Numbered from the stretch's first letter, positions 1 to 64,000 are shown. The stretch is 64,000 nt of DNA from an uncultured Pseudomonadota bacterium (GCA_963836235.1 CAWIIP010000002.1:50025-114024), one strand, 5' to 3'. Made by a program: numbers and translations. The notes: a model not told the origin generated them from the sequence alone.

Positions 1-291
1 ATAAAGATTGGAAAGTCCCAGCTCTTCGCCCAGTCGTTCAGCGCGAATAAGAGGGGTATAACCTTCCTCCAGGGTGTTATAACGATCCCCTTCGATCGGC
101 AGAAACTCCCTGTAACGCCAAATGTTCAAGGCCCGTGAGGCGATCTTTTCCCGGGAAACATCCTTTTTAATTTTGTCGTAATCGTAAGCCGCTTCCAAGG
201 GTCCGAAGCAAAACTCACAGACGTATTTGGCCACCTTTTCATACTCTTGGCCACACTCACGGCATTTCAGCGCTTTCACATAACTCATCAT
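1..291 (-). CDS. Threonine-synthase-family PLP enzyme, N-terminal 97 codons only (gene runs off the left edge)
   Basis: Not in the ORF track because it is edge-truncated. Own reverse-strand translation from ATG 291/288: MMSYVKALKCRECGQEYEKVAKYVCEFCFGPLEAAYDYDKIKKDVSREKIASRALNIWRYREFLPIEGDRYNTLEEGYTPLIRAERLGEELGLSNLY. It has a CxxC-x11-CxxC zinc ribbon and then W-R-Y-x-x-x-LP and EGYTPL motifs, as in long-form ThrC. AGGAG lies just upstream. Confidence 0.6.
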   Translation of the reverse strand, partial: MMSYVKALKCRECGQEYEKVAKYVCEFCFGPLEAAYDYDKIKKDVSREKIASRALNIWRYREFLPIEGDRYNTLEEGYTPLIRAERLGEELGLSNLY

Positions 292-321
292 TTTCTCCTG
301 GCTGCTCCCGAAAGGGCCTTC

Positions 322-355
322 AAAACAAAAAGGCCTCCATCTCGAGATGGAAGCC
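322..355 (-). terminator. Intrinsic terminator, the expression platform of the S-box leader
   Basis: Reverse strand reads GGCTTCCATCTC/GAGATGGAGGCC, a 12-bp stem with one G-U pair, followed by TTTTTGTTTTG. The upstream GAGATGAGAGATGG (373-386) can pair alternatively with CCATCTC, giving anti-terminator logic. Confidence 0.7.
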
Positions 356-371
356 TTTGGTCATTGGGTTT

Positions 372-499
372 TCCATCTCTCATCTCACCCCGGTTTTTTT
401 GATTCAACCGAAGCAGGAATTGGCACCTAACAGTTCCTTACGGAACCTGGTTGCCGTGGCATCGCAGGGCCTGTCCCTCCGCCACTCTGGATAAGAGCG
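372..499 (-). ncRNA. SAM-I (S-box) riboswitch aptamer
   Basis: Reverse strand reads CTCTTATCCAGAGTGGCGGAGGGACAGGCCCTGCGATGCCACGGCAACCAGG..GGTGCCAATTCCTGC..GAGATGAGAG. This matches the conserved S-box core (CTCTTATC-AGAG-GG-GGAGGGA-GGCCC-GA-CC-GGCAACC ... GGTGC-AATTCC-GC ... GA-GAGA). It sits directly 5' of the ThrC-like CDS. Confidence 0.8.
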
Positions 500-550
500 T
501 TAAATTGTTCTGTGATGTTACTAACAGCCGGCGTTCCATGTCAAGCCGCT

Positions 551-1030
551 TTAGTCCGCCGCCACCTCGATCTTGAGTATCTGGTACTGCAAAAGTCCCG
601 CGGGAATTTGGATGTCCACTTTGTCTCCTATCTTTTTACCCATCATTCCCCTGGCGATGGGCGTCCCTAGGGATATCTTGTTCTGCGCGAAGTTGGCTTC
701 TTCTTCCCCAACAATCCGGTAAATTTCTTCCTGTTTGGTCTTCAGGTCTTTGACCGTCACCACGCAACCAATGGAAACATGCTCCCCGGTGATGTTTTCA
801 TCCTCCAATATGCGGGCCCGGGCCAGCTTGTCCTCCAACTCACGGATGCGGGCTTCCAATAAGGCTTGTTCTTGTTTGGCCGCGTCATATTCTGCGTTTT
901 CCTTCAAATCGCCATGGGCACGAGCCTCTTCCAGCGCCTTGGCCACCTGGGGCCGCCGAACCACCTTTAATTTATTGAGCTCGTCCTGGAGTTTATCCCG
1001 GGTTGCCCTTGAGACTAGGAAGTCCGACAT
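551..1030 (-). CDS. greA: Transcription elongation factor GreA (159 aa)
   Basis: MSDFLVSRATRDKLQDELNKL..AHGDLKENAEYDAAKQEQALLEARIRELE.. is a typical GreA N-terminal coiled coil followed by the C-terminal domain. I use the internal ATG at 1030; the track's 1159 start adds a non-GreA extension that overlaps the fur-family gene. Confidence 0.9.
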   Translation of the reverse strand: MSDFLVSRATRDKLQDELNKLKVVRRPQVAKALEEARAHGDLKENAEYDAAKQEQALLEARIRELEDKLARARILEDENITGEHVSIGCVVTVKDLKTKQEEIYRIVGEEEANFAQNKISLGTPIARGMMGKKIGDKVDIQIPAGLLQYQILKIEVAAD

Positions 1031-1052
1031 ATTCTTCTCCTCAACTAAAATA

Positions 1053-1511
1053 TTACTTACCGTTCTTCTGACACTTTTGACACAGCCCATAGAGCTGCAT
1101 ACGATGGGATGTGATCTTAAACCCATGTTTCCGGCTGACTTGTTCCTGAAGCTCCTCAATTTGCGGGTTCAAAAACTCAATGTAAGCTCCGCACTGGTTG
1201 CAAATCATATGGTCATGATGTTGGTGGTTATATTCAGGTTCATATTTGATTCTTCCGTCCCCGAAATCTAGTTCACGGGCCAAACCGCACCGGGTCATAT
1301 GTTTTAAAGTGCGGTAAACCGTGGCAAAACCCACGTGGGATTGTTTTTCACGGGCCTTTCCGAATAACTCCTCAGCTGAAATATGGCCCCGATGGTTCAA
1401 AAAGACCTCTAAAATCAACTCCCGCTGGGCCGTCAGCTTCAGGTCCTTTTCTTTGAGGTATAGCCTAAAAACTTCATACTCATCCCTTTTTGTTTTTAAA
1501 ACACCCTTCAT
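1053..1511 (-). CDS. Fur-family metalloregulator (Fur/Zur/PerR; subtype not resolvable)
   Basis: Winged-helix N-domain (LKLTAQRELILEVF..HISAEEL), an HHHDH cluster, and CNQCG ... CQKC paired CxxC motifs. Confidence 0.85.
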   Translation of the reverse strand: MKGVLKTKRDEYEVFRLYLKEKDLKLTAQRELILEVFLNHRGHISAEELFGKAREKQSHVGFATVYRTLKHMTRCGLARELDFGDGRIKYEPEYNHQHHDHMICNQCGAYIEFLNPQIEELQEQVSRKHGFKITSHRMQLYGLCQKCQKNGK

Positions 1512-1563
1512 AAAAATATCCTTAATTCATTAGCCCACGGGGAAATAAAGTTGTATTGGAAAC

Positions 1564-1998
1564 TCAGTTAAGCATGACCGGCATTAAAACATTAGAACGG
1601 ACGACATGTTGAAAAGCTCCGGCAATATTGTCGGTGACATCGTTTAAGGTTTGCAAGTAATCTTCTTCCACTTCCCTGCTCTCAATCAAAAAAGAGGTTT
1701 TCAAAAGAACGGACAATTGCCCTTTAATCACTTTGGACACTCGAAGCATTTCATTGCGAAAATAGTCTGGATGATCCTTCCGAAGTCTTTTAAGTATCCT
1801 TGGCCGCGTGTATTTTTTTTGGCCAACCGCTATCGAGGCGATCATCTGGGCCAGGTGATTTTCAAGCATAGGCCTGTCCACATGTTGCCCATGGACTAGG
1901 CGTTCAATAATTACTTCAAGGTAAGAAACGTGGGAAAAAAGTTCCCGGTAAAGCTCGAGGAAACTTTCCCGCACATCCGAGTCTTGTGATTGACCCAT
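1564..1998 (-). CDS. Hypothetical protein, 144 aa
   Basis: Clean ORF with an ATG start. No motif recognised. Confidence 0.5.
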   Translation of the reverse strand: MGQSQDSDVRESFLELYRELFSHVSYLEVIIERLVHGQHVDRPMLENHLAQMIASIAVGQKKYTRPRILKRLRKDHPDYFRNEMLRVSKVIKGQLSVLLKTSFLIESREVEEDYLQTLNDVTDNIAGAFQHVVRSNVLMPVMLN

Positions 1999-2084
1999 GG
2001 TATCCCCCGACCGGCTGTTTTAAAAATTATACCCTTTTTAACCTTTTAATCAAAGGGTGGTTCATCATTACCCATGGGGTTTGT

Positions 2085-2615
2085 TTATTCCGCCAAAAGT
2101 TTTTCAATAGCGCCGACAAAATCACCTTCCGGATGAACCCCAACAAAGGACAAAGCGATTTTCCCCGACTTGTCGATGAAAAACGTCGTGGGAATAGGAT
2201 TAATGCCATAGGCTTTCAAGGTCTCCATGCTGGCAAGTCCGATAGGGTATTGGATTTGAAAATCAGAAATAAACTTGAGGAAATACCCATTGGGTTTGCC
2301 ATCATTGCCCTCGACTGAAAGACCCCACAACTCCAAACCTTTGGAATGATAGGCATCGTACATTTTCACCAATGTGGGAATCTCCATTCGACAGGGTCCA
2401 CACCATGTCGCCCAATAGTCCACCACTAATAATTTTCCCTTCATTTGTGCCAAATTCAGACCATTAGGTGCGTTCAAAAAAGAAGCTTGGATTTCGGTGG
2501 CCGGTTCCCGGTTTCCGGGGGAAATCAACTCAACATTGTTCCCGGAGGTCTCATTTGTTCCACAACCAGAAAGGCTCGCCATCATTAAAAGAATGGGAAT
2601 AAAAAAAAATTTCAT
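2085..2615 (-). CDS. TlpA/ResA-like thiol:disulfide oxidoreductase, probable lipoprotein
   Basis: WATWCGPC thioredoxin active site. The N-terminal signal ends in SLSGC, a lipobox-like sequence. Confidence 0.85.
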   Translation of the reverse strand: MKFFFIPILLMMASLSGCGTNETSGNNVELISPGNREPATEIQASFLNAPNGLNLAQMKGKLLVVDYWATWCGPCRMEIPTLVKMYDAYHSKGLELWGLSVEGNDGKPNGYFLKFISDFQIQYPIGLASMETLKAYGINPIPTTFFIDKSGKIALSFVGVHPEGDFVGAIEKLLAE

Positions 2616-2662
2616 TTAAGCCTCTCAATCAAAATTTGAGTTATCAAATTTTCATCAACAAA

Positions 2663-3433
2663 TTAGAAAAAGCTGATGTATTGAACCCGCAAAATTCGCG
2701 AGAATAAATCACTCCGGTTAATATCCCTAAAATCGACGCCTATTCGCAAGGGCGTGTCCACATTGAAGACAACATTGGCGTTGAATTGCCAATAAGCGCT
2801 TAAAAGCTGGTTAAGTTCCAAGTTAAACATCAATGAATGGGCGACCGCAAAGGACGTTCCGAGAAAACCTCCCAAATCCTGGCTTGAATCAAAGTTATCA
2901 AATTTCACCACGTTCATGCCACCATGGAGCTGAAGCCATCCCAGTTCCTGAAACTCATGGCTCCCGACGACGTAAAACCCCTCTTGTGTCCCCGGAAAGA
3001 ACCGGCCATCTTGTACCGTTCCATAGCCCCGATCGTCCCAGGCAACCGCCAAAGCAAGTGGTGAACTTTTTTGGTCCAAAATTTTAAACTTTAGGAACAA
3101 GCGCGGAGTCTGTATCTGAATGGTTCCCTGTCCAACGACGTTGGTAGCGTTTGCGGAAAAACCGAACATGAAAAATTCCTTAAAACCAACATCGGCCCGA
3201 ACGAACAATCCGCCATTTTCATACAGTTCCGTAACCATGTCATATCCGCCATGCATGAGGATGTAAGCTGTGGGGGCTTCCACCATTTCATAGTTCGTGG
3301 GCGAAGAGGCCACATCCGCCTTGGGCCAAGCACAGGAGAAGCAGAGGAGAAAAAAAGAGGTAAGGAAAAGTTTTAAAGGTCTGACGAACGGCCTCCATTT
3401 TTTCAATTTTACGGCCTGAAACTCCGATGTCAA
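2663..3433 (-). CDS. Putative outer-membrane beta-barrel protein
   Basis: Hydrophobic N-terminal signal, alternating beta-strand-like pattern, C-terminal ..RVQYISFF with a terminal aromatic residue. The start codon is TTG and uncertain. Confidence 0.5.
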   Translation of the reverse strand: MTSEFQAVKLKKWRPFVRPLKLFLTSFFLLCFSCAWPKADVASSPTNYEMVEAPTAYILMHGGYDMVTELYENGGLFVRADVGFKEFFMFGFSANATNVVGQGTIQIQTPRLFLKFKILDQKSSPLALAVAWDDRGYGTVQDGRFFPGTQEGFYVVGSHEFQELGWLQLHGGMNVVKFDNFDSSQDLGGFLGTSFAVAHSLMFNLELNQLLSAYWQFNANVVFNVDTPLRIGVDFRDINRSDLFSRILRVQYISFF

Positions 3434-3445
3434 TCAATCGAATTT

Positions 3446-4249
3446 TCAGTATTTTTCAATGAAAATCTTTTCAACCTTGGGAATATGGCGCCCCAAAAAA
3501 CGCTGGGCTTGTTCCTTAAATTTACGAGAAAGGTCACTGACGAAATACTTTCCGCCCCCGTGACCGTTCATTTCGACCCCGTGCATCTCAAGGTTGCGGT
3601 GGAGGCTGCGAGCCGTTTCTTCCGCCGAATCCACGATCTTAACCTTAGGGCCGGCGACTTTGGAAAGGGTTCGTTTTAAAAGCGGATAATGAGTACAACC
3701 CAATACCAGGGTATCGATCTTCGCTTTTAAAAGAGGACTTAGGTACTCACGGGCTACTGCTTCAGTCAAAGGCCCCGTTAGCTTTCCTTCCTCGACCAAT
3801 GGAACAAAAAGTGGACAAGCCTTGGAAAAAACTTTTGCATTGGGCATCAAATGATGAATGGCCTTCAAATATGCTCCGGAAGCGATGGTTCCCTCGGTTC
3901 CAATGACGCCGATGCGCCTATTTCGGGTCACCTCTACCGCTGCGTAAGCTCCCGGCTCGATCACTCCCAGGATGGGAATGGGAAATTCTTTTCGGACGGT
4001 CTCCAAGGCCCAGGCCGAGGAAGTATTGCAGGCCACCACCACGCATTTTACTTTTTGCGCCTTGCGGAAAAAACGAATAATCTGGCGGGCATAACGGATG
4101 ATGGTGTCCGGGCTTTTGGTGCCATAAGGAATACGGGCCGTATCCCCAAAATAAACTAGTTTCTCCCTCGGCAGCTCTTTTTGGATGGCCTTGACGACAG
4201 TCAAGCCGCCCAAACCCGAATCGAAAATGCCGATGGGATAACGCTTCAA
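3446..4249 (-). CDS. murI: Glutamate racemase
   Basis: IGIFDSGLGGLTV, VVACNTSS and LGCTHYPLL motifs. Overlaps the cimA stop by 4 nt. Confidence 0.9.
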   Translation of the reverse strand: MKRYPIGIFDSGLGGLTVVKAIQKELPREKLVYFGDTARIPYGTKSPDTIIRYARQIIRFFRKAQKVKCVVVACNTSSAWALETVRKEFPIPILGVIEPGAYAAVEVTRNRRIGVIGTEGTIASGAYLKAIHHLMPNAKVFSKACPLFVPLVEEGKLTGPLTEAVAREYLSPLLKAKIDTLVLGCTHYPLLKRTLSKVAGPKVKIVDSAEETARSLHRNLEMHGVEMNGHGGGKYFVSDLSRKFKEQAQRFLGRHIPKVEKIFIEKY

Positions 4250-5844
4250 CGAGAAGCTCGTTTGGCACTTTTTTCCCTGCCGCTGTCCTTTAGAAGTTTA
4301 TAGTCGATAGAATCGACTAACGCTTCCCAAGAAGCTTCAATGATGTTTTCAGAGACACCGACCGTTCCCCAGCTGTCCTTTTGGTCCCGGCTTTCGATTA
4401 AAACCCGCACCTTGGCCGCCGTACCTTCCTTGGCGTCCAGGACACGCACCTTGAAATCGGTCAAATGGACGTCCTGAAGGCTGGGATAAAACTTAGTGAG
4501 CGCTTTCCGTAACGCCTGGTCCAAGGCATTAATGGGGCCATCTCCTTCGCCCACCGTGTTTTCTAAAACGCCGTTGACCCTCAATTTAATGGTCGCTTCA
4601 CTGACCAATTTCCCGTCACCCCGATTTTCCACGATGACACGGAATCCCACGAGATCGAAAAAGTTGCGGTGTTGGCCGAGGGCCTTTTTCATGAGAATTT
4701 CAAAAGAGGCCTTGGCCCCCTCGAATTGGTACCCTTCGTTTTCCATTTGTTTGACTTTATCGACAACCGACTTGGCCTCATCCTTGTCTTTCAAATGGAT
4801 ATGGCTGTCCCCCGCCTTGTGGAGAACCACCGCGAGCCCCGCCTGGTCGGACATTAGAAGATTCCGGACATTTCCCACCAGTTCGGGATTGATATGCTCA
4901 TAGGACTTGGAGGCCTTTTTAACCGCCGCGATATGAACCCCCGCCTTATGGGCAAAGGCGCTCTTGCTGACATAAGGGGCATTTTCCCTCGGATGCATAT
5001 TGCAGATTTCATCCACCAGCCGGGAAGTCTCCGTCAATTTATCCAGATGAATGGGCTTGATGAAACCATAGCCATATTTCAATACGAGGTTGGGGATCAG
5101 GGATGTCAGGTTAACATTGCCCGTTCGTTCGCCATACCCGTTGACGCAACCCTGGATTTGGGTGGCTCCAGCCGCAACCGCGGCCAGGCTATTGGCAACC
5201 GCAAGGTCGCTGTCATTGTGGCAATGGATTCCCAATATCGCTTGAGGAAACCGTTGGCTGACACGAGTGACAACCGCCTCAATGTCCTCGGGAAGTCCTC
5301 CCCCATTGGTATCGCAAAGCACCAGGCAATCCGTGCCACCCGCAATGGCCGCTTCCAGGCATTTCAAGGCATACTCGGGATTGGATTTATAGCCGTCAAA
5401 AAAATGCTCAGCGTCGTAAAACATTTCCTTAAATTTGGATTTGAGAAATTTCACCGAGTCATAAATGAGTTCCAGGTTCTCCTCGCGAGAAATTTTTAAG
5501 GTGTGGTCAACATGAAAATCCCAACTTTTCCCAAAAATCGTCACCGTAGAGGTGCCCGCTTTGACTAGATTCAGGAGCACCGGGTCTTTCGAAGCCTTGT
5601 TTTTAGCGCGGCGGGTCATCCCAAAAACCGACAGCTTGGCGTTTTTCAGTTTGAGCTTTTTGGCTTCCTTGAAGAAAGCGTCATCCTTGGGGTTGGCCCC
5701 GGGCCACCCGCCTTCAATATAGTGTAATCCCAGTTCATCCAGTACCTGGGCCAGGCGCAGCTTGTCCTTGACCGATAGGTTGATCCCTTGGGTCTGAGAA
5801 CCTTCCCGCAAGAGGGCGTCATAAAGAACTAACTTTTTATCCAC
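4246..5844 (-). CDS. cimA: (R)-citramalate synthase (LeuA-related family)
   Basis: 532 aa. The N-terminal LYDALLREGSQTQGINLSVKDKL..IEGGWPGANPKD and HCHND motifs, plus the size, fit the CimA/LeuA_rel group rather than canonical LeuA. GTG start overlaps the lysC end by 8 nt. Confidence 0.7.
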   Translation of the reverse strand: MDKKLVLYDALLREGSQTQGINLSVKDKLRLAQVLDELGLHYIEGGWPGANPKDDAFFKEAKKLKLKNAKLSVFGMTRRAKNKASKDPVLLNLVKAGTSTVTIFGKSWDFHVDHTLKISREENLELIYDSVKFLKSKFKEMFYDAEHFFDGYKSNPEYALKCLEAAIAGGTDCLVLCDTNGGGLPEDIEAVVTRVSQRFPQAILGIHCHNDSDLAVANSLAAVAAGATQIQGCVNGYGERTGNVNLTSLIPNLVLKYGYGFIKPIHLDKLTETSRLVDEICNMHPRENAPYVSKSAFAHKAGVHIAAVKKASKSYEHINPELVGNVRNLLMSDQAGLAVVLHKAGDSHIHLKDKDEAKSVVDKVKQMENEGYQFEGAKASFEILMKKALGQHRNFFDLVGFRVIVENRGDGKLVSEATIKLRVNGVLENTVGEGDGPINALDQALRKALTKFYPSLQDVHLTDFKVRVLDAKEGTAAKVRVLIESRDQKDSWGTVGVSENIIEASWEALVDSIDYKLLKDSGREKSAKRASR

Positions 5845-7072
5845 GGACTCCCGCCACTTTCTTTCCTAAGTTAAATTTTTGATGAATGGCTGAAACCGCC
5901 TTCGCCACATCCTTCTCATTGATGACGACGGATATTCTGATTTCCGATGTGGAAATCATTTGGATATTCACTTCTTTCTCAGCTAGGGCTTTGAACATTT
6001 TTGCCGCAACACCGGAATGAGACCGCATTCCCACACCCACCACCGACACCTTGGCGATATGCTCGTCGGAAATAATGCCTGCGGGCTTGAGTATCTTCGA
6101 TGCCTCATTGACCACTTTCATGGTCTTTTTGAGTTCCGACCGCTCCACGGTGAAGGACACGTCCGAATGGCCTTTCTCTCCAATGTTTTGGATGATCATG
6201 TCAACATTGACGCCGGCAGCTCCCAGCTTTGAAAAAAGGATGGAGGCGACTCCGGGCCGATCCGGCACACCTCTCACGGTAACTTTAGCCTCGCTCTTAT
6301 TATAGGTCACCCCGCTGATGACCACCTTTTCCATAGCTTTTGTTTCCTGCATGACGATCGTCCCTTCTTTTTCATTGAATGTCGGCCTCACATGAATCTT
6401 AATGCCGAAGTTTTTCGCGAATTCCACAGACCTGGCATTCAGCACCTGCGCTCCCGCACTGGCCATTTCCAACATCTCATCATAACTGACCAAAGAAAGC
6501 TTCTTGGCGTCCTTCACGATATGGGGATTGGCCGTGAAAACACCATCGACATCTTTATAAAACTCACAGACATCGGCTTTCAAGGCCGCAGCAATCGCAA
6601 CTGCCGTCAAATCGCTCCCGCCCCGGCCCAAAGTGGTAATTTCATTGTCTTTGTTCATCCCCTGGAAACCAGCCACCACGACGACTTTGCCCTGAGAAAG
6701 GGCCTTCCGGATGGTGGTATCGCCCACCTTCACGATGCGCGCCTTGGTATGGGCATTATCCGTCACGATGCCCACCTGGTGGCCCGTAAAGGAAATGGCA
6801 TCACATCCGCAAGACTGTATAGCCAGTGCCAAAAGGGCGATGGCTTGTTGTTCCCCCGTGGCCAAAAGAACGTCCATTTCTCTTTCATCAGGACTCTCGG
6901 TGATCTTGTGAGCCAGGGTAATCAGGTCGTCCGTGGTGTCCCCAGGCGCCGATACGACGACGACTACCTGGTGTCCGCTTTTCCGGGCTTTGGCAATACG
7001 CCGGGCTACTTCCAACATTTTGGAAGCGTCGGCTACCGACGACCCGCCAAATTTTTGGACAATCAATGCCAT
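5837..7072 (-). CDS. lysC: Aspartate kinase, monofunctional with ACT domains
   Basis: MALIVQKFGGSSVAD..VVVVSA.GDTTD and a C-terminal pair of ACT-like segments. Confidence 0.9.
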   Translation of the reverse strand: MALIVQKFGGSSVADASKMLEVARRIAKARKSGHQVVVVVSAPGDTTDDLITLAHKITESPDEREMDVLLATGEQQAIALLALAIQSCGCDAISFTGHQVGIVTDNAHTKARIVKVGDTTIRKALSQGKVVVVAGFQGMNKDNEITTLGRGGSDLTAVAIAAALKADVCEFYKDVDGVFTANPHIVKDAKKLSLVSYDEMLEMASAGAQVLNARSVEFAKNFGIKIHVRPTFNEKEGTIVMQETKAMEKVVISGVTYNKSEAKVTVRGVPDRPGVASILFSKLGAAGVNVDMIIQNIGEKGHSDVSFTVERSELKKTMKVVNEASKILKPAGIISDEHIAKVSVVGVGMRSHSGVAAKMFKALAEKEVNIQMISTSEIRISVVINEKDVAKAVSAIHQKFNLGKKVAGVRG

Positions 7073-7122
7073 TCTTCACCTTTATAAATTTTTAATTCAC
7101 AATCAAAACTAAAATCCTCAAT

Positions 7123-8184
7123 TTACAACTTGAGGGCCCTGAGGATTTCTCCCATATCAGGCTTGATGACCGTGGGTTTATTGCTTCTCAAAATCGCCGT
7201 ATCGGGATCTTTTAAGCCGTGGCCCGTCAAGGTACAAACAATTCTTCTTTTGCCGTCGATGAAATACCCTTCTTTGTTTTTCTTAATGACTCCGGCTAAC
7301 GAGGCGGCCGAAGCCGGTTCGCAAAAGATACCTTCCATGGCCGCCAACATCTCGTAAGCCAAAAGAATTTCCTCGTCTGTTACAGCCTCGATCAAACCGC
7401 GGGACTCGTTCCGGGCCGCCTCGGCGGCCTTCCAAGAAAAAGGATTCCCAATTTTAATGGCGGTGGCAATGGTATGGGGATTCTCAATGACCCTCTGTTC
7501 GACGATAGGAGCCGACCCCGCCGCCTGGAACCCACACATGCGGGGCAGTTGGGTGGAAAGGCCCTTCAGTTTATATTCCTTATACCCTTTCCAGTAAGCG
7601 GTGATATTCCCGGCGTTACCCACGGGGATAGCGTGATATTCGGGAGCGTCCCCGATGGTGTCGACAATCTCGAAAGCCGCTGTTTTTTGACCTTCCAAAC
7701 GGTAGGGGTTGTTGGAATTGACCATGGTAATGGGATGTTCCTCCGCCAATTCGCGGGTCAATTTCAGGGCCTGGTCGAAGCTTCCCTCGACCGCCAAAAC
7801 CTTCGCCCCGTAAATCATGGACTGGGCCAGTTTGCCCAAGGCGATGGAACCGTGGGGCAAGAGAACCGCACAGGAAATGCCCGCGTGGGCCGAATAGGCC
7901 GCAGCGGCCGCGGAAGTATTTCCGGTGGAAGCGCAAATGACGGCCTTGGCACCCTCCTCGACCGCTTTGGACATGGCCATGGTCATGCCCCGGTCCTTAA
8001 AGGAACCGGTGGGATTAAGGCCCTCGAACTTCAAATAGATATTAAGGCCATTCCCGAGTTTCTTGGAAATGTTTTTGGCGTGGATGAGCGGGGTGTCGCC
8101 CTCTTTCAAGGTGATGACGGGCGTTTTTTCCGTAACCGGCAAATAGGCCCGGTATTCCTCAATAACACCCTTCCAATAAGGCAT
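7123..8184 (-). CDS. thrC: Threonine synthase (short form, 353 aa)
   Basis: LKEGDTPL, NPTGSFKDRG (PLP lysine) and ASTGNTSAAAAAY motifs. Confidence 0.9.
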   Translation of the reverse strand: MPYWKGVIEEYRAYLPVTEKTPVITLKEGDTPLIHAKNISKKLGNGLNIYLKFEGLNPTGSFKDRGMTMAMSKAVEEGAKAVICASTGNTSAAAAAYSAHAGISCAVLLPHGSIALGKLAQSMIYGAKVLAVEGSFDQALKLTRELAEEHPITMVNSNNPYRLEGQKTAAFEIVDTIGDAPEYHAIPVGNAGNITAYWKGYKEYKLKGLSTQLPRMCGFQAAGSAPIVEQRVIENPHTIATAIKIGNPFSWKAAEAARNESRGLIEAVTDEEILLAYEMLAAMEGIFCEPASAASLAGVIKKNKEGYFIDGKRRIVCTLTGHGLKDPDTAILRSNKPTVIKPDMGEILRALKL

Positions 8185-8185
8185 A

Positions 8186-9508
8186 TTATTCTCCCCGGTC
8201 CATGCGGATAAGGAGGGTCTCTTCCTGGATGAAGGGTAGACCGTTGATCTTCTTCAGTGCGTCTTGCACGTTTTTCTCAACCGCCTCGTAAGTAACGATG
8301 ACGACCGGTACTTTATCGCCCTTCTTTTGTTCTTTTTGGATGACGGAAGCGATGGAAATTTGGTGCTCGCCCAGGATACGGGAAATCGCCGACAGCACGC
8401 CCGCCTGGTCCAAGACGGAAAACTTCAGATAATAACGGGACTTGATATCACCCATTTTCTTGATGCGCTTGATTTGGGGGTTGTCCGATAGGAACCAGCA
8501 ATTGGAAATCTCGCCCGCCACGTTGTCATGGACGCTCCGGCAGACGTAAATCAGGTCGCTCATCACCGCCGAGGCCGTGGGTTTGTTTCCCGCGCCCAGG
8601 CCGTAATACATAGTGGACCCCACGAAATCGCCCGTGACGAGGACGCCGTTATACTCGCCGTCGACCTTGGCTAAAAGATGGTCTTCCGGGATCAGGGTTG
8701 GGTTGACCCGGACTTCCAATTCATCTCCATCCACTTCAGCGATGGCGAAAAGTTTTACCACCCGTCCGAACTCCTCCTTGGCAAACTCAATATCCTGAAG
8801 AGTGATCCGTTCGATGCCTTCGACGTAAATGTCCTCCACTTTGACCCTTTTGGAAAAAGCCAAGGAAGCCAAGATCGCCAGCTTGTGGGCCGCGTCCATG
8901 CCGTTGATGTCCAGCGTCGGATCGGCCTCGGCCAAACCCTTCTTTTGGGCCATCTGCAGGGCCTCTTTAAAAGATTTCTTTTCCTCGGTCATTTTCTGGA
9001 GGATGAAGTTAGTGGTTCCGTTCACGATACCGTAAATAGAAGTGATGTTGTTCGGCGCCAATCCATCGTTGATGGCCTGGATGACGGGGATACCCCCGCA
9101 AACCGCCGCCTCAAAGTAAATATCCACTTTATGTTGGCGGGCGGTCTGGATGATCTCATCCCAATGCACGGACAGGACCGCCTTGTTCGCGGTTACGATA
9201 TGCTTGCCCCTGCCCATGGCCTCCAAAAGATAGGACCGTGCGGGTTCATAGCCCCCCATCAGTTCCAGAACCACGTCGATTTCGGGGTCGTTCAGGATGT
9301 CTTCGTAATTGGTCGTCAGCATGCCCTCGGGCACGGTAACTTCCCGCTGCTTCGTCAGGTCCTTGACCATCATCCTTTTGATGCGGATTTGAGCCCCGAT
9401 TTTGGCCTCAATGAGTGTTCGGTTTTTCTCCAGCAGGCGGTAAACCCCCTGCCCGACGTTGCCGAAACCGATCATGCCGATTTGAATGATAGATTTTCCG
9501 TCCGCCAT
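8186..9508 (-). CDS. hom: Homoserine dehydrogenase with C-terminal ACT domain
   Basis: IGMIGFGNVGQGV Rossmann motif, core NGTTNFIL, and an ACT tail. I use the ATG at 9508, which has GGAGAGAG upstream, rather than the track start at 9583. Confidence 0.85.
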   Translation of the reverse strand: MADGKSIIQIGMIGFGNVGQGVYRLLEKNRTLIEAKIGAQIRIKRMMVKDLTKQREVTVPEGMLTTNYEDILNDPEIDVVLELMGGYEPARSYLLEAMGRGKHIVTANKAVLSVHWDEIIQTARQHKVDIYFEAAVCGGIPVIQAINDGLAPNNITSIYGIVNGTTNFILQKMTEEKKSFKEALQMAQKKGLAEADPTLDINGMDAAHKLAILASLAFSKRVKVEDIYVEGIERITLQDIEFAKEEFGRVVKLFAIAEVDGDELEVRVNPTLIPEDHLLAKVDGEYNGVLVTGDFVGSTMYYGLGAGNKPTASAVMSDLIYVCRSVHDNVAGEISNCWFLSDNPQIKRIKKMGDIKSRYYLKFSVLDQAGVLSAISRILGEHQISIASVIQKEQKKGDKVPVVIVTYEAVEKNVQDALKKINGLPFIQEETLLIRMDRGE

Positions 9509-9612
9509 AAACTCTCTCTCCATGCTTTTATAAAAAACTTCATCCCCTACGCAAAGGCTTCGGGGATTAGGCAACCTCTTCACAAAAATATGGACTGTTG
9601 CCTAAATAGCAA

Positions 9613-9644
9613 AACGCCCCGTGCTTGCGAAAAGCCGGGGCGTT
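9613..9644 (-). terminator. Probable intrinsic terminator after the aminotransferase unit
   Basis: 9-bp GC-rich stem AACGCCCCG / CGGGGCGTT with a 14-nt loop. On the minus strand it is followed by TTGCTATTT. It lies in the 206-nt gap between the aminotransferase stop and the hom start. Confidence 0.5.
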
Positions 9645-9714
9645 TGTTGAAAAAGGAGCCTTAGATTATAAGAAAACAGGGGTCAATTCAAGGAAAAGCC
9701 CGGTAAAGAGGCCT

Positions 9715-10878
9715 TTAAACCGCCTCTTTGATTCGCTTCAACCCTTCCAGGATGACCTTCTCGCTTGTGGCGTAGGACATCCGCATGTAACCCTCTGCGC
9801 CAAAGGCGATGCCGGGGGTCAGGGCCACCTTAGCCTTGTCCAACAAATACTCGGAAAGCTCCAGGGAATTGGAACGGCCCGCCTTGAAGAGCCCCTTCAT
9901 ATTTGGAAACACGTAAAAAGCTCCCGCCGGTTTCAGGCACTTCACGCCCAGGATAGCGTTCAGGCCTTCCACGATCATGTCCCGCCTTTTGCGGAAAACC
10001 TCGACCATTTTTTGAATCTCCGAATCAGGCATGGCCAAGGCCGCAACTCCGGCCTTTTGGACAATGGCGGTGGCATTGGAGGTCGATTGGCCTTGTAGAT
10101 CAGCGATAGCTTTCATCACATTGGCGGGCCCCGCTGCGTAACCCAGGCGCCAACCCGTCATGGCATAGGCCTTGGACATGCCATTGACCAAGAGCGTTTG
10201 AGCCGCAACTTCTTTAGACAAAGACGGGAAGCAAACATGCTCTTCCCCATAAACCAACTTGGCATAGATTTCATCCGAAACAACTATGAATTTATGCTTC
10301 AAGGCCAACTCGGCGATACCTTCCATGGCCTTACGGCCCACTACTGCGCCGGTAGGATTACTCGGAGAATTAAGGATAAGGGCTTTGGTCTTGGGGGTGA
10401 TCTTGGCTTTGAGAGCTTCCGGCGTCAGTTTGAACTCTTCGACTTCGGAACATTCCACGAAAATGGGGACTCCACCCGCGAGTTTGATTTGTTCGGGATA
10501 GCTGACCCAATAAGGCGATGGAATAAGAACCTCGTCGCCCGGATTGATGATCGCCATGAAAATGTTATAGAGGGAATGCTTGGCCCCACAGGAAACCACG
10601 ATTTCACCGGGCTCGTATTTGACCTTATATTCCCGATCCAGATATTGGCCGATGGCCTTGCGCAGTTCCAACGTGCCCGGTACAGGAGTGTATTTATGAT
10701 GGCCTTCGTCAATGGCTTTCTTGGCCGCGTCGCAAATGACTTGGGGTGTGTTGAAGTCCGGTTCCCCTGCCCCAAAGTTAAGGACGTCCACTCCTTCTTC
10801 CTTCAATTTTTTGGCCTTCGCGTCGATAGCCAGTGTCATCGACGGGGCGATTTGTTTCATGCGTTCCGAGATATCCAT
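9715..10878 (-). CDS. Class I aminotransferase, aspartate aminotransferase-like
   Basis: 387 aa. GEPDF, SPSNPTG and MSKAYAMTGWRLGY (PLP-Lys) motifs. Confidence 0.8.
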   Translation of the reverse strand: MDISERMKQIAPSMTLAIDAKAKKLKEEGVDVLNFGAGEPDFNTPQVICDAAKKAIDEGHHKYTPVPGTLELRKAIGQYLDREYKVKYEPGEIVVSCGAKHSLYNIFMAIINPGDEVLIPSPYWVSYPEQIKLAGGVPIFVECSEVEEFKLTPEALKAKITPKTKALILNSPSNPTGAVVGRKAMEGIAELALKHKFIVVSDEIYAKLVYGEEHVCFPSLSKEVAAQTLLVNGMSKAYAMTGWRLGYAAGPANVMKAIADLQGQSTSNATAIVQKAGVAALAMPDSEIQKMVEVFRKRRDMIVEGLNAILGVKCLKPAGAFYVFPNMKGLFKAGRSNSLELSEYLLDKAKVALTPGIAFGAEGYMRMSYATSEKVILEGLKRIKEAV

Positions 10879-10897
10879 TCTTTTCCTCGCTTAGATT

Positions 10898-12079
10898 TTA
10901 AGAAAACAACTTTTTCATGTTTCTCAAAGCCTGACGAATACGGTCCTTGTTCTCCACCAGGGCCATTCGAACGTATCCTTCACCCAACTTACCAAAACCC
11001 GACCCGGGGGAGATGGCCACGGCGGCCTCTTTCAATAACATCATGGAGAAATCAAGGGAACTCATTTTGGCGTAGCGTTGGGGTATCTTGGCCCAAAGGT
11101 ACATGGCGGCCCTGGGTTTTTCAACGGGCCATCCTATCTTGTTCATTCCATCGGCCATGATGTCGCGTCGTTCCTGATAAACCGCCGCTAATTTTCTCAA
11201 GTTTTCTTCCGGGCTGTCCAAGGCCGTAATCGCCGCCACTTGGATAGGCGTGAAGATGCCATAATCCATATAGCTCTTAATTTTCGCTAACGAGGCGATG
11301 ACTTTCGGATTTCCCGCGATAAACCCCACCCGCCATCCCGCCATGTTATAAGACTTGGAAAGGGTAAAGGCTTCTACGCCAATATCCTTGGCCCCAGGCG
11401 TGGCCAGGAAACTTGGGGATTTGTAACCATCAAACACGATGTCGGCGTAGGCCAGGTCATGCACCACCAGTACCTGGTTTTTCTTCGCCCACTTGACTAT
11501 TTCCTTAAAGAACTCGGCCTCGACGCTCACCGTGGTGGGATTATGGGGAAAATTGATGATGAGTAGCTTGGGCTTGGGCCGGGATTTGGAATAGGCTTTA
11601 GCCAAGTTCTTCAAGAATTTTTCTGGGCCCTCCAGAATAGAGATGGGCACCAAATCACCCCCCGCAATAATGACACTATAGTGGTGGATAGGGTAGGTAG
11701 GGGTAGGGGTTAAAACCTTATCACCCCGATTGATGACGGCTAAACCTAAATGGGCCAAACCTTCCTTGGAACCGATGACCGAAACGGCCTCAGTATAGGG
11801 ATTAATGGAAACCCCATATTTACGGTCATACCACCGGGAAACTGCCTTTAAAAAAGCCGGTATTCCTTTGGAAGTCGAATAGCGGTGGGATTTCTTGTCT
11901 CGCACCACCTCGATCAATTTGTCCACGACCGGTTGAGGTGTGGGATTGTCCGGATTCCCCATTCCGAAATCAATGACGTCCTCTCCCTTGTGGCGTGCCG
12001 CCAGCTTTTCGGCGTTCAGCCGGGCAAAAAGATAGGGAGGAAATTTTTTAATGAGATTGGCTTCGGTTTGTAGGGGCAT
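10898..12079 (-). CDS. Class I/II aminotransferase (alanine/other; specificity unknown)
   Basis: 393 aa. GMGNPD, FPHNPT and LSKSYNMAGWRVGF motifs. Confidence 0.75.
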   Translation of the reverse strand: MPLQTEANLIKKFPPYLFARLNAEKLAARHKGEDVIDFGMGNPDNPTPQPVVDKLIEVVRDKKSHRYSTSKGIPAFLKAVSRWYDRKYGVSINPYTEAVSVIGSKEGLAHLGLAVINRGDKVLTPTPTYPIHHYSVIIAGGDLVPISILEGPEKFLKNLAKAYSKSRPKPKLLIINFPHNPTTVSVEAEFFKEIVKWAKKNQVLVVHDLAYADIVFDGYKSPSFLATPGAKDIGVEAFTLSKSYNMAGWRVGFIAGNPKVIASLAKIKSYMDYGIFTPIQVAAITALDSPEENLRKLAAVYQERRDIMADGMNKIGWPVEKPRAAMYLWAKIPQRYAKMSSLDFSMMLLKEAAVAISPGSGFGKLGEGYVRMALVENKDRIRQALRNMKKLFS

Positions 12080-12094
12080 TTTTAGGCCTTCAAT

Positions 12095-13012
12095 CTAGAT
12101 TTTCACTTTCGGAATACTAGCGAACCGATGGTATTCCATCGATCGCTTCCTCAACTTGGACTTGTTCAAACCGGCAATGGTTTTTGTCCCGAATCCCTGG
12201 ACCGTAAAAGAAGCCACTAAATTACCGGCAATGACGGCTTGCTTCAGGATGTCCGGGGTCAGTTTACCCGACCTCGCGACGTAACCGATGAAAGCCCCGG
12301 CAAAAGTATCCCCCGCGCCCGTCGGGTCCACCACATAATCCAGGGGCACCGCTGGCGAAAGGAAGGTCCAATCCTGCCCAAAAAGCATGGCGCCATGTTC
12401 TCCTTTTTTCACGATGACCGTCTTGGGTCCCATCTTTTGCAGGGCCCGAGCGCCTTTCATCAAGTGCATTTCACCGGTCAGCAAACGAATTTCCTGGTCA
12501 TTGACGACGACCAAGTCCGTTTTCCTTAAAACTTTCAGCAGGGCTGGTTTGGTGATATTGATCCAGAGGTCGCGCGTATCCAACACCACAAACTTCGGCT
12601 TAATCATTTGTTGCAATACCTTCATCTGCAAATCTGGATGAATCGCGGCCAGAAATACGAACGGGATATTGCGGGCTTGGCCCGTTATATGCGGGTCAAA
12701 CCGTTCGAAGACGCCCAAGTCAATCTTCACCGTATGGGCCACTGCCATATCATTCTCGTAATAACCCTTCCAATAAAAGGTTTTTCCCTTTTCCCGGGTG
12801 ACGAGATCGGTATTAACCCCGTGGCGTTTCAACATTGTCAACTCAGAATCCTTAAAGTCATCTCCTACCACGCCCACCATCTTCACAGGGGCGAAAAGCG
12901 AGGCCGCGAGGCTGGAGTAGGTGGCTGCCCCACCCAGAACCCTTTCAGCTGAACCATAGGGAGTCTTGAGGCCGTCATAAGCGACAGAACCAACAATAAG
13001 GACTTCGGACAT
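12095..13012 (-). CDS. PfkB-family carbohydrate/nucleoside kinase
   Basis: GGAATY near the N-terminus and DPTGAGDTFAGAF near the C-terminus. I use the ATG at 13012, which has AGGAG upstream. Confidence 0.75.
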   Translation of the reverse strand: MSEVLIVGSVAYDGLKTPYGSAERVLGGAATYSSLAASLFAPVKMVGVVGDDFKDSELTMLKRHGVNTDLVTREKGKTFYWKGYYENDMAVAHTVKIDLGVFERFDPHITGQARNIPFVFLAAIHPDLQMKVLQQMIKPKFVVLDTRDLWINITKPALLKVLRKTDLVVVNDQEIRLLTGEMHLMKGARALQKMGPKTVIVKKGEHGAMLFGQDWTFLSPAVPLDYVVDPTGAGDTFAGAFIGYVARSGKLTPDILKQAVIAGNLVASFTVQGFGTKTIAGLNKSKLRKRSMEYHRFASIPKVKI

Positions 13013-13046
13013 TTCTTTACTCCTGAAAATTAAATGAACAGGATTT

Positions 13047-13481
13047 TCAGCTCGGATCAAACAAAACGTATTTTCTCGTCGAACAATAGACAAAAAACAC
13101 CAACACCGCTAGAAGAGTGTCGCCCGTCAGTTTTAAAACCATGGGGTTATCTTCATGCTTATTGCACTTCACTTTTAAACCGTGGGCCGTTTCCCCAACG
13201 AAGTAATAATGTTTCTCATGATCGTAGGTAAGGGGTTGGAGGAAGCCCGCCTGAACCAAAGCGTTCTCATCAATGTCTTCGGTGACAGGCTTATCCAGAT
13301 GGGCTTGATTCCACTGGTTGACAGCCTTTTGGAGGGTGATGACGCGGGAATAGCAATCCAATTCGTCCCGGGGAATCAAAAGCTGCCGGAGAGCGTAAAC
13401 GGCCACAAAGGTAAATAGCCATGATATGCCGAATATGATAAGCCCGGTCTTCCATGTCAATTTTTTGGTCGTGGATTCCAT
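13047..13481 (-). CDS. Hypothetical membrane protein with two hydrophobic segments
   Basis: MESTTKKLTWKTGLIIFGISWLFTFVAVYAL.. and a C-terminal LLAVLVFFVY. The internal ATG avoids overlap with rodA. Confidence 0.5.
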   Translation of the reverse strand: MESTTKKLTWKTGLIIFGISWLFTFVAVYALRQLLIPRDELDCYSRVITLQKAVNQWNQAHLDKPVTEDIDENALVQAGFLQPLTYDHEKHYYFVGETAHGLKVKCNKHEDNPMVLKLTGDTLLAVLVFFVYCSTRKYVLFDPS

Positions 13482-13581
13482 CAAAGCTCCCCGAAAATTT
13501 GGACGAGTATAGCAAAAGAGGGCCTTTTTTATTGAAAAATTAGGAAAAAGCCATTGTGTTAGCTGAGGCTTGTTGAACCTT

Positions 13582-14700
13582 TCATCCTCTCCCACTCACC
13601 AACACTGGCCTTCGAGTAGCGTAGGAAACATTCAAAAGCATTCCCACCGCCGCATAACTGAATACTAGGGAAGATCCCCCGTAACTGATGAAAGGAAGGG
13701 TGAGGCCGGTCACGGGCAAAAGCCCCACAGTCATGCCCACGTTGATAACGATCTGCACGGCGAACATGCTGGCGATCCCCAGTGCCAAAAGGGATCCTTC
13801 ACGGTCCCTGGCTTTGCGGGCGATCTCAAACGATTTCTGAATCAACAGGTAATAAAGGCCCAAAACTATCGCGCATCCTACGAAACCCCATTCCTCACCC
13901 ACCACCGAAAAGATAAAGTCCGTATGATGCTCTGGGATAAAAGAAAGCTGGGTCTGGGTGCCCTGCATATAACCCTTCCCGGAAATGCCCCCGGAACCGA
14001 TGGCGATAACCGATTGAATAATGTTATATCCAGCGCCCAGAGGGTCATCCTGAGGATTGACGAAAACCGCCAGTCTCTCCCTTTGATAGTCTTTTAGGAA
14101 ATGCCAAACTAGAGGGCTGGATGACGCGCCGATGATGAACATCCACATCAGCCATTTAAATTGGATGCCGCCTACATACATCAAAACCAGGGAAACCGGC
14201 ACGAGTAAAAGAGCCGACCCCAAGTCCGGCTGTTTCAGGATGAGAATCAAGGGAATGCCCAGCATCGCCAAAAGAAAAAAAAGTTTGCCAATGTAAAACA
14301 ATTCCACGGTTTTACTTCCGATATAACGCGCCAAAACCAAAAGAATCGAGAGTTTGGCCAGTTCGGAGGGCTGGTAAGAAAGAATGCCCAGCTTGATCCA
14401 TCGTTTTGCTCCGTTAGTCTCGTCGCCAATCACAAACACCGCCAATAGTGAAAAAATGGCGATCCAATAAAATATATAAGAAGCTTCGATCCAAAACCGA
14501 TAATCCACCTTCGAGAAAACCCACATCCCAAACATAGAGATGAAGAACCAGAACAATTGTTTCTTCCACAATTGGGAGATATCAGCATTGTGAAAAGTGG
14601 CGGAAAAAACGATCAAAAAACCAATAACCGATAGAGCGAACACTTCGGTAATGAGTACCCAATCCATGGACTTGAAATAGGTTTTAATGGCAGCTTTCAT
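13582..14700 (-). CDS. rodA: SEDS-family peptidoglycan polymerase RodA
   Basis: Polytopic protein, 372 aa, with QPSELAK and LP.ISYGGSS motifs. Sits downstream of mrdA. Confidence 0.85.
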   Translation of the reverse strand: MKAAIKTYFKSMDWVLITEVFALSVIGFLIVFSATFHNADISQLWKKQLFWFFISMFGMWVFSKVDYRFWIEASYIFYWIAIFSLLAVFVIGDETNGAKRWIKLGILSYQPSELAKLSILLVLARYIGSKTVELFYIGKLFFLLAMLGIPLILILKQPDLGSALLLVPVSLVLMYVGGIQFKWLMWMFIIGASSSPLVWHFLKDYQRERLAVFVNPQDDPLGAGYNIIQSVIAIGSGGISGKGYMQGTQTQLSFIPEHHTDFIFSVVGEEWGFVGCAIVLGLYYLLIQKSFEIARKARDREGSLLALGIASMFAVQIVINVGMTVGLLPVTGLTLPFISYGGSSLVFSYAAVGMLLNVSYATRRPVLVSGRG

Positions 14701-14736
14701 GCAAAGCTCCTCGAAAAAGCAGCAATAAAAACCTCA

Positions 14737-16602
14737 TCATGGCCCCACCCCCGTGACTGTCGTCGGCGTGGGAAGCGGCGTGCTGGAAGCTTCTACGGGT
14801 GTCGGCGTTTGCCAGGGTGTTACTTCCTGACCCAGTTCCAATTCCATCAACCGCTTGGCAATGGGGGCTGAGACCACGCCCCCTTCTCCGCCGTTTTCCA
14901 CCAGTACAATAACCGCCACAGTCGGGTCTTCCGCCGGGGCATAGGCGGTGAACCATGCGTGGTTGTCCCCATGTGGATTTTCTGAGGTTCCGGTTTTTCC
15001 TGCCACCCGGACCCCCGCAATCCGAGCTTTTTTCCCAGTTCCATTAGGAGAACTGATCACCTTTTCCATAGTGGCCTTGATGAAGTCCAAATGTGCCGTG
15101 GTGATATCGGCTTCATTGGAAAGCTCCGGCTGCTTCTCAAAGAGGGCCCTTCCGGTGGTCCTGTCCACCACCCGGTACATCAGATGGGGACGGTAAAACT
15201 TGCCGTCCATGGCAATGGTGGAGGTAACGTCCAACATTTGCAGTGGCGTGGTCAAAAGATAGCCTTGTCCGATACTCATGTGAATCGTATCGCCCGGGAA
15301 CCAGGGCATATGTTGGGTGCTTTCCTTCCAACGAGAATTAGGTACCAGCCCCGGCACTTCCGAATCCAAGTCGATTTTCGTCTTGCTTCCCAATCCCAGC
15401 TCACGAGCCATATGGTAAATCTTGTCAATTTTAACCAGGAGACCTAATTGATAAAAATAAATATCGCAGGACTCGATGATGGCCCGCTCCAAATTGACCC
15501 AACCATGCCCCGAGATTCGCCAACAGCGGTAAGGCCACACCGTATACCAATAGATGCCCCGGCATAGGAAAACCTTGTTCAGGTCAATAACGTTGCCCTC
15601 AAGAGCGGCGAGGGCGGTCACCAATTTAAAAATGGAACCCGGCGGATATTGGCCCTGAATGGCGCGGTTTTCCAAGGGATGGTTTTTGTCCTTAAGTAAT
15701 TCGTTCCATTCTTTATAGGAAATACCGCTGACAAAGGAATTGGGATCAAAATTTGGCCGGCTGACCAGCGCCAAAATCTCTCCTGTTTGTGGATTGGTAA
15801 CAATAATGGAACCGATTTGGTCTCCCAGTAGATCCTCAGCTAGTTTTTGAAGTTTCCAGTCCAGTGTTAGTTTCAGGGTCTGGCCCTGAATCGGATCACG
15901 GTAAGCCAGGGTCCGGCGTTGGGTTCCCGAGGCGTCCACCTCTACCTCCACGCCACCATTTCGGCCCCGGAGGATTTGGTCATAGGTACGCTCGACCCCT
16001 TTTTTCCCAACTTGGTCGCCCTCCGTATAGCCGCTGTCCCTCAAACGGGCGAGGTCATCCTCACTGATTTCACCGATATATCCCAGAACATGAGAAGCCA
16101 AGTCTCCATGGGGATAGTAACGTTCCGGTTCCATTTGGACATAAACCCCCGGCAAGTGAACCCGATTCTCTTCAATTTTATCCACCAAATCCTCGTCCAA
16201 GTGGGATTGAAGGCGAATCGGCTCAAATCTTCGCCGCTGCCGGCGACTTTCCACAAGGTCTTCTAGGGAGGAAAGCGGTTCCTCTAGTATTTGGCTGAGT
16301 TTTAATAAAGCAGAACCGTAAGTTTTAATATCCGCTGGCACCAAAAATAAGGAGTATGTAGGAACATTAGTGGCCAAGACCTCATTATTGCGATCGGTAA
16401 TAAGGCCCCGTGGAGCCCTTTGAGGTATCAAACGCAGGCTATTGGTGTCCGAAAGGCCACGGTAAAGGGGATAGTTCAGAATTTGCAGGTAAAAAAGTTT
16501 CAAAAAAATGCCAGCAAAGGCAAAGGTCACCATGCCGAGCAAAAAACCCATCTTCTTTTCGGAAGAGCCTCCGAATTTTCCCCGCGGAAACTTCGTCGCC
16601 AC
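14737..16602 (-). CDS. mrdA: Penicillin-binding protein 2 (transpeptidase)
   Basis: PGSIFK (SxxK), an SxN-type segment (IESCD) and KTGT motifs. N-terminal TM segment. Confidence 0.9.
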   Translation of the reverse strand: MATKFPRGKFGGSSEKKMGFLLGMVTFAFAGIFLKLFYLQILNYPLYRGLSDTNSLRLIPQRAPRGLITDRNNEVLATNVPTYSLFLVPADIKTYGSALLKLSQILEEPLSSLEDLVESRRQRRRFEPIRLQSHLDEDLVDKIEENRVHLPGVYVQMEPERYYPHGDLASHVLGYIGEISEDDLARLRDSGYTEGDQVGKKGVERTYDQILRGRNGGVEVEVDASGTQRRTLAYRDPIQGQTLKLTLDWKLQKLAEDLLGDQIGSIIVTNPQTGEILALVSRPNFDPNSFVSGISYKEWNELLKDKNHPLENRAIQGQYPPGSIFKLVTALAALEGNVIDLNKVFLCRGIYWYTVWPYRCWRISGHGWVNLERAIIESCDIYFYQLGLLVKIDKIYHMARELGLGSKTKIDLDSEVPGLVPNSRWKESTQHMPWFPGDTIHMSIGQGYLLTTPLQMLDVTSTIAMDGKFYRPHLMYRVVDRTTGRALFEKQPELSNEADITTAHLDFIKATMEKVISSPNGTGKKARIAGVRVAGKTGTSENPHGDNHAWFTAYAPAEDPTVAVIVLVENGGEGGVVSAPIAKRLMELELGQEVTPWQTPTPVEASSTPLPTPTTVTGVGP

Positions 16603-16698
16603 TTACCACTCCTTAAATACAACCAGTATTTCAAATGCTAGTTAACAAATTTTTAATGGTCGATTAAATTTTTCCCATAACTTCAAACTTGGAGCCGC

Positions 16699-17181
16699 TT
16701 ATGCCGTGGCGGGATCAAACCGTCTTCTTCGAAACCGCACCACAAAGAAACTAACCACCGCGCCCGCGAGAGTTGTAGCCAAGAGGGTTTTAACGCAAAT
16801 CCAGAGAACGTCTTGTATTTCCGGAGCCGAACCATCCCATTTTAGCATCCACCAAATGACGGCTTCGTGAAAAAGGGTAGCTCCGAAAATCAGTAAGGTC
16901 TGGGTCAAAACCCTTTCCCGATAGATGTGCCGTTTAGAAACCGAGGAAAGCATTCCGGTTAACGTTTTAGCGATTGTGTTGGGACCGATCCAAGAGGTGG
17001 ACAACATATCTTGAACCAACCCCAGGAGGAAACCCCAACCAGCGGCCTTCGGTACCGTGGTTCTCAAGCCCGTCAACACGACGAACAGAAGAGGCAAATC
17101 AATACCCCAAGTGGAAATGGCTGGAAGCTGCTGGGCGAATAAAAGAGCCAGTATCAAAACAATCTGCCGTGAAATCCTCAC
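16699..17181 (-). CDS. mreD: Rod shape-determining protein MreD
   Basis: 160-aa polytopic protein positioned between mreC and mrdA. GTG start overlaps the mreC stop. Confidence 0.7.
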   Translation of the reverse strand: MRISRQIVLILALLFAQQLPAISTWGIDLPLLFVVLTGLRTTVPKAAGWGFLLGLVQDMLSTSWIGPNTIAKTLTGMLSSVSKRHIYRERVLTQTLLIFGATLFHEAVIWWMLKWDGSAPEIQDVLWICVKTLLATTLAGAVVSFFVVRFRRRRFDPATA

Positions 17182-18008
17182 TGGAAGACGTCCACCGGCG
17201 GTAGGATGAAGACATAATCCAGCGCGGCCGCATCCACCACCGGCTGCAATTCAATTTCCATGTTGAGGCCGTTTTCCGATTCGTTTTTCTTTACAACCGT
17301 GCCGATGGAATAGCCCTTGGGGAAAATACCTCCCATACCCGAGGACACAATCACATCGTCTTTTTGGACGTCCTCACCCGCGCTCACATAACCGAACTTC
17401 AATTGGTTGCGCCCCGTCCCCTGCACAATACCCGTCACCCGGGACCGATCATCAATTCCGGCGACGCTGGATTCTGAATCGGACAAGATCAACACCCTGG
17501 AATCGTGAGGCGCCACCTCCAAAACCCGGCCAACAATTCCCTGCTCCGAAATGACCGGCGAATCGACCAAGATTCCATCTTCCGATCCGACGTCGACGAC
17601 AAAACTACTATTCCATGTGCTGGGATCGTGGGCGATGATGCGGGCAATCTTGGCCTGCCGGGGAAGTTTGGCCTTGATTTGAAGGACGTCTTTCAATCGG
17701 GCCAATTCCGACTCTGTGGATTTGTGGTTTGAGAGCTCCAAGCGCAGGGATTGGTTTTCCAGTTGGAGCCTGTCGACTTCCTGCCGCAAGTTCTGCAGTT
17801 CACGAACAGCGTTGAGGGTGTTTTCGGGGAAAGTGATCAACCAAGTAACGGACCTTTGAATCGGCATCCAGAGATTTATCGAAATGTTTTTGAGGGGATT
17901 GACAGGGCCTTCTCGATGGGAATTACGGTGAACCAGTAGCCACACACAAATCGAAAGGATCGCTGTAAGAAAAAGGCCAGAAAGGTTTTTTATGAAAAAT
18001 TTCAGCAT
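17178..18008 (-). CDS. mreC: Rod shape-determining protein MreC
   Basis: TM anchor, coiled coil (LQNLRQEVDRLQLENQSLRLEL), and a beta-rich C-terminus (GIVGRV, SSGMGGIFPKG). I use the ATG at 18008. Confidence 0.85.
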   Translation of the reverse strand: MLKFFIKNLSGLFLTAILSICVWLLVHRNSHREGPVNPLKNISINLWMPIQRSVTWLITFPENTLNAVRELQNLRQEVDRLQLENQSLRLELSNHKSTESELARLKDVLQIKAKLPRQAKIARIIAHDPSTWNSSFVVDVGSEDGILVDSPVISEQGIVGRVLEVAPHDSRVLILSDSESSVAGIDDRSRVTGIVQGTGRNQLKFGYVSAGEDVQKDDVIVSSGMGGIFPKGYSIGTVVKKNESENGLNMEIELQPVVDAAALDYVFILPPVDVFQ

Positions 18009-18124
18009 GAGACCCCGGCAAGAGGCAATTTTGGATGATAAATTTTTAATTTTAAACTTTTGAAGATTTTCACCTTCGTGAAAAACAACCAAAATTCAAA
18101 ATTAAGAATTTAAAATCGCTTTTC

Positions 18125-19165
18125 TTAGACGTATTCTTTTTCGAGGACGGAGATGCGCTTAAGGAAATCCATCGACCGATCCAAAAGATGCCCAGCCCCC
18201 ATCGCGACTGCGGTAGTAGGATCGTCCGCCAGGTTGACAGGAACGCCGGTTTCATCCCGCAGACGCTCATCCAAATTCTTCAACAAAGAAGAACCGCCAG
18301 CTAGGATGATACCCCGGTCGACAATATCCGCCGCCAACTCGGGAGGTGTCCGCTCCAAGGTCATTTTGATGCACTCGATAATGGGAATCAGGGGCTCTTC
18401 CAAAGCGCCTCGAACCTCTTCCGAAGTCAATTCAATGGTTTTAGGAAGTCCGGTCACCAAATCCCTTCCTTTAATCTGCATACGCAGTTCCTGCTCCAAA
18501 GGAAAGGCCGATCCGATTTGAATTTTGACATCCTCGGCCGTTCTCTCGCCCACAAGGATGTTATAGGTGCGTTTAATGTAATTAATAACCGCCTCGTCCA
18601 ACTCGTCTCCCGCCGTTCGGATAGACTTTCCATAAACAATATCACCCAGGGAGATAACAGCCACTTCGGTAGTGCCGCCACCGATATCCACGATCATATT
18701 TCCCTGCGGTTCGGCGATCGGCATGCCGGCCCCGATGGCAGCCGCCATCGGCTCTTCCACAAGGTAAACTTCCCGCGCCCCCGCTTGCTCGGCGGAGTCA
18801 CGAACAGCCCTTTTCTCCACCTCGGTACAACCTGAAGGAATGGCCACAACAATACGAGGACGGATTAAGGAACGGCGATTATGAACCTTTGAAATGAAAT
18901 AACGCAGCATTCGTTCTGTGACTTCAAAGTCGGCGATCACGCCGTCCTTCATTGGACGAATGGCGACGATGGAGCCGGGAGTTCTTCCCAGCATTAGTTT
19001 GGCGTCATTACCCACGGCCAAGATTTGATTGGTGGCCTTATGGACGACAACGAGGGAAGGTTCTTGGAGGACGATTCCACGTCCTTTGACGTAAACGAGT
19101 GTGGTCGCTGTGCCCAAGTCGATCGCGACGTCGCTTGAGAAAAGCCCCAATAGAAAATTAAGCAA
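18125..19165 (-). CDS. mreB: Actin-like rod-shape protein MreB
   Basis: [25 protein letters not shown] and ILAGGSSLL motifs. TTG start with AAGGAG 6 nt upstream. Confidence 0.92.
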
Positions 19166-19441
19166 TCAAATCTCCTTTACCGGGCCTCCCGGAAAATACC
19201 TAAAAGGCGCCCAGTCAACCCGTAAAACTTTTCCCGGAATGATGAACGGGACAAAAAAAAGAACCCCGGTTGGAAAAACCGAGGAATTCAAAAACCCTTT
19301 ATAGCCAATAAGTCAAGAGGTTGCAGTGTAACACAGCGGTTTATTGAGTCCAATCCTTTTAAATCCAGCCAAAAACATAGGGGGGCTCCGGATAAAACCC
19401 ATAAAGTTTTTTAGGAAATAATTACCAAACCATTGAACGCG

Positions 19442-19912
19442 TTATTTATTTTTCTCGATAACAGGCGTGGGTTTGGGTTCGGATTTCTTGGACTTATCCC
19501 TGAGGATCCTCTCAAACAGCTTCAAGTATTCTTTCTTAAGTTCGGCTGGGGAAGAATTTCGGTACAGACCTTCATTGAACTTTTCACCCAAGTACTCTTT
19601 GCTTTCGCGGATGAATGTTAAAAGGGCCCCGACATTTTCATCGGCCTCAGTAGTGCCGGAGGGAGTTTCGATGACAACTTTTTGAAGCACCCCTTCCCGG
19701 TAGCGCCCGACTTGGTCTTCGGTCGGATTAACGATTCCTGAAATTTTTCCCGTGAAGTTTTCAATAAAAAAAAGGATTTCGATTTCTTTACCATACAACT
19801 CAGAAATACCTACAAGGGGCTTGGATTGCGGATGACTTTGTAAGTCGATCCCGCATTCACTGCAAAATTTGTTTTTAGGGTCGTTTTTAGTCCCGCACTG
19901 GCCGCACTTCAT
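19442..19912 (-). CDS. Zinc-ribbon domain protein, function unknown
   Basis: MKCGQCGTKNDPKNKFCSECG is a double CxxC motif. The rest is unrecognised. Confidence 0.55.
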   Translation of the reverse strand: MKCGQCGTKNDPKNKFCSECGIDLQSHPQSKPLVGISELYGKEIEILFFIENFTGKISGIVNPTEDQVGRYREGVLQKVVIETPSGTTEADENVGALLTFIRESKEYLGEKFNEGLYRNSSPAELKKEYLKLFERILRDKSKKSEPKPTPVIEKNK

Positions 19913-20251
19913 GTGAATCCTTCAATATAGAGTCTCTAAGTTGGCTAACTATACCATGTAAGATTGGTGTTTCAAGTGGTTTTGCCCTATTTTCACGTTA
20001 TCTTGACAATACTAACGACCCTTTATGGCGTAACTTGAGAACCTTTGAGGCACAGATTAAGAGAAGTTAACTATTCCAGAAAGTTCCGTAAAATTGAAAT
20101 TGCAATTTCGGTCTTGTCGAAAATATCGTTTCAAGGAAATGTAAATAATATTTCAACTTATTCACATTCAAAATTGTCGGATCAAGTTTGAATATTCTTA
20201 TTGAATACACCATCAATTTGGATATATTTTTCATCCATGTCAGTGAATAAG

Positions 20252-20410
20252 ATGAAAAGCAAATTAAACGCTTCAGGACAAGCGGCTGTTGAATATCTTT
20301 TGACACTCACAGCAATTTTTATCGCTTTTGCGGGAGTGTCGATTCTCTTCTCGAACCAGGTAAATCATTATTTATCGTTGTTGTTCGACCTGATTATTCT
20401 ACCGTTTTGA
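20252..20410 (+). CDS. Flp-family prepilin-like protein 1 (52 aa from ATG 20252; alternative starts at 20237/20201)
   Basis: ..KLNASG|QAAVEYLLTLTAIFIAFAG.. has the Flp G/xxxxEY processing motif followed by a hydrophobic helix. No good SD. Confidence 0.55.
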   Translation: MKSKLNASGQAAVEYLLTLTAIFIAFAGVSILFSNQVNHYLSLLFDLIILPF

Positions 20411-20438
20411 AGCGAGCTTTTTTCAAAGGAGAAGTGAA

Positions 20439-20630
20439 ATGAAGAAGCCTAATCAAAAGGGCCAAGGAATGACGGAGTATATTTTAATCGTCGCCTTAAT
20501 TGCCGTTGCTGTCATAGGCGCCGTTAAATTCTTCGGAAATAAAACAAGTGCAGGATTCACAAATACAGCCAATGCCATTAATGGCGCTGTTCAAAGCGGA
20601 GTAAATTCAGGTTCTGCTCCCGTAACCTGA
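20439..20630 (+). CDS. flp: Flp-family prepilin 2 (63 aa)
   Basis: MKKPNQKGQG|MTEYILIVALIAVAVIGAV is a textbook Flp motif. AAGGAG RBS. Confidence 0.85.
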   Translation: MKKPNQKGQGMTEYILIVALIAVAVIGAVKFFGNKTSAGFTNTANAINGAVQSGVNSGSAPVT

Positions 20631-20634
20631 ATCA

Positions 20635-21168
20635 ATGTTAAGAAACCAAAAGGGGCAATCAGCGGTGGAGTTGGCGGTTATTGCCCCTTTTTTATTTTTC
20701 TTTTTTTTTGCTGTAATTCAAGTTTCCTACATTTCTTATGTTTCACTCGCTGTTCAACGAGCCGCTTTAGCCATTGCCCGAACAGCCTCGGTCGGCGGAA
20801 AAAATAATTCTACCGCTTTTAAAATCCAACTTGCCATTTCCCTGCTTCCCCTCATTAGTTTGAATCAAAAAACACTTTTAACGATCTTATCAAGTAATTT
20901 CGAGATTATAACTTCTTGGGACAACACTAATGTTACAGCCCGGGTGAGTTACCCTATGCCCATTTGGGTTCCATTAGTAGGCAATGTTTTTTGCAATCAA
21001 CTTGTACCTTCTGTGAATTATAACAATACGTCTGAGGGTCAGGCTGTTAAAACAGCTTTACAACTTCTAAATCTGAATCCGCCTGATTTATCTTTTCAAG
21101 GAGTTCAATTGCCCGTCCGTTGGATCACTTATGAAGCTACTACTTTCAACGAAGCTTACTGGCACTAA
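20635..21168 (+). CDS. TadE-like pseudopilin
   Basis: N-terminus KGQSAVELAVIAPFLFFFFFAVIQ matches the TadE N-terminal motif. Confidence 0.7.
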   Translation: MLRNQKGQSAVELAVIAPFLFFFFFAVIQVSYISYVSLAVQRAALAIARTASVGGKNNSTAFKIQLAISLLPLISLNQKTLLTILSSNFEIITSWDNTNVTARVSYPMPIWVPLVGNVFCNQLVPSVNYNNTSEGQAVKTALQLLNLNPPDLSFQGVQLPVRWITYEATTFNEAYWH

Positions 21169-21173
21169 ACAAA

Positions 21174-22292
21174 ATGATAACTCTGAAGAATTTCAGCCAA
21201 AAACCTTGTGGGCAAGTCCTATTAGCTACTCTTCTTTTTTGTTTTATTTTCATTGCTCTATTTGCTGGCCTCTACAAAGCCGGGACGGCTTATATCATGA
21301 AAGAACAATCTCGGAGAGCGGTAAATTTAACAGCCTTGTCAGCAGGCGCAATTTATGCCAACGGCCTAGAATTGGTCCGAGAATCCAACGCTATCATTTT
21401 GGTTTGGGCCGGATTTGATGCAATAGTAGTTGGCGATGCTATTGCAGCAGCATTAATGGCACCCCCCCCGTTAGACATTGGAACTGTTATGTTTGCCGCT
21501 GAAGAAGCCGATCCCCATACCCGGGATCCTTGGCAGGACGCCTTTGCTTCTGTATTTGGCGTAGATACGCCTGCCGGAGCTGGGGCATTTCCATCTCTTA
21601 TCGAAGGCCAATCCCTCGCGACCGCAAACGAAAACGGACTTTCATTTATGCCTGTTTTTCTCTACAACTACGAAACCGGGACCGCTACGGATGTCATTGT
21701 GCCAAACATGGCTCTGCGTTTTCGTTATGCAGATGAATTCCTCCCGGAAGATCAAAAAGCAACTTATTCATTAATGCATAATGGCCAAAGGAGTTATTTT
21801 TCGGCGGATCAAGTTGAATCCGCCAACAATCCAAAAAACCCGAACCAAATGCGAGTCAAGGAAAGTTTGGGCCCACCCTATGCCGGCTGGTGGGTCCGCA
21901 AGGAAACCGATGGAAGCAATGATGATACCCAAGGACACAATCCCCTTTCCGTATTTGGTCCTATTTCCAAGTTGAAATTTATTAAGGATTATTTGCATCA
22001 ATTCAAATTGGACATTACCGATAGAGACGACCCACCTTGCCATACTTTCACCCTCCTCGGGAATATCAATGGAAAATTCGGGAATAAAAATAAATCTTTT
22101 TATCAAGCAAGTGAAGTAAGGATAGAAACTAATGGACTCGCACCATGGGACCTGCTGAATCCTTTTCAAATTTATTTAACACTCGTGAATATCGGTGAGT
22201 TCCCGGTTTTACGGGAGGCGTTTGAGACATTTAATAACATACCTGTTTTGAAACAAATCCTTCAAACTTCCGATGCATTGAATGGAATATGA
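21174..22292 (+). CDS. TadG-like / pilus-assembly protein with pseudopilin-type N-terminus (372 aa)
   Basis: CGQVLLATLLFCFIFIALFAGL followed by a large soluble domain. Positioned between two TadE-like genes. Confidence 0.5.
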   Translation: MITLKNFSQKPCGQVLLATLLFCFIFIALFAGLYKAGTAYIMKEQSRRAVNLTALSAGAIYANGLELVRESNAIILVWAGFDAIVVGDAIAAALMAPPPLDIGTVMFAAEEADPHTRDPWQDAFASVFGVDTPAGAGAFPSLIEGQSLATANENGLSFMPVFLYNYETGTATDVIVPNMALRFRYADEFLPEDQKATYSLMHNGQRSYFSADQVESANNPKNPNQMRVKESLGPPYAGWWVRKETDGSNDDTQGHNPLSVFGPISKLKFIKDYLHQFKLDITDRDDPPCHTFTLLGNINGKFGNKNKSFYQASEVRIETNGLAPWDLLNPFQIYLTLVNIGEFPVLREAFETFNNIPVLKQILQTSDALNGI

Positions 22293-22756
22293 GAATTTTC
22301 AAAAATATTAAAACTGAAAAAGGCCAGGCACTTATCGAGATGCTTATCGCCCTCCCGCTCCTGTGCCTCTTCTCCGCCGGCATTATCCAGTTTGCCATTC
22401 TGTTTTTGTCTTATGTCCAATTTGAACACGCTTGTGGCGAAGCTGCTCGGCAATATGCCGCTGGAATAATTGGCAAAGATTCTCTTGAACCCGAAATCGA
22501 GAATAACTTGGGTTACTTCCGGGGTTATTTTGATTTGTATTCACTGACCGCAACGATTCAACAACCTCAATCAGCCCCGGACCGTGTTTTAAATAACGTA
22601 AGGAACATCGTTTCAAAAATACCTGGCGGCCTCACATACGATGGTTATGAATGGTCCGTTAACATCAATTGCAGGCCTCCCTTCTTCTTCGCCGCTATTT
22701 TTACAGGCGGCATTCCCTTCCATACCGTTATGCAAGTTTACCGGTATCCAGGGTAA
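22289..22756 (+). CDS. TadE-like pseudopilin 2
   Basis: KGQALIEMLIALPLLCLFSAGIIQFA. ATGA overlap with the upstream gene. Confidence 0.65.
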   Translation: MRIFKNIKTEKGQALIEMLIALPLLCLFSAGIIQFAILFLSYVQFEHACGEAARQYAAGIIGKDSLEPEIENNLGYFRGYFDLYSLTATIQQPQSAPDRVLNNVRNIVSKIPGGLTYDGYEWSVNINCRPPFFFAAIFTGGIPFHTVMQVYRYPG

Positions 22757-22758
22757 CC

Positions 22759-23481
22759 ATGAAAAACCATAAGTGGTTTTGGATAACATTTGGCACCTGG
22801 TGTTTTATTGCGACAATGGGCGCATGGGCTTTGATTTTTGCGCCTTTTCACTTGAATTCAAAAAAGATTTCTGAATTCCAATTGAAAATCAACGGATATC
22901 CGAGTCAAAACCAAGTTTTAGCCAGCTCAGCTCCAATTGACAAATCTTTGAATGCGATAACCGGACAATGGGAAAGTGAAGGTTGGAAATCTCAGACAAA
23001 TACTATAAATTTGGCTCCCATCCTCATGAACATTCCAGAAAATTACGAAAAGTTGGCGTCTTCATTAGTGCAACTTCAGATATTTCAAAAAAACGGGGAT
23101 TATCGTCTTTTGGGACTCTTTGATAACTCCAACAATAATCAAACTTATCAATGGATTGAAGAGGTCCCTAAAAAAGCAATCCAGTCCGAAGATCCATCTA
23201 AAGTTGAATTTCCGCTGAAACCTCCACAATCTGCTTTAAATGTTTTTACGATTAAGTCCAAAAAAATTGAAACATGTGGTTGGTCATTTTCCTCAAGTTC
23301 AAAAATCGAAGATCAATTCATCCACACTTATGCTTCCGAAGGATTCAATGGAAAAATTTGGTCGAAACATACTGGTGAATCAGTTTATATCCTCCAAAGG
23401 GGGACTATTAAACTTTTAGCTGTCCTGAATCAATCGGGCAACAGAAATACAATTTCATTGGTGAAACTCAACAAAAGATAG
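22759..23481 (+). CDS. Hypothetical single-pass membrane protein (240 aa) in the Tad locus
   Basis: Internal ATG at 22759 lies 2 nt after the preceding stop. N-terminal TM WFWITFGTWCFIATMGAWALIFA. Confidence 0.5.
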   Translation: MKNHKWFWITFGTWCFIATMGAWALIFAPFHLNSKKISEFQLKINGYPSQNQVLASSAPIDKSLNAITGQWESEGWKSQTNTINLAPILMNIPENYEKLASSLVQLQIFQKNGDYRLLGLFDNSNNNQTYQWIEEVPKKAIQSEDPSKVEFPLKPPQSALNVFTIKSKKIETCGWSFSSSSKIEDQFIHTYASEGFNGKIWSKHTGESVYILQRGTIKLLAVLNQSGNRNTISLVKLNKR

Positions 23482-23543
23482 TTTAAAATTCAGTGCATTT
23501 TCTATTCAAGGTGATTTTTTGACGTAATTGGCGCGGGGGCATC

Positions 23544-24326
23544 ATGAATAATCGGAATTCAATCATCGCACTCATTGTTGGAGTTTTCTGTGGTGCGCTA
23601 GCTTTCTTCTTGCTTTATCAAACCGCTTCCGAAATCGAAAAGAAGGCAACACCCGTTCAAGTATTAGTTGCTTCCGATTACATACCAGTTGGCGTCTTTT
23701 TAAAAGCCAATATGGTTGAAAAAAAAACCGTCCCAGAGTCGTTTGTGAGCCCGAGTGCTATACGCGATTTGCGGGAAGTGGACGATTTGATGACATTAGT
23801 TCCTATTTCAGAGGGCGAACAAATCCAGTCCAATAAGTTTGGAACGGGTGAAGAGACCCTGGCCTTGTCCCTAAACCCCGGTTTCCGGGCCTATACTCTT
23901 GAAGTAAATGAAACCAGTGGTGTCGGAAACCTCATCCGGCCCGGCAATCATGTGGACATTCTAACCAAGCTCGATTCCGACAAACGTGAAGTGACTTCCT
24001 TTGTTTTCCAGAATCTACAAGTATTGGCCGTCGGTCAAAAGCTGAATTCGATTCAACATTCCAAAAAAGAGAAAGAGTCTATCGTCGATGATAGCAATTC
24101 TGGATATAGCACTATCACTTTGGCCGTCACCCCGGAGCAAGCTGAAACCTTGATGTATTTGGACGGCCGTCCCCTTCGATTGATATTGCGGAGTTCCAAT
24201 GACGACGAAATTGTTTCGGTAACAAATCAAAGTGAAGCGGAAGTTCTTTCAAAACTTGGGCATTTCGTGCCGTCCACGCATCACAACATTGAAATTATTC
24301 GGGGCGGTGTAAAGCAAGGAGAATAA
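23544..24326 (+). CDS. cpaB: Flp pilus assembly protein CpaB/RcpC
   Basis: N-terminal TM plus a SAF-like segment, with layout and length typical of CpaB. Directly precedes the secretin. Confidence 0.75.
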   Translation: MNNRNSIIALIVGVFCGALAFFLLYQTASEIEKKATPVQVLVASDYIPVGVFLKANMVEKKTVPESFVSPSAIRDLREVDDLMTLVPISEGEQIQSNKFGTGEETLALSLNPGFRAYTLEVNETSGVGNLIRPGNHVDILTKLDSDKREVTSFVFQNLQVLAVGQKLNSIQHSKKEKESIVDDSNSGYSTITLAVTPEQAETLMYLDGRPLRLILRSSNDDEIVSVTNQSEAEVLSKLGHFVPSTHHNIEIIRGGVKQGE

Positions 24327-24328
24327 GT

Positions 24329-25333
24329 ATGCGTAAGAATAATTTTAGGTTTTTTCTTTTTTTGACGATATTTACATCGAACGTTTTTGCCGGGCCCAGC
24401 CCTATACACTTAACCATTGGCGAATCAAAGTTAATTCATGTCGAATCCGCCAAAAAAGTCGCCATTGGAAACTCTGCTATCGCAGATGTAACCGCCGTCA
24501 GCGACCAAGAAATTTTAATTTCAGCCAAATCAGCCGGAAACACCAATCTTATTTTTATCTCTCCCGATGGTGAAAAAGAAACCCGTGCCATAACCGTTTC
24601 GACTCATAATCTGAAGAAATCCATGGTGGAAGTAGACGTTGAAATCATGGAAATCGAGTCCACAAGTGCGCTTATGGCTGGTTTAAGCTGGGGTTCAATT
24701 TCGGATACTTCTACTACTACCAATATTACACAAAATAACATTTCCATAAGTGAAAACTCCCCTCCACCGCTTGTCGCTTTCAGTTCACTAACCCGACAAG
24801 CCCTTTCAGCGAGTATCCAACTACTGATTAACCGAGGCAAAGCCAAGATTCTTTCAAAACCAAAACTTTTAGCAGTAAGCGGAGAGGACGCCAGCTTTTT
24901 GGCCGGTGGCGAAGTTCCTTATGTCACGCAAAGCCAACTCGGTTCAACGAACGTTCAATGGAAACCTTACGGTGTGAAACTAAAAGCTCGTCCAACAATC
25001 GATGCCGATGGCAATATCGCTGCTAGCCTTCGAGCTGAAGTGAGTGGACTCGATCCTCAAAATGGAGTGTCCACCGGAAACGGGATTGTCATTCCCGCCT
25101 TACGGACCCGTTGGGTAGAAACAACGGTATATATGAAAAGTGGAAGCACATTGGTGATTGCTGGACTCATCGACGATGAAAGTCAAAAATTGACTTCTGG
25201 AATTCCCTTGTTGAGTGACATACCCATTCTCGGCGAACTTTTCCGATTCACTGATAATACTCACAATGAAACCGAACTCGTCATTTTTGTCACAACCTCT
25301 TTAGTAGGACAAACAGACGAAGAAGAAAATTAA
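24329..25333 (+). CDS. cpaC: CpaC/RcpA-type secretin (short, 334 aa)
   Basis: N-terminal pilus-formation domain (LTIGESKLIHV..AIGNSAIADV..ILISAKSAGNTNLI). Secretin core (KPKLLAVSGEDASFLAGGEVPY ... GIPLLSDIPILGELFR ... ELVIFVT). Confidence 0.85.
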   Translation: MRKNNFRFFLFLTIFTSNVFAGPSPIHLTIGESKLIHVESAKKVAIGNSAIADVTAVSDQEILISAKSAGNTNLIFISPDGEKETRAITVSTHNLKKSMVEVDVEIMEIESTSALMAGLSWGSISDTSTTTNITQNNISISENSPPPLVAFSSLTRQALSASIQLLINRGKAKILSKPKLLAVSGEDASFLAGGEVPYVTQSQLGSTNVQWKPYGVKLKARPTIDADGNIAASLRAEVSGLDPQNGVSTGNGIVIPALRTRWVETTVYMKSGSTLVIAGLIDDESQKLTSGIPLLSDIPILGELFRFTDNTHNETELVIFVTTSLVGQTDEEEN

Positions 25334-25334
25334 T

Positions 25335-25850
25335 TCATTTTTCTGCTTTAGGCGCCCCCAACACCCCTTCCACTAAATCCCCTGCTTTAAGCCCGTTTTG
25401 GGTGAACCAACCAGCGTTCATTTCGAGCGCGAATTTGGCGGGCCCATTGGAAGGAAAAGTTTGCTCGGTTTGTGGGGGCATTTCCAGGGTATTCAGAACG
25501 ACCCCCTTCTCATCCATAAAAGCGATGCTGAGGGGGATAACGGTGTTTTTCATCCAAAAATAACGTTGCGCCGTGTCGTCAAAAACAAAAAGCATCCCGT
25601 TGTCCCAATCCATGCGCTGACGGAACATTAGACCCGTTTCTCGGGTTGCTTCTTGATTGGCTACCTCCACAAAAATCTCGTGCCCATTTAATTTCAGGGA
25701 AGAAACGGGCAGATCACTCTTGAGAACATGCCGACAGGAGAAACCAAAAAGAACAACCATCCCAAAGAAGAGAATGGTTTTCAAAAATGTCCGGTTCAGT
25801 TTAAAGCTATTCAATTTTCCATCCTTAACTCTTAACCTAACCAGCACCAA
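25335..25850 (-). CDS. DUF192 (COG1430)-like protein
   Basis: ..VEVANQEATRETGLMFR..GMLFVF..FWMKNTVIPLSIAF.. resembles the DUF192 signature. Start is uncertain (TTG at 25850). Confidence 0.55.
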   Translation of the reverse strand: MVLVRLRVKDGKLNSFKLNRTFLKTILFFGMVVLFGFSCRHVLKSDLPVSSLKLNGHEIFVEVANQEATRETGLMFRQRMDWDNGMLFVFDDTAQRYFWMKNTVIPLSIAFMDEKGVVLNTLEMPPQTEQTFPSNGPAKFALEMNAGWFTQNGLKAGDLVEGVLGAPKAEK

Positions 25851-25934
25851 AAACCTGAAAAAAGCCTTATTTTCAAGGGCTTTTCGAGTGATTTAAATTG
25901 ACCTCGCTGATCAACTTACTTTAATATATCCCAT

Positions 25935-27050
25935 ATGAAAAAACTTTGTTTAACTTTTGTTTTCATTTTAATGGCCCTCCCCTTCCTATCTCAAGAAGCC
26001 TTTTCAGCAACTCATAAGAAGAAGAAATCTAAAAAAGTAGTTTTGGCCACAACCCCGACACCCGTGGTTACTCTCGCGCCAACTCCTGCCCCAGCAATTG
26101 TGGAACGAAACCACGGGGTTCCTCGTGAAAAACTATCGGTCGCCTATGGCTATGCTAAAAGCCTCTTTGCCGCAAAGGATTTTGATAAAGCAAAAGAAAT
26201 CTTCAAGAAGCTTGTGCTGGTTTCCACCGATTCGGACCTTAACGCCAATTCTCTTTATTTATATTCCCAATGCTCCTTCCGCACTGAGGATTATGCGGCC
26301 TGCGTGAGGGCCCTGACCATCCTGGCGAAGAGGTGGCCCACCACCCCTCTTATCAAAACTGGTTATGTTTCCCACTTTTGCTCGGCTCTCATCAAAGAAG
26401 TCGCTAGCGTCCAGACCAATTGGGATTATTACCGTTTCAAGGAAAGAATAAATGAGGATGGAACCCCCCTTTGGAAGGAAAGCATCCCGCCAGGCTTCAA
26501 GATTAAGCGGATCAATTTCAAGCTAGGTTTCGGCCTTTACCGCGTCTTGAAGATCATCAATCCCGACGCGCCGGAAGCCCGACTCGCGAAAGCCCAGTTA
26601 AATTACATGCTTAACGCTCCCATCACCATGCTTTGGGTGGATGAAAAAGCGCCGTCCAATAAATGGGGTCATCCGGAGGATTTTGTTTCTTATTTCTCAA
26701 CGGTGGAGAAAAAGGATTTTTCGAACGTGATATGCGACAGGATGTTCTTCGATTGGAAAACCGAGAAACTTTACCTGTTCCTGAACATGGATGACGATGT
26801 GCGCAACTTGAAGCCTCGCTTCATCGCCATGACCAAGGAAGCAGACGAATCCGAAGCCCCGGCCGCTCCTTCTTCTGCTGTTCAAGGGGCGCCTCCCGTT
26901 CCCGGAGTTAACGCTACCGCCATTCTACCCCAGCAGGATCCAACAGCCGTCTTGACCCTGTCCAAATTGTTTCTTGTCTCCGGTTATAATCCTTACGACG
27001 ACAGTTACACGAGCACTATTGAATCCTCACCCACTGACCTGAATCTTTGA
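25935..27050 (+). CDS. Secreted protein with TPR-like helical segment; a TadD-type pilotin analogue is possible but unproven
   Basis: Signal peptide MKKLCLTFVFILMALPFLSQEAFS. Helical repeat-like YGYAKSLFAAKDFDKAKEIFKKLV..SLYLYSQCSFRTEDYAACVRAL. Confidence 0.4.
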   Translation: MKKLCLTFVFILMALPFLSQEAFSATHKKKKSKKVVLATTPTPVVTLAPTPAPAIVERNHGVPREKLSVAYGYAKSLFAAKDFDKAKEIFKKLVLVSTDSDLNANSLYLYSQCSFRTEDYAACVRALTILAKRWPTTPLIKTGYVSHFCSALIKEVASVQTNWDYYRFKERINEDGTPLWKESIPPGFKIKRINFKLGFGLYRVLKIINPDAPEARLAKAQLNYMLNAPITMLWVDEKAPSNKWGHPEDFVSYFSTVEKKDFSNVICDRMFFDWKTEKLYLFLNMDDDVRNLKPRFIAMTKEADESEAPAAPSSAVQGAPPVPGVNATAILPQQDPTAVLTLSKLFLVSGYNPYDDSYTSTIESSPTDLNL

Positions 27051-27057
27051 GTCACCC

Positions 27058-27435
27058 ATGAATTTCCGTTTGTGCTTTCTGGCGGCTTTTTTCTTAATTT
27101 TCTCAACTGTCTTGGCCGCTGATTTACCTACCGCAACTCCAGACACTTCTTTAACAACATCCGCGACTCCCAAACCCACTCCCGTCAAACCCAATTATTC
27201 CAATAGCCCCAGTACGACAGAAGCCCTTGTGATTCATAAACCCAAACCATCCCCGGCTTGGGGAAAAGTCATTCAATACCACCGGGAGCAAGTAACATCC
27301 TTGTCCGATAAAGAGCAAGAAACGCTACATCAGTTCGTTTTTCAGGATGATAACGGGATTATTCGAACCGCTATATTCCACGAAAACGCTTCAGGCGATG
27401 GTTACTGGGAAGTTTGGGTATGGGATCAACCTTAG
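27058..27435 (+). CDS. Small secreted hypothetical protein (125 aa)
   Basis: Signal peptide MNFRLCFLAAFFLIFSTVLA. No motif recognised. Confidence 0.45.
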   Translation: MNFRLCFLAAFFLIFSTVLAADLPTATPDTSLTTSATPKPTPVKPNYSNSPSTTEALVIHKPKPSPAWGKVIQYHREQVTSLSDKEQETLHQFVFQDDNGIIRTAIFHENASGDGYWEVWVWDQP

Positions 27436-29483
27436 AAAGCAAAGGAACGATCACCTCTTTTTTAGGTGCCAAAGGCGGCGTTGGTTGCTCTATTCTGACA
27501 TCTCTCTTGGGTCGGATCATAGCCAAGAAAATTCCTAAAAAAATCGCCGTTATTGATGCGGCCCCTTCCCGCCATTCCCTGCTTCCATCCTACTTATCCA
27601 TTCTATCTTCTAGTCATTGTTTAACCCAACTTCAACCCTACCAAGACCAAATTTCTCCAAACATGATTGAAAACTTTTTTTCCTTCTCTCCCGAAGGAGC
27701 GGCTTATGTTCCGATCAAATCAAACGATGAAATCCAGGTTTCTTTTTCCGATCTTTCTTTGCTGCTTCAAAAACTCGGTCAATGGTTTTCAGAAATTTTC
27801 ATTGATCTCTCGTCTTTTCCAAACGACCAATATTTTTCTTTTCTCGAAAAAAGCGATAGGGTCTTCTTCATTTCCTCTCTAGAGCCAACTTCTCTCGCCG
27901 CTTTGAAACATTGGGAAAAACGTTTATTGCCTTTTCACTTTCAATTTCAAAGTCTTGGAATCATTTTCAACCAAGAAAATATCAGTCACTCAGTTCCAAA
28001 AGACATTTCCAATTGGGCAAAAAATTTTAGCCATACCGGGAATATTCCATTTTTGGGGGGAAATTTATCCATAGATTTACTTGAAAACAAGGAATTAACA
28101 ACCTTCTTGGAAAAAACCTTGTTTCCAATATCGGAAAAAATATTGGCCTCACAACAATTCATTCATGCGTTCAACCCTATTGGAACCAACCCCTCACTCA
28201 ATGAAAACATTGAATCCGATTCCTGCCCTATCTCTTTAGAACAAATCCACCAACTCCATCAAAAATTACTGGATCAGTTAAGAAAATCTGGAGCCATGAA
28301 AAATCAAAAAAATGGTGAAATTTTACAACGACAGGCATTAGAACCCAACGCACGTGAAATTTTGGATCAGCTTATTCAGGAAATGGAAATTCAAAACAGA
28401 GAAACTCGCCAAAAACTTGTCACCGAAACTCTCAATCTCGCTTTTGGACTTGGCCCTTTGGAACCTCTCCTTCAGAACGAGGAAGTTACCGAAATAATGG
28501 TCAATGGCCCCCAACAGATTTATATAGAAAAAAAAGGGATGTTAGAAAAAACAAATCTTCATTTCCTTGACGATCAACAATTAAGAACCGTTATCGAAAG
28601 AATATTGGCGCCCATTGGCCGCCGAATCGATGAAAGCCAACCCTATGTCGATGGCCGTTTATTGGACGGTTCACGAATAAACGCAATTATCCCGCCCTTA
28701 AGCTTAAACGGCCCAATTTTAACAATTCGTAAATTTTCAAAAAGAAAACTAAAAGTGGAGGATCTTGTAAATTTAGGTTCCCTGACCTCGGAAGCGGCGG
28801 ATTTTCTCGGAGCATGTGTAAGAGCAAAAAAGAACATCGTCGTATCGGGCGGAACAGGATCCGGCAAGACTACCTTGCTAAACATACTTTCAAACTTCAT
28901 TCCAGCCAATGAACGTATCGTCACCATCGAAGATTCAGCTGAATTACAGCTTTCACAAGATCACGTCGTCCGCTTGGAAAGTCGTCCCTCAAATCTGGAA
29001 GGAAAAGGACAGGTGGCTATTCGGGATTTGGTAATCAATGCCCTTCGAATGCGGCCCGACCGGATTGTGGTGGGCGAATGCCGCGGCGGCGAATCACTCG
29101 ATATGCTTCAAGCCATGAATACCGGTCACGACGGATCATTAACTACGGCTCACGCCAATTCGCCAAGAGATGTTCTTTCACGCCTTGAAACAATGTGTCT
29201 TTTTACCGGCCTCGATCTTCCTTTAAAAGCCATTCGCGAGCAAATCGCAAGGGCTGTTCACCTTGTCGTTCAACAAAACCGCCTGCCCAACGGTAAAAGA
29301 TCTGTGACTCAAATTTCACAAATTCAAGGTATGGAAGGAGATGTCATCATCACCCAGGATGTATTTAAATTTGAGGAAGGCAAAGGACTTATTCGCCTTC
29401 CTTTCACACCATTATTTATCGAAGATTTAAATTCAGTGGGATATCAATGGCCAGGGCATAAAGAAAAAAATCATAATATTTAA
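27414..29483 (+). CDS. Fusion protein: N-terminal TadZ/CpaE-like MinD/ParA fold with degenerate Walker A, plus C-terminal CpaF/TadA secretion ATPase
   Basis: N-terminus: [56 protein letters not shown]-terminus: [14 protein letters not shown] (Walker A), [11 protein letters not shown] (Walker B), [12 protein letters not shown] (His box). Confidence 0.7.
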
Positions 29484-29941
29484 TTTTTCGAGAGTACTTT
29501 CTTTTGCATATCTTTTTCTAAAGTCGTCAGCGGAGCGGGCTGGTAACTGCTGTCCCCCACGGGTGTGATTTGCGCCACCTCATCTTTGTATTTTTGGAAA
29601 TCAGGACGTAAAGTCCGAACATCCGCGTCCAAGGGGCCCTCAGGCGGTATCCAATCCCCTATATAAGCCCTGCAGATAAATTCCTTTTCCGCCGCCCAAT
29701 CCACCCAATGGGTATGGGGTAAATAATAGAACTCCTGGACTTCCTGGTAATCCCACATCGCTTCTTTATATTTCTTGTCGGCAAAATGGGCTTCGCCCCT
29801 CTCATAAGCCGCATGGGCACGCCGGACGACTTCCAAGTTCGCCATCCCATACATGATTAAAAGAGTGGCAAAGATTAAACCCGCGGTTTTAAACCCGTCT
29901 CGTTTAAAAAAGGGGCGTTTTTCATTTTCAGTAACGGTCAA
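29480..29941 (-). CDS. Hypothetical membrane-anchored protein (153 aa)
   Basis: TTG start with GGAGG 7 nt upstream, 14 nt after the pheS stop. One TM (TAGLIFATLLIMYGMA). Confidence 0.5.
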   Translation of the reverse strand: MTVTENEKRPFFKRDGFKTAGLIFATLLIMYGMANLEVVRRAHAAYERGEAHFADKKYKEAMWDYQEVQEFYYLPHTHWVDWAAEKEFICRAYIGDWIPPEGPLDADVRTLRPDFQKYKDEVAQITPVGDSSYQPAPLTTLEKDMQKKVLSKN

Positions 29942-29955
29942 GAGAAAACCTCCAT

Positions 29956-31002
29956 TTAAAATTGCTTTAGGAACCTTAGGTCGTTCTGATAAAAAAGGCG
30001 AACATCGTCGATATCATACTTGAACATAGCGATACGCTCCACACCCATTCCAAAGGCAAATCCGCTCCATTTTTCAGAATCGATACCGCAATTATTAAAA
30101 ACCGCCGGGTCGATCATTCCACACCCCATCATTTCGACCCACCCCGATTGCTTACAGATTCGGCAGCCTTTCCCATCGCAAAAAACACAGGAAATATCCA
30201 TTTCAGCGCTCGGCTCAGTAAAGGGAAAAAAGCTCGGGCGAAAACGGGTTTTAATTTTGGACCCAAAAAGCTTTTTAATAAAGACATCCAGTATCCCTTT
30301 CAAATTCCCGAAATGAATCCCTTGATCGACAAGAAATCCCTCCACTTGGTGAAAAATATGATGGTGGGTCGCGTCAATGGCCTCATTCCGGTAAACCCTT
30401 CCCGGGGCGATGACTTTATAGGGAGGTTTTAATTGCTCCATTACCCGAATTTGGATGGGAGAAGTGTGGGTTCGCATCAAGATGTCCTTTTGCAAATAAA
30501 AGGTATCTTGGGCGTCCCTGGCCGGATGATCCGGAGGAAAATTCAGAGCCAGGAAATTATAATAATCCGTTTCCACATCCGGACCCTCAACCAGATCAAA
30601 ACCAAAGCTCTTGAAAATATCGCAAATCTCTTTATGAACGGCAGTGATAGGATGGGACTTTCCAAGTGGAATTTTCCTGCCGGGTAAGGTGGGATCCCAT
30701 TCCGGCGATACCGATGAAGTGTTTTGGCTTTCAAGTTCTTCCTTTTTCTTGTCGATTAAGGAAGTAAGGCTACTTTTAATTTCATTCCCTACTTTGCCAA
30801 CTCCAGGACGAATATTAGGATTAAGCATGCTTAATTGTTTAAGATAATCGGTAATATCACCATTTTTCCCAAGGTAAAAAACACGAATTTCTTCCAGCAC
30901 ATTGATAGCTTTTGCTTCAGTGATCTTATTTTTGGCCTCTTGTTCAAGCACACGAAGGTCAAGAACGACGGGAATATTTTCAATGGTTTCGTCGTTAATC
31001 AC
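29956..31002 (-). CDS. pheS: Phenylalanine--tRNA ligase alpha subunit
   Basis: HPI..V, FRPSFFPFTEPSAE and GFAFGMGVERIAM class II motifs. GTG start. Confidence 0.92.
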   Translation of the reverse strand: MINDETIENIPVVLDLRVLEQEAKNKITEAKAINVLEEIRVFYLGKNGDITDYLKQLSMLNPNIRPGVGKVGNEIKSSLTSLIDKKKEELESQNTSSVSPEWDPTLPGRKIPLGKSHPITAVHKEICDIFKSFGFDLVEGPDVETDYYNFLALNFPPDHPARDAQDTFYLQKDILMRTHTSPIQIRVMEQLKPPYKVIAPGRVYRNEAIDATHHHIFHQVEGFLVDQGIHFGNLKGILDVFIKKLFGSKIKTRFRPSFFPFTEPSAEMDISCVFCDGKGCRICKQSGWVEMMGCGMIDPAVFNNCGIDSEKWSGFAFGMGVERIAMFKYDIDDVRLFYQNDLRFLKQF

Positions 31003-31086
31003 ACAAAACCTCTTTATTGAATAGATATACGGCGAACACGAATGAATATTATTTAGTTTTCAAGAAAAAATTGCACTAAGAAAAAA

Positions 31087-31245
31087 TCAGGAAGGCAAAT
31101 CCAACGGAACCAGCTTTTCAACAGCTTCAATCTTTTTAGAGTAGCGCAAATAATCCTTAACGGAGCCGGTTTTCTCAAAACGCTCCCACAAAAATTCCGG
31201 GTTTTCAGGGAAAGATGTTCGAGATTCGGTTTGGCTTTTTTCCAT
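31087..31245 (-). CDS. Small protein (52 aa), possibly YqzL-like
   Basis: Own translation, below the track's 60-aa cutoff: MEKSQTESRTSFPENPEFLWERFEKTGSVKDYLRYSKKIEAVEKLVPLDLPS. The F-x-W-x-x-F-x-x-TG-x-x-x-x-YL-x-Y pattern recalls the YqzL family (from memory). More protein-like than the overlapping 77-aa track ORF. Confidence 0.4.
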   Translation of the reverse strand: MEKSQTESRTSFPENPEFLWERFEKTGSVKDYLRYSKKIEAVEKLVPLDLPS

Positions 31246-31301
31246 GATTTACACTGCTCTTTTTCAGGATTTTTGAAGTGTATCACCGCCTTAATGGAGA
31301 G

Positions 31302-32120
31302 TCAAGAAACCGGGTGCTGAAAGCTAGACCAGAACAACGCAAGACTGGCTGCCACCGCCACATTGAGGGATTCTACCTTTCCGCCCATGGGAATGCTCGT
31401 CCGTTCATCGCAAGATTCCGTCAATTCATCAGGCAAACCCAACCCTTCCGAGCCAACCCAAAATGCCAAGGGTGTCGGAAGTTTTACTTCCGGTAAGGTT
31501 CGATTTCCCCCTAGGGTCAAGGCGATGGAATGAATATTTTTTTCTTTGAACCAAGCTTGATAGGTTTCCCATTTTTCGTTTTGGACCAAAGGTACCCGAA
31601 ACAAGGAACCCATAGAGGCTCTTACCACCTTCGGATTGAAGGGATCACAACAACCCTCGGTCAAAAACAATCCTTGTACGCCAAAAGCCTCGGCAGATCT
31701 AAAGATAGTTCCCATATTACCTGCGTCTTGAATTTGATAAAGTCCCAGGATACGGGTAAAGGGTGGTCCAGGCCAAACCGGATCTATCTTTTGGGCAACC
31801 GCCAGGATTCCTTGTGGAGTGACTGTATCTGAAATATAGACAATAATTTTAGAAGGAACTTCAAAACATTTAATTTTTTCTCGATGGGCCGCCACATAAA
31901 GTCTTTCCCCTTCAGGGCATCTCCAGGCTTCAGCAGTTCCGAAAATAAAGCGAAGGCGCAGGCCGCTTTTGAGGGCTTCTTCCACTAAATGAAACCCCTC
32001 GCACAAAAAGTCATCACTCTGTTTTGATTTCTTGGGAATCTTTAGTGAATAAGCATGCTTCACCATTGAATTTTGAACGCTTTGGATGGAAGGCAAGGAG
32101 GGCATTGACTTTTCCCACAA
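31302..32120 (-). CDS. SpoU/TrmH-family RNA 2'-O-methyltransferase
   Basis: DAGNMGTIFRSAEAFG, FWVGSEGLGL and IPM.G.VESLNVAVAA motifs. Start is either TTG 32120 or ATG 32105. Confidence 0.8.
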   Translation of the reverse strand: MWEKSMPSLPSIQSVQNSMVKHAYSLKIPKKSKQSDDFLCEGFHLVEEALKSGLRLRFIFGTAEAWRCPEGERLYVAAHREKIKCFEVPSKIIVYISDTVTPQGILAVAQKIDPVWPGPPFTRILGLYQIQDAGNMGTIFRSAEAFGVQGLFLTEGCCDPFNPKVVRASMGSLFRVPLVQNEKWETYQAWFKEKNIHSIALTLGGNRTLPEVKLPTPLAFWVGSEGLGLPDELTESCDERTSIPMGGKVESLNVAVAASLALFWSSFQHPVS

Positions 32121-32183
32121 TCATAAAAAAACACCCTTCAAGAATCGTAACATCGAAGGGTGTTTGGTTTGAAAAACCTAATT

Positions 32184-32543
32184 TTAAGAAACTTTCGCCT
32201 TTTTAGACTCTTCGACCAATTGAGTGAAAGCCTTGGGATCGCTCAGGGCCAGATCCGCCAATACTTTACGGTCCAAATCAATCGAAGCCAACTTCAAGCC
32301 CCGAATAAAGGTGCTATAGGACATGCCATACTCACGGACGGCTGCGTTAATACGGGTGATCCAAAGCCGACGGAACTCCCGCTTGCGAGCCTTGCGATCG
32401 CGGAAAGCGTAATTTCCAGATCTTTTGCTAGCTTCCCGAACCGTTCTGTATTGACGGCTCTTTGCCCCAAAATAACCTTTGGTGAGTTTGAAAAACTTCT
32501 TCTTTCGTTTTCGTTTTGCGACAGCCCTTTTTATTCTTGCCAT
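32184..32543 (-). CDS. rplT: 50S ribosomal protein L20
   Basis: [33 protein letters not shown].. Confidence 0.95.
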
Positions 32544-32555
32544 CTTTCTCTCCCC

Positions 32556-32756
32556 TTACAACCGAATCATTTTTTTAATCTTGACGGCCGCAGTATTGCT
32601 AAGAACCGGCTGCCGTTTTAATTGTCTCTTTTTTTTCGAAGACTTATGGGCCAGCAAATGACCCCTTCCTTGGTTTTTCTTGACCATCACTTTACCGGTT
32701 CCGGTGATTTTGAATCTTTTCATGATGCTCTTTTTAGACTTCGGACCTTTACCCAT
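32556..32756 (-). CDS. rpmI: 50S ribosomal protein L35
   Basis: ..KRFKITGTGKVMVKKNQGRGHLL.HKS.KKKR.L. Confidence 0.93.
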   Translation of the reverse strand: MGKGPKSKKSIMKRFKITGTGKVMVKKNQGRGHLLAHKSSKKKRQLKRQPVLSNTAAVKIKKMIRL

Positions 32757-33321
32757 TTTTCTCTTCCGTTTCCGTTAAATCTTCTTTAACTAAGGCCTTA
32801 TGTGGCACAATCTTGGAATTAAAAACAGCCACAATCTGCATTCCTTCATCCTTCGGTGGAGCTTCTAATTCGGCAAATTCGCTCATATCGGAGACAATTC
32901 GGTCCATTAACTGCCGACCCAAATCCTTGTGACTCATTTCCCTTCCACGGAATTGCAAGGCAACTTTCACCTTATCCCCGTGGTCGCAAAAATTCCAAGC
33001 CATACGCAACTTCGTCTGATAATCGTGCTCATCAATCTTCGGGCGGATTTTGAGTTCTTTAACCTTTATAACTCTTTGTTTTTTTGAGGCTTCTTTCTCT
33101 TTTTTTCGCTGTGCGTATCTGAATTTTCCATAATTCAAGATACGACAAACAGGAGGAACGCCTTCGGGCGCAACTTCCACCAAATCAAGGTTTCTTGCGC
33201 GGGCAGTGGCAAGAGCATTACTGATATCGACAATTCCAAGCTGTTCACCCGCATCGCCCACTAGGCGAACCTGTCGGGCACGAATTTGATGATTGATCCT
33301 TAATTCTTTTGACGAAGAAAT
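32749..33321 (-). CDS. infC: Translation initiation factor IF-3, ATT start codon
   Basis: The track ORF begins at an internal GTG. In-frame upstream reading gives (ATT)SSSKELRINHQIRARQVRLVGDAGEQLGIV.., with GGAGGT 8 nt before the ATT at 33321-33319. An AUU start is the classic IF-3 autoregulatory feature. Confidence 0.85.
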   Translation of the reverse strand: MSSSKELRINHQIRARQVRLVGDAGEQLGIVDISNALATARARNLDLVEVAPEGVPPVCRILNYGKFRYAQRKKEKEASKKQRVIKVKELKIRPKIDEHDYQTKLRMAWNFCDHGDKVKVALQFRGREMSHKDLGRQLMDRIVSDMSEFAELEAPPKDEGMQIVAVFNSKIVPHKALVKEDLTETEEKNG

Positions 33322-33346
33322 GTGTAGTTACCTCCAAAAAGATTGA

Positions 33347-33386
33347 TAAAAAAAAAGACCGACTTCGCAAGGCGAAATCCGTCTTA
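33347..33386 (-). terminator. Leader hairpin plus U9 tract immediately upstream of the infC RBS (attenuator candidate, L20-leader-like logic)
   Basis: Minus strand reads AAGACGGATTTCGCCTTGCGAAGTCGGTCTT followed by TTTTTTTTT. It forms an imperfect stem with a GCGAA/TTCGC core. Confidence 0.5.
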
Positions 33387-33490
33387 AAAATGAAAATATC
33401 CAAGACATCTATGAAGCTGGATACTATCAAAACCCGTTCGCGCCTAAAAGGGCTTAAGGTGAGGGACGGAGGCCCCTGCTTGAGGGTGAG

Positions 33491-33519
33491 ATATTAGCCT
33501 TGTGGATTTTTTTTGTCAA
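33491..33519 (-). promoter_or_regulatory. Sigma70-type promoter for infC-rpmI-rplT
   Basis: Minus strand has TTGACA, a 17-nt spacer and TAATAT, starting 18 nt after the thrS stop. Confidence 0.6.
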
Positions 33520-33536
33520 AGGATTTTTAGCCAAAA

Positions 33537-35363
33537 TCACAGTGGCAATTCAATGTCTTCAAAATTATCCATGAATCTTTGTTGTATTAATGCCAAAAGT
33601 GCGTTTTTTGCTTTTTCGGAAGTCACCTGGGTCTGTTTTTCGACTGCGTAACGGCGCCAAGTAACCGTTTGATCCTTCACTTCATTGGCGCCTACAATCC
33701 ATATATTTGGAATTTTCTTCGTAATGGCGTTCCTAACCTTTTTAGAAAAAGAGTCATTAGTCAAATCCACCTCTGACCGAACCATTGAGTCTCGCAACTC
33801 CAAGGCCAGTTTTTCGGCGTAAGGCAGAAAATCTTCTGCCACCGGCACAATTCGTACCTGAATTGGCGACAAAAATGTCGGAAAAGCTCCGCCCCATAAC
33901 TCAATCAAAAACGAAATAAACCTTTCGTGAGTACTAAGAGGAGATCTATGAATGATGAGTGGTTTTTGTTTAGAGCCGTCAGCGGCCGAATATTCCAAGT
34001 TGAACCTTTCAGGGTTTGAAAAATCCAATTGAACGGTTGAAATAGTTTCTTCCCTTCCCAGGACATTTTCAGTTTGGTAATCAATCTTGGGGCCATAAAA
34101 GGCCGCTTCCCCAATGGCCTCTTCGTATTCGACATTCAATTCCCGCAAAACTTCCCTTAAGGTATTTTCCGTTTTTGTCCAAAGCTCTTCGTTATCAACA
34201 AATTTTTCTTTGTCCTGATCATGAAGGGATAATCGGATCCAGATTTTATTCATCCTGAATTTTTCGTAGTAATTTTTGGTCAAAGCGACAACTTTTTTGA
34301 TTTCTTGCTTGACTTGGGCCACCGTACAATAAATATGTGCGTCATTCTGAGTGAGCCCTCGAACCCGCAACAATCCCGCCAATTGTCCGGATTTTTCATA
34401 ACGATATACGGTTCCATACTCGGCCAACCGTAATGGCAATTCGCGATAACTCCGCGGGCGGTTAAGGTAAATCATGTGATGATGGGGGCAATTCATCGGT
34501 TTCAAATAAAATTCTTCAGAAGGCGCCTCCGGATCCTTTTCAACGCTTCTCATGGGGGGGAACATGGATTCTTTATAAAGAGGAAGATGTCCAGAAAGTT
34601 TGTAAAGTTCCCCGTTGGCGATGTGAGGTGTGGCCACGCGAACATATCCGTCCTTGAATTCCAAATCCTTAGCTAAACTCTCCAGCTCATCCCGAATGAT
34701 CGTACCATTGGGAAGCCAAAGCGGAAGGCCCTTCCCAACCTCCTCACTGAAAGTAAAAAGTTCCAGCTCTTGGCCCAACTTTCGATGGTCCCGTTTCAAG
34801 GCCAGTTCACGGTTTCTAATGAATTCTTTTAATTCGCTCTCACTGGGAAAAGCCAATCCATAAATGCGGGTCAGCATAGGACGCTTCGAGTCGCCCCGCC
34901 AGTAACTTCCTGCGATGGAATCCAACTTGAATGACATGACAGGAATTTTAGAGGTGTCGAAAACATGGGGGCCCTCACACATATCGACGAAAGGACCGCT
35001 GGTATAAAAACTGAGGGCGACATTTGTTTCCAGGAGTTCCTTTGCATATTCAGCTTTTAAGCCCTGCCCCATCGACGCCAACTTTTCAAGAGCTTGATCC
35101 TTAGGTAAATCTTCTCTTTTGAATTCCTGCTTTTCCTGAATGATTTTGCGCATTCGCTTTTCTAAATCAGGAAGGTCATTTTCGGTTAGCGGTTCTTCCA
35201 AAAGCATGTCGTAATAAAAACCAGTACGGATCGGGGGGCCAAAACCCAATTGGGCTCTGGGACGAACCTGTAACACAGCCTCGGCCAAGATGTGGGCAAG
35301 TGAATGTCGCATCTTGAGAAGTGATTCGTCCATTTTAAATTTAGGCTCGTGTTTTTCAGACAT
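33537..35363 (-). CDS. thrS: Threonine--tRNA ligase (608 aa, starts at the editing domain; no TGS domain)
   Basis: MRHSLAHILAEAV (HxxxH editing motif) within the first 30 aa. Class II core and anticodon-binding C-terminus. Confidence 0.92.
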   Translation of the reverse strand: MSEKHEPKFKMDESLLKMRHSLAHILAEAVLQVRPRAQLGFGPPIRTGFYYDMLLEEPLTENDLPDLEKRMRKIIQEKQEFKREDLPKDQALEKLASMGQGLKAEYAKELLETNVALSFYTSGPFVDMCEGPHVFDTSKIPVMSFKLDSIAGSYWRGDSKRPMLTRIYGLAFPSESELKEFIRNRELALKRDHRKLGQELELFTFSEEVGKGLPLWLPNGTIIRDELESLAKDLEFKDGYVRVATPHIANGELYKLSGHLPLYKESMFPPMRSVEKDPEAPSEEFYLKPMNCPHHHMIYLNRPRSYRELPLRLAEYGTVYRYEKSGQLAGLLRVRGLTQNDAHIYCTVAQVKQEIKKVVALTKNYYEKFRMNKIWIRLSLHDQDKEKFVDNEELWTKTENTLREVLRELNVEYEEAIGEAAFYGPKIDYQTENVLGREETISTVQLDFSNPERFNLEYSAADGSKQKPLIIHRSPLSTHERFISFLIELWGGAFPTFLSPIQVRIVPVAEDFLPYAEKLALELRDSMVRSEVDLTNDSFSKKVRNAITKKIPNIWIVGANEVKDQTVTWRRYAVEKQTQVTSEKAKNALLALIQQRFMDNFEDIELPL

Positions 35364-35467
35364 GGATCCGCCTAGGTCAAAGAGAAAAGTTGAAGAACAT
35401 TAAATACGGTCGTCGGATTTCGGGAAACATTCTTCGAACAAAACCTCAGATCAATTGAAGCGAAGAA

Positions 35468-35544
35468 TGGTGGGCGTAACTGGACTCGAACCAGTGACCC
35501 CTTCCATGTCAAGGAAGTACTCTAACCAGCTGAGCTATACGCCC
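35468..35544 (-). tRNA. tRNA-Val (anticodon GAC), CCA encoded
   Basis: Hand-folded: GGGCGTA acceptor, anticodon arm CTTCC-TTGACAT-GGAAG, T arm ACTGG-TTCGAGT-CCAGT, then TACGCCC-A-CCA. Confidence 0.9.
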
Positions 35545-35641
35545 CCAATATCCCTACCATTACCCGTTTCAACTTTCAAAGAAACGAACCCTATCTTATA
35601 AAGCTTTCATCCATTCGTTTCAACATTTTTGAAAATTTTTA

Positions 35642-36313
35642 TTACATCAAGACATTTTTAATGGTGTCCGAGAAATCCGAAAACTTATCGTTATAATCCT
35701 TCTCGCTCAGGCGAATGACTTCAAACGCTTCTTCCCTCCCATAGGTATGGGCAATTTCTGTTTTGCCTAAATTGACCGACGGAAAATCTTTGTAGGTCAG
35801 GAAATAATGGCGAAGACGATCTATGAGGTTGTGAGGGCAATCGTTAATGTCCGCCATATTTCCATAAACTAGGTCACTCCGCAGGACCGCAATGATCTTG
35901 TCATCCGCTTCCCCATTATCGATCATCCGTAGTCCGCCAATCGGCTTGGCTTCCACCATAATGTCACTTTTGAAAATCGGCCTCTCAGACAAAATACAGA
36001 TATCTAGCGGATCCATATCCCCGGTGATCTTGTCAAGCTTCATTTTCTTCGCAAAATATTCGGACACTTTTGGTCCACAATAGGTCCGCGGGATAAAACC
36101 ATAGAGCGACGGGCATTGGCTGGAAAAAGCTTGGGGTCGGTCCACTTTCAAAAAACCAGTTGTCTTATCCACTTCATACTTGACCATATCCGTTGGGGTG
36201 ATTTCAACATAAGCGTTAACCACTGTCGGTGCATTTTTTCCAATATCCATCCCATGCCAGGGATGATGGCGAAACAAAAACCGTGAATATTTGGAAAAAA
36301 TGTCATCGGCCAT
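35642..36313 (-). CDS. ppa: Family I inorganic pyrophosphatase (long, 223 aa)
   Basis: VEI...KYE, DMDPLD and DNGEADDKIIAV motifs. Confidence 0.8.
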   Translation of the reverse strand: MADDIFSKYSRFLFRHHPWHGMDIGKNAPTVVNAYVEITPTDMVKYEVDKTTGFLKVDRPQAFSSQCPSLYGFIPRTYCGPKVSEYFAKKMKLDKITGDMDPLDICILSERPIFKSDIMVEAKPIGGLRMIDNGEADDKIIAVLRSDLVYGNMADINDCPHNLIDRLRHYFLTYKDFPSVNLGKTEIAHTYGREEAFEVIRLSEKDYNDKFSDFSDTIKNVLM

Positions 36314-36503
36314 TTAAAACTCCAACCTAGGTTGATCAAAGCTATTCTGTGCTTCCAAAAGGATGGCACGATTCTATCCAACTAGATCAGTCTGTCTACT
36401 TTTTATTTCGAAACATCAATCAAAGACTTCCGAATAATGCCCCCATCAGAAACGATCAAACTAGGCCCAGTTTACTTAAAAGTCTGCATGATAAGGTCCA
36501 TAA

Positions 36504-38072
36504 TTAAGGCTGGTGGGCTGGTTTTAAAAGGTCGAAAACCGTTTTAACTGGAGTGAAAGTTTCTATCGGAACCTCGATGAACATCGTCACCCAATTGGCC
36601 ATAGCCCCGTTCCACAATCCAGGTAGTTCCAACGCTTTTAATTCACGACCTTCAAAGGATTTATGACTAATAAAAACCGCATTAGGGTCCCGGTATTTTC
36701 TCAAATCAAAAGCTCTTCCCTTCCAATCCCGGACACCACAAATCAAATCCACCGGATTGAAATGGGTTGAACTCTCAAATATTTTTTTCTGTTTTACATT
36801 AGCCCAATCAACTTGAGCGCTTTCAACAATTTGCAATGAAAGTTTTCCTTTTTCGTCTCTCACCCAAAAAGGGCCGCCGCCCGGTTCACCACTTGCCGGA
36901 ACAACGCCACAAACACGGATCGGCCGATTTAGGTATGCCTTCAATCGTTGGGCCTGTTGTCTATTGGTTAAGTGGTTAAAATCCTTTCCAAGTTCCAACC
37001 TAAGCGTTCGTCTGGCAAACTCTTCGGCCTCCAGCAAAACGCCTCTCCTGATTTTTCGATTATGAAGTTTAACCATCATTTTAAATAAATAAGACTGGAC
37101 TCCCGACAAGTAACCGCCCAGGATTTTCTTCCACTGGACCGTTTCCTCCAAGTGTTGTTCTAAAGCCACATTATCGATATTCTTGATAAAAACGAGGTCT
37201 CCTTTGAGCCTATTTAAATTTTCCAAAAGGGCCCCATGCCCCGAAGGACGGAAGACCAAATTTCCCTTTCGATCTCGAAAAGGTTGGCTTTGTGTGTCAG
37301 CAGCCAAAGTATTGGTACCGGATTCCTGGATCGAAAAATCGACGTCAAACTTTACGCCGTATTTTTTCTCATATTTCTCTCGGACTAACATAAAGTGATT
37401 TCGACACTGATCCTTATGTTCTTCCGATACAGTAAAATGTATTTGGCATTGCTTCCTCCTGTCCTTCACATACTGGACACCTTCAACCAGATGCTCTTCC
37501 AAAGGAGTCCGTTTTTCTGAGGAATAAGCATGAAACTGGATTAGGCCTTTTGGTTTTTGTGAATAGTTCAGCCCTTCCGGTAACAACAAGGCCTTCAATA
37601 TTTCCTGAAAGCGCCCTTCCCGACGTAAGGTTTCCAGGTCTAACCGTTTCTTGGCGAGCGTGTGGCCAAGTTCGTCAAAAAATGCGATTTTGGATAATGA
37701 TTCCATAAAATCAAGGAACTGACAGCTTTCCTTTTCTCCATGTAAAACCTCAGCCTTGAGAGACGCCGCGGAAAAAGGTTCCCGCTGCAAAAATTTCATG
37801 AGCAAGTGAAACATGCGGCTGGCGGCACCAGAAGCTGGCACAAATTTAGTAAGTTTTCCTTTGGAAACGGCCTTCTCGTAGGTTTTTAAAGCTTCTTTTT
37901 TTTCAGCGGAACTTAATCGGCGAATGCCATCATCAACTTGAGCCGGACGTTCTAATTGGATAAAAGAGGGAGGATTTCGAAAAAGACAGAGTTGCCGTGA
38001 AGCTTCCTTGAGATCAATACCCAAGGATCTCATCTGTTTAATATCTTTCGGGGTCCAGTCGAAGGATTTCAC
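36504..38072 (-). CDS. DUF4301-like protein (522 aa), function unknown
   Basis: N-terminal pattern F.W..KDI.Q....GI.L.E...QL..F.N.P....L.RPA...DGI..L matches my recollection of DUF4301. GTG start. Not verified. Confidence 0.45.
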   Translation of the reverse strand: MKSFDWTPKDIKQMRSLGIDLKEASRQLCLFRNPPSFIQLERPAQVDDGIRRLSSAEKKEALKTYEKAVSKGKLTKFVPASGAASRMFHLLMKFLQREPFSAASLKAEVLHGEKESCQFLDFMESLSKIAFFDELGHTLAKKRLDLETLRREGRFQEILKALLLPEGLNYSQKPKGLIQFHAYSSEKRTPLEEHLVEGVQYVKDRRKQCQIHFTVSEEHKDQCRNHFMLVREKYEKKYGVKFDVDFSIQESGTNTLAADTQSQPFRDRKGNLVFRPSGHGALLENLNRLKGDLVFIKNIDNVALEQHLEETVQWKKILGGYLSGVQSYLFKMMVKLHNRKIRRGVLLEAEEFARRTLRLELGKDFNHLTNRQQAQRLKAYLNRPIRVCGVVPASGEPGGGPFWVRDEKGKLSLQIVESAQVDWANVKQKKIFESSTHFNPVDLICGVRDWKGRAFDLRKYRDPNAVFISHKSFEGRELKALELPGLWNGAMANWVTMFIEVPIETFTPVKTVFDLLKPAHQP

Positions 38073-38188
38073 GAGGCACCTTCAAAATACAAATAGCATT
38101 TATACCATTTAAAGCCAAAAGAGCATTCGACAAAACTACCAAATCCTGTCCCACAAGTAACAACTAAATTTATTTAAAAAATTAAATT

Positions 38189-38264
38189 TGGAGGCGGCAG
38201 GCGGATTTGAACCGCCGAATCGCGGTTTTGCAGACCGCTCCCTTAACCACTTGGGTATGCCGCC
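38189..38264 (-). tRNA. tRNA-Cys (anticodon GCA), CCA encoded
   Basis: Hand-folded: GGCGGCA acceptor, anticodon arm GCGGT-CTGCAAA-ACCGC, T arm GGCGG-TTCAAAT-CCGCC. Confidence 0.9.
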
Positions 38265-38362
38265 TCATGCTTCGAATTTAAACGAACAAGCCCAGACAAA
38301 GCCTGGGCTTTTGTAAAAATCCAGCCATCTTAGCCTTTAATCTCGCACTGAGAAAAAATAAA

Positions 38363-38437
<75 letters not shown>

Positions 38438-38573
38438 ATATCGGGGTATGATAAGCCCGATCAAATGGAGCGAAATTATACTTTCCCTAGCTTTCCGCGT
38501 CAATCAAGGCCCTTCAAAGTTGCCATTAGTAGCGATGACTTATATTTTTCCCGCATGGCAAAGATAAAATTTA

Positions 38574-39395
38574 TCAGTCTTTTTTCAAACCCAAATCTTT
38601 AACCACTTGTTCAATGATATCAGCATCAATATCTTCTCTTTTCAACAAGTAACCTTCCAGCATCGCATTATCGCAAGTCGTATTAATCAGGCGGGGAATA
38701 CCCTTGGTGTAATCGAAAATTCTTTGATAAGCATTTGGCGTGAAAACATCGCGTTCACAACCAGCCACACTCAACCGGTGCTTGATATATTGTTCCGTTG
38801 TTTCTCGGGTCAAAGATTTGATAAAAAATTTCATCGCAACCCGTTGCAAAAGTGGCGGGTCCAAGCCAAGGTACTTTTCCAACTCGGGAAGTCCTAGAAG
38901 AACGATGGAAATAAGCTTACGACCCGGCACTTCCAAGTTCAAAAGCCCTCGGAATTCTTCAAAAATTTCTTTTTTTTGAAGCATATTAGCTTCATCGATC
39001 AATACTACGGCTTTACGGCCTTCTTCATAAATTTTCATAAGGCGTTCGTAAAGTTGCGAAATAATTTGACCCTTACTTTCGCCAGGAGCATCCACGCCCA
39101 ATTGGTGCGCAATTTTCTTTAGCATCCATTCGGCTGAAATTTCACTATGGACGATAACGAGAAGGGTTGCCTCGTACTGAGAATCTTGCTCCAATTTTTC
39201 AAGGGCCTTGCGAGCTAATAAGGTTTTTCCCGCTCCGATATCACCCACCACTACCGTCAAGCCCTTCATTGTATCAACGGCGTGAAGCATACGAACCATA
39301 GCCTCAGCATGCTGACTGCTTTCAAAATAAAAGCGGCTATCAGGTGCATTGGAAAAGGCTTGTTCTTTTAATCCATAAAAGTTCTCGTAGCTCAT
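38574..39395 (-). CDS. ExeA/GspA/MshM-like AAA ATPase
   Basis: N-terminus MSYENFYGLKEQAFSNAPDSRFYFES..H.EA. Walker A GDIGAGKT, Walker B VVLIDEA. Confidence 0.75.
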   Translation of the reverse strand: MSYENFYGLKEQAFSNAPDSRFYFESSQHAEAMVRMLHAVDTMKGLTVVVGDIGAGKTLLARKALEKLEQDSQYEATLLVIVHSEISAEWMLKKIAHQLGVDAPGESKGQIISQLYERLMKIYEEGRKAVVLIDEANMLQKKEIFEEFRGLLNLEVPGRKLISIVLLGLPELEKYLGLDPPLLQRVAMKFFIKSLTRETTEQYIKHRLSVAGCERDVFTPNAYQRIFDYTKGIPRLINTTCDNAMLEGYLLKREDIDADIIEQVVKDLGLKKD

Positions 39396-39542
39396 CAGGT
39401 GTCCTTAAACAGGCCTTAAAAAGAGCTACAAGGCTGCCTGTCACCCTGAAACTCCAGCCTACCGGAAGCCGTCAGGTGGAATCTGGGATATGGGAAATAG
39501 ACCGAAGAGTTCCCTCGATGAAATTCCCTATTTATTTAAAAA

Positions 39543-42089
39543 TCAGACGTAGCCTACCCTATTTGACTTTTTTTTGCCACCCGAATCTTTTTCAGGTTCA
39601 CCTGGATTCGCAGTCGTGGCAGGAAGCGCAGAAGGCTTGGCCCCAGCTATACTTGAAGCGGAAGTTGATGGAGGCGGCACGGCAGGGACGGATTCAGGTT
39701 CCGTCTTACCGCCCTTAGATTTTATCAAGTTTTCAACATCTCTCAATTTTCTTTTGGCTTCCAAATTGTCAGGTTCATTTTGAAGAATACGCCTGTATAT
39801 TTTAGCGGCCTCTTCTGACAAGCCCTGCCGAACATAGATATCCGCAACGGCAATGGTCATAAACTCATCGTGATTTTCCTCAAGAACATCCCCCTTAGAA
39901 GGTGGCGGCGTACGAGAAGTCGAAAAATCCCCGACCAATGCAGCCTTATGTTTGTCTTCTTGAGTTCTCTTCGCGATTTCTTCGCGGGTTCGGCGTTCAG
40001 CTTCATCACGAAATTTCTGTTCCATCTCTTCCTTAGATTTCTTTTCTAACTCCTCTCGGACTTTTCGATCAACTTCCTCCTTGGCCTTTTTCAAACCATC
40101 TTCCTTGAGGCGTCGTTCAATTTCTTCTCTTGTTTTTCTTTCCACTTCATCTCTAATTCGCTTTTCCGTTTCCGCGTGGGTAAGACGCTCCATTTCTTCT
40201 TTGGCTTTCTTTTCGGCTTCCTCGCGGGCTCTTTTATCAAGTTCCGTTCGTGCCTGGTTTTCGGCTTCCAAACGAGCTTTTTGCTCCAATTCTGCCCTTA
40301 AACGTTTAGCTTCTTCTTGGGCTTTCTTCTCCATCTCCCCCCTTAAACGTTGTTCTTCTTCTTTGATTTTCTTTTCTTCTTCCAAGGCACCAATAACATC
40401 TTCGCCGGTTTTAACATAAGCTGTATATGCCTGGTTCAACCTAGTTTTGATTTCAACATTTTCCGGATGAGCCTCAACTAGCTGCTGATAAATCTCAATA
40501 GCCTCTTCAACTAAACCTTGTTTCACGTAATTTTCAGCAATGGACATTTGATCGGCGATTTCGTCCTCATGATTCAATTCCATCGTAACAGACTTTATTT
40601 TTTCAGGAACAACAGGAATCGAAACGGGCACAGATGAACTCGGGGTAGGTCTAGTATCTTCTGCAAAAGGCTTTGAAACATCATGCTCCAAATCCAATAC
40701 ACCGGTCACAGAAACCTTCGGAGGCGCAGCGTTTATCTTGGGAGGTAAATCAGGGGTTCCAGTGGAAGGAAAAACAGACGCGCCAGCGACAACTTCTCCC
40801 ATCATACGTTTCTGTGCTTCCGAATGTCCCGGATTCAATTCCAAAGTTTTCCTTATAAACTCTCCAGCTTGATCCTTTTTGTTTTGTTTTTCATAAACCA
40901 ACGCCAATTTAAAGAAAGCATCCGCTGCCCCATTTTTATCATCCAGTCGTTTCAAGGCATCAGCCAATTTCGTGTAAGCAATCGCTGAATTCTCATCTAT
41001 CGCGATGATCGATCGTGCCAATTCGGCAGTTTTCAAATGTTCGTTTTTTGAGGCATATTGCTCGATGAGAATCATAAGATTATTGACCGCTTCGGTCTTG
41101 TTCCCTTTCTTAAGAGAAACCTCAACCCAAGCCTCCAAAGCAACCACATTGTCCTTTTCTATTTTCAGGGCTTTTTGAATATTTTCCGCCGCTTTATCCG
41201 GCTGGTTAAGTTCCAAAAGAACCAATCCCAGATTGGTTAAAGCGCCAACATGATTAACCTTGAATCGAAGAAGACTTTCGAACTCGGCTTTTGCGTCGGA
41301 GAGTTTTTGTTTTTTGAAAAGCACCATACCCAGCACATAATGAGCTTCGATACTCTTTAACTCGACCGCCTTGGCGGCATAGGCATCGGCATTGACGAGG
41401 TCGCCCGCATTCAAAGCCTGTTCAGCCGCGTTCAAGTATTCTTTTTTTGCGTCGCCTTCCGATCCTTGCTTGACGAATATTTGGGCTAGGTTAATATGGG
41501 CCTCGGTACTGGAAGGATCCAGTTGGACCACCCTCGCATACATTTCCTGCGCTTTTTTATACAAACGATTTTTCAGGAAAGTCGCACCCAACACTTGATA
41601 TTGTTTGACGGCCTCGGCCACTTGCCCTTTTTTCTCGAATAATTCCCCAAGTTTATAAAAAGCCGCAAGATTTTCGCTGTCCATTTTTAAGACTTCGCTT
41701 AAAGCCTCAATAGCGGAATCCACATCCCCCTGCTCCATGGCCGTCTCAGCTTTTAGGGTTTGTTTGATCATGCTTTGTCTTTTCTGGGCGTCGGAAGGAA
41801 GAAGACCCGTATCCAAAACGGCTATTTTTTTATTAACAATGGCAGCCTTGTCCGACTGCCCGCGGGATGAAAAATCTGCAGAAACTTTAACATACTCTTC
41901 GAACGCTTCACGGGTCGAACCCTTTTTCACGTATACATCGCCTAACATATTATGGGTATTAATATCTTCAGGATCCAAAGCAATGAGTTTTTTGTATTCC
42001 TCTATCGCCTTGTCCCATCGGCCTTCTTGGAAATAAATATAGGCCATTTTAACGATATTTTTTTTATCCCCGCTGGCAGGAGCGCTCAT
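39543..42089 (-). CDS. 848-aa TPR-repeat protein with ~150-aa Glu/Lys/Arg charged helix; no signal peptide
   Basis: About 430 aa of TPR-like repeats. Then EEEKKIKEEEQRLRGEMEKKAQEEAKRLRAELEQKARLEAE...EAERRTREEIAKR. Two isolated A-x-x-Y-V-x-QGL-x-EEA-x-x-IY-x-x-(L/I) helical hairpins flank the charged segment. Confidence 0.7.
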   Translation of the reverse strand: MSAPASGDKKNIVKMAYIYFQEGRWDKAIEEYKKLIALDPEDINTHNMLGDVYVKKGSTREAFEEYVKVSADFSSRGQSDKAAIVNKKIAVLDTGLLPSDAQKRQSMIKQTLKAETAMEQGDVDSAIEALSEVLKMDSENLAAFYKLGELFEKKGQVAEAVKQYQVLGATFLKNRLYKKAQEMYARVVQLDPSSTEAHINLAQIFVKQGSEGDAKKEYLNAAEQALNAGDLVNADAYAAKAVELKSIEAHYVLGMVLFKKQKLSDAKAEFESLLRFKVNHVGALTNLGLVLLELNQPDKAAENIQKALKIEKDNVVALEAWVEVSLKKGNKTEAVNNLMILIEQYASKNEHLKTAELARSIIAIDENSAIAYTKLADALKRLDDKNGAADAFFKLALVYEKQNKKDQAGEFIRKTLELNPGHSEAQKRMMGEVVAGASVFPSTGTPDLPPKINAAPPKVSVTGVLDLEHDVSKPFAEDTRPTPSSSVPVSIPVVPEKIKSVTMELNHEDEIADQMSIAENYVKQGLVEEAIEIYQQLVEAHPENVEIKTRLNQAYTAYVKTGEDVIGALEEEKKIKEEEQRLRGEMEKKAQEEAKRLRAELEQKARLEAENQARTELDKRAREEAEKKAKEEMERLTHAETEKRIRDEVERKTREEIERRLKEDGLKKAKEEVDRKVREELEKKSKEEMEQKFRDEAERRTREEIAKRTQEDKHKAALVGDFSTSRTPPPSKGDVLEENHDEFMTIAVADIYVRQGLSEEAAKIYRRILQNEPDNLEAKRKLRDVENLIKSKGGKTEPESVPAVPPPSTSASSIAGAKPSALPATTANPGEPEKDSGGKKKSNRVGYV

Positions 42090-42492
42090 AAAACCTCTAA
42101 AACTATATGAAATACCAAAGTTACTATAACATTGGCATTTTTTATTCGCAAGGAAATGAGACTTATTGCAAGGCTTTCGACCCTAAAGAAACAAAAAATT
42201 TCATCTACAAGACAAGAAGATATGACAAAAGGGGTAGAAACAAGACAAATCTAGCCATAAAGTGTCGAAAAACCTTTTCCAATCTGATCGACAACCAGAA
42301 TCCAAAACAGATCAATAGAATTTTTTCTGAAGAGAACCTCTTCGAGGAATCATTCCTCTTTTGATCCATTTGATAAAACACACAAAAGCCGACTACCTTT
42401 CGAAGCTTTTTTTATCCTTCAAAAGAAATAAATTCTTCTTTAGTTTTTTCGAGAGACCTTTAAACTTGGCTAAGTCTGACTTCCAAATGATA

Positions 42493-42831
42493 TCAAGCTT
42501 TGAAATCGATATGGCGAATTGATTGGTTCTGAAGGGAACTTTCCTTCGCTTCCGAATCCTCGTTTTCCAGCGAACCGTCTTTTAAATATCGCGAAGGTTT
42601 ATAGCCACCCGCGTCAGAATTCGCTTCACCCTTTACATTGTCGATCTTTTCCGGGCTATTTTTTTTAAGAAATTCTTCTGAGACTTGATGGGCCTTTTCA
42701 ACTTGCTCTGCCACCTCCGCCCTGGCGCGATTAGCTTGGCGAAGTTTCGTGGACTCCTGAGCGGCCTGGGCAATCGCCATGCTATCGGCAATTACCTTCA
42801 TATAATTATTCGTATTTTGAACACCCCGCAT
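42493..42831 (-). CDS. Hypothetical protein (112 aa)
   Basis: Clean ORF, hydrophilic, no motif recognised. Confidence 0.4.
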   Translation of the reverse strand: MRGVQNTNNYMKVIADSMAIAQAAQESTKLRQANRARAEVAEQVEKAHQVSEEFLKKNSPEKIDNVKGEANSDAGGYKPSRYLKDGSLENEDSEAKESSLQNQSIRHIDFKA

Positions 42832-43010
42832 CCCGACAAACCTCCTTCACATTAGAAAAAAGAAATCGAATACATTTTCAATTCTTGATTTTAACAATTC
42901 TCAAGGATAAAGTTCAATTGTGTCCTATCTCAAAAATCTCGAAAAAACCTAAGAAATTGTCCACAATTTGTGAACCTTTTCAAAACTTGAGGTTATATTC
43001 TTTTTTATCA

Positions 43011-43604
43011 TCATCTCGCTTTATTATTCAACTTTGCCAATGGGGCATAACGAAAACAACTCTGGATATGGTCATTAACCATTCCAACAGCTTGCATATG
43101 CGCATAAAGTACCGTGGGTCCTAGAAATTTGAACCCTCTTTTTTTCAAATCCTTTGCCCAAAACAAAGCTTCCGGAATTTGAGTTGGGTAATCCTTTAAA
43201 GTTTTAAATCGATGTTGACGTGATTTCCCTCCCACCCAGGACCACATATATCGAGAAAATGTTCCAAATTCCCGGCGAACATCAAGGAATCTTTGGGCAT
43301 TACTAATGGTCGCAAGTATCTTTGCCCGATTGCGAATGATCCCTTTGTCATTCATCAACCACCGGACATCATTGAGTCCAAAACGGGCAATTTTATTTAC
43401 GTCAAATTCCGAAAAATCCTTTCGAAAATTGTCTCGTTTGTGTAAAACGGTTCTCCAGGAAAGACCCGCTTGAAATGATTCCAACACCAGAAACTCAAAT
43501 ATTTTCCGATCATTGCGAACCGGAACACCCCATTCCCGATCATGGTAACGTCGCATGAGGACATCATCCTCACCCGGCCAGGGACAACGTGATAATAGTT
43601 TCAT
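43011..43604 (-). CDS. tag: DNA-3-methyladenine glycosylase I
   Basis: CPW...D.L...YHD.EWG.P..ND..LFE.L.LE.FQAGLSW signature. Confidence 0.88.
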   Translation of the reverse strand: MKLLSRCPWPGEDDVLMRRYHDREWGVPVRNDRKIFEFLVLESFQAGLSWRTVLHKRDNFRKDFSEFDVNKIARFGLNDVRWLMNDKGIIRNRAKILATISNAQRFLDVRREFGTFSRYMWSWVGGKSRQHRFKTLKDYPTQIPEALFWAKDLKKRGFKFLGPTVLYAHMQAVGMVNDHIQSCFRYAPLAKLNNKAR

Positions 43605-43699
43605 GGAAGTGGATTGAACTGGTTATAGAATCGAGTCATCGTCCCTAGTTTGGAGCGTCAGTAGAAAGGACCAAGAAGACAAAAATAGAAGAATCGCTT

Positions 43700-44743
43700 T
43701 TACCGAGTAAGGGTAGTAAGGTCAACTTCATCCCCGATCCAAGCGGATCCAACGGCTATGCTCGGACCAGCCACGATAATATCCGTTACAGCAGCGTTAT
43801 AAGCCACTCCGTAAGTTCCCGTTCCAGCAGGCGCTGGGTAAGCCGAAACTGGATAAGTGAATGGCGAACCCACGCTGGTACCGGTGGGAGATTGATAAGT
43901 CGTCACAGCAGCGGGAGAAATTTCTTCTACGACTGCGGAATCATAATTCCCGGGGTAAACCGCACTGGCCGTAGAGCCATTTGCGGCGATAGTAATATTA
44001 CCCGGAGCGTTGACGGTTGCGGCTGCGGTTCCCAGTGACGTCACGGCATAAAGAGAATATGGAGAATTGGGAACATAGGTAAAGGAATCGGATGCAGCCA
44101 CATACTCTGCAACAGAAACACCGGAGTAGGTTGTGTTGGCCGTGTAAGTTACTGGAATAGAACCATTCAAGGGAGTAATTAGCGTCACCGCAGCAGTGGT
44201 GTCGGGAATTAGATTCGTAGAGATATACACAGTGCAGGTTGTCGCTGTAACGCTGTAACTATATCCGCTAATTGAAACGTTCGTCAAATCTTCAAGGAAA
44301 ATACCTACGACCATAAGCCCCATAGTTCCAATGGGAGTAGGCGTGAATGTCGGGGTTCCAGGAACCGGAGTTGCAGTTTTCGTGAAAGTGAAGGTCGAAG
44401 TCGAAAGTAAACTGGTATTGGTGGGGGTTGAAGAGCTTGTGTCTGTCGGAGTATTAGAATATGTAAAGGTAAACGTAGGGGTGTAAGAGAATGTGGAAGT
44501 ATAGGTAGGCGTAAAGGAAGAAGGAGTTGAAGTAGCTCCCCCTGGGTTAGTGGCTGTGGAAGTAAAAGTGAAAGTAGGAGAAAAGGTCGGGGTGGAAGTA
44601 AAGCCGCTCATATTCGTAGGGGTTGGGGTCAATGCCAATGAAGCCGATATGGGCGCCGTCACGTAACTTTTTTCGCAAGCAATCGGTGCCAGGGAAAGAA
44701 CGGCAATAATCCATAAGGCACGTAACTTATAACGATTTTCCAT
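43700..44743 (-). CDS. Thr/Pro-linker surface lipoprotein (347 aa)
   Basis: Internal ATG at 44743. Signal ..AVLSLAPIAC is lipobox-like. About 100 aa of TPT/FT repeats (nt ~44332-44632) precede a T/S/A/Y-rich beta-type domain. Confidence 0.6.
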   Translation of the reverse strand: MENRYKLRALWIIAVLSLAPIACEKSYVTAPISASLALTPTPTNMSGFTSTPTFSPTFTFTSTATNPGGATSTPSSFTPTYTSTFSYTPTFTFTYSNTPTDTSSSTPTNTSLLSTSTFTFTKTATPVPGTPTFTPTPIGTMGLMVVGIFLEDLTNVSISGYSYSVTATTCTVYISTNLIPDTTAAVTLITPLNGSIPVTYTANTTYSGVSVAEYVAASDSFTYVPNSPYSLYAVTSLGTAAATVNAPGNITIAANGSTASAVYPGNYDSAVVEEISPAAVTTYQSPTGTSVGSPFTYPVSAYPAPAGTGTYGVAYNAAVTDIIVAGPSIAVGSAWIGDEVDLTTLTR

Positions 44744-44968
44744 AAACACCCTCAAAATATAAAATTCAAAAGCAGACGAATTATACCATAAATAAAGCAA
44801 ATGAAATTTGGATGGTTCTAACTTTTCACTTTGTCCAAAAAGACCCATAACCAAAGGATTTTTGCCAAACTAATTAAATAAAAAGGAAGAGCCGACGATT
44901 AATTTCAGAAAAATCGATTAAATGAAAAGGTTTCACACATCATGCGCTCGAAGGAAAAAGAGCCTAGG

Positions 44969-45334
44969 TTATTTTGAAATCTTTTGAAGATAGGTACCTA
45001 AATCAACAGCGTCATCTTCCTTGATGGCTAAAAAATGAAGCCCGGCTCCGGAAGTATTAGACCATATCACCTCAGCAAAAGCCGAAAGAGGAACAGACCG
45101 GGAAGGAAGAGAAATCTTCAAGGTGAGAATATCCCCCATGTTTAATACTTGGTCGGCCACAATAAACATCCCTCCCAAGCTCGTATCTTGCGTTTGGCCC
45201 ACCTTGGTTTTTTCTCCTAATTCCCTGATATTCCGAATTTCCTTGTGGTCTTCCATCACGAGGTAGCTAACGGGAATTTTGGCCGGAACCCTAGGATGAG
45301 CCCTTTTATCTAAAAAGATATTCGCTTCTGGCAT
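44969..45334 (-). CDS. PilZ-domain protein (121 aa)
   Basis: RAHPR (RxxxR) and DTSLGG (DxSxxG) c-di-GMP-binding motifs. Confidence 0.8.
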   Translation of the reverse strand: MPEANIFLDKRAHPRVPAKIPVSYLVMEDHKEIRNIRELGEKTKVGQTQDTSLGGMFIVADQVLNMGDILTLKISLPSRSVPLSAFAEVIWSNTSGAGLHFLAIKEDDAVDLGTYLQKISK

Positions 45335-45451
45335 TTCAATCCCCCCACTTGAACAAGTTTAAATGTAATCGAGAAAAGACTATGACTTTCTAAAATTTGT
45401 TGGCCCCGCTTGGCTGAAATTTAAAGTCACGTCCCTACCTCGGTAAAAAAC

Positions 45452-45823
45452 CTAAGAACCCTTGGAAAAGGTTTGTAGGTAAACCTCTAAAGCCTTTGCG
45501 TCTTCCTCCCGCATAGATAAAAAATGGAGACCCACACCTTCCGCCTTGATCCATACCACCTCAGCAAAAGCGGAAAGCGGTGTCGTCCGAGAAGGAACCG
45601 AAAATTTAATTGTCAGGACATCTCCCTTGTTCAGGGCCTGGTCACCCGCGAGCATCAACCCACCCAGACTTGCGTCAAGGGTTTCGGCTTTCTTAGTTTT
45701 TTCGATCAATTCTCGAATGTCTTTAATTTCTTTATGCTCTTTCATCACGAGAAACGTAACGGGAATATGAACCGGTACCCGAGGAAAAGCCCGCTTATTT
45801 AAGTACATTCTCGCTTCGGGCAT
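45452..45823 (-). CDS. PilZ-domain protein paralogue (123 aa)
   Basis: RAFPR and DASLGG motifs. Roughly 60% identical by eye to the neighbouring PilZ gene. Confidence 0.8.
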   Translation of the reverse strand: MPEARMYLNKRAFPRVPVHIPVTFLVMKEHKEIKDIRELIEKTKKAETLDASLGGLMLAGDQALNKGDVLTIKFSVPSRTTPLSAFAEVVWIKAEGVGLHFLSMREEDAKALEVYLQTFSKGS

Positions 45824-45955
45824 TTATCCAACCCTTTCCTCTTCAAATCCATCGTCCACTTCAATCCACAATTTGAACTTTATCGGTTATAAGCAGGATT
45901 GTCAATCACGGGGAAGATGGCTCCTTTTTTCACAAGAGGAACAAATTATGGCCGT

Positions 45956-48637
45956 CTAGTGTCGAATCATCACTTTCAAATTCTGCCGAGCTATCATGAA
46001 ACCATTAGCATCCCATAATTCAACAACCGCGACATAAACTCCACTTGCCACCGTTCCGTTTGGCAAAAAGGCCTGACTTGTTCCCGGGAGCCCCATAAAA
46101 ACGGCTACCTTTTCGCCCGCCAAATCATAAAGGCGCACTTTCAAGGTTAGAGGCTGGGTAGTAGAAGCTCTAAAGGTTAAAGGTGGACCCCCACTTTGCC
46201 AGGGGTTGGGGTAGGCCACAACACCATTACCGGACCCGCTACTGTTGACCACCGTCAAATCCTTTGTGATTACCTCTTCTCCACCGGTTCCATTCTCTGA
46301 AAAAATCTCCAGATAATAGACGCCATTGGTAGCCAAGGTTCCACCGCTACAACTACCGTCCCAGGCCAACGTCACTCCGTTGCTCATCCCGATGGTCACG
46401 GGGTTTGAGGTTGTTAAACTGGTTTGCAGGACCAAAGAGGATAACTGGACCGCCGTGACAGGTCCCGCCGCTCCATCCACTTTATAAAGAATCCGCACCA
46501 CTTCCCCCGCCGCATTACAAATCACCACCGATACCGCCCCCAGTGGCCGGCTAACCGTAACCTCCTGGACAACGCTTTGGTCCGATCCCAGACTATTCAC
46601 ACTGTCCACTTTCAGATAATAGATTCCGTTAGATACCGGATAGCCGGAAATATTGGTTCCATTCCAGGCCGAAAGCAGGTTCCCGTTCCAAAGTATGGAA
46701 ACCGCGTCGTTAGGTCCCGTCAAGCTCGTGATGGCATTTCCCGAACCCAGAGTGATGGAGGTTACTGGCTGAGGAGCCTTTTCCACCAGCAGCTTTTCTA
46801 CTAGCTCCCCTGCGGAGTTATAAACCGCAACAGTCACCGTATAAGGCTCAGGCAACGGGGTGGGGGTGGATGTTCCCGTAGGGGTGAAAGTGTCCGTTAT
46901 TGTGGGCGTAAAGGTAATGGTGTAGGTATTAGTTAACGTTGGTGTTGAAGTAAGCGTTCCGGTAGGAGTGGTGGTAAAGCTGGCAGTAGGTGTCGGCGTA
47001 AAGGTGTATGTGTTTGTCGGGGTGGAAGTTTCGGTCAGCGTTGGGGTGTCCGTCACCGTAAAGGTCAAAGTCGGAGTAAACGTAGGCGTTACGGTAGGGG
47101 TAAAAGTCACTGTAAAAGTATCCGTTATGGTCGGAGTTGGAGTCGACGTACCGGTCATGGTGGAAGTCGCGGTGGAGGTTGCGGTGGAACTGGGGGTAAA
47201 AGAATCCGTGGGTGTCGCTGAATTTGTCGATGTCCCCGTTGGGATATAGGTCGCCGTTAAAGTCGGAGTAGGACTCTCGGTTGGACTCGCCGTGGGAGTA
47301 AAACTATCCGTAACCGTGGGCGTCCAGGTTGTGGTCGGACTCGGGGTCAAGGTCGCGGTGGAAGTGGACGTAAAACCGGGCGTAAAAGAAGGGGTTGAAG
47401 TAGCGGTATAAGTGGGAGTCCCCGTAAGTGTCGACGTGAAAAAAGGAGTAGAAGTGGCGCTGTTGGTGGGAGTGAAGGAGAACGTCAGGGTGGGGCTATT
47501 CGTCGCGGTAAAAGAAGATGTCGGCGTTGGAGTAATGGTGGATGTCGGAGTCTGGGTCGCGGTATTCGTCGGGGTAGGTGTATTGCAAATCGAGTTGCAG
47601 GAAGCCGCCAAAAGGTTCACCCAATAAAAATCCTTGTCAGCGCTGTTGACGGGGCTTCCCAAGGCCCAGGTGATCTTTCCAGAGGGGTCCGAAAGGGGCA
47701 CGTTGGCGTAGCTGTCGAGAAAGGTGTCGTAGCTCACTGAAGAGTCCTGGAAGATGGTTCCACCCCCCAGGGCCATGTTGGGCGGCTGGGCCGGTCCCGG
47801 GTTGTCCGTACCGAAAAAATCGTCCGAGAAGCTGACCGGTACGTTGGGCGCACTCACACCTCCCCACCGTGAAAACTGGTTGGCCCCACAGGCCTGGCTG
47901 TGCTGACAACTCCAATCCAAGGTCGAATACCAGGGGGTGACCCCGTAATCCAGCTTAGAGTTGCCGCCCACTGTGGATCCGCCCCAAACGAAAAGCCCGT
48001 CTCCTAGGACCACCGCCCCGCAGGCGGTCGGGGCTGGAACCGTGTAGACGATCACCAGCCCGGCCAGCACCCCGACCGATAGGGCGCTCGTGCCATAGGT
48101 GGAGACGCCAGGCGACACCAGACTAGTCACGTCATAGCGCACATCGCAAAAAAAGGCGGAATCTCCGGTTGTTATTAGGTCGGTTCCCAGTCGTGGGTCG
48201 TTCCAGAGGTTCTCGAAATTGCCCTGGCCCACTTCCAATCCCGAGGGTGTTAGACCGCCCCCGAAAGACACCGGGGAGTTGCTGCAGGCATAGCCGTTCC
48301 ACCATTCCACCACCTCCAGGTAAGCCGCCTGGATGGTGGCACTGGACGGAGGAGGGGTGGCCAGAGTGATTGTGGTCACCCCGGCGGTATTGACCCCCGC
48401 CGCATAAAGCACCGATACGCCCGAAGCTGAATAAAGGTAAAACTGGTTGATGGCCATCGTGTTAAGAGAAACACTGGAAGAGGTACAATTGTCCAGGTTA
48501 CCCGTTTGGGTATAGGGCGCTCCGGAAGCGCCATATTGAGCCCTAGCCTGGGTTGATCCAAGGAGAAAAACCCCTGGAAAAAGCACTAGGAAGGATAAAA
48601 AAAACGGCTTAAATTGTAGCATCAAGGGGATATCCAA
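45956..48637 (-). CDS. Secreted 893-aa protein: Cys-containing N-domain, 245-aa Thr/Pro linker, three FlgD-Ig-like domains, the last resembling a T9SS-type C-terminal sorting domain
   Basis: Signal peptide. Linker at residues 352-596. Repeated v.V.vYNsAGE.V..L....G.....WdG.......sGvYY motif. C-terminus VAYPNPW....LYDLAGEKV...SGVYVAVVE....KVMIRH. Start is either TTG 48637 or ATG 48622. Confidence 0.6.
46850..47584 (-). repeat. Low-complexity (T/P/S/F)n linker-coding DNA, 735 nt
   Basis: Encodes [21 protein letters not shown]...[12 protein letters not shown]. Similar tracts occur at ~44332-44632, 56710-56901, 61032-61289 and 63039-63245. Confidence 0.9.
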
Positions 48638-48816
48638 AAGTCCGGCATGGGCCTTCCTTCATATTCCCCATCTCTAACGGCTAATTTCTTTACCCACTGA
48701 AGTTTTATTCCGCAAACAACTTACCCGATTCAAAGCTTAAAAAAGGCTAAAACAAAGACTTTTTTTAGTTCTACCTTTCGCACCCCAGCCAAGGACCCCG
48801 GGGTCAAAACAGCCTC

Positions 48817-50595
48817 CTACTTCAAAACTACCGGCAGTTGAAGCCCCGCTTTTACCAATTGAGCCGGAACCGTCATGGACTTGGAACCGTTGGTTACCGT
48901 CACCTCATAATCCCCTAGGAAACCCCGCACCTGGTAGACCCCCTTCGCATCTGTTGTTCCATCTGCGTTGGTCCACCAATCGCGTTGAACGAGTTGTTCA
49001 TAGGCCGCTCCCGAAGGCTTCTCGGTCCAATCCTGATTAAAGATCGGAGCCTTGTTGTGCCAATGGGCCCCATCCCAGAAACCCCACATCAAGAAGGCGT
49101 TGGTGGAGGGATGGCTGAAAACGGCGGTCATGAAATCCTTCAAAAACTGAGCATCAAGTTCCTGGTCCTTAATGTCCGTGTCGTATTCAGTAATTTCCAC
49201 GGGCAACCCGTGGGCCCCCAGCTTATCTAAAGTTTGGAGCAATGCCGGGATAGACCAGGGAGATGAACCAACATGACCCTGCAATCCAATACCGCCTAAG
49301 GGCGCACCCTTTTGGATGAGGTATTGGATGGTATCGTCGTACGCGTCAAGGTGTCCCGTGGTATCGGGACTAGGATAATCATTAACGAAGAGGAGCGGTT
49401 TAGGGTCCGCCTGCTGCGCCGTCTTGTACCAGGTAATCATGGCCTGCTTTCCCAGGATATCGGTCAGTTGGTGCTCTGGGACCGGTTCGTTTACCACATC
49501 CCACTCCACCAATTGTCCCTTCATAGTCCCGCCCACATCCTTGATCCGACTTTCGATTTTGGCTTCTAACGCCTTGGGGTCTCCTTCCAGTTGCTTGACC
49601 TCGGGTGGGAGATACCGCCATGTTCCCCAAACCATATTATGGCCACGCACGTCAAAACCCCTCTCGGACAGCCACTTCATCGCTCCCTGCACATATTCTC
49701 GGCGCCAATAGCCAGTATTGGAGGCTCCGTCCTCCCAAGGGCCCCATTTCAGGTCGTTCTCGAAGACCACGCGATTGAAAAGCCTTGCGACTTCCTTTTG
49801 GTAACGATCATTGTCGCCACCCTCGGTCGCCAAATTCTTCGCAACCACGGCCGTACCAAACCCGAAGGCATGGCGTTTCATTCGAACCGTTACTTTCGCG
49901 CCCAACAAGGGATTTCCATCAGAGTCTTTCACTAGGACGGTCAAATCGCCCTTGCGCATCTTCTCGATGCGATCCTGAGCTTCCTTGCGCCAGGGCGCGT
50001 CTGTATCTTCGCCGTCATAAGTCAGCTTAGTCTGAGGCAAGTCCGTGACTTTCACGTTAGTTCCATAGGTTGTCAGTTTGAAATCGGCAATCTCAAAGGC
50101 CTGAGGGTGATAGCCCATGCGGAAATAAATATGGGATTTCCCCGCGTCCAAATCCTCCACAATCGTGAACGGGATTGAAAATTTACGCCAATGGGGTCCC
50201 GCAGAGAGGTTGTAACTGACGGCTTTCGTCCAGGGATCACCCAAACGCTCAAATCCGAACTCACTGCTGGCCTCGCCGCTTTCCACGTTGGTCTCGGCGG
50301 CCCTCATCCAAAATTCGGCTAGGACCACATCGCCAGCCTTCACCGCTTGCGAAACGGGGGCTTCCACTTGCACATCCCAGGGATTGGCAGTGCTTTCAAA
50401 AGTAGTAAGCCTGAGGGCTTCCTTGAAGGCCTGTCCCACCACGGGAACCTTTTCCATTTTCCCCTTGCTCCCGTCAAATTGAATAAGATCGATGGCGGGG
50501 GGAGGAATCAAGTCATGGCCACCTGAAGGCACCGCCTGGGCGAATAAAGAAGCAGGAAATAACAAGGCGAAACAAGTCACGAGGGTTTTAAACAT
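48817..50595 (-). CDS. GH10 endo-1,4-beta-xylanase with N-terminal CBM-like module
   Basis: GHNMVWG, WDVVNEP (acid/base Glu), NDYP, GIGLQGH and VEITEYD (nucleophile Glu) motifs. Signal peptide MFKTLVTCFALLFPASLFAQA from ATG 50595. Confidence 0.8.
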   Translation of the reverse strand: MFKTLVTCFALLFPASLFAQAVPSGGHDLIPPPAIDLIQFDGSKGKMEKVPVVGQAFKEALRLTTFESTANPWDVQVEAPVSQAVKAGDVVLAEFWMRAAETNVESGEASSEFGFERLGDPWTKAVSYNLSAGPHWRKFSIPFTIVEDLDAGKSHIYFRMGYHPQAFEIADFKLTTYGTNVKVTDLPQTKLTYDGEDTDAPWRKEAQDRIEKMRKGDLTVLVKDSDGNPLLGAKVTVRMKRHAFGFGTAVVAKNLATEGGDNDRYQKEVARLFNRVVFENDLKWGPWEDGASNTGYWRREYVQGAMKWLSERGFDVRGHNMVWGTWRYLPPEVKQLEGDPKALEAKIESRIKDVGGTMKGQLVEWDVVNEPVPEHQLTDILGKQAMITWYKTAQQADPKPLLFVNDYPSPDTTGHLDAYDDTIQYLIQKGAPLGGIGLQGHVGSSPWSIPALLQTLDKLGAHGLPVEITEYDTDIKDQELDAQFLKDFMTAVFSHPSTNAFLMWGFWDGAHWHNKAPIFNQDWTEKPSGAAYEQLVQRDWWTNADGTTDAKGVYQVRGFLGDYEVTVTNGSKSMTVPAQLVKAGLQLPVVLK

Positions 50596-50874
50596 AAAAG
50601 TGGGGTTCCTTTCAAATTGATGCTTACAGTTTAAACGGTGATCAACCATCATGAAAGGCAGGTTAGCATCTTAAATATCAATCCGTTTCTAAAAAGCGGC
50701 TCTCCCGAGACAAAACTCCTCAGAAAACATATCCCGAGCTTTTAATTTCCTACCTCGTCTTTTTAAATAATGCAACCGGATTCGTCATCAAAATAATTCC
50801 AGGCAAAGATATAAAAATCTAACGGTACAGCCCGTGGTAGGATAAAGCTACGTCAAGCGATGAAGGAGGTTCTC

Positions 50875-50916
50875 ATGGCTACAAAGAAGAAAGCCGCCAA
50901 GAAAAAAAAGAAGTAA
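50875..50916 (+). CDS. 13-codon micro-ORF MATKKKAAKKKKK (candidate microprotein or leader peptide)
   Basis: AAGGAGG lies 6 nt upstream of the ATG. Two plus-oriented terminator hairpins follow immediately. The ORF stands alone between two minus-strand genes. Confidence 0.4.
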   Translation: MATKKKAAKKKKK

Positions 50917-50921
50917 CCCAC

Positions 50922-50942
50922 AAGCGCGCAAGCGCTTTTTTT
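50922..50942 (+). terminator. Intrinsic terminator
   Basis: AAGCGC-GCAA-GCGCTT hairpin followed by TTTTT. Confidence 0.65.
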
Positions 50943-50957
50943 GTGGTCGTTGAACCA

Positions 50958-50988
50958 AAGCCCGTGCGACTGCCCGGGCTTTTCTTTT
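50958..50988 (+). terminator. Second hairpin plus T-tract; may also serve the convergent giant gene
   Basis: AGCCCG-(10 nt)-CGGGCT followed by TTTCTTTTG. Confidence 0.5.
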
Positions 50989-51090
50989 GAGCCTCTTGTC
51001 TTAGACCTATCCCCAAAATGAATTGAAATTTAAACTCGTCTTAGCCTTCTAAAAAATTATTTTCAAAAAACCGATGGAAAATGTGATCTC

Positions 51091-54000
51091 TTAAGGAACT
51101 TCCAAGCCGAGGGTTCCCAGCGGTTCCGTGTCGTAGATATGAAGCTGAGTCGAATCGTAGAGCTGGGCTTGGAACACCTGGCCCGATACCGCTTGACCCA
51201 CGCTCAAGCCGAATTGGGAAGCCGAAAGGGTGTAGTTGAAGTAGTTATATGCTCCTGCCGCCAATGTAACCGGGCCCAGGAACACGGAAGTCCCGTTCGT
51301 CGTATCCACCACTTTCAAATAACTGGTCACGGCAGTGGTGCCTGGCACATGCAGGTAGGCTTCAAAGTTGAAAGTCTCGCAGTTCCCGTCTTCCCCATTG
51401 GTTAGGCAACTTAAAGAATAATTGTAATAGAAGTATTCTACCGGCGATTCCATCACGAACGGGGTGCCGCTGGGCACGGAGGTATCCAAAATTTGGTTCT
51501 GAGCCTGGTTGTAGAGCGTCACCTTCAAGGGAGCAGTAATCGCCGTGGTGACCCCAAAATCCCCTCCCGAGAGAGTAACGGAATAGCTGGTCCCGCTCCC
51601 GTTGTAAGTCCAAGGGCCAACCCACCGGCCCGTGTTATTCACTGTATCTGTTACGGCGGCATAGCTGGTTTCCGGAATCCCCGCGGGCCCGTTGGCATTG
51701 ATCGTTAGGAGGAAGTTCTGGCAGGCCCCGTTGCCGCTGTCTGACACCAGGCAGGATACCCCGCTGGAAGCGATATAAGACGAGGGAAATTCCAGGTTCA
51801 GGTTTCCCAAGGGCTTTGTATCCACAACCGCGTCGGTACCCGCGTCAACCAACTGTGCCAGGAACACTTGGCCCGCCGCCTTTTGGCCCACTGCCGTCAC
51901 ACCGAACTGCTCCGGCGAAAGATTCCATGTATTGGCTACGTAATAGCCCCCGTTGTCAGTAACCGGGCCCAGGAACACCGTGGTTCCGTTGGAAAGGTTT
52001 GTCAGTTCAATCAAGCTCGTCACCGGACCCGATCCACTCGGCGCAAACAGCTCAGTGTCAAAGTTGAAATTGACGCAACTCTCATCCTCCGCCGTTGTGG
52101 CGCAGCTTAAATAGTTATATTCGTTGTAATATTCATAAAAGGATTCTTCGGGAGCCTCCAGCATGAAGGGCGATCCACCGGGCGTGGCTGTATCCAATAT
52201 TTTGGTTTCAGATTCGTCGTACAGCGTCACCTTAAGGGAAGTGGTGGTGGCCGTGGTAACTCCGAAATCCCCTCCCGTCAAAGTGACTGAATAGCTGGTC
52301 CCACTACCCGTGTAAGTCCATGGACCGACCCAGACATACTCGTTATTCGTCGTATCCGTGACGGCGGCGTAACTGGTTTCCGGAACCCCTGTAGACCCAT
52401 CGGCATTGATGGTCAAGACGAAGCTCTGGCAGGCCCCGTTGTTAATGTCCGAAACCAGGCAGGAAACCGAGCTGGAGGCGATGGAAATTCCCGGATATTC
52501 CAGGTTAAGACTCCCCAAGGCCCTTGCGTCCAATACCGCGCTGCTGGCGGCATCTATCAACTGCGCCTCGAATACCTGGCTTACCGCCTGCTGGCCCACC
52601 ATCGTCACTCCAAACTGTTGCGGCGAAAAATTCCAGGTATTGGCGACGTAATAGCCCCCGTTGTCAGTAACCGGGCCCAGGAACACCGTAGTCCCGTTGG
52701 AAAGGTTCGTCAGTTCAATCAGGCTCGTCACCGGGCCCGATCCGCTCGGCGCAAACAGCTCAGTATAAAAGTTGAAATTAGAACAGTTCCCCTCTTCCGT
52801 GGTGGTGGCGCAACTCAAATAGTTATAAGAGTCATAACTGTAATAATAGAAATATTCCTCAGGCGACTCCAGCTGGAAGGGTGTCCCAAGTACCGAGGTA
52901 TCCAGAATTTTAGTCTGCGTGGGGTCGTACAGGTCCACCTTCAGTGAAGTAGTGGTGGCCGTTGTGACCCCGAAATCCCCTCCCGTTAGGGTGACTGAAT
53001 AGCTGGTCCCACTCCCCGTGTAGTTCCAGGGCCCAACCCACACATATTGGTTGTTCGTCGCATCCGTCACCTTGGCGTAGCTGGTACCCAGATTCCCGGT
53101 CGGCGCGTCGGCGTCAATGGACAAGACGAAACTCTGGCAGGCCCCGTTGTTAATGTCCGAAACCAAGCAGGAAACCGAGCTGGAGGCGATATAAGACGAG
53201 GGATATTCAAAATTCATGCTTCCCAAAGCCTTCGCGTCCAAAACCGCCTGGCTTCCGTTGTCGATCAACTGCGCTTCGAACATCTGGCTCACCGCTTGCT
53301 GCCCTACTGTCGTCACCCCAAACTGTTCCGCCGAGAAGTTCCAAGTATTCGACGCATACCCCTCAGTAATTGTAATCGGGCCAAGGAACATCGTGGTGCC
53401 ATTGGAAAGATCTATCAATTGGACCATGCTCGTTACCGGGCTGGCACCGGGCGCGTACAACTCGGTATCAAAGTTGAAATTCGAGCAGTTTCCGTCTTCC
53501 GCCGTGGTCGCACAACTTAAGTTGTTATAGTCGCTGTAATATTCGTAAAAATATTCTTCCGGAGCCTCTAGAGAAACAGGCAACCCAGTTGGAACGGTGT
53601 TCCCTAAGGCCACGTTTTGTGCCGCATTGTAAAGAGTCACCGCCAAGGAAGCCGCGGTCGCCGTGGAAATCCCAAAATCCCCTGCCGTCAGGGTGACCGA
53701 ATAACTGATCCCCGTTCCTGTGTAAGTCCAAGGGCCCACCCACAGGCTATTGTTATTCGTGGTATTGGTGACATAGGCGTAACTTTCCGCCGGACCACCG
53801 CTGGAGTTGGCATCGATCGTCAGGACAAAGCTCTGACAGGCTCCGTTGCCGCTGTCGGACAAAAGGCAAGCCGCTGACGCGCCCGCCAGGCTGGCGGCGG
53901 TGCTGCTGTTTTCGATATTAAGAACCCCCGTCGTCTTCGTGTCCCAAACCTGGGTCTGGGTCGAATCGTAGAGCTGGGCTTGGAACACCTGGCTGATGGC

Positions 54001-57000
54001 CGATTGGCCCGAAGGCAAGCCGAAATTGGCCCCGGTGAGGGGAACCGAGTAATACAAATTCTGGTTTCCGATGTTGGTCACGGGCCCCAACATCGTGGAG
54101 GCCCCGGTCGTCAAGTCGACAAGCTTCACATAGCTGGTCACGGGAGTAGATCCTGGAACATCCAGGTAGGCGTTATAGTTGAAGGTCACACAGTTCCCAT
54201 CCTCCGCCACTGTGACACAGGAGAAATAGCTCTCGTAAAGGTATTCCTGGGATGTTTCCAGAGTCATAGGTGACCCACTAGGCACCGCGGTATCCTGCAG
54301 ATTGCCGGATGGGCTATAAAGCGAAACCTTCAGGGGAGGGGCGGTTGGGGTGGTTACCCCGAAATTCCCTCCAGACAAAGTGATCGAATAGCTGTTGGCA
54401 TCGGTACCCGAATAGGTCCAGGGACCCACCGATACATATTGGTTATTCGCCAAGTCCGTAAGAGTGGCATAGCTGGTTTCCGGGATTCCTGTCGGCCCGT
54501 TGGCGTCGATGGTCAAGATGAAGCTCTGGCAGGCCCCGTTATTGACGTCCGTCTGCAAGCAGGATAGCGAACTGGAGGCAATATAAGCCGAGGGATATTC
54601 CAGGTTTAAGCTCCCCAGATACTGCGAGTCCAAAACCGCCAGGCTGCCGTTGTCGATCAACTGTACTTCGAACATCTGGCTTACGGCCTTTTGTCCCACC
54701 AAGGACACGCCGAACTGACCCGGCGAAAGATTCCAGGTATTGGCCAGGTACCCACTTCCAGGAATCACAATCGGGCCCAAGAACATTGAGACACCGTTCG
54801 AAAGGTTTGTCATTTCAATCAGGCTCGTTACCGGGCCGGTTCCCGGGACGTACAATTCGGAATAGAAGTTGAAATTCGCGCAATTCCCGTCTTCCGCCGT
54901 GGTGGCACAGCTTAAGTAGTTATACTCGCCATAATACTCGTAGAAATATTCCTCCGGCGCCTCGATCGTCATGGGTGATCCAATGGGAATCGAAGTATCC
55001 AATATTTGGGTCTTGGATTCATTGTATAACTCCACTTGCAACGAAGCGGTCGCCGCCGTAGTGACCCCAAAGTCTCCGCCCGTTAAAGTGACCGTATAAC
55101 TTGTGCCGCTCCCCGAGTAGGTCCAAGGCCCCACCCACAGGTACTGGCCGTTCGTCGTATCGGTTACGGCGGCATAGCTGGTTTCCGAAACCCCGGCGGG
55201 CCCATTGGCGTCTATCGTCAAAACAAAGCTCTGGCAGGCTCCATTATTGACGTCCGATACCAGGCAGGACACTGAGCTGGAGGCGATAGCCGTCGAGGGA
55301 TATTCCAGGTTCAGGCTTCCCAATGGCTTCCTATCCAAAACAGCGTCCGTCCCGGCATCGATCAACTGCGCCTCGAACAGCTGGCTAGCCGCCTGCTGGC
55401 CTACTATCGTCACCCCAAACTCCAGCGGCGAAAGATTCCAGGTATTTTGCGCGTAATCGTAGTATCCCCCGGAGACCGTAACGGGACCCAGGAAAACTGA
55501 AACACCGTTGGAAAGGTTCGTCAATTCGATCAAACTCGTCACCGCACCCGAAATGGGCGCGTAAAGGTAAGTTTGGAAGCTGAAATTCGAGCAGTATCCG
55601 TCCTCCGACGTAGTCGCGCAGCTTAAGTAGTTATACGAATTGTAGTCATATTCGTAGAAATATTCTTCGGGCGATTCCAGCGTCAAGGGTGATCCGGCGG
55701 GAATAGATGTATCCAGTATTTGGCTCTCGGACTCGTTGTAAAGTTCCACCTTCAACGAGGCAGCGGTTGCCGTGGTAACTCCAAAATCCCCTCCCGCCAG
55801 TGTGACCGAATAACTGGTCCCGCTCCCCGTATAGGTCCAGGGACCTACCCACACATATTGGCCGTTCGTGGTATCTGTTACGGCGGCGTAGCTGGTTTCC
55901 GGAATCCCTGTGGGTCCATTGGCGTCAATCGTCAAGACGAAATTCTCGCAAGCTCCATTGTTAATATCCGACACCAGGCAGGACACGGAGCTGGAGGCGA
56001 TGGCCGTCGAGGGATATTCCAGGTTCAGGCTTCCCAAAGCCTTCGCGTCCAAAATCACATCCGTTGCGGCGTCGATCAATTGCGCCGTGAAGACCTGGCT
56101 CAACGCCTGCTGGCCCACGGTTGTCACCCCGAATTGTTGCGGCGAGAGGTTCCAGATATTTCCGGCATAATATCCCCCGGTATCCGTAACGGGGCCCAGG
56201 AACACCGAAACACCGTTGGAAAGGTCCGTGAGCTTGACCAAAGTCGTAACCGGGGTTGAGCCTGGTGCGAATAGTTCAGTATTAAAATTAAAATTCTCGC
56301 AGTACCCGTCCTCCGCCGTGGTCGCGCAGCTCAAGTAGTTATAAGAACTGTAGTAGTTGTAGAAATATTCTTCGGGCTCCTCCAACGTCAAAGGCGATCC
56401 GGAGGGAATGGCATACCCCAAAACTTGACTTTCGGTCGTGTTATAGAGGGTCACTGCCAAGGAAGTGGCAATCGCCGTGGTGACTCCGAAATCCCCGCCC
56501 GTCAGGGTGACTGAATAACTAGTACCGCTCCCCGTGTAAGTCCAAGGTCCTACCCACACATATTGGCCGTTCGTTAAATCCGCGACGTAAGCGTAACTTT
56601 CTGCCGGGTTTCCATTTGAATTGGCATCGATGGTGAGTACAAAGCTTTGGCAAGCCCCGTTATTGGTATCCGAAAGCAGGCAAGACAGTGAACTTGAAAC
56701 GGTGTAGCCAGGAACGAAAGTAGGAGAAGGCGTAAAGGTGTTAGTGGGAGGAATAGTGGTATTGGTGGTAGCGGTGTTACTCGGCGTGGGGGTAATCGTC
56801 GGTGTATCCGTGATGGTCGGAGAATTGGTGAAAGTAGGTGAATTTGTAGGTGTAAAGGTGTTCGTGGGAACATTGGTCGGTGTTGGTGGGGGGGCGGGGC
56901 AGGATCCGTTGATGTCAGCGGTGGTGGGATCATAGGCGTAATAGGGCAAGGTAGTATTTACCCGGAAAAAGAACTTGGGACCGGTAGGACCCGGCGGGTA

Positions 57001-57864
57001 AAGACCGAAAGGTTGATTGGGGTTGACTACTTGTATCCACGCATGGCCGTTTGCCCCTGCCGGTCCCAGGCTAACACAATAAACATCCCCCGCTTGGAGG
57101 TAGGAAGGTGAAACTCCCGCAGCCTGCTTGGCGACAGTGGAAGAAGCCACAAAGGCCGAGGTGACTGGAGTGCTGTCAAAATTAACGATCGGTCCGTTTC
57201 CTAGATAGGCGATCCCGTTGCTGGCTAAGGCAGCAAGCAAGTAAGTACCTGTGCCTACTGTTCCAATGGCCAAATCCGGAGAACCCGTTGGCGTAGCCGA
57301 CAGGATGTCGGGCTGGAAAGTGAAATAGGCGGTGGTTACTCCAGCCGCGCTTACTCCATAAGAGGAGGTATCCACCGCGTAGCAATTGCGGACAACCGAT
57401 CCCATGGTTACCCAAATATCGCTGACGCCACCCGCGTTGATGTCCGACTGCGCCGCGCCCAGGGCAAGGGGCTGGTGATTGGACGCATTGTTAAGCTGGA
57501 ACGACAACAGCCGCGAAGCCCCTTGGGGAACCACAATAGAAAAATCCAATTCCCCCGACTGTGTCGCCGTGCTGAAAGGACCCGCCACGCCCGTAACAGG
57601 CCCCATGTTAGGCCCCGTTACCTGGTACATGACTTCGTTGCTGGCAACCCCCAGGAGGCTATCCTTGATCTCCTTGGATATGGGCATAGAAAAGGAAAGG
57701 GAAAGACCCCTCACCGCCACCAAGGGAGCTGTCGGAGACATTTTCCCCTGGCACCCCCAATGAGAAAAAAGAATCAATAAGCCCATGGCCAATACCAAAG
57801 TCGTCCCGAGGAACCCCCCCGAAGACTTTCTAAACCAGGGTTTCCACCCTTTCACGAGCGTCAT
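51091..57864 (-). CDS. Giant (2,257 aa) secreted or lipoprotein-like surface protein with 8 x ~232-aa tandem units (16 Cys-clamped domains)
   Basis: I use the ATG at 57864, which forms an ATGA overlap with the upstream stop. Signal LVLAMGLLILFSHWGC. A ~280-aa N-domain, a Thr/Pro linker, then repeats to the very C-terminus. Confidence 0.8.
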   Translation of the reverse strand: MTLVKGWKPWFRKSSGGFLGTTLVLAMGLLILFSHWGCQGKMSPTAPLVAVRGLSLSFSMPISKEIKDSLLGVASNEVMYQVTGPNMGPVTGVAGPFSTATQSGELDFSIVVPQGASRLLSFQLNNASNHQPLALGAAQSDINAGGVSDIWVTMGSVVRNCYAVDTSSYGVSAAGVTTAYFTFQPDILSATPTGSPDLAIGTVGTGTYLLAALASNGIAYLGNGPIVNFDSTPVTSAFVASSTVAKQAAGVSPSYLQAGDVYCVSLGPAGANGHAWIQVVNPNQPFGLYPPGPTGPKFFFRVNTTLPYYAYDPTTADINGSCPAPPPTPTNVPTNTFTPTNSPTFTNSPTITDTPTITPTPSNTATTNTTIPPTNTFTPSPTFVPGYTVSSSLSCLLSDTNNGACQSFVLTIDANSNGNPAESYAYVADLTNGQYVWVGPWTYTGSGTSYSVTLTGGDFGVTTAIATSLAVTLYNTTESQVLGYAIPSGSPLTLEEPEEYFYNYYSSYNYLSCATTAEDGYCENFNFNTELFAPGSTPVTTLVKLTDLSNGVSVFLGPVTDTGGYYAGNIWNLSPQQFGVTTVGQQALSQVFTAQLIDAATDVILDAKALGSLNLEYPSTAIASSSVSCLVSDINNGACENFVLTIDANGPTGIPETSYAAVTDTTNGQYVWVGPWTYTGSGTSYSVTLAGGDFGVTTATAASLKVELYNESESQILDTSIPAGSPLTLESPEEYFYEYDYNSYNYLSCATTSEDGYCSNFSFQTYLYAPISGAVTSLIELTNLSNGVSVFLGPVTVSGGYYDYAQNTWNLSPLEFGVTIVGQQAASQLFEAQLIDAGTDAVLDRKPLGSLNLEYPSTAIASSSVSCLVSDVNNGACQSFVLTIDANGPAGVSETSYAAVTDTTNGQYLWVGPWTYSGSGTSYTVTLTGGDFGVTTAATASLQVELYNESKTQILDTSIPIGSPMTIEAPEEYFYEYYGEYNYLSCATTAEDGNCANFNFYSELYVPGTGPVTSLIEMTNLSNGVSMFLGPIVIPGSGYLANTWNLSPGQFGVSLVGQKAVSQMFEVQLIDNGSLAVLDSQYLGSLNLEYPSAYIASSSLSCLQTDVNNGACQSFILTIDANGPTGIPETSYATLTDLANNQYVSVGPWTYSGTDANSYSITLSGGNFGVTTPTAPPLKVSLYSPSGNLQDTAVPSGSPMTLETSQEYLYESYFSCVTVAEDGNCVTFNYNAYLDVPGSTPVTSYVKLVDLTTGASTMLGPVTNIGNQNLYYSVPLTGANFGLPSGQSAISQVFQAQLYDSTQTQVWDTKTTGVLNIENSSTAASLAGASAACLLSDSGNGACQSFVLTIDANSSGGPAESYAYVTNTTNNNSLWVGPWTYTGTGISYSVTLTAGDFGISTATAASLAVTLYNAAQNVALGNTVPTGLPVSLEAPEEYFYEYYSDYNNLSCATTAEDGNCSNFNFDTELYAPGASPVTSMVQLIDLSNGTTMFLGPITITEGYASNTWNFSAEQFGVTTVGQQAVSQMFEAQLIDNGSQAVLDAKALGSMNFEYPSSYIASSSVSCLVSDINNGACQSFVLSIDADAPTGNLGTSYAKVTDATNNQYVWVGPWNYTGSGTSYSVTLTGGDFGVTTATTTSLKVDLYDPTQTKILDTSVLGTPFQLESPEEYFYYYSYDSYNYLSCATTTEEGNCSNFNFYTELFAPSGSGPVTSLIELTNLSNGTTVFLGPVTDNGGYYVANTWNFSPQQFGVTMVGQQAVSQVFEAQLIDAASSAVLDARALGSLNLEYPGISIASSSVSCLVSDINNGACQSFVLTINADGSTGVPETSYAAVTDTTNNEYVWVGPWTYTGSGTSYSVTLTGGDFGVTTATTTSLKVTLYDESETKILDTATPGGSPFMLEAPEESFYEYYNEYNYLSCATTAEDESCVNFNFDTELFAPSGSGPVTSLIELTNLSNGTTVFLGPVTDNGGYYVANTWNLSPEQFGVTAVGQKAAGQVFLAQLVDAGTDAVVDTKPLGNLNLEFPSSYIASSGVSCLVSDSGNGACQNFLLTINANGPAGIPETSYAAVTDTVNNTGRWVGPWTYNGSGTSYSVTLSGGDFGVTTAITAPLKVTLYNQAQNQILDTSVPSGTPFVMESPVEYFYYNYSLSCLTNGEDGNCETFNFEAYLHVPGTTAVTSYLKVVDTTNGTSVFLGPVTLAAGAYNYFNYTLSASQFGLSVGQAVSGQVFQAQLYDSTQLHIYDTEPLGTLGLEVP
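51094..56697 (-). repeat. Coding tandem repeat array, 8 units of 675-714 nt
   Basis: Unit boundaries set by hand on the translated protein: 56697-55996, 55995-55282, 55281-54577, 54576-53881, 53880-53185, 53184-52477, 52476-51769, 51768-51094. Confidence 0.9.
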
Positions 57865-59063
57865 AGGCTCACCTCGTAATGGGTTCCGAAGGTCCAATGA
57901 CCGTAATCAACATTCACGCGGTTTAACTGTTGGTCAGTATCCGCGTTTTGCCAAACAATAAAATCGTAACCCACCGAAAACTTAAGGTGTGAAGAAGCGT
58001 CGAGTTTGAGTTGATAAGAGGGTTCCAGGCCCAAAAGAAAACCACCGCCGTCATAAAAAGAGTTTCCAATAGGATAGTCATTGGCCAATATATATTTTAC
58101 CTGGGCTAAAACTGTGAAATCGCCAAAGGCGTAACTGGGGGTTAAATAAAACCTCGTCCCCAGGGAACCATTGGATTGTGAAACCATCTGAGTCGGTAGA
58201 AAATACTGTCCACCTACCTCGAAAGAAAAAGCCTTGGGATTCGACCAGCCATAGGAAGCGTTCAAGTTGGGCCCCATCGTCAGCAAGTTAGAGCCGTCTA
58301 ACTTGGTGGAAAGGAAATAAAAGGCCGATAGCCGGATGACATCGCTCTGGCCGCCCCCATGATCCGCCAATCGGTTCAAAGAGAGAAATACCGAATCCCC
58401 CAGTTTCAACTGTTCCGCCGGGCTCCCCACTTCTCCATAATAGGGATTGAAAGCACCTGTATACATATAGCCCGCCGCCAAGCCGAACTGTTCTCCTCCG
58501 GCCTGAAGGGAAAGTCCGTAAAGCAGACTCGTCCCGAAACCCCTTCCCCGATAGTCGCTGTCGATAAACTCAGTGGGAACGATGGAATTGGTTTGCTGGG
58601 TCTCCCAGGCGGAATTGCCCGTGGGAATATTGATTCCAACACTCAAAATGGAAGGAAGGTCGAAGCTTTTGAAATCGGTCTGCAAACCCAACACCGTGTC
58701 CGAAAAGTGCCTTAAGGAAATAGTCTCGGTGGTTCCATCCTGCGAATCCGTATAGTTTCCAGCGGCATATTCGGTCTGGGCGAAAACCCGACCGCCATTC
58801 CAGGGAATGACCGATAAAGTCAATGGCGTTAAAACTTCCCAGCCGTTGTCCGGAAGGGGGCTATTGGATTGCCAACCCACCCCTTGGACTCCGAGGTCCA
58901 AGGTCCCCCAAGGGGCCGGAGCTTTCGCCGGCGGATTTTCAGTTTGGGCCAGAACTGATGTAAGACACCCGAAAAAAACTATGGCTAGTAGAGCAAAAGA
59001 AACTCCGTGAAGATTTCGGAGAAAGAACTGAACTGTTGGTTTCAAATATTGGGCCGCGATCAT
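57861..59063 (-). CDS. Putative outer-membrane beta-barrel protein (400 aa)
   Basis: Signal peptide ..FALLAIVFFGCLTSVLAQ. G/Y/S/N-rich alternating pattern throughout. ATGA overlaps at both ends. Confidence 0.5.
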   Translation of the reverse strand: MIAAQYLKPTVQFFLRNLHGVSFALLAIVFFGCLTSVLAQTENPPAKAPAPWGTLDLGVQGVGWQSNSPLPDNGWEVLTPLTLSVIPWNGGRVFAQTEYAAGNYTDSQDGTTETISLRHFSDTVLGLQTDFKSFDLPSILSVGINIPTGNSAWETQQTNSIVPTEFIDSDYRGRGFGTSLLYGLSLQAGGEQFGLAAGYMYTGAFNPYYGEVGSPAEQLKLGDSVFLSLNRLADHGGGQSDVIRLSAFYFLSTKLDGSNLLTMGPNLNASYGWSNPKAFSFEVGGQYFLPTQMVSQSNGSLGTRFYLTPSYAFGDFTVLAQVKYILANDYPIGNSFYDGGGFLLGLEPSYQLKLDASSHLKFSVGYDFIVWQNADTDQQLNRVNVDYGHWTFGTHYEVSL

Positions 59064-60001
59064 GGAACGGCCTCCCCTGGTGGAACAATAATGTGGATCT
59101 TGACACTTTGTTGGGATTGGTTAAGGTTGTTATCTCCGTTGATTAAAATTCCACCCAAAAATTGGTTGTTCAAATCGCCAAGGCAGGAGTTAGGTTGTAA
59201 TCCTGAAGAACCGTTACCTTCTGTTCCAGTTTGAGTGCCGTTACCGGGAGTGTTAGAAGAACCGGTGTTTGAATTATCTTGTCCGTTGTCGGTTCCACTG
59301 TTTCCGGTAGAACCGCCATTGGCCCCGGAATTGTTGCCATTGTTTCCTCCAGACCCATTACCCGAGGAGCCCCCGGAACTTCCTTTGCCACCGTTGCCTC
59401 CACCCTTACCAGAGGAACCCGCGTTCAATAATTTTCCATCCCATTTTCCGTTGAAGAAACGCCCTTCTTGCCCCTTCCCAAACAACTGGGTTGCCCCTCC
59501 GCTGGCCGCACCGACCAAGCCCTCAAGAACACTTAAATCCAACTTTTTAGTGTCCGGATCGAAGTTCATGGAAAACTGCGTTCCCCGGACCCCGCAAACC
59601 ACTCCTCCCGCCTCCACCTCGAAACTGGATTTGGCGGTTATGAGTTTCCGTACCTGCGCAAACAGTTTGCCGATCGCTAGTTGGAATAAAAAATTCTTGG
59701 TCTCGGGAGAAGGTTGGGTCAAGGAGGTGATGGTTAAACGGCTGTTGGCGGATAAGTCCAGCGATGAACCATCGGGAAGGCTAACAGAAGCTTGAGAATC
59801 GGATCCCACCTGAATGGTATCTCCCGGATGGATCACATGACCAAGGACAGCCTTACGAGAATGGCCTTTAGGCGTAAAAACCTTAACCTGCCCCTTGAAC
59901 GATGAAAAAGTGGCGTCCTTTTTCCCTTCCCCCAGCGCACTGGAGGCGAGCCCATAGACCGATAAAAGAAAAAGTAAAAATAATGTTCCAGCTTTTTTCA
60001 T
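59060..60001 (-). CDS. Secreted FecR-domain protein with Gly/Ser/Asn-rich tail (313 aa)
   Basis: Signal MKKAGTLFLLFLLSVYGLASSALG. FecR-like F.G.V.V........A..G..I..GD.I..G..S.A.V.L.DGS.L.L..NS.L.I. Residues ~195-285 are almost only G/S/N/T. Confidence 0.6.
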   Translation of the reverse strand: MKKAGTLFLLFLLSVYGLASSALGEGKKDATFSSFKGQVKVFTPKGHSRKAVLGHVIHPGDTIQVGSDSQASVSLPDGSSLDLSANSRLTITSLTQPSPETKNFLFQLAIGKLFAQVRKLITAKSSFEVEAGGVVCGVRGTQFSMNFDPDTKKLDLSVLEGLVGAASGGATQLFGKGQEGRFFNGKWDGKLLNAGSSGKGGGNGGKGSSGGSSGNGSGGNNGNNSGANGGSTGNSGTDNGQDNSNTGSSNTPGNGTQTGTEGNGSSGLQPNSCLGDLNNQFLGGILINGDNNLNQSQQSVKIHIIVPPGEAVP

Positions 60002-60236
60002 AAGAATTCTTGAAACCCTTTACCGAAAGATTCGACCGGGTATTTTCAGCACCTGACCACGAGCACGAATTTAAAAAATCGAAGAACCCATGGATTTTTC
60101 AAAACTCCGAAAAATACCCGCCCTTGTTCAGATTTTCAATTATTTATTCTTCAAAGCGATGCGTTGTATTTTCACTGGTCATATCATGTGGAGAAAAGAT
60201 GTGGGAGACCTTATCCAACAATCGAAACCAAAAAGT

Positions 60237-60470
60237 CTAGTTTGGGTTAGTCCCCCGGGGATGAGTACTGCCGGTAATGGGATTCGTTTTGGTCCCACGC
60301 TTCGTGGTTGACTTATGGCCAGTCGGGGCCGAAGTGCTAACCAAGGTTCCCTTGATCGGATTTTCTTTACTACCCAAGGGCGCGCCATTGGTGCTGGTCT
60401 GGGCCAGCAATAGGACCGGAACAGAGATCGTGGCCATGGCAGCTGCCACTACTAAATACTTTCGAACCAT
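60237..60470 (-). CDS. Small secreted T/G/P/K-rich peptide (77 aa precursor)
   Basis: Internal ATG at 60470 with AAGGAGG 6 nt upstream. Signal MVRKYLVVAAAMATISVPVLLLAQ. The track's 150-aa version adds an unlikely N-terminal extension. Confidence 0.5.
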   Translation of the reverse strand: MVRKYLVVAAAMATISVPVLLLAQTSTNGAPLGSKENPIKGTLVSTSAPTGHKSTTKRGTKTNPITGSTHPRGTNPN

Positions 60471-60737
60471 AAAAAACCTCCTTGAACGGCTTGTCGGCGA
60501 CAATATGTTAGCCCCAATAGAAGATTTAAGAAAATAAAAAAACACTCCCCCACACGAATGAAATTTCGACGAAATTGAGGAGCCGGAGAGCCTGAAAATA
60601 CGCCAAGAATAATGGTTTTTATGGTTTACAAGAATTTGACAAAGAAAAATAAATTGGTGCCCAGGTCGGACTTGGACCAACATGTCCATAGTGAATCTTA
60701 TTGAAAAAGAATATTTTATTTAAAAAAACGGCGTAAC

Positions 60738-63700
60738 TTACTGGATCACCAAGACCTTCAGAACTTTGGAGGTTTTTACCGGGCCGGAGACCTGGACCCT
60801 GAGGTAGTAAAGGCCGTTGGCCACCGGTCTTTTCCAGGCGTCTTCAAGATCCCACACAAGAATAGAGCTATTGCCCGAAACGGGATTGGAGTTATCCAGT
60901 ACCTTGCGGAAGGCCGTCGTAAAAACGCTCCATTCCACGGTGGAACCTAGGGGCACCTGCAATTGTAAAGACACCGGGCCTGAGCCCATCACGGGATTGG
61001 GATAGGGTGGTCCAATCACTACCCCTGTCACGCCTGGAGTGGGACTTATTGTCGGTGTCGAAGTGATTAAAGGTGTATTGGTCAACGTAGGTGTCCCAGT
61101 TAAGGTTGGCGTTAAGGTTGGGCTATAGGTCAGGGTAATGGTGGGTGTTTCGGAAGGAGTAAATGTTAAAGTTACCGTCGGGCTGTTGGTTAAGGTCGCT
61201 GTTGGGGTGATGGTCGCGGTGGCCGTTGTCGTAAAAGTGGGAGTTATCGTCGGACTTGCCGTGGGTGTCCGGGTGGGAGTAGGAGTCCGGACGATGGTCC
61301 AGCAGGATGCCGCGGGGCAGGTTCCAAAACTGTAAACCTGGCCGTTACTCCCGTCGGCCACAAACCATCCGCCGTTGCCCGCCGCCACGCCCTCGGTGTC
61401 GTAAAAATTCGCCCCGGTTCCTGGCCCGGAGACCACGCCCAAAACAGTTCCATTCGGATCAAAAACTCCCACGCTGCTGAAACCGTCAGTCACAAAAACA
61501 AGGCAGTCGCCGGTGGTCGCCAGGAAATTGGCGGTTAAAAGTGAAGTTTCAAGGGTCGCGTCCCACTGTCTTTTCCACTTCCCCGTCCCGTCGAAGACCT
61601 GGACTATTCCAGTTTCTCCGTCGGCTACGTAGACCTCTCCTTGGCCATTCAAGGCGACCCCCGCGGGCTCTAGGAAGCTTCCATCCCCATTTACGCCAGG
61701 GAAACCCCAGGCGGTCAGCGTGGAAACCGCCGGGATTCCGGTAGTGGTCACGAGGAACTCCTGCATTCGCTGATTCCCTGAATCCGCAACAAAAACCGTG
61801 GTGCCACTGGAGCCTGTAGTAACCGCGATGCCATAGGGCGCCTCGAATTGCCCGCCCCCCGAGCCAGAGGTCCCCCAGTTTAGGACCAGGGACCCCGAGG
61901 CGTTAAAGACGTCCACCATATTCTGTTGTTCATCCGTCACGTAGGCATAGCCGTTGGCGTCCATGGCCACTCCCACCGGCAGGGCCTCCGGCCCCAGAGA
62001 TAATGCGGGGCCCGGAACGTCGACGGAGTTGAAAGTATCCACCGCGTTCACCGAGCTATTCACCACATAGAGGTTCCCTCCCGTGTCCAAGGCGGCACCC
62101 CATGGCTGGGAAACCGCCAGGGGCGTCCCGACCAGGGGACAGGAAAGGATCGGTGCTGGGGGATAAGTAGGCGTGACGGTGGGCGTATACGTGAAGGTGG
62201 CCGTACTCTCGGGAACTGAACAATGCAATTTGATAATGGTATCCATGGACGTGTGTCCGGCGTAAACGTTTCCGGCCGGATCTACCGCGATGGATTGGCC
62301 GTAAACCGGCGCGATGGCGCAGCTCCATCGGAAATTGAAATTTGGATCAAATGTATAGTAATCCTCGACGGCCCCCACAAAGACATTCCCGAAGGCGTCC
62401 GCAACGATACGGCCCATATAATCGTTGCCGTTGGATGTTTGCCAGAAAGCATGGTATGCGTAGGTATTGGACCCCGCCGGTGCCTGAAGATACTGGAGCA
62501 CGCGTTGGGCAATGTCCCCATCCGACAGGTAAAGGGTCGAGGGTGCGCCGGCGTTCCCCGGGACGTACAGGATGCCGGGAGCGCCTTGGTGGACCGGGCT
62601 GGCATCGGTGGAAAATGACAACTGAGCCAAAGTGGAAGTACTGGCAGACTGGGTGATTAGGTACAGATTTCCGGAGTCGCAACCCGCGTAAATTTCCGGG
62701 TAGGACGACCCAGGGGCCACTGACAGGCTCCGCACCCCGTTTTCCGGGATGCTGAAGGTTTCCACGATATTCCCCGAGGGAAGTTGGGCCTTGAACACCT
62801 TGCTATTGTAGTCGGCTACGTACAAATAGCCGTCCCCCCCCATCGCCATGGCCGTGATGCTGTCAAAGGAAGCTGGCATGGAATTGTTCAGGATCGCCCC
62901 GTTCGCTGGGTTGAGCCCCAAAATCGTGGCGCCTCCGCCCGCGTAAAGAGTGGCGGGCCCCGAGGGATCATAAGCCAGGCCGTCTACGTCGGGAAGCGGA
63001 CCTGAAGTGACAGTCCAGGCCGTCAGGCAGCAGTTGGGAATGGATGTCGGGGTGAAGGTGGGAACGGCGGAGTTCCAAGTGAAGGTAGGTGTTGGTGTGG
63101 CCGTGGATGAGGGTGAAGCTGTCGCGGTAAAGGATACCGTGGGAGTGGCCGTGAGGATTGGAGTATTCGAGGGGGTTGAGGTGAGGGTGAGCGTTGGGGT
63201 CCAGGAGCCCGTTGAAGTGGCGGTGGCAGTGGGCACCGGGAAAGGCTGGAGGTAAATAAGGACTCGGCTTCGGTTATGGTTGGCCACGTAGAGGTTACCT
63301 TGGTCGTCAAAGGTTTCGGAATAATCCTGCGGCCCATAGTCCTTTAGGTAGGTGACTGGGTTAGCGCCCCCGCCCAGTGGATTCTGGAAGACCATGGTAA
63401 AAACAGAACCCCCGCTTTGGGCGTCCGAACCTGCGGTCATTACGGTGTCACCCGGGGAAAGAGCCGGTTCCCAGGGCCCCAATGCGTTGTAAACCATCGT
63501 GGCCGAAACCGCGTACAAGGGAGTAGCACCGCTGTTTTGGATGCTGGCTGCGCTGTACATCAGGATCCGGCCGTCACCGTTGAACTCCAGTGAATGGTCC
63601 CCCACGAACAGGTTTCCGTACTGGTCCAATACCGCTGATCCGGGGTTATTCATGTTGTTGTTGGCGGGGGTTCCTCCCGGATAGTCCACCGTGGTGGAGG

Positions 63701-63998
63701 TGGCGTTGGGCTGGCCCAGGATGATGTCCACCACTGGACTGGTCACCGGGTTGCGGATCCGCATCACCCGGCTGGCGTACTGGTCCGTGACCCATAGGTA
63801 GCTGGCGTCCGGGGCCACGGCCATGCCCTCGCAGTGAGCTGAACCCGCTTGTCCCGAGGCGTCAGTCAAACTCACTGAACCCCCGCCTAACAGGGGAATC
63901 GGCTGGGTTAAGGACAGTGTTAGGAAGGGAGACTCCTGGCCCATCAAGGGAAGCTGATAAACCCAGACTGAATGCTGACCGTTCGCGAGGGCCCACAA
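60738..63998 (-). CDS. NHL/beta-propeller repeat surface protein with three Thr/Pro linkers and a FlgD-Ig/T9SS-like C-terminal domain (partial; N-terminus beyond the right edge)
   Basis: NHL-type repeats (GQFEAPYGIAVTT..TVFVADSGNQRMQEF; GNLYVANHNRSRVLIY; GEVYVADGETGIVQVF). C-terminus PPYPNPV....VWDLED....NGLYYLRVQV....KVLVIQ. No signal peptide at the window edge, so the gene continues upstream. Confidence 0.7.
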   Translation of the reverse strand: MWALANGQHSVWVYQLPLMGQESPFLTLSLTQPIPLLGGGSVSLTDASGQAGSAHCEGMAVAPDASYLWVTDQYASRVMRIRNPVTSPVVDIILGQPNATSTTVDYPGGTPANNNMNNPGSAVLDQYGNLFVGDHSLEFNGDGRILMYSAASIQNSGATPLYAVSATMVYNALGPWEPALSPGDTVMTAGSDAQSGGSVFTMVFQNPLGGGANPVTYLKDYGPQDYSETFDDQGNLYVANHNRSRVLIYLQPFPVPTATATSTGSWTPTLTLTSTPSNTPILTATPTVSFTATASPSSTATPTPTFTWNSAVPTFTPTSIPNCCLTAWTVTSGPLPDVDGLAYDPSGPATLYAGGGATILGLNPANGAILNNSMPASFDSITAMAMGGDGYLYVADYNSKVFKAQLPSGNIVETFSIPENGVRSLSVAPGSSYPEIYAGCDSGNLYLITQSASTSTLAQLSFSTDASPVHQGAPGILYVPGNAGAPSTLYLSDGDIAQRVLQYLQAPAGSNTYAYHAFWQTSNGNDYMGRIVADAFGNVFVGAVEDYYTFDPNFNFRWSCAIAPVYGQSIAVDPAGNVYAGHTSMDTIIKLHCSVPESTATFTYTPTVTPTYPPAPILSCPLVGTPLAVSQPWGAALDTGGNLYVVNSSVNAVDTFNSVDVPGPALSLGPEALPVGVAMDANGYAYVTDEQQNMVDVFNASGSLVLNWGTSGSGGGQFEAPYGIAVTTGSSGTTVFVADSGNQRMQEFLVTTTGIPAVSTLTAWGFPGVNGDGSFLEPAGVALNGQGEVYVADGETGIVQVFDGTGKWKRQWDATLETSLLTANFLATTGDCLVFVTDGFSSVGVFDPNGTVLGVVSGPGTGANFYDTEGVAAGNGGWFVADGSNGQVYSFGTCPAASCWTIVRTPTPTRTPTASPTITPTFTTTATATITPTATLTNSPTVTLTFTPSETPTITLTYSPTLTPTLTGTPTLTNTPLITSTPTISPTPGVTGVVIGPPYPNPVMGSGPVSLQLQVPLGSTVEWSVFTTAFRKVLDNSNPVSGNSSILVWDLEDAWKRPVANGLYYLRVQVSGPVKTSKVLKVLVIQ

Positions 63999-64000
63999 AT

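Follow-up and report, generated by a model that had tools for sequence, protein, structure and literature searches.

What is the function of an operon that joins a secreted FecR-domain protein, an outer-membrane beta-barrel and a giant repeat protein? This question is raised by three minus-strand genes located in a 64,000-nucleotide stretch of bacterial DNA, referred to below as the window (Table 1). A sequence-only reading of the window had described these genes as joined by ATGA overlaps, and both the open reading frames and the overlaps were found where they had been placed. The stop codon of gene 1 and the start codon of gene 2 share the ATGA at 59060-59063 (context CC-ATGA-TC), as do the stop of gene 2 and the start of gene 3 at 57861-57864 (context CT-ATGA-CG), both being read directly from the DNA. 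A Shine-Dalgarno-like GGGGAGG or GAGGTGA precedes the two downstream starts, and the ribosome-binding site of gene 2 is embedded in the last codons of gene 1, with GGGGAGG 8 nt before the ATG. The longest frame of gene 3 reaches 2,268 aa if begun at an upstream TTG. Overlaps of the same kind, 4 nt in length, are present in most related loci. Genes 1 to 3 constitute one translationally coupled and conserved unit. Promoter and terminator scans gave counts at chance level, the only candidate being a hairpin after gene 3 (-17 kcal/mol, z=-1.5) that is not significant and provides weak evidence for a terminator.

Table 1. Position of the three genes and of their main features in the window.
Feature	Position	Strand	Basis
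Gene 1, secreted (periplasmic) FecR-domain protein, 313 aa	59060..60001	minus	ORF and Pfam
Gene 1, type-I-like signal peptide, about residues 1-24, MKKAGTLFLLFLLSVYGLASSALG	59930..60001	minus	sequence; probable cleavage site
Gene 1, FecR domain, residues 61-163	59513..59821	minus	Pfam
Gene 1, low-complexity Gly/Ser/Asn/Thr linker, residues 195-275, 83% G/S/N/T	59177..59419	minus	composition
Gene 1, conserved C-terminal motif DLNNQF..GIL.NGDNNL....Q.V.IHIIVPPGEAVP	59063..59176	minus	ends of 44 FecR partners
Gene 2, outer-membrane beta-barrel of an unannotated family, 400 aa	57861..59063	minus	ORF and AlphaFold2
Gene 2, long loop and short helix, residues 147-176	58536..58625	minus	conservation; AlphaFold2 secondary structure
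Gene 3, giant putative lipoprotein, 2,257 aa from ATG	51091..57864	minus	ORF
Gene 3, signal peptide ending in lipobox-like HWG-C38	57751..57864	minus	comparison of N-module proteins
Gene 3, conserved N-terminal module, residues 39-325, two beta-rich domains	56890..57750	minus	alignment, HMM, AlphaFold2
Gene 3, Thr/Pro-rich linker, residues 326-388, predicted disordered	56701..56889	minus	79% T/P/S/N; pLDDT 29-35
Gene 3, passenger of 8 tandem units, 16 Cys-clamped beta-sandwich domains	51094..56700	minus	repeats, AlphaFold2, Foldseek
Possible intrinsic terminator hairpin (AAAGCCCGGGCAGUCGCACGGGCUUUGGUU)	50957..50983	minus	about 110 nt past the gene 3 stop

The FecR-type segment announced for gene 1 is real, since it passed the profile search as a PF04773 domain (E=1.2e-15, 58.1 bits for a Pfam cut-off of 24). 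This is the sole Pfam domain found in the protein, in which neither an anti-sigma domain nor a transmembrane helix was detected. Because its signal peptide contains no Cys, the gene 1 product is not a lipoprotein. The Gly/Ser/Asn/Thr-rich tail was likewise recovered, as a linker whose length differs between gene 1 relatives. Below threshold, NCBIfam relates this protein to two FecR-domain lipoproteins of Leptospira, Lsa33 and LipL45, and also to the retention module of LapA, the LapA match covering the N-terminal portion of the FecR domain (31 bits for a cut-off of 50).

The product of gene 2 had been proposed to be an outer-membrane barrel, and AlphaFold2 predicts this fold with high confidence (mean pLDDT 83.7, pTM 0.77). 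About 16 strands are distributed over residues 53-399 of a protein whose mature form comprises about 360 aa. In this model only some 13 residues separate the signal peptide from the first strand, and no POTRA, ShlB or Bac_surface_Ag match was found in Pfam; on this basis two-partner secretion (TpsB/Omp85) was rejected. Conservation within the family peaks in the loop listed in Table 1, whose motifs, NIPTG..WE followed by DSDYRGRGFG, were used as the family search patterns; this loop is a candidate element for occupying the lumen or binding a partner. No barrel family was matched above threshold in Pfam or NCBIfam by gene 2, by 60 aligned members or by 20 remote relatives. Sub-threshold matches to OMP_b-brl in three remote relatives and to the Autotransporter beta-domain in two of the 60 members (E=0.003) were treated as noise. 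PDB sequence searches, with the single sequence as well as with a profile, gave no match for the barrel. Foldseek retrieved generic barrels only, belonging to many unrelated families (TM 0.37-0.48, 8-15% identity, rmsd of about 8-18 A), and the closest structures include the substrate-specific channels OprD/Occ, AlgE, chitoporin and CymA. A general porin or substrate channel (OmpF/C, OprD/Occ, AlgE, FadL, MOMP) was rejected, having neither a profile match nor a close structural one. As far as these searches reach, gene 2 represents a barrel family with no relative in Pfam, NCBIfam or PDB, and the confident assignment to a porin or channel family that would have refuted the sequence-only reading was not obtained. 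Some members of the family bear FecR-like or TPR domains as N-terminal fusions to the barrel, which positions them at its periplasmic face. According to Pfam, such a TPR domain is absent from the barrel of the window and present in the relatives P0068, P0111 and P0123.

The 16 Cys-clamped domains and the HWGC signal attributed to the giant protein were both recovered. Its 36 Cys consist of C38 of the HWGC, three residues in the N-terminal module and 32 residues arranged as 16 C-x8-10-C pairs. The 8 units carrying these pairs measure 226-238 aa, are 46-78% identical and contain each an A and a B Cys-clamped domain; they form a 4+4 super-repeat in which unit 4 resembles unit 8. AlphaFold2 models these domains as beta-sandwiches (pLDDT of about 75-90), for which Foldseek retrieves the tandem Ig/FnIII-like domains of transglutaminase, alpha-2-macroglobulin, RbmA and the MpIBP adhesin. 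In relatives, the Cys-clamped units are present in 5 to at least 12 copies, and elsewhere in the family the passengers are of the NHL, LRR or Ig-like type. The passenger formed by the 16 Cys-clamped domains is lineage-specific and variable in length, and the conserved part of the protein is the N-terminal module. The Ig-like stalk, the NHL propeller and the LRR found as passengers are typical extracellular binding modules.

This module of about 290 aa is common to all the lipoproteins of the related loci and makes up the whole mature protein in versions of about 300 aa. It is modelled with a pLDDT mostly of 80-95 over residues 70-320. It has no match in Pfam or PDB, the sole PDB profile match having fallen in the Thr/Pro linker, and a Foldseek search with the model of residues 1-622 gave generic tandem Ig/FnIII-like matches only, with nothing specific to the module. 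Of the 46 N-module proteins listed, 44 have a hydrophobic stretch leading to a Cys whose -1 residue is G, A or S and which immediately precedes the module (WGC, AGC, LGC, GGC, VSC, WAC and other contexts), the two exceptions being weak partial matches. With H-W at positions -3/-2, gene 3 departs from the classical L-[AS]-[GA]-C; on the basis of this comparison its product is a putative lipoprotein. An electron conduit of the MtrCAB type was rejected, the giant protein being devoid of any CXXCH motif.

The triad is conserved in relatives. The barrel family is small and almost confined to the candidate division FCPU426, with several copies per genome. A FecR-domain gene lies directly upstream of 44 of the 47 distinct barrels, and the N-module lipoprotein is found directly downstream in 30 loci and somewhere in the locus in 40. 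All three families are found side by side in about 45 loci, with gene orders such as F-B-L, C-[L]-F-B-[L] and F-B-L-C-F-B (F, FecR; B, barrel; L, lipoprotein; C, cyclase). In these dozens of independent loci, the three genes co-occur far beyond chance. With this co-occurrence, the FecR profile match and the lack of a known barrel family, none of the three refuting observations named in the sequence-only reading was made. The three genes also diverge together (r=0.87 between barrel and N-module, r=0.65 between FecR and barrel; permutation p<=0.001), a correlation that holds despite several paralogues per genome and that partly reflects the shared species phylogeny. Distant relatives outside FCPU426 (profile E of 1e-13 to 1e-18) keep the FecR-barrel pair and a lipoprotein in the order FecR-barrel-lipoprotein, with or without a cyclase, the CHASE2 cyclase being present in two of them. 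The triad had been presented as undescribed, and nothing matching it was found in Pfam, NCBIfam, PDB or targeted literature searches combining FecR, barrel, lipoprotein and cyclase, or LipL45 and FecR, or directed at FCPU426. It looks like an undescribed device for cell-surface display and sensing.

A second type of gene bears on the sensing function. An adenylate/guanylate cyclase with a CHASE2 domain is encoded on the same strand in 22 of the 47 loci; the other 25 have none within about 10 kb. No CHASE2 cyclase or kinase, nor any other obvious output gene, is present in the 64 kb of the window, whose copy carries a long stalk and falls in the subclass devoid of an adjacent cyclase. FecR-domain proteins, as well as TPR proteins, are reported to cluster with CHASE2 receptors (PMC5192318, PMC9239204), and CHASE2 cyclases depend on NsrA, an outer-membrane barrel protein, to perceive their signal (PMC7529298, PMC13001267). 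A secreted FecR protein with no anti-sigma domain is not the oddity it had first seemed, such proteins being known neighbours of CHASE2 receptors. When plasmids were searched by TBLASTN with CHASE2 queries, a CHASE2 cyclase adjoining a FecR-domain gene was detected in Rhizobium, and the CyaK/NsrA genes of pSymB were not recovered. FecR-CHASE2 pairs also exist without any barrel, so that the link to the cyclase may concern the FecR protein only. Since secreted FecR proteins are known beside CHASE2 receptors and a cyclase accompanies nearly half of the loci, signalling, and not export or display alone, is strongly implicated for the family of barrel triads.

The closest known systems include the clusters of CHASE2 cyclase, FecR-domain and TPR genes noted in Campylobacterota and Burkholderia, which share with gene 1 a secreted FecR-domain protein, and the NsrA-CyaK/CyaD1/CyaD2 system of Sinorhizobium meliloti, in which an outer-membrane barrel also serves an inner-membrane CHASE2 cyclase. 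The likeness extends to the loci that encode the cyclase on a single strand with FecR and the barrel, and to the barrels carrying TPR or FecR-like N-terminal domains. On the basis of its description, NsrA is nevertheless set apart: it is a protein of about 1,200 aa whose C-terminal half contains the barrel, whereas the barrel is here a separate protein; descriptions of NsrA mention no conserved lipoprotein partner, and the locus of the window lacks a cyclase. The FecA-FecR-FecI system shares the pairing of PF04773 with an outer-membrane barrel, the order FecR then barrel and, presumably, the transmission across the periplasm of an event at the outer membrane. As had been stated from the sequence, however, the usual partners are missing: no ECF sigma factor or TonB-dependent receptor lies beside the unit in the window or in 10 gene-called related loci. 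The FecR protein lacks the anti-sigma N-domain and the membrane helix, the barrel lacks Plug, STN and TonB_dep_Rec domains, and FecR is a secreted protein, probably retained on the side of the outer membrane, which is the opposite polarity. A FecIRA system was rejected for these reasons. RcsF with OmpA/OmpC/OmpF and LptD-LptE also associate a lipoprotein and a barrel in one structural unit, coupled in the case of Rcs to an inner-membrane signalling partner, but they have no sequence or fold relationship with the triad, no FecR component and no giant passenger. The long tandem Ig-like stalk recalls LapA and MpIBP, giant repetitive adhesins that possess a periplasmic retention module, as does the Foldseek match to MpIBP repeats; in contrast to these, the triad has no type 1 secretion signal, RTX repeats or TolC-like partner, and its anchor would be a lipid-modified N-terminus together with a dedicated barrel.

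Taken as a whole, the operon may encode a three-part cell-envelope complex in which a surface lipoprotein is carried by the barrel and, in paralogues, FecR acts as a relay to CHASE2. This explanation is held tentatively, at a little less than an even chance. The N-terminal module of the lipoprotein would dock on or in the barrel, which would deliver the lipoprotein to the cell surface, hold it there, or both. The variable passenger, here a stalk that would be tens of nanometres long, would extend away from the cell and act as an antenna for binding or sensing. The FecR-domain protein would be attached at the periplasmic side of the barrel by its conserved C-terminal motif, and its long linker would allow the FecR domain to reach an inner-membrane partner, presumably the periplasmic CHASE2 domain in the cyclase-linked paralogues. 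A signal could in this way pass from outside to the lipoprotein and barrel, then to the FecR domain, to CHASE2 and to cAMP/cGMP, by analogy with FecA-FecR and with NsrA-CyaK of Sinorhizobium. The copy of the window might signal to a partner encoded elsewhere, or be specialised in the display and anchoring of its giant adhesin-like stalk. It is more doubtful that the triad is an unrecognised trans-envelope machine as a whole, combining a lipoprotein display route unrelated to Slam, based on the N-terminal docking module, with a FecR-CHASE2 link tethered to the outer membrane.

A rather unlikely alternative restricts the operon to export and anchoring, as a functional analogue of Slam (type 11) secretion: the barrel would translocate the adjacent lipoprotein, FecR would be a periplasmic chaperone or holder, and the cyclases found near paralogues would be regulators of expression or hitch-hikers. 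Slam is a DUF560 barrel with TPR, whose cargos are lipoproteins such as TbpB, fHbp and NilC. The triad resembles it in placing a barrel gene beside a presumed lipoprotein cargo, found in most loci, and in the TPR-barrel fusions of some members; the C-terminal passengers vary greatly behind a conserved N-terminal 'address' module that diverges together with the barrel, and the periplasm could hardly accommodate a stalk of 16 domains. The DUF560 barrel (PF04575) is however 14-stranded, the present one has about 16 strands and only generic structural matches, and no DUF560 match was found in gene 2 or in 60 family members at E<=1, so that a Slam system proper was rejected. Slam cargos are recognised via a C-terminal beta-barrel domain, whereas the conserved element is here N-terminal, and no FecR partner of Slam is known. 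Lipoproteins of about 300 aa with no passenger argue that the N-module is more than an address tag. Moreover, this alternative leaves unexplained the presence of FecR, a signalling adaptor, at 44 of the 47 barrels and of a CHASE2 cyclase in 22. From the earlier analogy with barrel-plus-passenger systems, it can be retained that such a layout gives the most natural extracellular placement for a 2,257-aa Ig-like stalk, but not an identity with Slam, two-partner secretion or MtrCAB.

Nutrient capture of the SusC/SusD kind, in which the lipoprotein would bind a polymer or particle, the barrel would serve as a channel for the breakdown products and FecR would be a remnant of regulation across the envelope of the type known from the polysaccharide-utilisation loci of Bacteroidota, appears improbable. 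The order FecR-barrel-lipoprotein mirrors that of anti-sigma factor, SusC and SusD, and substrate-specific channels are among the nearest structures, but these matches are weak (TM <0.5) and the triad has no TonB-dependent plug, STN domain, ECF sigma factor or SusD-like fold. The neighbourhood is also relevant here. The window's copy is flanked by genes for a GH10 enzyme (E=3.7e-46, just downstream of the operon), an NHL-repeat protein, a 150-aa ORF of unknown nature and a Thr/Pro-linker protein with FlgD_ig and a sub-threshold Por_Secre_tail match; Thr/Pro linkers are common to gene 3 and to neighbours with a secretion-type C-terminal domain. A GH18 gene is located near one related locus (L005). 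The flanking GH10 and Thr/Pro-linker genes are thus present as first described, but the role in polymer or particle attachment that they had suggested finds no comparative support, glycoside hydrolases forming no conserved neighbourhood in the gene-called related loci, and a polymer-degradation context was rejected on this ground. A comparably low probability is given to an RcsF-like sensor of envelope stress or integrity, in which a periplasm-facing lipoprotein and the barrel would report on the state of the outer membrane itself and not on external ligands. The layout is indeed that of Rcs, where a lipoprotein and a barrel are connected through the periplasm to a sensor in the inner membrane, and the minimal lipoproteins lack an obvious ligand-binding passenger. 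Each genome nevertheless contains several divergent paralogues with very different large passengers of the binding type, a diversity that points to diverse external ligands rather than to one housekeeping sensor.

CHASE2 sensor domains are poorly understood with respect to their ligands and upstream partners, and NsrA is the sole outer-membrane partner with genetic support. If true, the proposed relay from the surface lipoprotein through the barrel and FecR would be the first mechanistic account of the way in which signals from beyond the outer membrane reach CHASE2. The set formed by cyclase, FecR, barrel and lipoprotein, with its many paralogues and varied passengers, would be a tractable model for signals that cross this membrane. 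Routes for surface lipoproteins in bacteria with two membranes are known for few lineages, and the barrel with its N-module lipoprotein is a concrete candidate for a novel one. These results also give a context to two families of 'hypothetical' proteins of FCPU426, a phylum of soil and peat with no cultured member.

The three genes form a conserved, co-diverging and translationally coupled set, which is frequently linked to a CHASE2 cyclase; they encode a secreted FecR-domain protein, a barrel whose family has no annotation and a predicted lipoprotein built on a conserved N-terminal module. In the window, the ORF calls and the junction sequence agree with the proposal that the three minus-strand genes are joined by ATGA overlaps: the motif is read at both the gene 1/gene 2 and the gene 2/gene 3 junctions, and GGGGAGG or GAGGTGA lies at Shine-Dalgarno distance 5' of both downstream ATGs. 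The longest ORF of gene 3, which uses an upstream TTG, reaches 2,268 aa. The factual statements of the sequence-only reading hold throughout, from the signal peptide, FecR segment and Gly/Ser/Asn/Thr tail of protein 1 to the beta-barrel of protein 2, the HWGC signal and 16 Cys-clamped domains of protein 3, and the GH10 and Thr/Pro-linker proteins that flank them.

Coordinates of the triad and of other features of the window
Feature	Position	Strand	Description
Gene 1	59060-60001	minus	ORF, 313 aa
Gene 2	57861-59063	minus	ORF, 400 aa
Gene 3	51091-57864	minus	ORF, 2,257 aa counted from ATG
Retention-module match	59720-59918	minus	residues 28-94 of protein 1
Large secreted neighbour, 893 aa	45956-48637	minus	long Thr/Pro linkers, FlgD_ig, sub-threshold match to Por_Secre_tail (type 9-like sorting domain)
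Large secreted neighbour, 1,086 aa	60738-63998	minus	NHL repeats, long Thr/Pro linkers
13-codon ORF	50875-50916	plus	MATKKKAAKKKKK
GC-rich palindrome with T-run	50922-50937		listed as terminator-like
SAM riboswitch	377-497	minus	RF00162, 80.9 bits, full-length match
Three tRNA genes	35468-38437	minus	Val-GAC, Cys-GCA, Gly-GCC

The conservation of this arrangement was examined by calling ORFs in all barrel-bearing loci (numbered with the prefix L) and searching them with HMMs derived from the window's proteins. A FecR-domain gene lies directly upstream of 44 of the 47 distinct barrels, mostly through the same 4-nt overlap. A protein that has in common with the window's giant protein its N-terminal lipoprotein module of ~290 residues (N-module) is found directly downstream of 30 and anywhere in the locus on the same strand for 40, and a CHASE2-domain adenylate/guanylate cyclase accompanies 22 on the same strand. 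Ten loci with precomputed gene calls and Pfam matches agree with this picture. Over the 27 complete triads, the pairwise distances of barrel and adjacent N-module are correlated (r=0.87), as are those of FecR protein and barrel (r=0.65; permutation p<=0.001 for both), and the cassettes therefore diverge as units, with a contribution of the shared species phylogeny.

Two types of loci appear when the gene maps are ordered by identity to the window's barrel. Window-type loci (49-100% identity) have FecR, barrel and large lipoprotein in that order, without the cyclase; loci of the second type (37-52% identity) read CHASE2 cyclase, (large lipoprotein), FecR, barrel, (small lipoprotein). Composite arrays in the order FecR, barrel, lipoprotein, cyclase, FecR, barrel occur in L007, L036 and L017/L026. 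The pattern recurs in remote relatives from other lineages, namely L050, a Nitrospinota protein cluster (lipoprotein, FecR, barrel, lipoprotein), L051 (response regulator, CHASE2 cyclase, FecR, barrel), L053 (CHASE2 cyclase, FecR, barrel, lipoprotein) and L054 (FecR, barrel, lipoprotein).

Some loci show further variations. In L045 (~9741-14871), a CHASE2 cyclase and a 2,360-aa lipoprotein are followed by FecR, a fragmented barrel, FecR, barrel and two small N-module-like lipoproteins, a tandem duplication which suggests that cassettes expand locally in this way. The remote barrel relative of L051 (6001-7710), whose match spans only positions 9-311 of the 376 of the profile, continues C-terminally, as a fusion, into thrombospondin type 3 repeats and a DUF1554/endostatin-like domain. 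In L036, L040, L041 and other cyclase-linked loci, the place of the lipoprotein after the barrel is taken by a membrane protein of ~200 aa starting with M.WTDFLSLFLPLFVA, which, as a guess, could be MarC-like.

The barrel itself has no sequence match in Pfam, NCBIfam or PDB. Its AlphaFold2 model, obtained with a 60-sequence alignment, is a beta-barrel (mean pLDDT 83.7, pTM 0.77) in which ~16 strands can be read over residues 53-399, with a long loop and a short helix at residues 147-176. Foldseek aligned this model at TM 0.37-0.48 and 8-15% identity with many unrelated barrels (MOMP, AlgE, OprD/Occ, FadL, OmpC, BcsC); such matches indicate an outer-membrane barrel as such and no particular family. 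Among 5.8 billion proteins, 96 homologues were found, 41-79% identical and none of them named. The family is small, since no more than 170 of 1.84 billion cluster representatives, searched exhaustively with a profile, reached E<=1e-3, and 41 reached E<=1e-30. With one genome per species, 41 barrel loci were obtained, almost all from MAGs labelled candidate division FCPU426, the others being one Candidatus Firestonebacteria and a few with the label 'uncultured proteobacterium' or 'bacterium'; two or three such loci are present in several of the genomes. Loci L009, L010, L015, L028 and L029, titled 'uncultured proteobacterium', and L032, 'Proteobacteria bacterium', are of the FCPU426 type, their proteins being 46-79% identical to those of the window or of FCPU426 MAGs, and the taxonomic labels of these MAGs are probably wrong. 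Within the family, P0025 and P0115 carry a FecR-like domain at their N-terminus, and P0068, P0111 and P0123 carry TPR repeats; these fusions place domains of such kinds on the periplasmic side of the barrel.

Gene 3 is predicted from its N-terminus to be a lipoprotein gene. One of the 36 Cys of its product lies in HWG-C38, three in the N-terminal ~325 residues, and the other 32 form 16 C-x8-10-C pairs. These pairs delimit 8 tandem units (226-238 aa; 46-78% identity among units), which comprise an A and a B domain apiece and are arranged in a 4+4 super-repeat. The sequence-only reading named this a giant repeat protein; what defines it by conservation is not the repeats but the N-terminal module of the lipoprotein. 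Of the 46 N-module proteins listed, 44 have a hydrophobic signal that ends in Cys with G/A/S at -1 (WGC, AGC, LGC, GGC, IGC, VSC, WAC and others), immediately N-terminal to the conserved region; the two exceptions are weak partial matches. The N-module constitutes the entire mature protein in versions of ~290-350 aa and is followed in longer ones by Thr/Pro linkers and unrelated passengers, which are NHL propellers, LRRs or A+B units (5, 8 or at least 11-12 copies in giant proteins encoded by other genomes). Residues 1-622 were modelled with AlphaFold2 from 22 homologues and the seven other repeat units added as rows. The N-module is modelled as two beta-rich domains (pLDDT mostly 80-95), the linker as disordered (pLDDT ~30) and unit 1 as two beta-sandwiches. 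The Foldseek matches of this model are restricted to tandem Ig/FnIII-like domains (transglutaminase C-terminal domains, alpha-2-macroglobulin MG domains, RbmA, MpIBP), and the N-module has no relative in Pfam or PDB.

Protein 1 has a signal peptide of the cleavable type, a FecR domain (PF04773, residues 61-163, E=1.2e-15) and an 81-residue stretch in which Gly, Ser, Asn and Thr amount to 83%. Comparison of the ends of 44 FecR partners reveals a common plan of signal peptide, FecR domain, low-complexity linker of variable length and conserved C-terminal motif, L.DLN.QF..G...NGDNN...I.V.VVPPGEAVP. This motif is conserved partly at the nucleotide level, because the barrel gene's ribosome-binding site falls on its last G-E codons. 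The first part of the FecR domain also scores 31 bits (E=2e-7), below the cut-off of 50, with the NCBIfam model of the LapA-type 'retention module', which keeps giant adhesins in their outer-membrane channel. Other sub-threshold matches are to the Leptospira FecR-domain lipoproteins Lsa33 and LipL45.

The triad is flanked by a GH10 enzyme, a Thr/Pro-linker protein and an NHL-repeat protein. The latter, whose ORF reaches the window end, resembles the 893-aa protein by eye at its C-terminal end, and NHL propellers also occur as passengers of N-module lipoproteins in other loci. The 13-codon ORF lies in the spacer that separates the giant gene from the GH10 gene, 5 nt downstream of a perfect GGAGG ribosome-binding site and ahead of the palindrome; it could encode a tiny basic peptide or a leader peptide. 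The G+C content is ~0.41-0.46 at 20000-45000 versus 0.50-0.59 at ~45000-64000, the part which contains the triad and the Thr/Pro-linker proteins; this rise may come from the codons of ACN/CCN-rich linkers and of Gly-rich proteins, or this part may be a distinct region of the genome.

No description of the set was found in the literature searched. With FecIRA it shares the FecR domain only, and lacks the anti-sigma domain, the membrane helix, the ECF sigma factor and the TonB-dependent transducer. Slam (type 11 secretion) also associates a barrel with a lipoprotein, and TPR fusions occur occasionally in the present family; however, the triad barrel has no DUF560 match and appears in its model ~16-stranded instead of 14-stranded. 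Two-partner secretion differs by its POTRA domains, which are absent here. The closest described biology is CHASE2 signalling. In Burkholderia and Campylobacterota, CHASE2 kinases and cyclases are encoded in clusters with FecR-domain proteins (PMC5192318, PMC9239204), and the present analysis finds the same on a Rhizobium plasmid. The perception of an external protein signal by CHASE2 cyclases of S. meliloti depends on NsrA, an outer-membrane barrel protein (PMC7529298, PMC13001267), the comparison with the triad barrel being one of published role.

The FecR-barrel-lipoprotein feature is real and conserved. The display or export module put forward by the sequence-only reading withstands at its core the refutation tests proposed with it, and its scope should be widened to display plus signalling. 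The N-module would dock to the barrel, and the passenger would be displayed outside the cell, mainly because passengers are extracellular-type binding domains and a stalk of 16 domains is hard to fit in the periplasm. The FecR protein would be held at the barrel through its C-terminal motif, its linker allowing the FecR domain to reach an inner-membrane partner. If these steps hold, the family would perform cell-surface signalling. Rival explanations take the set as a system for export only, as a SusCD-like uptake unit or as an envelope-integrity sensor. Under cell-surface signalling, the cyclase-less, long-stalk copy of the window may signal in trans or serve mainly as an anchored adhesin or antenna. 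The set combines known kinds of system, cell-surface signalling and barrel-assisted surface lipoproteins, with two unannotated protein families.
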